Of a stretch of 30,962 bases of DNA, positions 1-30,962 are shown in pieces. The notes beneath the pieces were generated by a model. It saw only the letters and a program-made list of their open reading frames with translations. It was not told the DNA's origin and ran no database searches. The DNA is from a virus. Taxonomy: Duplodnaviria; Caudoviricetes. The stretch is from positions 1 to 30,962 of the IMG/VR virus record IMGVR_UViG_3300047480_000799. One strand, written 5' to 3'. Position numbers and translations under genes: made by a program. The stretch's first letter is position 1. Each line of letters starts with the position of its first letter.

Positions 1-66
1 AGCTGGGATGCTCCTGCTAGCAAACATCGCAGCCGCAAAGTTTACAAAAAACCACAATAAAAAGCT

Positions 67-252
67 TTCGCTTCGGCAGTATCAATACATTGCCAGACCC
101 CCGCTCTACTATTCACTTAGCATCGGGACTGGCGGGATCGAGACATGGAGCCTTCGGGTGCGTGGATAAAGTCAGTAATGACAGGCAGTAATTCCATCCT
201 CCCTACGAACTCGGATATTGAAAAGGTAGTGCGCAGACCGTTCCGAAGCGAA
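67..252 (+). ncRNA. Candidate structured non-coding RNA (~185 nt)
   Basis: GC-richer intergenic stretch closed by a perfect 10-bp inverted repeat, TTCGCTTCGG (67-76) / CCGAAGCGAA (243-252), followed by a T tract; internal hairpin GGCAGT..ATTGCC. Confidence 0.4.
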
Positions 253-276
253 TTTTTAATCAATAAAAATACTAAT

Positions 277-504
277 ATGGAAACAGTTGAAACATTTACG
301 CCAGAGATTAACTTGCGTAATTGGGGCGGTAATCCTCATGCGGAAATGGTAACTAGTAGCTCTGGCGAATGGGTGCGCTACTCCGACTATAAAGAAGCCA
401 TTCTCACTCTCAAATCCTTGTTGGAACTTCATGACACTGGAAGTTGGGAAGGTGAAGACCCCACAGACTTGGCTAGAAATGTAATTGAAAAATCAAATAT
501 TTAA
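277..504 (+). CDS. Hypothetical phage protein (start reassigned to METVETF)
   Basis: ATG at 277 follows an A-rich leader; the longer ORF start (145) runs through the structured region. Confidence 0.65.
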   Translation: METVETFTPEINLRNWGGNPHAEMVTSSSGEWVRYSDYKEAILTLKSLLELHDTGSWEGEDPTDLARNVIEKSNI

Positions 505-505
505 C

Positions 506-694
506 ATGAAAATTAAACAAAACTTAGAAACATATACTAATGACTTTTGGTATGATCTTTTCGATGGCGGTTATCTGAAACCAGAAGAAGTTCTGGAAGA
601 TGATGTTGATATTAATGCGGTGTCGAATGCTGTAAAAGTATTAAAAGCATTCCGCAGTGCTTGTGAAGAACAAATTGAAGACTTCATCCAATGA
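506..694 (+). CDS. Hypothetical acidic phage protein
   Basis: ATG at 506 directly after the upstream stop; stop overlaps the next start (ATGA). Confidence 0.7.
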   Translation: MKIKQNLETYTNDFWYDLFDGGYLKPEEVLEDDVDINAVSNAVKVLKAFRSACEEQIEDFIQ

Positions 695-921
695 GATTTA
701 TCTACGAAAAACAAACAGAAAATAAAGAGCTAACTCTCAAAGACGTTGAAGAAAACCAATTCTTCGTGTGTGCAGATGGTTATTTGTGCCAGAAAGTATA
801 TGAATGCGGATATAATACTATTGCTGACGATGAAGGTGGTCCAAGCTGTTCTCATTTAACGTGTGAGGCAGATATGCCCATTAAACGCCTTTTGCCAATC
901 GTCGAGAAGATTGAATTTTAA
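691..921 (+). CDS. Hypothetical phage protein
   Basis: ATGA overlap with the previous ORF. Confidence 0.7.
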   Translation: MRFIYEKQTENKELTLKDVEENQFFVCADGYLCQKVYECGYNTIADDEGGPSCSHLTCEADMPIKRLLPIVEKIEF

Positions 922-933
922 TCAATAAAAAAT

Positions 934-1230
934 ATGTTCCTAGAAATCGCCAAATACCTTGCTCTTCACAAAATCGAAGTTACTCTAAACTTTAACCCCA
1001 AAAAGAATCAATACTATTGGGACTTGAATACCCAAGCAAAATCCGACCTTCTTTTATACGAAGATTTGACTCTGGAAGGTCGTTACGGCTACACTTCCAA
1101 GCTGGATCATGACACAATCGAAGACAATATTCAAACACTTTGTTACGAAGTTTTACGCTGCAAACATGGCAGAGATTATATTTCTTGTGCTTGGAGCGAT
1201 CTTTGCAGATTTTACAAAATTTCATCTTGA
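934..1230 (+). CDS. Hypothetical phage protein
   Basis: Co-oriented ORF with an A-rich leader. Confidence 0.7.
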   Translation: MFLEIAKYLALHKIEVTLNFNPKKNQYYWDLNTQAKSDLLLYEDLTLEGRYGYTSKLDHDTIEDNIQTLCYEVLRCKHGRDYISCAWSDLCRFYKISS

Positions 1231-1255
1231 CATTATCTATTCTATTGATTAACTT
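1227..1255 (+). promoter_or_regulatory. Sigma70-type promoter (TTGACA-N17-TAACTT), ATG 9 nt downstream
   Basis: Consensus -35 and 17-nt spacer; the same architecture recurs at about 1564, 2672, 6508, 8049, 8528, 8781, 11129, 11720 and 12198. Confidence 0.7.
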
Positions 1256-1264
1256 TTCCCCGAC

Positions 1265-1555
1265 ATGACAACAAAAGCAGTAATTGATATTAAATACTAC
1301 AGCTCAGATGAAGAATTTGTTAAAGAGCTTGTTTATAAACTTAACACAGTATTTGATCGTAATTCTATTTTTAACACCAACGCTTGGGGTGGAGGATTCT
1401 CGACAACTAATTTTCGCTATGATGATCGTTATATTTATTGCGATCTTATGAGCGATTTTTTAAATTCCGATTCTATTGTTTATCAAACGTCCGAAGCTTA
1501 TATTCGCGGAGTAATTGTAGGTTATCTTCAAGCTAATTGTTTGGAGATTCTGTAA
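1265..1555 (+). CDS. Hypothetical phage protein
   Basis: ORF directly behind a TTGACA promoter. Confidence 0.7.
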   Translation: MTTKAVIDIKYYSSDEEFVKELVYKLNTVFDRNSIFNTNAWGGGFSTTNFRYDDRYIYCDLMSDFLNSDSIVYQTSEAYIRGVIVGYLQANCLEIL

Positions 1556-1612
1556 AAACTTCTTGACATTGTTCATTCTATTGATTAATTTCTCGCCACA
1601 TAAAACAACAAT

Positions 1613-1810
1613 ATGGAAACATCCTATCGAATCTACGAAGTCAAAGAAGACCCAATATACATTTACGATGTCAATCATTGGCCTCAAACAGTGCTTTATG
1701 AAGTGGGAGGCTACAATAGCACACTGAAAGAAGCGGAGACTTATGTTGCGATGCAACTCGAACACAGCCCCAGCAAAACATACACAATCCTCCCAATTTA
1801 CCAACGCTAA
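1613..1810 (+). CDS. Hypothetical phage protein
   Basis: ORF behind a TTGACA promoter at about 1564. Confidence 0.65.
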   Translation: METSYRIYEVKEDPIYIYDVNHWPQTVLYEVGGYNSTLKEAETYVAMQLEHSPSKTYTILPIYQR

Positions 1811-1817
1811 TTAAATC

Positions 1818-2210
1818 ATGAAACGATCAGTTTTATTAAAAAAGCGTAAAAAATCCCTAAATCGTCAAGTAGCTATTCGTAAAGCTTTTGATAATGTGTG
1901 GGATAATGGACAAAACTTGACTCTTTCGTCTGCTTTATCAATCATTACGCCGCTTCTCCCAATCTTCAAAAAGGAGCTTCGCTACATCAAATTCCTCAAC
2001 AAACTCAATAAGGAAGAATGTGATGACCGTTCAGGCGAAGAAACGTATGGATATGAATCAGAGCGATCTGTTTTGTGTGATTTGATTTACATTAGTGATC
2101 GGTGGATTTGCGAGTTTCGCCTACAGTGGTTGATTGATCTGATTGAGAAACACAATAATGGAACTCTTGTGCCAAACTTTATTCAGAAAACTGATTCATC
2201 TGATGATTAA
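1818..2210 (+). CDS. Hypothetical phage protein
   Basis: Co-oriented 130-aa ORF. Confidence 0.65.
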   Translation: MKRSVLLKKRKKSLNRQVAIRKAFDNVWDNGQNLTLSSALSIITPLLPIFKKELRYIKFLNKLNKEECDDRSGEETYGYESERSVLCDLIYISDRWICEFRLQWLIDLIEKHNNGTLVPNFIQKTDSSDD

Positions 2211-2697
2211 AACATACACAGCTCCAATCACTCATCTTGAAGACGATGAGGTGTTTGCATTTGGAGCAAACGAACAAGGCTTCCATGCTGGTGGAGCCGC
2301 AGGATATGCGTCTTTTGGGGTAACAGGCAATGTTTGGCGCTCCTACAACTATCACGAACTTCCCGATGGCTGGAAAGGCAAGTGGAACGTCAAAGGCAAA
2401 ATTGGTCCACAGCAAGGCACAGAGGGCAAATCATTCGCACTCGTCACTGTAACAAGACCTGGGGCAAGAAAAAGTATCAAAGTTGACTTTACTCCACTTT
2501 TTGAATGTTGTCGCCGCAATCCTCATTGGAAATTTTACTACGCGCAATCGGGAGAAAAAGGATTAAACGGTTGGAGTCCAGAAGAAATGGCGCAATTTGT
2601 CGTGAACGCTGGAGAGATACCCGATAATTTGTATTTTGACGCCACTTTCGCGCCATTTATTAAAAAACAACTTGACAAATCACAAAAAATCTCGTAA
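2203..2697 (+). CDS. A1S_2505-like / macrodomain-like phage protein
   Basis: VFAFGANEQGFHAGGAA resembles the IFVFGSN..G.HG.GAA signature; start reassigned to MIKTY. Confidence 0.6.
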   Translation: MIKTYTAPITHLEDDEVFAFGANEQGFHAGGAAGYASFGVTGNVWRSYNYHELPDGWKGKWNVKGKIGPQQGTEGKSFALVTVTRPGARKSIKVDFTPLFECCRRNPHWKFYYAQSGEKGLNGWSPEEMAQFVVNAGEIPDNLYFDATFAPFIKKQLDKSQKIS

Positions 2698-2714
2698 ATT
2701 GTCGCCACAATAGT

Positions 2715-3023
2715 ATGAAACAAAACGAAGAAATCAAACCTGAAAGACGAAGACGACTCCATGGCAAAGATCGTCGCCCTCAAAATGGAGACTTCTCAGA
2801 CTACGAAGTGCGCTGCATGGTAGCCAGCTATTGCCGCGACATTACAGTTGGGATGACAGGCTGGGGCGTTCCCTTCACTGTGTGGGTGGAACTGAAAGGT
2901 CTTGCGAAATTCGAGAACGGTTCTCTCCACAAGCTAGAGAAACCTACTTGTGAATGTGAAATGTGTGATGGACGCAGAGCAGCTCATGAAGAACTTGAGG
3001 TATGTCTTAAAAATAAACAATAA
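2715..3023 (+). CDS. Hypothetical protein with CxCxxC motif
   Basis: Behind TTGACA-N17-TAAATT; contains CECEMC. Confidence 0.65.
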   Translation: MKQNEEIKPERRRRLHGKDRRPQNGDFSDYEVRCMVASYCRDITVGMTGWGVPFTVWVELKGLAKFENGSLHKLEKPTCECEMCDGRRAAHEELEVCLKNKQ

Positions 3024-3026
3024 AAA

Positions 3027-3272
3027 ATGAATAAAAAAGAAATACCACTGACAAAAAAGCAACTAGAACAGTTAGGTTTTACTGCCACAGAGAAACAGTT
3101 TAAAACAAAAACAAAAGTAGAAATCGAATATGACCATTGGGCAAATGGTTACATTGATACGTTTTATCATTACCCTTCTTTTCAAGAAATTGTAGATCGC
3201 ATTGTAAGCAACGCCAGTAAAGATCAACGTGAAGAAATAAAAGAAAAAATAACAAACAAATTATTCCAATAA
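3027..3272 (+). CDS. Hypothetical phage protein
   Basis: Tightly packed co-oriented ORF. Confidence 0.65.
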   Translation: MNKKEIPLTKKQLEQLGFTATEKQFKTKTKVEIEYDHWANGYIDTFYHYPSFQEIVDRIVSNASKDQREEIKEKITNKLFQ

Positions 3273-3275
3273 TAT

Positions 3276-3593
3276 ATGGTTTACAATCACAAAACACACG
3301 ACGAACGCAATCTCGCTGAATACTATCCAGATGGATTCAACTGGGAAGACGAAATGACACTTGAGTATCTTATTGATGCACTTCAACAAACGCTAAAGAA
3401 TGCCTATGCTGATGGAATGGAAGTAGAAGATACTAGTTTCAAATGGTATAAAAATGATGGATATATGGATATTGATGGTTTATTTCCATACACTGAAGAA
3501 GAGATTGAAAAAATTAGAATTGATGAAGAGAAGCGACAAGAATGGAGAAAAGAATATCTTAGAAAAGAATTAGAGAAACTAGAAGGAAAATAA
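3276..3593 (+). CDS. Hypothetical acidic phage protein
   Basis: Tightly packed co-oriented ORF. Confidence 0.7.
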   Translation: MVYNHKTHDERNLAEYYPDGFNWEDEMTLEYLIDALQQTLKNAYADGMEVEDTSFKWYKNDGYMDIDGLFPYTEEEIEKIRIDEEKRQEWRKEYLRKELEKLEGK

Positions 3594-3594
3594 A

Positions 3595-4158
3595 ATGAAA
3601 CTATTCTGGGACATCGACGAAACACTAATTCACTCTCGCACTTATATTCACGAAAAATATAAACACACAATCATCGTTGATGTTTATGATGAACTCTACT
3701 ATACGTGTGTCAGACCATGTGCAAAATACGTGATTGACTACAGCCGCGAAGTATTCGGGGCAGATAACGTCTATATCCTCACCGCTGCGGCAGAACTGTA
3801 TGCACAGCGCATCAATAAACAAGCAGGTTGGGGGTTTCCTGATTCTTACATCATCGGGCGCGAAACAACTGAGCGTTATTGTATCAAGATGCCCAGTTTA
3901 TATGGCAGTCAAACTCTTGTAACAGAGCATCCATTGGCGAATAAAAATAACCTTTTAATTGACAATCTGCGCCCAGAATGGAATACAGAGAAGACTTCCT
4001 TGATGTTGATTAATCCTCAAAAAAATTACTTGACAGTAGAAGAGTATCGTGGTAATAATCTTGACGACGACATTTTCAGAGACACAGTGATCCATTTCAT
4101 GGACGATGCGATCAACAGATATGCCGACAACCTAATCCAAGAAACACAAAAGAAATGA
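3595..4158 (+). CDS. HAD-superfamily (NIF/FCP1-like) phosphatase
   Basis: N-terminal WDIDETLIHS (DxDxT), VRP, ILTA and LLIDN motifs. Confidence 0.75.
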   Translation: MKLFWDIDETLIHSRTYIHEKYKHTIIVDVYDELYYTCVRPCAKYVIDYSREVFGADNVYILTAAAELYAQRINKQAGWGFPDSYIIGRETTERYCIKMPSLYGSQTLVTEHPLANKNNLLIDNLRPEWNTEKTSLMLINPQKNYLTVEEYRGNNLDDDIFRDTVIHFMDDAINRYADNLIQETQKK

Positions 4159-4484
4159 AAATCGGAGACGAAATCGTATGTATTGACAACTGCTACGCTA
4201 GAGAGCTTGTAGATGGTGGGAAATATCGCATTGTTGATATTGATAATGACGGCTATCTTCAAGTTCAAACCGCTGAAGATTCTCAAACCCTGCCACATTA
4301 TTACGATGCTGATAGATTCGAGCCAGTTAATACCCAAGAGATTGTAGTTAGTTTCGGCGGCATCAAGATTCGACTATATCAAGATCGTTCTGTTTTGTTT
4401 GCTGGAGAGATTGGAACTAATCCATGCTCTGATGAAGAGATTGATGATTTGATTGATGCTCTTATTGCAATGCGTAATCAGTAA
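4155..4484 (+). CDS. Hypothetical protein with SH3-like N-terminus
   Basis: MKIGDEIVCID...Y..DRF pattern; ATGA overlap. Confidence 0.65.
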   Translation: MKIGDEIVCIDNCYARELVDGGKYRIVDIDNDGYLQVQTAEDSQTLPHYYDADRFEPVNTQEIVVSFGGIKIRLYQDRSVLFAGEIGTNPCSDEEIDDLIDALIAMRNQ

Positions 4485-4504
4485 TTTTTAATCAATAAAA
4501 ACAA

Positions 4505-4753
4505 ATGATCATAGTACCCACTCCCAAAACTAACGCTTTAAAAAAAAAGCATCAATACAGTGGCGATCCAGCATTTGGCGAAGCTCTTGATTTATGTTTC
4601 GCTTTAGAAATGGAACTCGAATCAGTTAAAAGAGATTTGGAATTTCGTCGCGAATTGTATAAGCATTTAGATCATCTTTATGATAACCTATATGAGGAAG
4701 CAAAAACCCTCAAGGAAATCAATCGTAAACTCATTGACAAACTTAACAATTAA
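4505..4753 (+). CDS. Hypothetical coiled-coil protein
   Basis: Co-oriented ORF with heptad-like C-terminus. Confidence 0.65.
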   Translation: MIIVPTPKTNALKKKHQYSGDPAFGEALDLCFALEMELESVKRDLEFRRELYKHLDHLYDNLYEEAKTLKEINRKLIDKLNN

Positions 4754-4833
4754 AAACAATAAAAAATGACAATCGCACTGCTTACCAAAGAAGGATTGAT
4801 TGTGGATGGTAAGATTCCAAAAAATAAATAAAA

Positions 4834-5127
4834 ATGATAACAAACATCTCCATAGACGAAATCAAAACAAAATACCGCGACAATCATGGCTTCGCGTTTA
4901 TTTGCCAGCATCCTGTTTCAAATGGCGCGATTCAAAGACTTGCAGATACACTGATTTCTGCTGGCGTTACAACAGAGATGCCGCTTGTTGTCACAAGAGT
5001 AGATTCTTTCGCGACAATTTTCATCTACAATAGATTCGATGCGCCAACATTCTTTGCTCGCGCTCAGATTTTTGAGCAGATGATGGGAGTAGCAAGAGTA
5101 GTTCCTTTTTTGGAGTATCTAAAATAA
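4834..5127 (+). CDS. Hypothetical phage protein
   Basis: ATG after an A-rich leader; ends just before the tRNA-like RNA. Confidence 0.65.
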   Translation: MITNISIDEIKTKYRDNHGFAFICQHPVSNGAIQRLADTLISAGVTTEMPLVVTRVDSFATIFIYNRFDAPTFFARAQIFEQMMGVARVVPFLEYLK

Positions 5128-5134
5128 CAATTTT

Positions 5135-5288
5135 GAGCGTGTGGCGGAATTAGACGCAGTGGGTTCGACTCCCACATCCTCTATTTAGGGGATACGAGAA
5201 ACGGACGAGACTAACAGGTGAGAGTCCAATGCTTCCATTTCGGGGGCAGCGTTAGTCATGCAGGTAATCAATCCTGCCACGCTCGCCA
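5135..5288 (+). ncRNA. 154-nt tRNA-like RNA with expanded central domain
   Basis: Acceptor stem GAGCGTG/CACGCTC + G + CCA; Leu-like 5' segment TGGCGGAATTAGACGCA; T-arm-like GCAGG..CCTGC; about 100 nt of hairpins in place of an anticodon arm. Confidence 0.7.
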
Positions 5289-5308
5289 ATTAAAAATAAT
5301 AAAAAACA

Positions 5309-5536
5309 ATGAACTCATACTACGAACCACTAATGATTCAAATCCCCGAACAAGACCTAAGAAACATTCTTGATTGCTTAGAGTCGGGATTAGAAAGCTC
5401 ACAAGAACTACTGATACAACACGATGTTAATTTCGGGCGCACAACCAAAAAAAACAAAATGCTCGCTGAAATGATGCAGTCAGAAATTGAACGCACAAAA
5501 ACAGCTATTAAACAATTAGAATCATCACTGCCATGA
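5309..5536 (+). CDS. Hypothetical phage protein
   Basis: Co-oriented ORF, ATGA overlap with the next. Confidence 0.65.
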   Translation: MNSYYEPLMIQIPEQDLRNILDCLESGLESSQELLIQHDVNFGRTTKKNKMLAEMMQSEIERTKTAIKQLESSLP

Positions 5537-5811
5537 GTAACATAAAAAGCAACATAGACAGAGTCTACAAATTAGAGCGTGACATTTATCCATGCAGCAA
5601 CGAACATGCAATGGATAGTTTCCGAGGTCTAAGTCTTATGCTATCAGGAGAATTGGATATTGCTATTGTAGTATTGAAAGCTTTGCTTGACAAAGTTACA
5701 GATATTCGCGGAATTGATATGGAGGCGTATGCCGCTGAAGAAATTGAAGCAGCAAAACATGTAATCAACAAAATAAAAGAAAAATACAATGAGCGAAACA
5801 CCATGTTCTGA
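5533..5811 (+). CDS. Hypothetical phage protein
   Basis: ATGA overlap with the previous ORF. Confidence 0.65.
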   Translation: MSNIKSNIDRVYKLERDIYPCSNEHAMDSFRGLSLMLSGELDIAIVVLKALLDKVTDIRGIDMEAYAAEEIEAAKHVINKIKEKYNERNTMF

Positions 5812-6022
5812 TCCATATAACATAAGTGGCACATTCCACACAGTAGGATACAACATAGCTGTCCAACTACAAACGAACAATCCAACCACCCAAGATCGAG
5901 CTGGTCAATTGTTCGTAGAGAAGCAAACACTCATGAATGGAAAGAGCTTTAATCAAAACATTGCATGTATGCTCAGACGATTAGCAGATTCTGTAGAATT
6001 TAACTGGGAGAATAAAGTGTGA
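5789..6022 (+). CDS. Hypothetical phage protein
   Basis: Co-oriented ORF with a short overlap. Confidence 0.55.
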   Translation: MSETPCSDPYNISGTFHTVGYNIAVQLQTNNPTTQDRAGQLFVEKQTLMNGKSFNQNIACMLRRLADSVEFNWENKV

Positions 6023-6542
6023 GGTTTTTCGGGGCAAGTAGTAATTTCAAATAATTTCCAAACGAAAAGCCCCAAAACAAATCGTTTGTGAATTATAAAA
6101 AAGCGTTTGGATTGTTTGTTTCTATTGTTTAAGAGACATTTTGACGCAGGTGTTTGAACAAGTGCGACATTTTGTCACAGCGTATTCTGAGCATGCTTTT
6201 CTATGGTAAAAACGTAGGAGAAAGAGAAGCCAAATTACGAACGATATTCGCTTAAATAAGGAGGCTGCGATCTACACCTCGAAAACGCTGAAACCATTGA
6301 GTATCAATGGCTTTTCGACTTTTCCTACCACTCTCCCTATACCAATAAACATAAGAGAATATATAGGGATAAACATAGAGAAAGAGACAAAAGAAACAGC
6401 GTGTTGGAATAATATAAGGAAAGAGGGGAGGGTGGGGGTGGATTCGCTGAATTAAAACTCTTTTTTATTACTTTTTCCCAATTTTTCCCAATTTTTCCTT
6501 TTTTTTCTTGACATATCCTTATATAACGCATACTATTGGCGC

Positions 6543-6800
6543 ATGAAGAAGATTTTAGCTTTCGTATTCGTTGCATTCCCTACGGGAATGATTCTAAGCG
6601 TGCTGCTTTCAGTTATTTTAGCTGTTGTGACATTTTGTCGCACCTTTGCAGACTACTGGACATACGTTTTGAACCAGTTCTTTCCTAGATACAACCCATC
6701 GACAGAGCTAGAAGAATACGCACAAAAAGAGTCTGATGTGTGGAGCAAGCATATTGCGCGTATGCAAGAAAAACAAAAAGAAAATGCGAAAAAAAACTAA
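6543..6800 (+). CDS. Small membrane protein
   Basis: Hydrophobic N-terminus; TTGACA-N17-TACTAT ends 6 nt upstream of the ATG. Confidence 0.7.
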   Translation: MKKILAFVFVAFPTGMILSVLLSVILAVVTFCRTFADYWTYVLNQFFPRYNPSTELEEYAQKESDVWSKHIARMQEKQKENAKKN

Positions 6801-6818
6801 CTAAAATTACGAAACAAA

Positions 6819-7073
6819 ATGATCGAAATAAACAAAACAGAAGAACTTATCTCCGCTTATAAACAATTCATTAATAACCTTAGTAAAATTCAAGAGGCTT
6901 CATATAGAGAACTTGTTGAAAAGATACCATTGATGGATATAGACGGCGAGGACTTTTTGTTCGATTACGTCTTTAATTTTTCCAGCAAAGAGTTTCCTAC
7001 CTTTTCTGATTACATGAAGCGATTCAATCCTGTTCATGCAAGCACGATTTGTGAATCACAAGAAGGCAAATAA
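6819..7073 (+). CDS. Hypothetical phage protein
   Basis: Co-oriented ORF. Confidence 0.65.
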   Translation: MIEINKTEELISAYKQFINNLSKIQEASYRELVEKIPLMDIDGEDFLFDYVFNFSSKEFPTFSDYMKRFNPVHASTICESQEGK

Positions 7074-7112
7074 ATTGCCCCAAATTACGAACAACATTTT
7101 CCTAAATAAACA

Positions 7113-7316
7113 ATGAATAATAATACTGAAATTACGAACGACATTGCGCTAAATAACACTGAGTCTAAATACTCTCAAGAAGACATTATGTGGGAGGCGC
7201 GGCGACAAAAGAACAAAAAGCTTTATCATTTTATGCGGCGACTGCTTGGTCGTGGTAAGCACTGGCTTCAGCAAGAACAACTGCCGAAGTCGCGACAGTT
7301 GGGTGGCGGCAAATAA
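7113..7316 (+). CDS. Hypothetical basic protein
   Basis: ATG 3 nt after an AATTACGAA-N11-TAAATAA motif. Confidence 0.5.
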   Translation: MNNNTEITNDIALNNTESKYSQEDIMWEARRQKNKKLYHFMRRLLGRGKHWLQQEQLPKSRQLGGGK

Positions 7317-7325
7317 ACACAAGCA

Positions 7326-7427
7326 ATGACTGATAGAAACATAGCAATATTATCATTAATAATTAATACTGTGACTGCTTTAGCTGCTATAACGAATATT
7401 CTGATTAGGATATTTTGCGCAATCTAA
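7326..7427 (+). CDS. 33-aa hydrophobic peptide
   Basis: Translated by hand: MTDRNIAILSLIINTVTALAAITNILIRIFCAI. Confidence 0.45.
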   Translation: MTDRNIAILSLIINTVTALAAITNILIRIFCAI

Positions 7428-7540
7428 AGATCTCTTTGCTTCGGTAAGGGGGGTGTGACATTTTGTCGCACCTCCAATTACGAATGATTTTCAGCCAAAT
7501 ATAAAAAACCAAATTACGAACGATTTTTCCCTAAATAAAC

Positions 7541-7984
7541 ATGAGTGATAATATACACCGAGGCAGCGACTTTAATGACTTTTTAAACAAAGAAATTGCG
7601 AAAGAATCGGGGCCAAATAAACAAAAATGGTTATGCGATAAGATCGGCGGCGATTGGCTAGACAAGGATTGCATCATCGAAATTACCTTGATCGAATGTC
7701 TGCGGCACTATGTAGAAGTCGAAAAAGGATTAAAAAATCCCGCAGATTACCAAGAAGAAATTGCGAAAGGTTTAATCGGAAATAAACGGTTAGCTAAGCT
7801 CCAGGAGGTATACGATGATCTTTCTTCTGCTTACGAATACATCATCACCAAATATGATAAACGAAATGAAGGCATGAAGGATCTTACTGTGAGACAAATG
7901 CTCGAAGCCGCAGACAAAAAACAAAAAGAAATAGATGATGTGGTTGCTAAGATCTGGAAGCATCGCAAAGAAATGTGGACTTAA
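7541..7984 (+). CDS. Hypothetical phage protein
   Basis: 147-aa ORF, ATG 2 nt after the bipartite motif. Confidence 0.7.
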   Translation: MSDNIHRGSDFNDFLNKEIAKESGPNKQKWLCDKIGGDWLDKDCIIEITLIECLRHYVEVEKGLKNPADYQEEIAKGLIGNKRLAKLQEVYDDLSSAYEYIITKYDKRNEGMKDLTVRQMLEAADKKQKEIDDVVAKIWKHRKEMWT

Positions 7985-8087
7985 AACGATTTTTAAATGG
8001 CGGCGGGAATATTATTTTTCCTGTTGATTAAAAATTAGAAAAAAATACTTGACACATGGGTAGTGGGTATGCTACTTTCGCGGCGAC

Positions 8088-8333
8088 ATGAACTCAGACA
8101 ATACAAAACGTGGCAAAGGCAGACCCAGCGGATCTAATTCTTTTGTAAAGATGCGCCTGTGTGATCTGGAGAAATTGGTTGGCAGCATGGCAGTTGTTCC
8201 TGTGTCGAAGGTGTGGCTGCGCGAAAATGGTATCGAACTGTTGGAGCCGCAAATCAAAATCGCACCTGTCGCTCCTGCCGCAGAAGAAACAGAAGAAAAG
8301 ATTCAATTCTCTTTAACTACATTTGAAGACTAA
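8088..8333 (+). CDS. Small protein with AT-hook-like motif
   Basis: KRGKGRPSGS near the N-terminus; TTGACA promoter at 8049. Confidence 0.65.
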   Translation: MNSDNTKRGKGRPSGSNSFVKMRLCDLEKLVGSMAVVPVSKVWLRENGIELLEPQIKIAPVAPAAEETEEKIQFSLTTFED

Positions 8334-8334
8334 T

Positions 8335-8547
8335 ATGAGAGCATACTACACACTATCATCACCAGCAGTTTACGACTCTTTGGAAGTTCGCCCTTATGAT
8401 GACTTGGTTTTTTCCATCTATGGTCATATCGAAGGAGAAGGCTTTGAGTGTATCGGCGATTTTAATTCGTTCGATGCGGCTTGCAGCGTAGCAGAAAAAC
8501 TTGGCGGCAAATTAGTCAAAAAAATTCTTGACACTGACCACAATTAA
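8335..8547 (+). CDS. Hypothetical phage protein
   Basis: ATG at 8335 right after the previous stop. Confidence 0.6.
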   Translation: MRAYYTLSSPAVYDSLEVRPYDDLVFSIYGHIEGEGFECIGDFNSFDAACSVAEKLGGKLVKKILDTDHN

Positions 8548-8585
8548 CCTCACACTCTCCCCGCAACACTAACTACTACTACATT

Positions 8586-8774
8586 ATGCTACACATTTGC
8601 CAAGGATACTTCCTAACCGATAAACAAGAAATCAAAGACGTTATCATTTCTGATGGCTCTTGGAATGGGAGCTGTGACGATGACGATATTTTCTACTACA
8701 CTGACGGTGAGCCTGTAGAAGGTTTTCATGACGATTTCTTTATTACTCATGCTGAGCCGATGAAAATTGCTTAA
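8586..8774 (+). CDS. Hypothetical acidic protein
   Basis: Behind TTGACA at about 8528 and an ACT-repeat leader; contains DDDIFYY. Confidence 0.65.
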   Translation: MLHICQGYFLTDKQEIKDVIISDGSWNGSCDDDDIFYYTDGEPVEGFHDDFFITHAEPMKIA

Positions 8775-8829
8775 AAACATCTTGACATCGCCCCCAAAGT
8801 AAGCAATACTTCTCCCCCCCCCACCAATA

Positions 8830-9528
8830 CTAATATTTCCCACTTTTACTCATATTGTCTTTTGCCCACAAGGGCTGTAGATTAGTATAATGAAAGCAGG
8901 TTTTTATTTCTTCGGGGTCTGTTAAGTCAAATGAGCAGCGTGGTTTAATATGGTCGATATGCCAACAGTCAGAATGATCACCATTGGGATTGCCATAATT
9001 TTCCCAAGTCATGCCGTCTAAAAACAAAGATTCTAAATAAAGTTTTAGCTCTGGCATGGAGCATCCTATTAACTCCATAGTTCGTTGAGATTTCGCGCCC
9101 AATAAAAAACCATAAATTCTCTGTCTCAAAGCTTTACGCAAACGAATTTGAGGATTTGACCTGTTCTTTCTTCGGTTATTTGCTAACCGAGACTTAACTG
9201 ATTCTTTATTGTTTTCATACCACTCTCTATTTTGAGCGTTTTTCTTTTCTTTGTTACGTTCAAACCAAGAGCGATGAGCCAACTTCTGCTTTTCTTTATT
9301 TGCATCTCTATACGATTGAAAGTAATCGGGATTAGCTTCCATCCATTTCTTCTTTTTTAATTGACAGCATTCTTTGCAAGAGTATTGGGTTTTATAAAAC
9401 TCACTAATGTCTTTTGCTTTTTTACAACTTGCACACCAACGACAATTATTTTGCATCAAAAATTCTTTCTCTTTTTTGTTGACAATCTGCCCCGATATTG
9501 TAAAACTTTCCTTGTCGAAGTAACTCAT
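8830..9528 (-). CDS. HNH homing endonuclease (Cys-rich N-terminus)
   Basis: WHIDHIKP...CFHYTNLQPLWAKDN HNH motif and CxxC pairs; start at 9528 is supported by GTGTAA 8 nt upstream. Confidence 0.85.
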   Translation of the reverse strand: MSYFDKESFTISGQIVNKKEKEFLMQNNCRWCASCKKAKDISEFYKTQYSCKECCQLKKKKWMEANPDYFQSYRDANKEKQKLAHRSWFERNKEKKNAQNREWYENNKESVKSRLANNRRKNRSNPQIRLRKALRQRIYGFLLGAKSQRTMELIGCSMPELKLYLESLFLDGMTWENYGNPNGDHSDCWHIDHIKPRCSFDLTDPEEIKTCFHYTNLQPLWAKDNMSKSGKY

Positions 9529-9570
9529 ACTTCTTATTACACTTAAAACACTAAAACTACTAACTATTCG

Positions 9571-10482
9571 ATGAAAATGTTTGAAAACATGATTGGTCAA
9601 CCTCACATCAAATCAACTCTTCAATTCTATGTTGAGGCTGCGCAAAACGGCGGTGTTATTCCTCCTGTGCTTTTGACTGGGGCGCGTGGACTTGGTAAGA
9701 CAGAATTTGCCAGAGAGTTCAGCAAACTTCTTAAAAAACCAATTTTGGAAATTAACTGCTCGACGATCAAAAACAATCGTCAATTCTTTGAGCAGATTTT
9801 CATCCCTATTGTCATGAACAATGACATTGTTTTGATTTTTGACGAATGCCACGCACTCCCCAAAGACTTGCAAAATGCGTTTCTGACAGTATTCAACGTG
9901 GAGAAAGGTTTCCGCAAGAACTTTGAATGGGACGGTAGCTCTATGGAGTTCGACTTCTCCCGCCAAAGCTATCTGTTCGCTACAACCGAACCAGACAAAA
10001 TCTTCGCTCCTCTGAAAGACCGCTTTGAAGAGATTGACTTCCGCCCCTACTCCTCCGATGAGATGGCGCAGATTCTCCAGAGCCGTGCTGACTGGGTAGA
10101 GTTTCAAGGTGACGTTATTGACGAGATTGTTCCAACACTTCGCGGCAATGCTCGTAGCGCAGTTAAACGTGCAAAACAAATCTGTCTCTACTGTGAGGGC
10201 AAAAACAATCATAAGTTCGGGCAAGACGAATGGAAAGAATTGTGCGATAAGCTTGGCATTACTGCTGATGGCTTGTCAAACTCTGAGATCCAGATTCTTT
10301 CTGTGCTTAAACAGCGCGGTCCTTGCACTTTGGCTATGTTGTCAGCGGCAACTGGTTTCTCAAGGACTGCATTGCAACGCGACATTGAGATGCACTTGCT
10401 GCGTAAAAATCTCATGCGCATCGAGGGCAAACGCGAAATCACAGGCGCAGGTATCAAAGCCCTAGAAAAACTTTCTGTGTAA
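9571..10482 (+). CDS. ruvB: RuvB-like Holliday junction branch-migration AAA+ ATPase
   Basis: F..MIGQ..IK start, Walker A GARGLGKT, Walker B LIFDECH, ATT....I.APLKDRF, RGNAR, and a C-terminal winged helix. Confidence 0.85.
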   Translation: MKMFENMIGQPHIKSTLQFYVEAAQNGGVIPPVLLTGARGLGKTEFAREFSKLLKKPILEINCSTIKNNRQFFEQIFIPIVMNNDIVLIFDECHALPKDLQNAFLTVFNVEKGFRKNFEWDGSSMEFDFSRQSYLFATTEPDKIFAPLKDRFEEIDFRPYSSDEMAQILQSRADWVEFQGDVIDEIVPTLRGNARSAVKRAKQICLYCEGKNNHKFGQDEWKELCDKLGITADGLSNSEIQILSVLKQRGPCTLAMLSAATGFSRTALQRDIEMHLLRKNLMRIEGKREITGAGIKALEKLSV

Positions 10483-10495
10483 TGGTGTAGTAAGC

Positions 10496-10523
10496 GAGGG
10501 AGCAGAGTGGTGTCTGCTCCCTC
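10496..10523 (+). terminator. Strong hairpin after ruvB (terminator or processing site)
   Basis: GAGGGAGCAGA-GTGGTG-TCTGCTCCCTC, perfect 11-bp stem; the U tract is not directly adjacent. Confidence 0.45.
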
Positions 10524-10557
10524 CAAACGCCAAATTCTTTTTAGACAAATAAACAAT

Positions 10558-10746
10558 ATGGAAATACATATTCCCGAATACATTCGTGAGACATTAAATA
10601 AAAGTCCGAACGCTAGTCCATCAAATAATATCATCGTCACGCAAATAGACGAAAAGATTTATTCGGCAAGGTGGAACCTACAACCCAATAGAATGGAACT
10701 CGACCAACTATGGGAAGTTAATTGCGAAAAAGAACTCGCGAAATAA
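10558..10746 (+). CDS. Hypothetical phage protein
   Basis: ATG at 10558 after an A-rich leader. Confidence 0.55.
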   Translation: MEIHIPEYIRETLNKSPNASPSNNIIVTQIDEKIYSARWNLQPNRMELDQLWEVNCEKELAK

Positions 10747-10754
10747 CAAATAAA

Positions 10755-10828
10755 GCGCTTGTAACTTAGCGGTCTAAAGTATTCGACTCATAATCGAGGA
10801 ATCACTGGTTCGAATCCAGTCGGGCGCA
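10755..10828 (+). tRNA. tRNA with CAT anticodon (elongator Met or Ile2)
   Basis: Full cloverleaf, TTCGA-CTCATAA-TCGAG, GGTTCGAATCC; G1-C72 paired; no encoded CCA. Confidence 0.88.
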
Positions 10829-10835
10829 CTTTTTA

Positions 10836-10926
10836 GGGGAAATGGCAGAGTGGTCTAATGCGCTCGACTTGAAATCGAGAGTGGGTTAAAAGCTCACCGT
10901 GGGTTCGAATCCTACTTTCCCCGCCA
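10836..10926 (+). tRNA. tRNA-Ser(TGA)
   Basis: GGGGAAA/TTTCCCC acceptor, CTCGA-CTTGAAA-TCGAG, long variable arm, G73, CCA. Confidence 0.93.
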
Positions 10927-10942
10927 ACCAAATCAAACAAAC

Positions 10943-11016
10943 TTTTCTGTAGCTTAATGGGACAAAGCGACTGTAGTAATATTCAGTAGATGTAGGTTCG
11001 AATCCTACCAGAAAAA
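10943..11016 (+). tRNA. Pseudo-tRNA / tRNA with non-canonical anticodon loop
   Basis: Acceptor TTTTCTG/CAGAAAA, D-arm and T-arm intact; anticodon arm ACTG-TAGTAATATT-CAGT has no standard 7-nt loop; ends CCT, not CCA. Confidence 0.65.
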
Positions 11017-11028
11017 CCTCAAATAAAT

Positions 11029-11106
11029 GAGGGGGTATCGGAACTGCCTTCTAAGCAGTAGCACCGTAAGGGATCAATGCTGGTTCGAATCCAGTTCCCC
11101 TCACCA
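11029..11106 (+). tRNA. D-armless tRNA-Arg(TCT)-like RNA
   Basis: GAGGGGG/TCCCCTC acceptor + A + CCA; ACTGC-CTTCTAA-GCAGT; canonical T-arm; only 7 nt in place of the D-arm; 19-nt variable region. Confidence 0.8.
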
Positions 11107-11178
11107 ATTTTTAATCAAAAAAAAAATGTTGACAACTTCCCGAAATTTGCTACATTTCTCCCGCACCCAATTACTGCT

Positions 11179-11718
11179 ATGACTAACGAAGACCTTATCC
11201 AAATCGAACAAAGCCTCGACAACGCCGCCAATGAACTGCTTGATGCCGTCTACGCATCAAAAGAACTGCGCGAACAATACGAACAGTTTTCGGCTCATTT
11301 GAATCTCGCGATTCACAGTGCGTCTTTGCCCGTAAAGCAGAAAACAAAAAAAGAAATTCTGGAAGAAGCTTTTCAATACTACGCCGCCGATCCTTCTCGC
11401 AGAGCAACTAACGCAGAGGGCAGTTGCAGATACCTTATGGAAGACGGTCGCAAATGTGCCGTTGGTCACTGCTTAATCGAAGGAAAGAAAATTTGCTTTG
11501 GCGGTATGCAAAAAGACCCTATCTTTGCAGAGATTCAAGCGAATCAAATCGACAATCTCGACTCTCATTTGTTGCCAGAGTATCGGGGACATAGTGTTGA
11601 TTTCTGGCAAGAGCTTCAATACTGGCACGATAACTGTCTGAACTTTACAGAAACAGGCTTATCTGAAGAGGGGCAACATAGAGCAAACAATCTTTTGGAA
11701 AGATTTGCTGACAAATAA
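11179..11718 (+). CDS. Hypothetical phage protein (C.Y...DGRKCAVGHCL motif)
   Basis: Start reassigned to MTNEDL behind TTGACA at 11129; conserved-looking CRY..DG.KCAVG and LQ..HD motifs. Confidence 0.7.
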   Translation: MTNEDLIQIEQSLDNAANELLDAVYASKELREQYEQFSAHLNLAIHSASLPVKQKTKKEILEEAFQYYAADPSRRATNAEGSCRYLMEDGRKCAVGHCLIEGKKICFGGMQKDPIFAEIQANQIDNLDSHLLPEYRGHSVDFWQELQYWHDNCLNFTETGLSEEGQHRANNLLERFADK

Positions 11719-11763
11719 CTTGACACAATCCCCAAAACAAACAACAATACTTCCTCACCTCTT

Positions 11764-12021
11764 ATGATTACATCAGAACAACTACTAGAAAATCGCAGCA
11801 TCACAGAACCCACGGTCGCAACCCTCATCTTGGAAGTGCCATGGAATGAAACATCGTTCGGAAACATTCAGCGTATTCTTGCTGATACCGTAGAAAATGA
11901 AGTCTTCGATAACGTGGACATTCTCGACTATGAGCCAATCTCATACGACAGCGAAAAACAAACCTTTCAAATCAAATACACTCTTGGGGTAATTGACCTA
12001 CTGGAAACCATCGGAGCATAA
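11764..12021 (+). CDS. Hypothetical acidic protein
   Basis: Behind TTGACA at about 11720. Confidence 0.65.
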   Translation: MITSEQLLENRSITEPTVATLILEVPWNETSFGNIQRILADTVENEVFDNVDILDYEPISYDSEKQTFQIKYTLGVIDLLETIGA

Positions 12022-12039
12022 TTCTAACACCAAAACAAA

Positions 12040-12180
12040 ATGAAACAAATAAAACAATTGTTCTTTCGTATCTTCTCCCGCCGCAAGCCTGTCTATGGCG
12101 CGAAAATCTTTCAACAGCGTAGCTGGCTGGCTAAAAAAGTCGATGACGCTTTGTGGGATCGCTATCACAACGTCAATTAA
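12040..12180 (+). CDS. 46-aa hypothetical protein
   Basis: Translated by hand (MKQIKQLFFRIFSRRK...); fills the gap between neighbours. Confidence 0.5.
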   Translation: MKQIKQLFFRIFSRRKPVYGAKIFQQRSWLAKKVDDALWDRYHNVN

Positions 12181-12265
12181 AAATACAAAAAAACACCTTG
12201 ACAAACGCCACAAAAAATCCTACATTTCTCCCGCCCCCCACTACTACTACTAACTAACTACTACT

Positions 12266-12763
12266 ATGCCCAATTACTGTTTCAACAAACTAACCGTAAC
12301 AAACTCCACTCCAAAACTCGAAGCCTTTCTTAAAGAGCATGGCTTGTCGTTCGAGGCTATCGTCAAACCAGAGCGTCCTGAGAATGATGAAAATGGTTTT
12401 GCTACTATTGGTGCACAAACTTCTGCTTGGGGAACTAAGTGGGATTTGACTGAGGAAGAAGCAAAAGAAACTGCCGAATCTCTTTTGAATGGTGGCTCAT
12501 GCTTTTTTGATACTGCATGGTCGCCGCCTAGTGAGGCTATTCGCGCACTGAGTGAGTTGACAGGCGCATCGTTTCTTCTTGCTTACTTTGAGCCAGGATG
12601 CTGGTTCTGGGGCGCAGAGGTTATGGAAGATGGCTGCATCGCAACCGAGTTCGATGGCAATGAGACTAAAGAACAGCTCAAAGAGTTTCTAGTAGAATAC
12701 ATGGACTACGATGAGGAAGATGCGAACGAACACGCTGGCTTAAACGAAGAAGACGACGAGTAA
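12266..12763 (+). CDS. YubB/DUF1281-like ferredoxin-like fold protein
   Basis: MPNYCFN, WGTKWD, FDTAWSPP and YFEPG signature motifs. Confidence 0.8.
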   Translation: MPNYCFNKLTVTNSTPKLEAFLKEHGLSFEAIVKPERPENDENGFATIGAQTSAWGTKWDLTEEEAKETAESLLNGGSCFFDTAWSPPSEAIRALSELTGASFLLAYFEPGCWFWGAEVMEDGCIATEFDGNETKEQLKEFLVEYMDYDEEDANEHAGLNEEDDE

Positions 12764-12797
12764 ATCAGCAAACTCCAAATAAGATAACGACAAATAA

Positions 12798-12826
12798 GCG
12801 CACTGGGAAACTGGTGCGTTTTTTTT
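12798..12826 (+). terminator. Rho-independent terminator ending the + strand block
   Basis: GCGCACTGG-GAAA-CTGGTGCGT followed by a T run. Confidence 0.8.
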
Positions 12827-12932
12827 ATTATGCCCCCGATTTAATCAAATAAGGCTAAATAAGGAATGAATGTGCCTAAATAAGCGATAGGAAGTAATTT
12901 ATGACGTATTGCGTATTGAATAGAGACATGAA

Positions 12933-13111
12933 TAAACTGTTGGAAATCAAGCACTTACAGCAAAATGACCCCTACGGGGTCTGATCCGTGTAAGTCGTTC
13001 ATTATCAACAACTTATAACAAGCAATCGTAAACCTTTGAGTTTCAACAACTTACAGCGAAACGACCCCGTAGGGGTCGCGTGGGTGTAAGTCGTTGATTA
13101 TCAACAACTTA
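12933..13111. repeat. 83-bp symmetric element, copies 1-2 (tandem, 96-bp period)
   Basis: 12933-13015 (loop TAC) and 13029-13111 (loop GTA). Confidence 0.95.
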
Positions 13112-13123
13112 CGAAGACGATTT

Positions 13124-13150
13124 GCCCTACCCCCCGCTAAGGGGTAGGGC
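13124..13150 (-). terminator. Hairpin ending the - strand block
   Basis: GCCCTACCCC-N7-GGGGTAGGGC, perfect 10-bp stem just past the stop at 13162. Confidence 0.55.
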
Positions 13151-13161
13151 GTGCCATGTCA

Positions 13162-13422
13162 TCACTTACCGTTAGAAAGGTCTAGCATGTCTTCAGCCAA
13201 GATTGAGATGAGTTCTTCAGTGTATGTGTAGGGATCATCGCCGCAGCTTTCAGCGTGTTTTTCAATCGCATCCCATAGCATAATGCGGGGGCGGTTCTCG
13301 TCGTCCTCGTCAACCAAGGCGCAGCAGAGTTGGTCTGCCGTTAAATCGGGAACTTGTGAAAGAAAGTGTCCAGCGGCACGGAGATAGATAGCGGCATTTT
13401 TCGGGTCGTTTAGGTCTGTCAT
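13162..13422 (-). CDS. Hypothetical acidic protein
   Basis: Own TTGACC promoter immediately upstream. Confidence 0.7.
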   Translation of the reverse strand: MTDLNDPKNAAIYLRAAGHFLSQVPDLTADQLCCALVDEDDENRPRIMLWDAIEKHAESCGDDPYTYTEELISILAEDMLDLSNGK

Positions 13423-13462
13423 ATCGGGGAAAGGTTAGTTGTTTTGAGAGAGTGGTCAAGGT

Positions 13463-13522
13463 TTATTTTAACGCAATTAAAAACAACAGCAGCGCGAGTA
13501 GTAAGATTTGCCAAATGGTCAT
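13463..13522 (-). CDS. 19-aa hydrophobic peptide
   Basis: MTIWQILLLALLLFLIALK, starting 6 nt after the GP88 stop. Confidence 0.5.
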   Translation of the reverse strand: MTIWQILLLALLLFLIALK

Positions 13523-13528
13523 GCTGGT

Positions 13529-14248
13529 TCAATCACAAAGTCCGAAGAATTTTTGAGACTCTACAACAAAACCCGAAGAATCTTTTTTCGCTTTGCCTTT
13601 TTCGACAAGTCCGACGATGACGTTTTGAGGGTCAAGAAAGCGGAGGTCACTTTCGTCACCGCTAACGACACGATACCCTTTCCACGTTGGAGGAAGCGAG
13701 CCACGGAAAACCACGGCGACATTTCCGCCACTGGCAAGAACAGCATCGACAAGTTTTTCGTTAGACTCAGAACGGGAGAATGTCAGATCATAGTTCGATG
13801 GCAATTTTTCATCAAGAAAAGCAGTCATTCGAGATACGCTTTTTGTGTAGTCGTAGAATTGAACGTCAGGGAACAAATCAAAAACAGTTTTGCCGTTCAG
13901 TGTGATTTTTTCCCAAGGTAGATCGCTTGTCAGATTCAAACGAAAGCAGGGAGTAAGTTTTTTCTTTTCTGCCGATTTCACAGCAGCAGCGATTTCTTTC
14001 ACAAGTTGAGCCATGAATAAAGCCTTGTCTTGAAAGAAGAATTTTGTTTTTGCGATACGTGCAGCTTGCACAGTGGAGAAAACGCCATGCCCAGCGGTAT
14101 TGAGACAAGCAGCAGCACAGCCAGTGCTAGCGTTTTGACAAGTATTGAAGCCCGACAAGTTAGAAGGCGCGAGGTGAACGCCGAACGTCTGGAAGCCAAG
14201 AGCTTCTCCTTTTTTGATTTTGGTATTTGATGTAGTTAGCAATTTCAT
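13529..14248 (-). CDS. Gene product 88 (GP88) family protein, paralogue 1
   Basis: C..AS.GCAAACL Cys cluster, RLNLTSDLPWE, FYDYTK, NY.LTFSRSE, GD.SDLRFLD. Confidence 0.8.
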   Translation of the reverse strand: MKLLTTSNTKIKKGEALGFQTFGVHLAPSNLSGFNTCQNASTGCAAACLNTAGHGVFSTVQAARIAKTKFFFQDKALFMAQLVKEIAAAVKSAEKKKLTPCFRLNLTSDLPWEKITLNGKTVFDLFPDVQFYDYTKSVSRMTAFLDEKLPSNYDLTFSRSESNEKLVDAVLASGGNVAVVFRGSLPPTWKGYRVVSGDESDLRFLDPQNVIVGLVEKGKAKKDSSGFVVESQKFFGLCD

Positions 14249-14289
14249 GCGGAGAAAAGTTAGTTGTTTCGGGGGGAGTTGTCAAGAAT

Positions 14290-14649
14290 TTACCACCAAG
14301 AATAGTAAAAAACTTTCTTGCCCTCCTTGATAGCTTGGCGAGCCACAACAATAAAGTCGAGAGTTTGTTTTTTGTAGTAGTCATCGCCGCGAGAATCCGA
14401 GCCGAAAAAGAAGCCTTTTGTTTCTGGCAATTCATCAGCAAGAACAGCTTGCTCCAAGCGTTCAAGATGTTTTGCGTTCAATTGCAAAGGAATGCAGTTG
14501 AAAGATGGATCATCTTTATGGCGGCGAGGGCAACCCCTTTCTTCCCATAGCTTTTCCATCCAACCATGAAGCGCGTTATGTTTGCGCCAATAACCTATTT
14601 CTTGTTTTTCTTTTCCTTGCTTTGCGTAGAGATACATGTCCAGTCCCAT
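14290..14649 (-). CDS. Conserved phage protein (MGLDMYL...YWRKHNALHGW type)
   Basis: Motifs MGLDMYL, YWRK.N..HGW, LP.T.GFFFG and YYSWW; function unknown. Confidence 0.75.
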   Translation of the reverse strand: MGLDMYLYAKQGKEKQEIGYWRKHNALHGWMEKLWEERGCPRRHKDDPSFNCIPLQLNAKHLERLEQAVLADELPETKGFFFGSDSRGDDYYKKQTLDFIVVARQAIKEGKKVFYYSWW

Positions 14650-14788
14650 AGTAGTAGTGAGGTGATAGTTAGTTGTGAAGTGCGCCAATCATCGGCGACA
14701 CGCAAAAGATAGCATTTCGGCGGGAATTGTCAATATGTTTTTTGTATTTTTTCACAATTATTTTTGTGCGATTGTGCGAAAAAAGTTC

Positions 14789-14928
14789 TTGACAGACTCT
14801 AACGAAAAACCTCTAACAGATTTTTACCTACGGCAGCAATCGCCATAAACCGTTGGTTTTCAACAACTTACAGCAAAATGACCCCTTCGGGGTCGCGTCG
14901 ATGTAAGTCGTTGATTTTCAACAACTTA
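14789..14928. repeat. 83-bp element copy 3 with upstream TTGACA block
   Basis: Core 14846-14928 (loop TTC); TTGACA 57 bp before the core. Confidence 0.95.
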
Positions 14929-15001
14929 TGAGAATCCCCCACTAGAAGTAAGCTGTTTCCAGTCGGGGCATGGAGGCCCTTGTCCTTCTAGCGAGGGAAA
15001 A

Positions 15002-15139
15002 CTATTTCTTTTGTTCTTCGTCTATTTGTTTCTTACCATCACGACGAACAAGTTTGTTTTGTGCGCGTTTTCTGTCGCGTAGGTGTTTCCACCACTCGAC
15101 AGTTTTCACAGATCCTTTTGATTTACTTGATGAAGCCAT
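15002..15139 (-). CDS. 45-aa basic protein
   Basis: Translated by hand (MASSSKSKGSVKTVEWWKHLR...). Confidence 0.5.
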   Translation of the reverse strand: MASSSKSKGSVKTVEWWKHLRDRKRAQNKLVRRDGKKQIDEEQKK

Positions 15140-15350
15140 GAAAGCGTTTTTGATATTCTTCCCATTTCTGATGAAAAAGATTGTTTTCTTCTCCGTTTAA
15201 CGGTTCCACATTGTCAGGGTTCCACTTGCTACGCATCCAGCGAGAGTTAAATCCACTATCCATGCAAGAAGTCCAAAAGACTTTGTGTTGATTCCCGTCT
15301 TTCTCGACAATAGTTGAACGGTTAGATTTGAGTCTGTAAAGTTGTTTCAT
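15123..15350 (-). CDS. Hypothetical phage protein
   Basis: Co-oriented ORF, ATGA overlap with the upstream small ORF. Confidence 0.6.
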   Translation of the reverse strand: MKQLYRLKSNRSTIVEKDGNQHKVFWTSCMDSGFNSRWMRSKWNPDNVEPLNGEENNLFHQKWEEYQKRFHGFIK

Positions 15351-15481
15351 TTTCTACAAGCTTTTTTGTTTGATTCTTTCTTGCGGTCTTTGAATGAGAA
15401 GCAAGGCGGGGCGACAGGATGACGGACTAGGTTGCGCATGTCAAGAGAATTTTGCGCAAGTTGTTTCTTTTTTGTTTTCAT
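15347..15481 (-). CDS. 44-aa basic protein
   Basis: Translated by hand (MKTKKKQLAQ...); ATGA overlaps at both ends. Confidence 0.55.
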   Translation of the reverse strand: MKTKKKQLAQNSLDMRNLVRHPVAPPCFSFKDRKKESNKKACRK

Positions 15482-15828
15482 GCATAAATGTATTTTGGAA
15501 GTGGAATGCGAGTTCTAGCAGGGATACCCATTTCTTTACACACAGCGGCGAAATCTTCTCCATGTAAAATGCGGCGACCGTTCTTTCTCAGAAAGCGATT
15601 GCCATTCCGCTTGAACTGAATGAAGTGCGCAATCTCATGCTTCAAGACCTCATCGAATAGCTTGAATGAAACAAGAATAATTTTGTTGAGTTTGATTTTG
15701 TCTTGCGATACGTAGGCAAGACCGAGAAAGTTTTGTCCGTTCATCCATTCGATTTTGAGGTGAGACATTCCCCACTGTTTCAAGGTCATGCGGATGTATT
15801 GAGTGATTTCTGTAGTGGTGGCAAACAT
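15478..15828 (-). CDS. SprT-like zinc metalloprotease domain protein
   Basis: VLKHEIAH (HExxH) followed by HGEDF...C..MG. Confidence 0.8.
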   Translation of the reverse strand: MFATTTEITQYIRMTLKQWGMSHLKIEWMNGQNFLGLAYVSQDKIKLNKIILVSFKLFDEVLKHEIAHFIQFKRNGNRFLRKNGRRILHGEDFAAVCKEMGIPARTRIPLPKYIYA

Positions 15829-15876
15829 GGCGGCGAAAGTATTATGTTTTTCGGGGGGAGTGTCAAGAATTTTTAA

Positions 15877-16233
15877 TCAACGAGCAGCAAAAACTTTTTT
15901 ACCATTTAAGATCACTTCTTCTGCGAGAAAGATGTCTGAACCTTGGCACTGAAACCGATCTGCCTCATAAGGATTGTATCTAACAGAAAGAAAAGGCTTG
16001 TTAGACTGAATGCCAGAAACTAACGTGCCAATGATGAATGCGTGAACATTCTTTCTTTTTTGTTTAAGAACACGCTGGCGACCCGCTTCTGATACTTTGA
16101 ACTGCACGTTTCTAACGTAAGCATCTTCCAGATGCGCAACGACTTTCCAACGCCCATTTACTTTTGTCTGAACAGACAGCTTTTTCTTGTGGAGATTGAA
16201 ATAGATGCGAACGATTTGATTTAGTGGCAACAT
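15877..16233 (-). CDS. Conserved phage protein (YFNLHK...GRQRVL...KNVHAF)
   Basis: Recognisable motif set of a widespread phage hypothetical protein; start behind its own TTGACA. Confidence 0.75.
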   Translation of the reverse strand: MLPLNQIVRIYFNLHKKKLSVQTKVNGRWKVVAHLEDAYVRNVQFKVSEAGRQRVLKQKRKNVHAFIIGTLVSGIQSNKPFLSVRYNPYEADRFQCQGSDIFLAEEVILNGKKVFAAR

Positions 16234-16374
16234 GGCGAGAGAAAAATGCACTTTCTGCGGCTATTTGTCAACAAGTTTCTGCAAATAAAAATCAAATAAA
16301 TAGTAAATAAATAGTAAATAAATAACCGTTAAATAACCGTGCGGGGGGATTTGGGAGTAAATTTTGAATCTTCA

Positions 16375-16649
16375 TAAACCGTTGAGTATCAACGACTTAC
16401 GCCAAAACGACCCCTACGGGGTCTGATCCGTGTAAGTGCTTGATTATCAACAACTTATGACGAAGAGTCGTAAGCCGTTGAGTATCAACGACTTACGCCA
16501 AAACGACCCCTACGGGGTCTGATCCGTGTAAGTGCTTGATTATCAACAACTTATGACGAAGAGTCGTAAGCCGTTGAGTTTCAACAACTTACGGCAAAAC
16601 GACCCCGTAGGGGTCGCATCGGTGTAAGTCGTTCATTATCAACAACTTA
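16375..16649. repeat. 83-bp element copies 4-6 (tandem, 96-bp period)
   Basis: 16375, 16471 (loops TAC) and 16567 (loop GTA); identical 13-bp linkers TGACGAAGAGTCG. Confidence 0.95.
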
Positions 16650-16753
16650 CGACGATTGGCTTTGTGCGATTATGTCAAGACTTTTTTTTGAAAATGTTGG
16701 GGAGCGGCTAAACCAAAAACCGCTCCCCTTGTATGTCAACCACCGAAAAATTG

Positions 16754-16984
16754 TTAGACTTCGAAACCCTCCTCTTCTAACAGTTCTATCACAGCATCTT
16801 GCGCGATGCTGTAAAGTTCAGAAACGAGAGCGTTTTCCTCTCCCTCTTCTTCAATGTATTCTTCCATCTCATCAAGACCATACATGACGCAGGGAAGATC
16901 GGGCAAGTCAGAGAGGCAAAGACCCGACAAGTCGATGCAAGCGGCGTTCATGATAGTGAGGCATTTTTTACGTGTGTTATTCAT
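16754..16984 (-). CDS. Hypothetical acidic protein
   Basis: Own TTGACA promoter, 38 nt from -35 start to ATG. Confidence 0.7.
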   Translation of the reverse strand: MNNTRKKCLTIMNAACIDLSGLCLSDLPDLPCVMYGLDEMEEYIEEEGEENALVSELYSIAQDAVIELLEEEGFEV

Positions 16985-16996
16985 GGCAAGAAAATG

Positions 16997-17230
16997 TTAG
17001 TTGTTTTGAGGTGAGTTGTCAACAAGTTTTTTGACATATTGTTTTGTGGCTTGATGCGCGGCAGAACTTAAACAGCAATCGACATTAAAAAAACGGTTTT
17101 TGTAATTCAAATTGGCGTAGCAGATAAATTTTTCGCTTTCTGTTCCAAAATTTTCAGCGAGCAAAACACAGTTTTCGGCGTGGCAATTGTTTTCTTCGTT
17201 TTGCAAGTATTCTTTTAAGAGTTTGTTCAT
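16997..17230 (-). CDS. Hypothetical phage protein
   Basis: Own TTGACA promoter, 38 nt from -35 start to ATG. Confidence 0.7.
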   Translation of the reverse strand: MNKLLKEYLQNEENNCHAENCVLLAENFGTESEKFICYANLNYKNRFFNVDCCLSSAAHQATKQYVKKLVDNSPQNN

Positions 17231-17271
17231 GGCGGCGATATGTTAGTTGTTTTGGGGCAGATTGTCAAGAT

Positions 17272-17463
17272 TTATTTTGCTTCAATCACTCGCATTTCAT
17301 CGCTGCGTAATGCGTGACCGTAGAACATACGCAGCATTTTACACGCTTCCTCTTGCGTATCGTATTGATACGGTGCAGACGATGGAGTTTGACGGATTGA
17401 CTTCCAGATTTTTTTTGTGGGGTCTTGCGGGTCTTGGATTTTTATTTGCATTTCATATTTCAT
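17272..17463 (-). CDS. Hypothetical phage protein
   Basis: TTGCGC-type promoter directly upstream. Confidence 0.7.
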   Translation of the reverse strand: MKYEMQIKIQDPQDPTKKIWKSIRQTPSSAPYQYDTQEEACKMLRMFYGHALRSDEMRVIEAK

Positions 17464-17554
17464 GGCGGGGAAAGAGTAACAGTAAAAACCAATCGGCGCA
17501 AGTATTTTTTTTGATTATTTTCTAAAAAAAGTTTGTCATACGTGCAAAAAACAC

Positions 17555-17695
17555 TTGACAAAAGTCTAACGGAAAACGCTTTTTTTACTTGTTAGGAGCC
17601 TAACAACCTGCGTAAACCATTGATTTTCAATCACTTACGGCAAAACGACCCCGAAGGGGTCGCGTCGATGTAAGTCGTTGAGTATCAACGACTTA
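17555..17695. repeat. 83-bp element copy 7 with upstream TTGACA block
   Basis: Core 17613-17695 (loop GAA); TTGACA 58 bp before the core. Confidence 0.95.
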
Positions 17696-17750
17696 TGACG
17701 ATTCGCGATGTGTAAGCCAACCCCTTTCGGGGCTGGCTGTGTGTTTTCCG

Positions 17751-17900
17751 TTAGACGAACTCCAGAGTGCCTAACGGAACTTCATCCTCACGCCCATCCT
17801 CAAAGCGGATGAGGGCGCGATTTCCAACTGGAGTATTGACAACTTCGACAAGCTCAACTTCTGAGCCACAGTAAATGACGGTTTCGATTTCTTCAATCAT
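17751..17900 (-). CDS. 49-aa small beta-rich protein
   Basis: MIEEIETV...; TTGACT promoter directly upstream. Confidence 0.6.
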   Translation of the reverse strand: MIEEIETVIYCGSEVELVEVVNTPVGNRALIRFEDGREDEVPLGTLEFV

Positions 17901-18008
17901 GGCGAGAGAAAGATAGTTTATTTTTGCGGATAAGTCAACAAGTTTTTTTACTTTTTTTTGCATTTTGAGGGGAGCGGCGAAACAAAAAGCCGCCCCCCTC
18001 TGCCATGC

Positions 18009-18305
18009 TCAATCCACCACGATTGAAAATTGTTTTTCAATGCCGCCGCATTTGAAATGCGTAACCTTTTCAGGCATAAAACTAAAGTATGTATCACGAT
18101 TGCGATTCACGGCAAACATGTAGCCTTGCTGACGAAGAGCGGTGGTCGCTGGCGAGCCAGTTCCTTTAACCAGCTTTGAAAAGCGGTCTTTTGCGTTAAT
18201 GGTGCGCATCGTTCCATCTTTCTTTTGGAAAGTGATAGAAAAGAAACGTCCTTTTGTTGCGTCGATGAGTTGTGCGATTTCGGATTGTGTTGCGGTGTGT
18301 TGCAT
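18009..18305 (-). CDS. SH3 beta-barrel (WYL_2/DUF2693-like) protein
   Basis: FFSITFQKKDGTMRTI motif. Confidence 0.65.
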   Translation of the reverse strand: MQHTATQSEIAQLIDATKGRFFSITFQKKDGTMRTINAKDRFSKLVKGTGSPATTALRQQGYMFAVNRNRDTYFSFMPEKVTHFKCGGIEKQFSIVVD

Positions 18306-18377
18306 AGTTTTGTTTTGTTTGTTGTTAGTAGGCGAGAGAAAGTTAGTTGTTTTGGGGGGGGGTTGTCAAGATTTTTT

Positions 18378-18557
18378 TTAATTGTTTTTGATGTAGTTTT
18401 GAATGTGGGCGAGAGCGTAGCAAGTAGCTCCAAAAACAAAAAAGCAGATAGCGTCAAAGACTTCACTTTTGCCCCGATAGATGGCGAAAGCGCAGAAGCT
18501 GAAAATTGGAGATAGGGTGAGTAAGGCGGAACCGACGATGGTGGCGATGTGTTTCAT
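18378..18557 (-). CDS. 59-aa two-TM membrane protein
   Basis: Translated by hand (MKHIATIVGSALLTLSPIFSFCAFAIY...AICFFVFGATCYAL); TTGACA upstream. Confidence 0.6.
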   Translation of the reverse strand: MKHIATIVGSALLTLSPIFSFCAFAIYRGKSEVFDAICFFVFGATCYALAHIQNYIKNN

Positions 18558-18617
18558 GATGGAGTATTGGTTGCGGGGAAAGAATAGTTTATTTTTGCAG
18601 TATTGTCAACAAGTTTT

Positions 18618-18851
18618 TTATGCAAGTGCGCGTTTTGCGCGAAAAGTTTTCAACAGTCTTGCCGCCTCTTTGCGAGAAACAAAAACCGCCACAGCCATAT
18701 TTGCGCCGCCGAAAACGACAAGCTCCTCATGAGATTTGAAACGGCGCGAGCGTGTCATCTCGAAAAGGTCACAATCGTATTTTGTGCGTTCTGCGGTGCG
18801 AGTAGTGGTGAATTTTCCGTTTGAGTTTGTCTTGATGAATTGGTATGTCAT
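18618..18851 (-). CDS. Hypothetical basic protein
   Basis: Start MTYQF directly behind a TTGACT promoter. Confidence 0.65.
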   Translation of the reverse strand: MTYQFIKTNSNGKFTTTRTAERTKYDCDLFEMTRSRRFKSHEELVVFGGANMAVAVFVSRKEAARLLKTFRAKRALA

Positions 18852-18943
18852 GGCGAGGAAAGAATACTCTTTTTTGCGCGGATAGTCAACATTTTTTTTT
18901 GATTTATTTTCCGAAAAAAGTTTGTCATACTTGTAAAAAACGC

Positions 18944-19083
18944 TTGACAAAAGTCTAACGAAAAACGCTTTTTTGACTTGTTAGATAGCCTCGACACGAA
19001 TAAACCGTTGATTTTCAACAACTTACAGCAAAACGACCCCTTCGGGGTCGCCTCGACGTAAGTCGTTGATTTTCAACGACTTA
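18944..19083. repeat. 83-bp element copy 8 with upstream TTGACA block
   Basis: Core 19001-19083 (loop TTC); TTGACA 57 bp before the core. Confidence 0.95.
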
Positions 19084-19115
19084 TGACGATAAGCAACAAA
19101 ACAGTTGTCGAGTTT

Positions 19116-19340
19116 TTAGTCGCGCAACTGCACAAATTGCAAGCATTTCCAACCGACCCAACCTTTGCCATCATTGAAAACAGCTGTCTTTTCATCCCAG
19201 TAAGAAAAGATGCCGCGATTGGTATTGACTCCAGGCTTGAGTTGAGCGGCAATCTCTTCGCGCATCTCTTCGAGATCAGCTTCGATTTCCTTGCTGCGTG
19301 TGATTTGGTATGAGGGGCAGTGTGAATGGGGATGTCGCAT
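19116..19340 (-). CDS. Hypothetical protein (single-gene cassette)
   Basis: Only ORF between copies 8 and 9; TTGTGT-N17-TAAACT upstream. Confidence 0.65.
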   Translation of the reverse strand: MRHPHSHCPSYQITRSKEIEADLEEMREEIAAQLKPGVNTNRGIFSYWDEKTAVFNDGKGWVGWKCLQFVQLRD

Positions 19341-19432
19341 AACGAGAAAAGTTTAACCTAGAACCAACAAAAACACAAGAACTTTTTTCTATTTTTCGCA
19401 AAAAAGTTTTTTCAGAAAAGCGCGTTTTTTTC

Positions 19433-19572
19433 TTGACAAGAGTCTAACGAAAACCACTTTTTAAGCCGTTTGGACTCTAACGGCTTGCGTAAATCGTTGA
19501 TTTTCAACAACTTACGGCAAAACGACCCCGAAGGGGTCGCGTCGATGTAAGTCGTTGATTTTCAACAACTTA
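19433..19572. repeat. 83-bp element copy 9 with upstream TTGACA block
   Basis: Core 19490-19572 (loop GAA); TTGACA 57 bp before the core. Confidence 0.95.
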
Positions 19573-19613
19573 TTGAGGCAATCGACGCGCCACTTTGTCA
19601 AGCTTTTTTTTAT

Positions 19614-19670
19614 TTATTTTCGGTCTGCCAGCAGGAACAAAAGCACCGCAACAATCAAGAAAAAAATCAT
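19614..19670 (-). CDS. 18-aa hydrophobic peptide
   Basis: MIFFLIVAVLLFLLADRK, starting 15 nt after the GP88 paralogue 2 stop. Confidence 0.5.
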   Translation of the reverse strand: MIFFLIVAVLLFLLADRK

Positions 19671-19685
19671 TTTTTTCGTTAGGTG

Positions 19686-20381
19686 TTAGTGTTCGATCAC
19701 AAAGCCGCTTTCATCTTTCTTTGCCTTGCCTTTCTCGACAAGTCCGATGATGTTTCCCGAACCATCGAGAAAGCGCAAATCTGTATCATCGCCATTGACG
19801 ACTTGCACTCCCAAGTATTGAGAGGGAAGAGACTTGCGAAAAACCATTGCAACATTGCCGCCCGATTTAAGAATTGATTCAGCTATTGCGCCGTTAGTCT
19901 CCGAACGTGAGAAAGTCAAGTGATAATTTTTTGGCATTTCACCAGCAAGAAAAGCCGTCATGCGTTCGGGGCTTTTGGTGTAATCGTAAAACCAGCACTG
20001 CGGAAACATGTCAAAGATATTGCGCCCGTTCAATTTGATTTTTTCCCATGGCAAGTCACTTGTGAGATTCAAGCGGAAAGTTGCGACCATGCCATTTTTT
20101 TGAGCGGATTTGATAGCAGAAGAGATTTCTTTAATGAGCTGCGCCATGAATGACGCTTTATCTTTGAAAAACAATTTTGTTTTTTCAATTCTTGCGCGTT
20201 GCACGTTGGAATAGACTCCCATACCAGCGGTATTGAGACAAGCGGCGGCACATCCTGGAGATGCGTCTTTACAGACGTTGAAACCTGATAGACTAGCGGG
20301 GGCAAGGTGAATGCCGAAAGTTTTGTAACCGTGTTTTTCACCTTTTCGGATTTTTGTATTGGCGGTAGTAAGTAATTTCAT
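19686..20381 (-). CDS. Gene product 88 (GP88) family protein, paralogue 2
   Basis: Same motifs as 13529-14248, colinear along the full length. Confidence 0.8.
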   Translation of the reverse strand: MKLLTTANTKIRKGEKHGYKTFGIHLAPASLSGFNVCKDASPGCAAACLNTAGMGVYSNVQRARIEKTKLFFKDKASFMAQLIKEISSAIKSAQKNGMVATFRLNLTSDLPWEKIKLNGRNIFDMFPQCWFYDYTKSPERMTAFLAGEMPKNYHLTFSRSETNGAIAESILKSGGNVAMVFRKSLPSQYLGVQVVNGDDTDLRFLDGSGNIIGLVEKGKAKKDESGFVIEH

Positions 20382-20427
20382 GACGGGGAAAAGTTAGCAG
20401 ATTGAGGGATTTTGTCAATAGTTTTTT

Positions 20428-20601
20428 TTATTGTTTTTCTAAAGTATCGGAAAGCATGACAAGCAAGCCCATCGAACCAACAAAGCAAGCAATGCAAGCA
20501 ACGTGAACATGCGTTTCGCAAGATTGCGCTCCCGTGATGATTGCGAAAGCGGCAACGGAAAGAATAAGGGCGGTGAGTGTAAAGATAGCAAAGTATTTCA
20601 T
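20428..20601 (-). CDS. 57-aa two-TM membrane protein
   Basis: Two hydrophobic segments; TTGCGC promoter directly upstream. Confidence 0.6.
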   Translation of the reverse strand: MKYFAIFTLTALILSVAAFAIITGAQSCETHVHVACIACFVGSMGLLVMLSDTLEKQ

Positions 20602-20692
20602 GACGCGCAAAGAGTAGCATTTCAGAGACTAACGCGCAAGTATTTTTTTCTATTTTTTATTTATTTTTTTTGTGTTATGGCTTATTTTTTTC

Positions 20693-20832
20693 TTGACAAA
20701 AGCCTAACGAAAACCGTTTTTTGACTTGTTAGAAGTCTAACAATCTGCGTAAACCGTTGATTTTCAACAACTTACGGCAAAACGACCCCGAAGGGGTCGC
20801 GTCGATGTAAGTCGTTGATTTTCAACAACTTA
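20693..20832. repeat. 83-bp element copy 10 with upstream TTGACA block
   Basis: Core 20750-20832 (loop GAA); TTGACA 57 bp before the core. Confidence 0.95.
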
Positions 20833-20904
20833 TGACGATTGTGTTTTTTGTTGTTTTTTTTCTTGACAGGGGAGCCGATCTTGCGACCGACTCCCCCGCT
20901 GTTG

Positions 20905-21156
20905 TCAGACCACAAGGTCAATACCAGCAAGATGCAAGTTGCGGTATTTGCTTTCGCCATTGTCGTCTACATCTAACGCTTTCACGGTGACATAACGCTT
21001 GCCATTCTTGGCAAAGGCGACATTTTCAACCGCTTCAATTTTCAGGACGCGAACGCCGTCAGCTTTCAGCTTTGACTTTTCCGCAAAGTAGCGAACGGTT
21101 TTGTTGACGAGGGCGGAAACGAGTTTTTCAGTTGGTGTATTGTAGTCGAAGAACAT
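20905..21156 (-). CDS. Hypothetical small beta-rich protein
   Basis: Own TTGACA promoter, 38 nt from -35 start to ATG. Confidence 0.7.
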   Translation of the reverse strand: MFFDYNTPTEKLVSALVNKTVRYFAEKSKLKADGVRVLKIEAVENVAFAKNGKRYVTVKALDVDDNGESKYRNLHLAGIDLVV

Positions 21157-21207
21157 AACGAGGAAAAGATAAAGGATTTTTGCGAGTTTGTCAATTATTT
21201 TTTTTGA

Positions 21208-21396
21208 TTATTTCAACAAAGCAGCAATGCTCGAAAGCTCAAAAAACAATCCTAAGCAACAAATCACTCCCAGACTAGCAAGAACATGATGAATGCTTTC
21301 GCTAGAATTGATTCCTAAGCAAAAGCAGAGAATCATAAGAGCAATGAGCAACAAAGAACAAGAAAACAAAAGAACAAACTGAGTGAAGCTTCTCAT
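21208..21396 (-). CDS. 62-aa two-TM membrane protein
   Basis: Start MRSFTQ behind TTGACT; two hydrophobic segments. Confidence 0.6.
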   Translation of the reverse strand: MRSFTQFVLLFSCSLLLIALMILCFCLGINSSESIHHVLASLGVICCLGLFFELSSIAALLK

Positions 21397-21487
21397 GACG
21401 GGGAAAGTGTAAGGTTTTTTTTGTGTGTAAGTCAACAATTTTTTTTTGATTTTTTTGTGGGGGCTTTCGCCCCCGTTAGACTTTGCT

Positions 21488-21757
21488 TCAGTCTTGATAC
21501 GATTGCGCAATTTCTAACGCATGGAGCAAAGCAATTTTTGCCTCATGCTCTTCTTCCTCACAAAGCTCATAATCCGAGCCATCTTCTAACGTGGAAGAAA
21601 GAATCTCAAAACTATCAACAGGCGGCGTATCATAGTCGCCAAAATCGGAAAAGAAATGACCCTCGACGCAAACGTCGAAAGAACCAATGACGTTAAACTT
21701 GTCATCGAATTGCTCAATGGTGATAAAGGCGGTGACGGTGTGTGATGAACTGGACAT
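21488..21757 (-). CDS. Hypothetical acidic protein
   Basis: TTGCGC-N17-TACCAT ends 6 nt upstream of ATG 21757; terminator-like hairpin GGGGGC-TTTC-GCCCCC after the stop. Confidence 0.7.
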   Translation of the reverse strand: MSSSSHTVTAFITIEQFDDKFNVIGSFDVCVEGHFFSDFGDYDTPPVDSFEILSSTLEDGSDYELCEEEEHEAKIALLHALEIAQSYQD

Positions 21758-22068
21758 GCGCAAATGGTAATGCAAAAACAGGTGAAGCGCAAGAACTTTT
21801 TTCGTGTTTTGTGAAGATTTTTTTTGTGTCATGCGAGAAGAAAACGGTTGACAACCACCCCCCCATTTCTCAAAAAAATTGTTAGACGCTTCTGCGCTGC
21901 GCGGGGGGGGGATACTTTCCTCATTCTCCCAACACAAACGCAAACAAACCACACACCCTCCCCCCATTTCTCGGGCGCGATTGCGCCAACACAGAAAAAC
22001 CCCAAAAAACTTCAAAAAAAAATCCCAGACCCTGTTTTCACAAAACCTTTTATAAACACAAAAAAAAT

Positions 22069-22074
22069 GTGTAA
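22069..22074 (+). promoter_or_regulatory. Putative phage late promoter GTGTAA-N9-ATG
   Basis: Same motif and spacing at 22937-22942 and 29947-29952; N8 variant before the HNH gene. Confidence 0.65.
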
Positions 22075-22083
22075 TAAACAGAG

Positions 22084-22932
22084 ATGTCTATCATACGCTA
22101 CGAAAATATTAGAATCTCTATGCCCCGAAACAGTTTTGGAGCAACTGGATCGTTTGTAGCGCTAGCAACAGATGTGAAGATTTCTAACGCCGCGAAACTA
22201 GCTAGGCAGTCTTATCTTGCCCCAAATCTAATTCCTGATATGAGAGTAGGAGGCAATGCAGACACAAAGCTTTCTTTTTCTTACCCTGTTTGCAACAAGC
22301 TTCTCAATGATAATTTGGCGCAAAACTCTTTTAATTTCGCATCTGGCGTGTTTGCGAATGATCTTACTGGATTCAACAGTGTAGATCTTACTGTTGGCGA
22401 TAGAATCTTTAGCGGTTGTTATCTCGACGATTTTTCAATCGACATTGCGCCGTTTCAACCAGTGATGATGAATGTGAACTTTACATGCACAATTCCTCCC
22501 CATGGATTACCTTTTGTTTCGGGGCAAGCGCTGTCTCCAATAGAAACATCCAAGAAAGTTGCGTATGGTCACTTTGCAGAAGTTTCGGGGACAACAAACT
22601 ACTCTGCGCCAATTCAATCGAATGTGTCTTATTCTATGAGCTTCAAGAGAACATATTCTTATGCTGTTTCAAAAAGATTTCCCAACAGCGTGTTTCTTGA
22701 TGAGGTAAACAAACAAGTAAACATTAAATCGACAAACATCAATCAGTTCATCAACGAGTCAGGAGCTTTCGGGGCAATGAACATCAATCTAAAAAACGAA
22801 CTCGGGGAACTTGTTTTGCCGCAAAACACTCTTTTTGTTTCAACAGAAGCTAGGCTCAGCGCTCAAAATCTATCTGCCCAGCCTGGAAATATTTTAACCG
22901 CAGACGTAACTATTGACGAAGCTGTTCTATAA
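22084..22932 (+). CDS. Hypothetical protein, probably virion structural (tail tube-like)
   Basis: 282 aa, beta-strand-like and S/N/F-rich; late-type motif upstream; function is inferred. Confidence 0.6.
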   Translation: MSIIRYENIRISMPRNSFGATGSFVALATDVKISNAAKLARQSYLAPNLIPDMRVGGNADTKLSFSYPVCNKLLNDNLAQNSFNFASGVFANDLTGFNSVDLTVGDRIFSGCYLDDFSIDIAPFQPVMMNVNFTCTIPPHGLPFVSGQALSPIETSKKVAYGHFAEVSGTTNYSAPIQSNVSYSMSFKRTYSYAVSKRFPNSVFLDEVNKQVNIKSTNINQFINESGAFGAMNINLKNELGELVLPQNTLFVSTEARLSAQNLSAQPGNILTADVTIDEAVL

Positions 22933-22951
22933 ATAGGTGTAAAAGATACAA

Positions 22952-23683
22952 ATGCCTAAAAAAAGATTTAGTCAGTCGGACTCGGTTGAGATTCAGTTGA
23001 ATCAAGCGAGCAAAATCAAAACTAAAAAAAAGAACTTCAAGTTCACCCCAAAACAAGTTCAATTACTTGGGATGCTTTTAGACCCCGAAAATAAAATCAT
23101 TTTTATATCTGGAGCAGCGGGAACTTCTAAGACATACATGGCGCTTTATGCAGCTATCGAGATGATGTCAGAAGACAGCAACAAGCAGCTTCTTTATATT
23201 CGTAGCATTATCGAAAGTGCTGATAAAGGATTAGGTAGCTTACCTGGTGATATTTCTGAGAAGTTCGATCCGTTCCTGATGCCTCTCTATGATAAGCTTG
23301 AGGAGATTGTTGTGCCGCAAGATATGGCGCATCTTAAATCAACAGGAAGAATCAGTGCCGTGCCTATCAACTTTTTGCGTGGCGCAAGTTGGACTGACAA
23401 AATTATTGTCGCGGATGAAGCTCAAAACTTTTCCGCCAAAGAACTTATTACTTTGATTACCCGAATTGGCGAAGGTTCCAAGATTATTATCTGCGGCGAT
23501 GCTATGCAAAGCGATATTGGTAAGCTGAAAACAGGTTTCTCGCCCATGATGGGAATTTTCAATGATGAAGAAAGTAAGCAAAAAGGAATTCAAACATTCG
23601 TGTTTACTAAAGATGATATTGTTCGCAGTGAAATCTTGAAATTCATTGTCAAAAAACTCGAAGACGGCGACTTTCATGTGTAA
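22952..23683 (+). CDS. phoH: PhoH-family ATPase
   Basis: GAAGTSKT Walker A, LGSLPGD, NFLRGASW, IIVADEAQN, ITRIGEGSK, GDAMQSD, DIVRS. Confidence 0.92.
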   Translation: MPKKRFSQSDSVEIQLNQASKIKTKKKNFKFTPKQVQLLGMLLDPENKIIFISGAAGTSKTYMALYAAIEMMSEDSNKQLLYIRSIIESADKGLGSLPGDISEKFDPFLMPLYDKLEEIVVPQDMAHLKSTGRISAVPINFLRGASWTDKIIVADEAQNFSAKELITLITRIGEGSKIIICGDAMQSDIGKLKTGFSPMMGIFNDEESKQKGIQTFVFTKDDIVRSEILKFIVKKLEDGDFHV

Positions 23684-23689
23684 ATAAAG

Positions 23690-23750
23690 GTGCAGGGTTA
23701 CACAACGCACGCAGCGAAATGCCGATTGATATAACGTGTATTCCCTGTAT
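23690..23750 (+). ncRNA. Candidate small hairpin RNA
   Basis: TGCAGGGTTACAC...GTGTATTCCCTGTA stem directly downstream of a GTGTAA motif (23678-23683). Confidence 0.3.
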
Positions 23751-23802
23751 CTTCGTGTCTATTTTTTTGTTGAAAAATCAATAAAAAAACGCATCATTAT
23801 GT

Positions 23803-24183
23803 ATGAGCGCTATATATTGTTCTGAATGCGGCAAAAAGCATGAGTATAATCTCGCCAAGCCCAACTTCTGCTCTTCCTGCGGCACGCCATTTAGTCCCGT
23901 TAAAAAGAAGATGAAAGAAAAAGAAGAGGAAATGGATGACGACGACGAAGAAGAAGACGACGAGGAAGATGATGATGAAGATGACGGAGAATCTTATTCT
24001 AATTCTCGATCAGTTCCATCTATCAGAAAGTTCCAAGTAGATATTGAAGCATCGTCTCAATACAACACTTTCTCGCTTGGTTCTATCCTTGGCTCAGAAG
24101 CTAATCCTGCGCCAAAAACAGCTGCCTCTTCGAGAAGAAAAGGCGCAAAAACCCTAGAAGACTTTAAACAAAGCAAAAAATAA
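23803..24183 (+). CDS. Zinc-ribbon protein with acidic tract
   Basis: CSECG...NFCSSCG followed by a long D/E run. Confidence 0.8.
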   Translation: MSAIYCSECGKKHEYNLAKPNFCSSCGTPFSPVKKKMKEKEEEMDDDDEEEDDEEDDDEDDGESYSNSRSVPSIRKFQVDIEASSQYNTFSLGSILGSEANPAPKTAASSRRKGAKTLEDFKQSKK

Positions 24184-24873
24184 GTGGAAGAACCTCGCAT
24201 AAAGACATACGAAGAGTGTTATCATATAATTGACTCTGTTGTTTCAAAATATCAGAACAAGTGGCGGCTTAACGCTATCAACTGGTTCGATTTTGAAGAC
24301 GTAGCGCAAATCATCAAAACCCATATCTTCAAAAAATGGGATATGTGGGATCAAAGCAGACCGCTTGAGCCTTGGGTTTCAAGAATTGCCTCGCACCAAA
24401 TCAAAAACATTGTGCGCAACAATTACACCAATTACGTGAAGCCTTGTATGTCTTGTCCTCACAACATGGGCGACAACTTATGCTCTCTTACTTCCTCTGG
24501 CGAACAAAATTCTTCATGCTCGATGTATGCAAAATGGGCAAAGTCAAAAAGACAAGGCTATGGAGTCAAAATGCCGCTTGCTATGGAAAATCATCAGCAA
24601 GAAATAGATTCTTTCACAGATTCTGGCGTAGACTTCACAAGTGTTATAGATCGTCTCAACAGCATACTTAAAAAAGAACTTTCTGCTGAGCATTATAAAG
24701 TTTACATGATGTTGTTTTTTGAAAATGCATCGGAAGATGATGTAGCTCAATACATGGGCTACAAAACATCAGAAAAAAACCGAGCAGCAGGATACAAACA
24801 AATCAAAAACCTAAAAAAAATGCTCAAAGAGAAAGTCCAAGAAATTATTGAGAAAAACGATATAGTTCTATGA
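24184..24873 (+). CDS. Phage RNA polymerase sigma factor (sigma70/ECF-like)
   Basis: Region-2-like FEDVAQ...WD.SRPLEPWVSRIASHQIKN; C-terminal HTH (SEDDVAQYMGY); Cys-rich insert. Confidence 0.7.
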   Translation: MEEPRIKTYEECYHIIDSVVSKYQNKWRLNAINWFDFEDVAQIIKTHIFKKWDMWDQSRPLEPWVSRIASHQIKNIVRNNYTNYVKPCMSCPHNMGDNLCSLTSSGEQNSSCSMYAKWAKSKRQGYGVKMPLAMENHQQEIDSFTDSGVDFTSVIDRLNSILKKELSAEHYKVYMMLFFENASEDDVAQYMGYKTSEKNRAAGYKQIKNLKKMLKEKVQEIIEKNDIVL

Positions 24874-25922
24874 ATTTAACAGAAGACCAAAAACAAAAAA
24901 TCCAAGAAGTTTTTAGTAAAACGCCAGATCTCAACGAGATCGTGCGAGTTGTTTTCGAAAATCCAGAACTTGACGGAAGATCTAAAGAAGGGCGCTTAGT
25001 TAGAGCGTATATGATTTCTGCGGGAATGAAGTTTAATACTGCTCGCCGCGAAAAAAAAGAAGACATATCGTTTTCAGAGCAACAAAGAGAGTTTATCATA
25101 GATCAAGCCAACAAAGGCTTGTCTTCTCTAGCTATTGCAGAGCTACTCTTTCCGAAAAAAGAGGTTAAGCCTCTGTCGATGGAACAACGGGCTGTTCACG
25201 CAATAATCAAGGAGCTGAATCCAGACTATTCTCCCTCGGAGGATGTCGAGGCGACTCTTTCGAGTTATGTCGCGCCAAAAGCATTTGGGCGAGTCCTCAA
25301 AAAAATTAATGATGCAACTGGGCATACATTTGAGGAGGAGAAGATTAATAGACAGCTCCGTATTTGTGTGGAGAAACTAGGAATCAATCTTAACAATTCA
25401 CGTTTCGTTAAGATTATGAATAACTATACGTCCAAAGACGATAGGGAGCTTTTTGAGCAAGAATTCATTCGCCTAACATGGGATAAGCCAGATCTTACGT
25501 CTGACGAAATTAACCTATACATGAACGTGTGCAAAGAAATCATCAATCTTGAGGTGATTAGTAAGCATTTGAATAAGCTAAACGATATGTTCGACATTGC
25601 TAACGATCAAGAAGAGATGAGCGTTAGACTTGCGGAGATTATTAAAGCAAAAAGCGGTGAATATCATCAATGCGAAACTCGAATCGAAAACTTGACAAAA
25701 AAACTACAGGGAGATAGAGCTTCAAGGATGCAGAGCAAGCAAAAAGAAAACGCTTCTCTATTGGCTCTTGTTCAATTCTTCCAAGACGAAGAAGAAAGAA
25801 ACAATATGGTCAAAATTGCAGAAATGCAAAAAGAACTTGTCGCTGAAGAAGCTAATAGACTCGAAGGAATGGATGAGTGGAAAGCTCGTATTCTTGGAAT
25901 TTCAAAAGAACATGTCATTTAA
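24870..25922 (+). CDS. Hypothetical helical/coiled-coil protein in the packaging module
   Basis: 350-aa ORF with HTH-like segments; position suggests a terminase-small-subunit-like role (inference). Confidence 0.6.
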   Translation: MNLTEDQKQKIQEVFSKTPDLNEIVRVVFENPELDGRSKEGRLVRAYMISAGMKFNTARREKKEDISFSEQQREFIIDQANKGLSSLAIAELLFPKKEVKPLSMEQRAVHAIIKELNPDYSPSEDVEATLSSYVAPKAFGRVLKKINDATGHTFEEEKINRQLRICVEKLGINLNNSRFVKIMNNYTSKDDRELFEQEFIRLTWDKPDLTSDEINLYMNVCKEIINLEVISKHLNKLNDMFDIANDQEEMSVRLAEIIKAKSGEYHQCETRIENLTKKLQGDRASRMQSKQKENASLLALVQFFQDEEERNNMVKIAEMQKELVAEEANRLEGMDEWKARILGISKEHVI

Positions 25923-26844
25923 CTGTAAAGAATGCAGAGAGTCATTCGACTCGCTAAAAAGCCTTCATCATCATATCAAAAAACACGATATGGTTTTGGG
26001 GGATTACTATGTAAAAAATTATCCGCGCTACAACAAGCTTACTGGTTGCCAAATCCAATTCAAAAATTATGAAGACTACTTTGAAAGAGATTTCGCCAGC
26101 TATGATCAACTAGTAGAATGGTGTGACGTAGCAGACCAAGAAGAAGTTAAAGAATACATTATTTATTTGCTTAAAAAACGCATAGAAAAAAAGGATTTAG
26201 ACTATGGACCATGCACGACAGAGCTATATACCTCAGAACTGCCGCCACTAAGAGTCTATAAGCGTATTTTCGGCAGTTATAAAACAGCTTGTGACCTTTG
26301 TGGCGTAAAACCAATGCTTGGCGCAAACCTTCCAAAAGAATTCCACAAAGACTATCGAGATGTTAAGATATTTATTGACACTAGAGAGCAGCAACCACTC
26401 AAATTTAAGAATTCAGCTCCGCTAAAACTAGATATTGGAGATTACTGCGTAACAAGAGAAAACTTCCAATACACTTATGTAGACAGAAAATCGTTTAATG
26501 ACTTTTGCGGCACTCTATCCACAGAATACAAGCGATTTGTAAGAGAGTTGGAGAGATGCAGACAATCAAATTCTTTTTTGTTTATTGTAGTGGAGAGCAA
26601 TCTTTACAAACTGCGTGATCTGAATAGGTATGCACCTAAAAAATTCAACTTAGACTTCATTTTCCACAATATGAAGCAGTTACAAAGAGATTACCGCGAT
26701 TGTTGTCAGTTTGTTTTCGCTGGTAATAGAAGCAGCAGTCAAATACTGATACCAAAGCTATTGATGCTTGGTCCTAAAATGTGGAATGTGGATGTTCAAT
26801 ACTTTTTGGACATTGGAGAAATGAACTACTTTGATATTAAATAA
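25912..26844 (+). CDS. C2H2 zinc finger + ERCC4-type endonuclease
   Basis: CKEC...LHHHIKKH; IFIDTREQ, LDIGDY and VDRKS..DF ERCC4 motifs. Confidence 0.8.
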   Translation: MSFNCKECRESFDSLKSLHHHIKKHDMVLGDYYVKNYPRYNKLTGCQIQFKNYEDYFERDFASYDQLVEWCDVADQEEVKEYIIYLLKKRIEKKDLDYGPCTTELYTSELPPLRVYKRIFGSYKTACDLCGVKPMLGANLPKEFHKDYRDVKIFIDTREQQPLKFKNSAPLKLDIGDYCVTRENFQYTYVDRKSFNDFCGTLSTEYKRFVRELERCRQSNSFLFIVVESNLYKLRDLNRYAPKKFNLDFIFHNMKQLQRDYRDCCQFVFAGNRSSSQILIPKLLMLGPKMWNVDVQYFLDIGEMNYFDIK

Positions 26845-26846
26845 AT

Positions 26847-29800
26847 ATGGCTTGGGAAAAAGGACATCAAATATTGCATAAGAAATTCGACAAGATCAAC
26901 GAAGAGATCTTGAATACAAAAGGATTTCTTGAAGAAGAAAAGGCTAAAGTTCTCTTGTATAAATTCTTAAAAGAGAATCCATCTTTCACTTCTGAACTTA
27001 TTTCAGGAGTTTCATTGTTCCCTTTCCAACACATGGCAATTAAAGCGATGATGGAGACAGATTACTTCTTGGGGATATGGTGTCTTTCGGAAGATGAATA
27101 TGTACTAACTGAAAATGGGTTCAAAAAAATTAAAGATATTCAAGTTGGTGAAATGGTTCGTTCTCGCGAGCAGCTCAATTTAGTCACAGACAAAAGAATT
27201 AACCCCCTGGAAGATGGACTAGAAATAACCCTGAAATCTGGCGATTCATTTAAGGCTAAAATTGGACATAAAACTCTTATTTTCAGAGATTTTCAGTTTC
27301 AATTCGAAGAGATTCAAAACATTAAAGAAGGAGACGTTGTTCCAGTAAAATTGGGAACAGATGTCTGGGGAAACCAGGATATTTTTAAAGATTTTAATTT
27401 CAAAAACAAGCAGCACTTATTCTACTGGCTGGGATATGTTTTGGGCGATGGTTATATCAATCAAGATGGAGTTCACTATTGCTCGGAAAATTATGAAATT
27501 CAAGAAGCGATCTTGAAATTTACACAAGCTAATGATTTTAAAATGTATGCTCGTCAACGCAGCGCTAATTTAAATTTCTACGAGTATTCAGTATTTAATC
27601 GAGAATTGGTTAAAGCATTAGAATCAATAGGTTGGGATAAATCTCTAAAATCAAAAGATAAACTAATCTGTGATCAAATCTTAGCCGCAGAAAAAGGAAA
27701 TCTATGCGCTTTAATTGGTGGATTATTTGATGCGGATGGATATGCATCTTTTCAACCAAACAATAGTAAAGTGGGATTAAAAAACACATCTCTTCAATTA
27801 TTGCGTCAAGTAAAAATGCTTTTAAATAACTTGGGAGTTGAATCTAATTTGAGGCTTTCTGGGCAAAACAATGATGTGCCTTATTATGATCTAGTATTAA
27901 CAAATGACGCTTCTAGCTTAAAGAAATTTCAAGAAGAAATAGACTTTATTGTTTCTCATAAAAAATCCAATCTTCAAAAAATCATTGATAGATCTAGCTC
28001 AAGAAACTACCAAAATAAACTGATTCCAAGATTTGGACAATTACTAAAAAAAGAAGGTTCACGCGAAAAGCTCTGTGGGAAAAAGGGGCAATGGGGAATA
28101 GATTTTTCTCAAAATGAATTGGATAATCTCCAGGATTTGTCAGAAGATACTAAATATATTATTGATTCAATTAAAGAAGAAAGGGTTGCGTTTTCTGTGG
28201 TAAAAACCATTGCGCCTTGCCAAGTAAGATCAGTAGATATTACTGTAGAAAATGAAGAGTGCTATATCGGCAATGGTATTGTGCATCATAATTCGAGGGG
28301 CCTTTCCAAGTCTTTCACAACTGGTATTTTTGCCGCGATGGACGCTATTTTGAACCAAGGTGTCTATATTGGCATTATATCAAAGTCTTTCCGTCAGAGT
28401 CGAATGATCTTTAACAAGATTGAAGAGATTGCTAAGAGTCCAAAGGCAGCGTTCTTATCGCAATGCATTACAAGAGTAAGCAAATCAAATGACCAATGGG
28501 TAATGGAGATTGGTCGCAGTAAAATCATCGCACTTCCTCTTGGTGACGGTGAAAAACTAAGGGGTTTCCGCTTCCAAAGAATGATTATCGACGAGCTTCT
28601 TTTGATGCCAGAGAAAATTATTAACGAAGTTATTCTTCCGTTCTTGGCCGTTGTAGAAAACCCTACAGAGCGCCAGAAGATTTATGATTTGGAAACAAAG
28701 ATGATTGCGGCAGGAAAGATGAAAGAAGAAGACCGCCACAAATGGCCACATAACAAGATTATTGGATTGTCTTCTGCGTCTTATAAGTTCGAATATCTGT
28801 ATAAGCTTTATCAGCAATACGAAAACCTCATTCTCAATCCATCTAAACAAGATAATGCTCATAGGGTTATTATGCACTTGAGCTACGATTGTGCGCCAAA
28901 ACAATTGTATGATCAAAACCTGTTGGATCAATCGAAAGCTACTATGAGCGAAGCTCAGTTTGAACGAGAGTTTGGCTCTGTCTTTACAGATGATAGCTCT
29001 GGATACTTTAAGGTCAGTAAAATGGCAGCTTGCACCATTCCTGATGGCGAAGGTCAATCTGTGGAAGTGATCGGCGACAAAAACGCTGAGTATATTTTGT
29101 CTTTTGACCCATCTTGGTCTGAAAGCGAAGGTTCTGACGACTTTGCAATGCACGTAATTAAGCTAAATGCTGATAAGCGATCTGGAACGATAGTTCATTC
29201 TTATGCATTAGCTGGCGCAAACCTCAAAAAACATATTGTATACTTTCACTACCTGTATACTCATTTCAATATTACAATGATTGTTGGTGACTACAACGGC
29301 GGCGTTCAGTTTATCAACTCATGCAATGAAAGTGAGATCTTTAAAAAGGCTGGAATACAAATTCAATGTATTGATGTTGATTTCGACGATCCTCAAAACT
29401 ACGCAGTCGATCTTCGTATTGCTCGTAACCAATACAATGTAGAATCAAAGAAAATATGTATTCTCAGAAAGCCTAGCTCTCAATGGATTCGCAGCGCAAA
29501 TGAAATGCTACAAGCAGCCTTCGACCATAAAAAGATTTGGTTCGCTGGCGCTGCTCTTGATGACGATTATTCGCGCCAAAAAGCAGCGGTAATACCTATC
29601 GACGAGCTTTCTTTCTCGCGATACAATGATGATGTAGATTCTTACGCTAAACAAATCGACTTGATCGAGCACTTGAAGGCTACAGTTGATACCACAAAAG
29701 TCCAATGTGCTTTGATTCAAGTTTCTACTACCACAAACGGCTCGCAATCTTTTGATTTGCCGCACAATCTTAAAAAGCAGCGCAATGCTGATAAAGCAAG

Positions 29801-29918
29801 AAAAGACTCTTACTCAGCTCTTGTTCTTGGCAATTGGATGATGAACATATATTTCGATATGATGGCTACTCCGACTGAAAATGTCCAAGCAACATTTGTC
29901 CCAATGTTTGTTGATTAA
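26847..29918 (+). CDS. terL: Terminase large subunit, intein-containing
   Basis: FPFQ motif, spliced Walker A GIW|SRGLSKS, LRGFR, Walker B MIIDE, GLSSA, nuclease LSFDPS..DD and KDSYSAL. Confidence 0.88.
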   Translation: MAWEKGHQILHKKFDKINEEILNTKGFLEEEKAKVLLYKFLKENPSFTSELISGVSLFPFQHMAIKAMMETDYFLGIWCLSEDEYVLTENGFKKIKDIQVGEMVRSREQLNLVTDKRINPLEDGLEITLKSGDSFKAKIGHKTLIFRDFQFQFEEIQNIKEGDVVPVKLGTDVWGNQDIFKDFNFKNKQHLFYWLGYVLGDGYINQDGVHYCSENYEIQEAILKFTQANDFKMYARQRSANLNFYEYSVFNRELVKALESIGWDKSLKSKDKLICDQILAAEKGNLCALIGGLFDADGYASFQPNNSKVGLKNTSLQLLRQVKMLLNNLGVESNLRLSGQNNDVPYYDLVLTNDASSLKKFQEEIDFIVSHKKSNLQKIIDRSSSRNYQNKLIPRFGQLLKKEGSREKLCGKKGQWGIDFSQNELDNLQDLSEDTKYIIDSIKEERVAFSVVKTIAPCQVRSVDITVENEECYIGNGIVHHNSRGLSKSFTTGIFAAMDAILNQGVYIGIISKSFRQSRMIFNKIEEIAKSPKAAFLSQCITRVSKSNDQWVMEIGRSKIIALPLGDGEKLRGFRFQRMIIDELLLMPEKIINEVILPFLAVVENPTERQKIYDLETKMIAAGKMKEEDRHKWPHNKIIGLSSASYKFEYLYKLYQQYENLILNPSKQDNAHRVIMHLSYDCAPKQLYDQNLLDQSKATMSEAQFEREFGSVFTDDSSGYFKVSKMAACTIPDGEGQSVEVIGDKNAEYILSFDPSWSESEGSDDFAMHVIKLNADKRSGTIVHSYALAGANLKKHIVYFHYLYTHFNITMIVGDYNGGVQFINSCNESEIFKKAGIQIQCIDVDFDDPQNYAVDLRIARNQYNVESKKICILRKPSSQWIRSANEMLQAAFDHKKIWFAGAALDDDYSRQKAAVIPIDELSFSRYNDDVDSYAKQIDLIEHLKATVDTTKVQCALIQVSTTTNGSQSFDLPHNLKKQRNADKARKDSYSALVLGNWMMNIYFDMMATPTENVQATFVPMFVD
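27081..28292 (+). mobile_element. Intein (404 aa) with LAGLIDADG endonuclease
   Basis: Starts CLSEDEYV, ends VHHN followed by Ser; LGYVLGDGY and LIGGLFDADGY motifs. Confidence 0.92.
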
Positions 29919-29961
29919 CTTTTAAAGTTAACTTTTGCACTTTTTCGTGTAATATAGAGTA

Positions 29962-30962
29962 ATGGAAAAGCGACATTATAACAAGAAGTCAGACTACTGG
30001 AAAAAGTTCGACAATAAACAAATCCCAATCATGACTTCTAGTCAAAATGACTACGAGCCAGAGCTATGCGGTGAGCCATTTTATGTTTCTGAAGCTTCTG
30101 TTGGCGTATCTTTTGCAAATGATGATTATTCGAGAGTAGAAAGCTCTTCTCGTAGCGGAAGCCGTAAAAACAGAGCTGCATTTACACGCACACACGACCG
30201 CTTTAGCAGCATCCGCAATGGTCTTTTGCCATATAGTTATGCTATGGATGGAGTCAATGTGCGAGAAGCTATTGAACTATGCCAAAAAGCGTATGCTAAT
30301 GTCGCCGTTTTTCGCAATTCTATAGACGTTATGTCGGAATTTGCCAATACAGAGCTGTATTTGGATGGGGGAACGAAAAAAAGCCGTGATTTTTTTGAGC
30401 TGTGGTTTAAAAAGATTAAAATTTGGCATTTGAAAGATCAATTTTTTAGAGAATTCTACAGAAGCGGCAATATTTTCTTTTATAGAGTAGACGGACAGAT
30501 TCAAACAAGCGATTATGCCCCTCTTGTTCAGAAAATTTCAGAAGAACGCCCAACATCGAGCAAAATTCCAATTCGTTATATCCTCCTGAATCCTTTTGAC
30601 ATTGTCGCAAAAAGAGGTTCTAGCTTTGAAACGGGAGCTTATGAGAAAATTTTGTCAGAATATGAGTTGGCTCGACTACAAAACCCAGTTTCCGATGAAG
30701 ATCGAGAAACATTCAATGGTTTGCCGCAAAATGTTAAAGAAGACATTCAAAAAGGCGCTTATTATCAGAATGGTCTAAAAATCAAACTAGATCCAAACAA
30801 GATTATTTTTGTTTTTTACAAGAAACAAGACTACGAACCATTCGCTATTCCTTTTGGCTATCCTGTATTGGAAGACATTAATGCCAAACTTGAACTGAAG
30901 AAGATGGATCAAGCTATTACTCGCACTGTCGAGAATGTAATTTTATTGATTACTATGGGAGC
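29962..30962 (+). CDS. Portal protein (3'-truncated by the window end)
   Basis: Open frame from ATG 29962 (MEKRHYNKKSDYW...); AYANVAVFRNSIDVMSEF and FFREFYRSGNIFFY resemble portal N-termini; follows terL. Confidence 0.72.
   Translation, partial: MEKRHYNKKSDYWKKFDNKQIPIMTSSQNDYEPELCGEPFYVSEASVGVSFANDDYSRVESSSRSGSRKNRAAFTRTHDRFSSIRNGLLPYSYAMDGVNVREAIELCQKAYANVAVFRNSIDVMSEFANTELYLDGGTKKSRDFFELWFKKIKIWHLKDQFFREFYRSGNIFFYRVDGQIQTSDYAPLVQKISEERPTSSKIPIRYILLNPFDIVAKRGSSFETGAYEKILSEYELARLQNPVSDEDRETFNGLPQNVKEDIQKGAYYQNGLKIKLDPNKIIFVFYKKQDYEPFAIPFGYPVLEDINAKLELKKMDQAITRTVENVILLITMG

Follow-up and report, generated by a model that had tools for sequence, protein, structure and literature searches.

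Temperate phages are known to use the host protein IHF at single sites. Among repeats that lie between small phage genes, the PeSL elements of T4-type phages are described as a GGGG/CCCC stem-loop combined with an AT-rich stretch and a sigma70-type promoter (PMC2839356, PMC4122927). According to the same accounts, indels and replacements end in these repeats within a hypervariable region of small orphan genes, and PeSL mini-circles have been demonstrated. The IHF consensus used here, WATCAANNNNTTR, is that given in PMC5224486, and the site is portrayed as WATCAR between two kinks 9 bp apart, with TTR in the flank (bioRxiv 10.1101/382655). The motif listing of PMC6907758 was set aside, its IHF and H-NS rows being apparently swapped. 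Searches of the open-access literature brought up no account of symmetric IHF-type boxes arranged in pairs in the early regions of phages.

Here we analyze a stretch of 30,962 nucleotides (the window; IMG/VR record IMGVR_UViG_3300047480_000799), part of the genome of an uncultured freshwater tailed phage. An island within it carries ten copies of an 83-bp core. Its boxes match the IHF binding consensus, and their distance to the host-type promoters ahead of them is nearly constant. The element therefore probably serves to dock a host protein by which early gene expression is set up, and is not a dedicated shuffling site. The features are:

6290..6314, no strand: lone box with 2 mismatches, outside the island; identical in relative L011
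12933..13015, no strand: core 1 (box A, GC hairpin, box B), left island boundary
13029..13111, no strand: core 2, in tandem with core 1 (96-bp unit)
13112..14845, minus strand: block with GC hairpin, 86-aa gene, GP88 gene (PF17338), 119-aa gene and promoter −35 at 14733
14846..14928, no strand: core 3; TTGACA-N-CTAAC motif at 14789; box A centre to promoter −35, 125 bp
14929..16374, minus strand: block with five small ORFs, including SprT-like (PF10263) and L5 gp82-like (PF25735); TAAATA repeats at 16297-16335
16375..16649, no strand: cores 4, 5 and 6 in tandem (starts 16375, 16471 and 16567; 96-bp period); core 4 box A to promoter −35, 116 bp
16650..17612, minus strand: block with hairpin and three small genes, one promoter each; left-flank motif at 17555
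17613..17695, no strand: core 7; promoter −35 at 124 bp
17696..19000, minus strand: block with hairpin and four small genes with promoters; left-flank motif at 18944
19001..19083, no strand: core 8; promoter −35 at 124 bp
19084..19489, minus strand: block with a single 74-aa gene, whose homologue in relatives lies right of the last core; left-flank motif at 19433
19490..19572, no strand: core 9; promoter −35 at 124 bp
19573..20749, minus strand: block with a second GP88 gene and a small gene; left-flank motif at 20693
20750..20832, no strand: core 10; promoter −35 at 123 bp
20833..21800, minus strand: last block, with hairpin and three small genes with promoters
21840..22083, no strand: conserved non-coding C-tract/G-tract module, where the island and the PhoH/sigma/terminase block diverge

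The ten core starts are those of the preliminary description, and all ten cores are ungapped with the layout 25+8+17+8+25 (box A, GC hairpin, box B), far above chance. Box centres are 58 bp apart within a core, and any two window cores share 64–82 of 83 bases (mean 71). The spaces between cores measure, in order, 13, 1734, 1446, 13, 13, 963, 1305, 406 and 1177 bp, in agreement with the blocks of 0.4–1.7 kb and three empty 13-bp junctions described earlier. The hairpin had been given as CGACCCC-N3-GGGGTCG; the 6-bp stem GACCCC/GGGGTC is indeed invariant, but four of the ten cores lack an intact outer pair. Separate hairpins lie to the right of several cores, besides the central one in every core. 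To the left, the repeat extends to TTGACA-N4-5-CTAAC before cores 3, 7, 8, 9 and 10, a motif present nowhere else in the window. A search with TAAN4TTGAN3TCAAN4TTA, allowing up to 2 mismatches, recovered 21 boxes against 0.37 expected from 100 third-order Markov simulations, whose maximum was 2; the 21st is the solitary box at 6290.

Each 25-bp box reads as the IHF consensus WATCAANNNNTTR mirrored about its own W. A perfect half-site is present in 17 of the 20 island boxes and the remaining three have one mismatch; exact WATCAANNNNTTR sites number 26 in the window, against 4.3 expected, and 20 of them fall inside boxes. Among 370 distinct boxes from elsewhere, which are mutually related and partly selected by the search pattern, 284 have a perfect half, and at the three central positions that the pattern leaves free the centre is W in 86% and the neighbouring base A in 56%. 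In 134 boxes of the clade, where the pattern again partly selects these bases, TT(8-9) is kept in 97%, AA(17-18) in 87%, G10 in 81% and C16 in 84%. The match is looser in G001, a complete 134-kb relative: a perfect half is present in only 9 of its 20 boxes, and 9 of the 20, with a GCG centre, depart from the consensus at 2 positions in each half. As far as the lambda H'/H1-type sites are described (PMC5224486, bioRxiv 10.1101/382655), they have in common with the boxes the WATCAANNNNTTR half-sites and perhaps the TT/AA steps 9 bp apart. Most free positions of the boxes show no pairwise covariation, which fits a double-strand site.

Kinks would presumably fall on the TT/AA steps. E. coli IHF sites carry the consensus in one half of the footprint, whereas the candidate boxes are mirrored, paired and repeated ten times. 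The symmetric box is rare in E. coli, with 8 exact matches; seven are two variants of a single sequence and lie, we assume, at rRNA operon starts.

The block genes are on the minus strand and, as the preliminary description proposed, have their own promoters, which are of sigma70 type with an AT-rich region upstream and near-leaderless starts. Six cores have a gene block to the left, and each of the six sits 116–125 bp behind a host-type promoter facing away (125, 116, 124, 124, 124 and 123 bp from box A to the −35). Four relatives show box A-to-−35 distances of 76–77, 95–97, 102–104, 114–115 and 123–126 bp, and one and the same promoter is seen at 104, 116 and 126 bp; this survey covered 13 of 15 sequence sets. 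Across 257 pair-side clusters, promoters face away in 35 and toward the pair in 5; the other 222 sides without a strict away-facing promoter are about half downstream sides, where none is expected. Twelve of the 23 strict leaderless promoters of G001 lie inside its island. A period in the promoter distances (R 0.40–0.48 at 9.5–10.5 bp; 15 periods tried) stems from the related 33-bp clade (n=14) and not from the group with 22–28-bp spacers (n=18, p 0.17 at 10.5 bp). It also weighs against a promoter role that most promoters within blocks have no core behind them, and fixed distances could arise by block duplication.

This arrangement revises the earlier statement that the element matches neither attC nor PeSL. 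The part on attC stands, while the intergenic units combine a GC stem-loop with an AT-rich region and a promoter of sigma70 type, which amounts to PeSL anatomy, and indel ends are enriched in the repeats here too (33 of 74 in promoter zones, 15 of 74 in cores). The differences are that PeSL elements, as described, have Shine-Dalgarno sequences and no flanking IHF-type palindromes, whereas the window has near-leaderless starts; and that the core has a rigid geometry, sits some 120 bp behind the −35 and belongs to a phage that is not T4-like, the gene set of G001 including lambda-type tail L and DnaE.

The reading we prefer, and to which we give an even chance, is that these are PeSL-like regulatory cassettes with twin symmetric candidate sites for a host IHF/HU-family dimer, which would insulate and activate presumed early promoters. 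The element is placed where one small-gene unit has ended and before the host-type promoter of the following unit; each box would bind one dimer, the TT and AA steps 9 bp apart serving as kink sites. The protein is probably supplied by the host, since phage contigs that differ widely in size and G+C content share this box. Two bends per core may shape the AT-rich DNA behind the promoter and aid RNA polymerase or block a silencer. IHF acts comparably at the Mu Pe and lambda PL promoters, and the place of the boxes upstream of early-type promoters recalls the IHF-activated Mu early promoter. Against this, the nearest box sits at about −160, further upstream than the IHF site of classic IHF-activated promoters. 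The central hairpin, followed by TTTT on the transcribed strand, may cause weak termination in this clade only.

The box is not confined to this phage. Box pairs were found in about 420 stored viral stretches with spacers differing from the window's, which indicates that the box is the conserved part and the hairpin is not: relatives with 23–28-bp spacers keep neither hairpin nor T-run, and boxes also occur singly. The box is present in contigs of 238–274 kb with about 30% G+C; of 11 named phage records, 10 lack the exact symmetric form (T5, T1, phiCbK and crAss001 among them) and crAssphage ZA has one copy. Box-to-box spacing in 56 spacer clusters (p 0.03 against a uniform null, 0.21 against a decaying one) has no reliable helical period. 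T1-like matches to the pair of another contig were rejected, as they lie at a terminator between terminase and portal and are not boxes. A host REP or Rfam family, which the preliminary description had allowed for, did not emerge: Rfam recovered four tRNAs and nothing else in the window, and a scan of 185,579 genomes for the element with its hairpin gave one match, in a 139-kb contig whose two ends are identical and which shares the genes of the island. REP/BIME repeats with an IHF site (RIP/RIB) likewise join a GC hairpin to an IHF consensus in an intergenic repeat; the layout here is reversed, two boxes around one hairpin, and G001 has no Y1/RAYT gene.

Comparing five strains shows where the genes turn over. 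Of 74 indel ends, 33 fall in single-gene promoter zones, which make up 15–16% of the sequence, and 15 at cores, which make up 11–13%. About 10 of 37 events gain, lose or replace a whole core-bounded unit, and the number of tandem cores at the site of cores 4–6 is 3 in the window and 1 or 2 in relatives; this much of the repeat-mediated shuffling first proposed is borne out. Its dedicated character is not: most turnover is within blocks, gene order is mostly collinear, event ends scatter over core and flanks, and in three events a core is deleted while the ends lie in promoters or leaders. For the rest of the genome, in which the preliminary description proposed to search for a recombinase or HUH protein, the complete relative stands in: G001 has no match to PF00589 (tyrosine integrase), PF00239, PF01797, PF00216 or PF14848, and integrase, resolvase and Y1 transposase families and an IHF/HU gene were not found in it. 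PF00589 was found in 0 of 3 and then 0 of 6 further virus records, and PF00216 in none of 8. The best reading is that gene shuffling is a by-product of homologous recombination, which would act chiefly among similar promoters and secondarily among cores and would use phage RecA-family, nuclease and RuvB-like genes; G001 encodes RecA-family, PD-(D/E)XK and SSB proteins and the window RuvB-like and ERCC4 genes.

An integron-like, site-specific cassette system acting at the cores through a host or unrecognised phage recombinase is highly improbable. Like attC sites, the cores are imperfect palindromes between small accessory genes and could fold as single-strand hairpins, and the turnover of whole units, the 74-aa gene in a block different from that in relatives, and dif-like sequences flanked by boxes in two other viral contigs would all suit such a system. 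In a single contig of low depth, core 9 is linked to the sequence right of core 3, but the joint lies in 41 bp identical between the cores, which assembly cannot resolve, and a second run of the same sample gives it no cover; joints in runs X7 and X9 were excluded as coming from 90–95% relatives. The cassettes have their own promoters and hairpins, a constant core length and little covariation; no fixed cut position was seen, the spacer varies between lineages, and G001 lacks the tyrosine, serine and Y1 families. It is scarcely more probable that the cores work as hairpins (PeSL-type terminators or single-strand structures) and as recombination handles, with the IHF resemblance incidental. In its favour, the cores can form extended DNA hairpins (z −3.5 to −4.2); all 67 distinct cores have GAA, GTA or a complement of these as the hairpin loop; on the transcribed strand, the hairpin is followed by TTTT, a run just 4 long, in 9 of the 10 cores of the window; PeSL stem-loops generally involve GGGG...CCCC (PMC2839356); and 4 of 34 fold-back pairs exceed shuffles in the 67 related cores (7/77, 19/65, 29/55 and 34/50; p<0.01). 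Against this, the folding follows from two palindromes that are alike, most variable positions do not covary, the loop strand is even (34 versus 33), relatives with 23–28-bp spacers do not retain hairpin and T-run, and boxes also occur singly.

Two further explanations keep the boxes as protein sites. The preliminary description suggested an array for a dimeric phage protein in an early-expressed region, of which the dimer-type array and early-type region hold up while a host IHF/HU dimer seems the likelier ligand. That the boxes are operators of a phage-encoded dimeric regulator shutting off or switching early units is unlikely: perfect dyads are usual for homodimeric regulators, E. coli has few copies of the symmetric form and the majority of G001 proteins have no Pfam family, but the same box recurs in the 30% G+C contigs and in crAssphage, the IHF match extends to unselected positions, and at least 100 bp from the −35 is too distant for steric repression. 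Somewhat less unlikely is a purely architectural role, in which host IHF/HU-family protein on the boxes of a first-entering end or long terminal repeat folds or protects incoming DNA, aids entry or packaging, or is itself titrated. All 20 boxes of G001 lie in a single 9.7-kb island beside the terminase block, boxes lie near PhoH/sigma/terminase genes in several distant relatives, every island gene faces away from the conserved non-coding module (21840..22083), core 1 has no promoter and tandem cores 1-2 and 4-6 include promoterless copies. The strong bias to away-facing promoters at near-fixed distances speaks against it. Contig depths in two runs of one sample (left/island/right 18/24/14 and 21/13/13) disagree on island doubling and speak neither for nor against a terminal repeat.

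Joining host-protein docking at promoters with DNA entry, we tentatively suggest that a large group of uncultured phages may pre-pattern the DNA that is expressed first, and perhaps also enters first, with symmetrised host nucleoid-protein sites in pairs. Host IHF/HU would fold the island on entry into a chain of double bends, switching on takeover genes and keeping off silencers or nucleases; such an island would be a cis-acting, protein-free counter-defence and expression switch encoded purely in DNA geometry. The element does not look like a new recombination system. A 20-site symmetric array in integrase-less phages, across hundreds of viral contigs, would show a host nucleoid protein recruited as a general early-region tool. 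The element also offers a marker for early islands of uncultured phages and a way into the question of which DNA the IHF/HU proteins of little-studied hosts recognise; this instance adds strain-level breakpoint counts and a promoter distance series.

Of the island proteins, PADLOC matched 0 of 15, and PHROGs assigned unknown-function families only. No cultured close relative was found (terminase identity at most 28.5% among 25 of 93 phage records listed); blastn with the core gave short matches only, a protein atlas search for the host gave viral clusters only, and the homologues of RuvB bore no host names. DUF932, present in most relatives' islands, was rejected as the acting protein, the window's own 47-kb partial record yielding no homologue. 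Six L204 rows of alignment A2 were left out, their coordinates being on the wrong strand. In G006 a segment is duplicated, with a box pair in one copy and none in the other.

The cores, 83-bp elements composed of two 25-bp palindromes (boxes A and B) and a GC hairpin between them, occur ten times in the island at 12933–21800. Their starts (12933, 13029, 14846, 16375, 16471, 16567, 17613, 19001, 19490 and 20750) and their geometry, 25+8+17+8+25 without gaps in 10 of 10 copies, agree with the preliminary description. Identity among the cores is 64–82 of 83 bases, and the window has 21 boxes that deviate from the pattern at two positions or fewer, versus 0.37 expected. The blocks between cores measure, in order, 13, 1734, 1446, 13, 13, 963, 1305, 406 and 1177 bp. 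The GC hairpin is real, but its invariant stem is 6 bp, shorter than the 7-bp arms originally proposed. Its loop, left free in the search pattern, is only GAA, GTA, TTC or TAC, evenly split between strands. Individual cores fold well; among 67 distinct cores, the majority of variable positions show no pairwise covariation, either inside a box or from box to box. Five cores share a left flank, TTGACA-N4-5-CTAAC, which has no other copy in the window:

14789, plus strand, flank pointing into the core
17555, plus strand, flank pointing into the core
18944, plus strand, flank pointing into the core
19433, plus strand, flank pointing into the core
20693, plus strand, flank pointing into the core

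In G001, a complete relative, all five copies of this flank lie within the island. The copies have an A-rich upstream part and no consensus -10 at 17 bp; they may be promoters that are silent or act as decoys, each placed back to back with the genuine one.

Searching viral contigs for pairs of boxes 20–50 bp apart gave 149 loci and an estimated total of ~420 stored stretches. The element is real and widespread. Spacers are mostly 23–28 or 32–34 bp, GC-rich in contigs carrying the island or neighbour genes of the window and AT-rich in contigs of ~30% G+C. Because the spacers vary between contigs, the box is the conserved part and the hairpin is clade-specific. Box-to-box spacing shows no reliable period across lineages. 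The hairpin-bearing core had one match in 185,579 genomes (L192), on a 139-kb contig (C1 of record G008) with 55-bp identical ends, an array of cores with 33-bp spacers and the same island genes. It is filed in a Saccharibacteria bin but is probably a phage contig, and the bin therefore assigns no host.

The box resembles a doubled binding site for IHF. PMC5224486 gives the IHF consensus as WATCAANNNNTTR, and bioRxiv 10.1101/382655 describes two kinks 9 bp apart enclosing WATCAR, with TTR in the flank. Mirroring WATCAANNNNTTR on W yields exactly 25 bp, the box length. The window contains 26 exact consensus sites versus 4.3 expected, 20 of them inside boxes, and 17 of 20 window boxes hold a perfect half-site. 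Among 370 distinct boxes, 284 have a perfect half, and the central three bases, free in the pattern, show A/T at the centre in 86% and A at the next base in 56%; since these boxes are mutually related, the figures count as support and not as probability. We counted three observations against the IHF reading: 9 of the 20 boxes in G001 are centred on GCG, E. coli has eight exact symmetric matches, seven of them from one repeated sequence, and the exact box was not found in 10 of 11 named phage records.

The position of the cores relative to promoters is regular. All six window cores with a gene block on the left have a left-pointing promoter, with 125, 116, 124, 124, 124 and 123 bp from the box A centre to the -35; core 1 and tandem cores 2, 5 and 6 lack their own. 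In four relatives this distance is 76–77, 95–97, 102–104, 114–115 or 123–126 bp, and one promoter occurs at 104, 116 and 126 bp. No right-pointing control scored above zero (13 sequence sets). Across all loci, 932 pair sides formed 257 clusters, with a strict promoter pointing away from the pair in 35 and towards it in 5. A period near 10 bp in these distances (R 0.48 at 9.5, 0.40 at 10.5), which comes from the 33-bp clade and not the 22–28-bp group, is suggestive. Judged from sequence, the most likely model, to which we give about an even chance, is that each box, a candidate site, would bind a single dimer of an IHF/HU-family protein from the host. The pair would have the terminal hairpin of one unit on one side and the AT-rich flank of the following promoter on the other, where by analogy it may insulate the units and assist RNA polymerase or counter silencing. 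At Mu Pe, IHF aids RNA polymerase or opposes silencing.

Gene turnover was examined in five strains (the window, L020, L012, L007 and L204), aligned as five pairs, which gave 37 indel events of at least 90 bp, some of them counted in two pairs. Of the 74 event ends, 33 fall in promoter zones (15–16% of sequence), 15 are no more than 20 bp from a core (11–13%) and 26 lie elsewhere. Either genome of a pair could set the class of an end, and this inflates the promoter share as well as the core share. The expectation that gene content differs precisely at core boundaries holds in part: in ~10 of 37 events a core-bounded unit is gained, lost or exchanged, among them exact core-plus-block units of 503 and 829 bp and the tandem expansion at 16375–16649, but more ends lie in promoters than at cores. 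Ends of core-bounded events fall within the core or its homologous left flank, and no single base is favoured. In three events a core was lost although both ends lie in promoters or leaders, and no identical-tract boundary between the closest strains lies at a core. Gene order is mostly conserved, with one 74-aa gene relocated and some genes duplicated between blocks. A single candidate joint, between core 9 and the sequence right of core 3, falls inside 41 identical bases on a depth-4 contig. The absence of a recombinase noted for the window extends to G001, which has no match to the integrase (PF00589), resolvase (PF00239) or Y1 transposase (PF01797) families, nor to PF00216 (IHF/HU) or PF14848; eight virus records likewise have no match to PF00216, and six further ones have no match to PF00589. 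A dedicated repeat-mediated shuffling system acting at the cores, as first suggested, finds no support in the variable ends, the kept order and the lack of these recombinase families in G001, and we regard a site-specific cassette system as very improbable. Most likely, genes are gained and lost by homologous recombination, with the repeated promoters and the cores as its substrates.

Other readings concern what the pair does. An architecture for entry, packaging or decoy, with the island within a terminal repeat, is unlikely; depth data on such a repeat are contradictory. That a phage regulator binds the boxes is rather doubtful. A PeSL-type hairpin alone, as in the promoter-early stem-loop cassettes of T4-type phages, seems improbable. 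As far as the available parts of PMC2839356 and PMC4122927 go, the island works like a PeSL region, yet it differs in Shine-Dalgarno and phage type, and the descriptions there do not include the twin-box module. The cores do not qualify as integron attC sites or bacterial REP repeats. The earlier statement that they match neither attC nor PeSL stands for attC, whereas the composite of stem-loop, AT-rich stretch and sigma70-type promoter is built like a PeSL. No description of paired symmetric IHF-type boxes was found in the open-access literature, and the element is probably undescribed so far. The twin-box module would add a variant form to known regulatory cassettes.

The 47-kb record G002 contains the window unchanged, and G001 (133,831 bp, rated complete) is collinear with it at 69–91% identity. 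Matches among 136 G001 proteins include tail protein L, DnaE, DnaB, primase, RecA, PD-(D/E)XK nuclease, SSB, RNR and ThyX; further genes, encoded in the window, are RuvB-like, ERCC4, PhoH, sigma-like and an intein-split terminase. All 20 G001 boxes lie at 64.1–73.8 kb. Runs with at least half of the window stretch are freshwater metagenomes from three studies, one of which may be where the window itself came from. The genes of the island are small, lie on the minus strand and mostly have no assigned function, the named ones being two GP88, one SprT-like and one L5 gp82-like; most are served by a TTGACA-17-TANNNT promoter of their own, only a few nucleotides 5' of the ATG. Because 12 of 23 strict G001 promoter matches lie inside the island, we infer an early region.

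Several further features were observed. GP88 has two copies per island. A DUF932 gene (L035:6272–7072) belongs to the island in most relatives, where it is often the only gene between two cores, and is absent from the window's own record. Repeats of a AATTACGAACGA...CTAAATAA motif with TAAATA repeats occur at 6227–7620, 12855–12882 and 16297–16335, the TAAATA repeats lying left of both tandem core groups; they may be promoters used by the sigma-like protein that the phage encodes at 24184. At the divergence point of the island and terminase block, a non-coding module at 21840–22083 (C-tracts, a G-tract then ATAC, an A-tract with ATCCC, GTGTAA), conserved in L035, L204, L018, L213 and L026, may mark a genome end or act as a signal for packaging or as an origin. 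The terminase large subunit (26847–29918) contains an intein with a LAGLIDADG domain; shorter reading frames suggest that the G001 terminase is without it. Left of the island, at 8830–9480 and 10755–11103, are a minus-strand ORF that precedes the RuvB-like gene and whose C-terminus, without a Pfam match, appears HNH-like by eye, and four tRNA genes.

In record G006, a 5.7-kb island segment occurs twice (17.6–23.3 and 141.9–147.7 kb; L215, L216), 96.5% identical with differing flanks. The copies differ by one whole pair between the same genes, and reflect either recent exchange between phages or chimeric assembly. The sole exact box of crAssphage ZA (L196, 96697–96721) lies in an intergenic gap beside an annotated RepL-like gene. 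At L047:2994–3120 and L159:294–420, boxes alternate with two dif-like sequences whose ATTTAACATAA arm we take to be the XerD side, a layout that suggests a Xer site with IHF-type accessory sites. At their matches, L105, L112, L163 and L184 have 34-bp-spaced box pairs around a common GCACCWTAWGGTGC palindrome, which looks like an attachment-site core.
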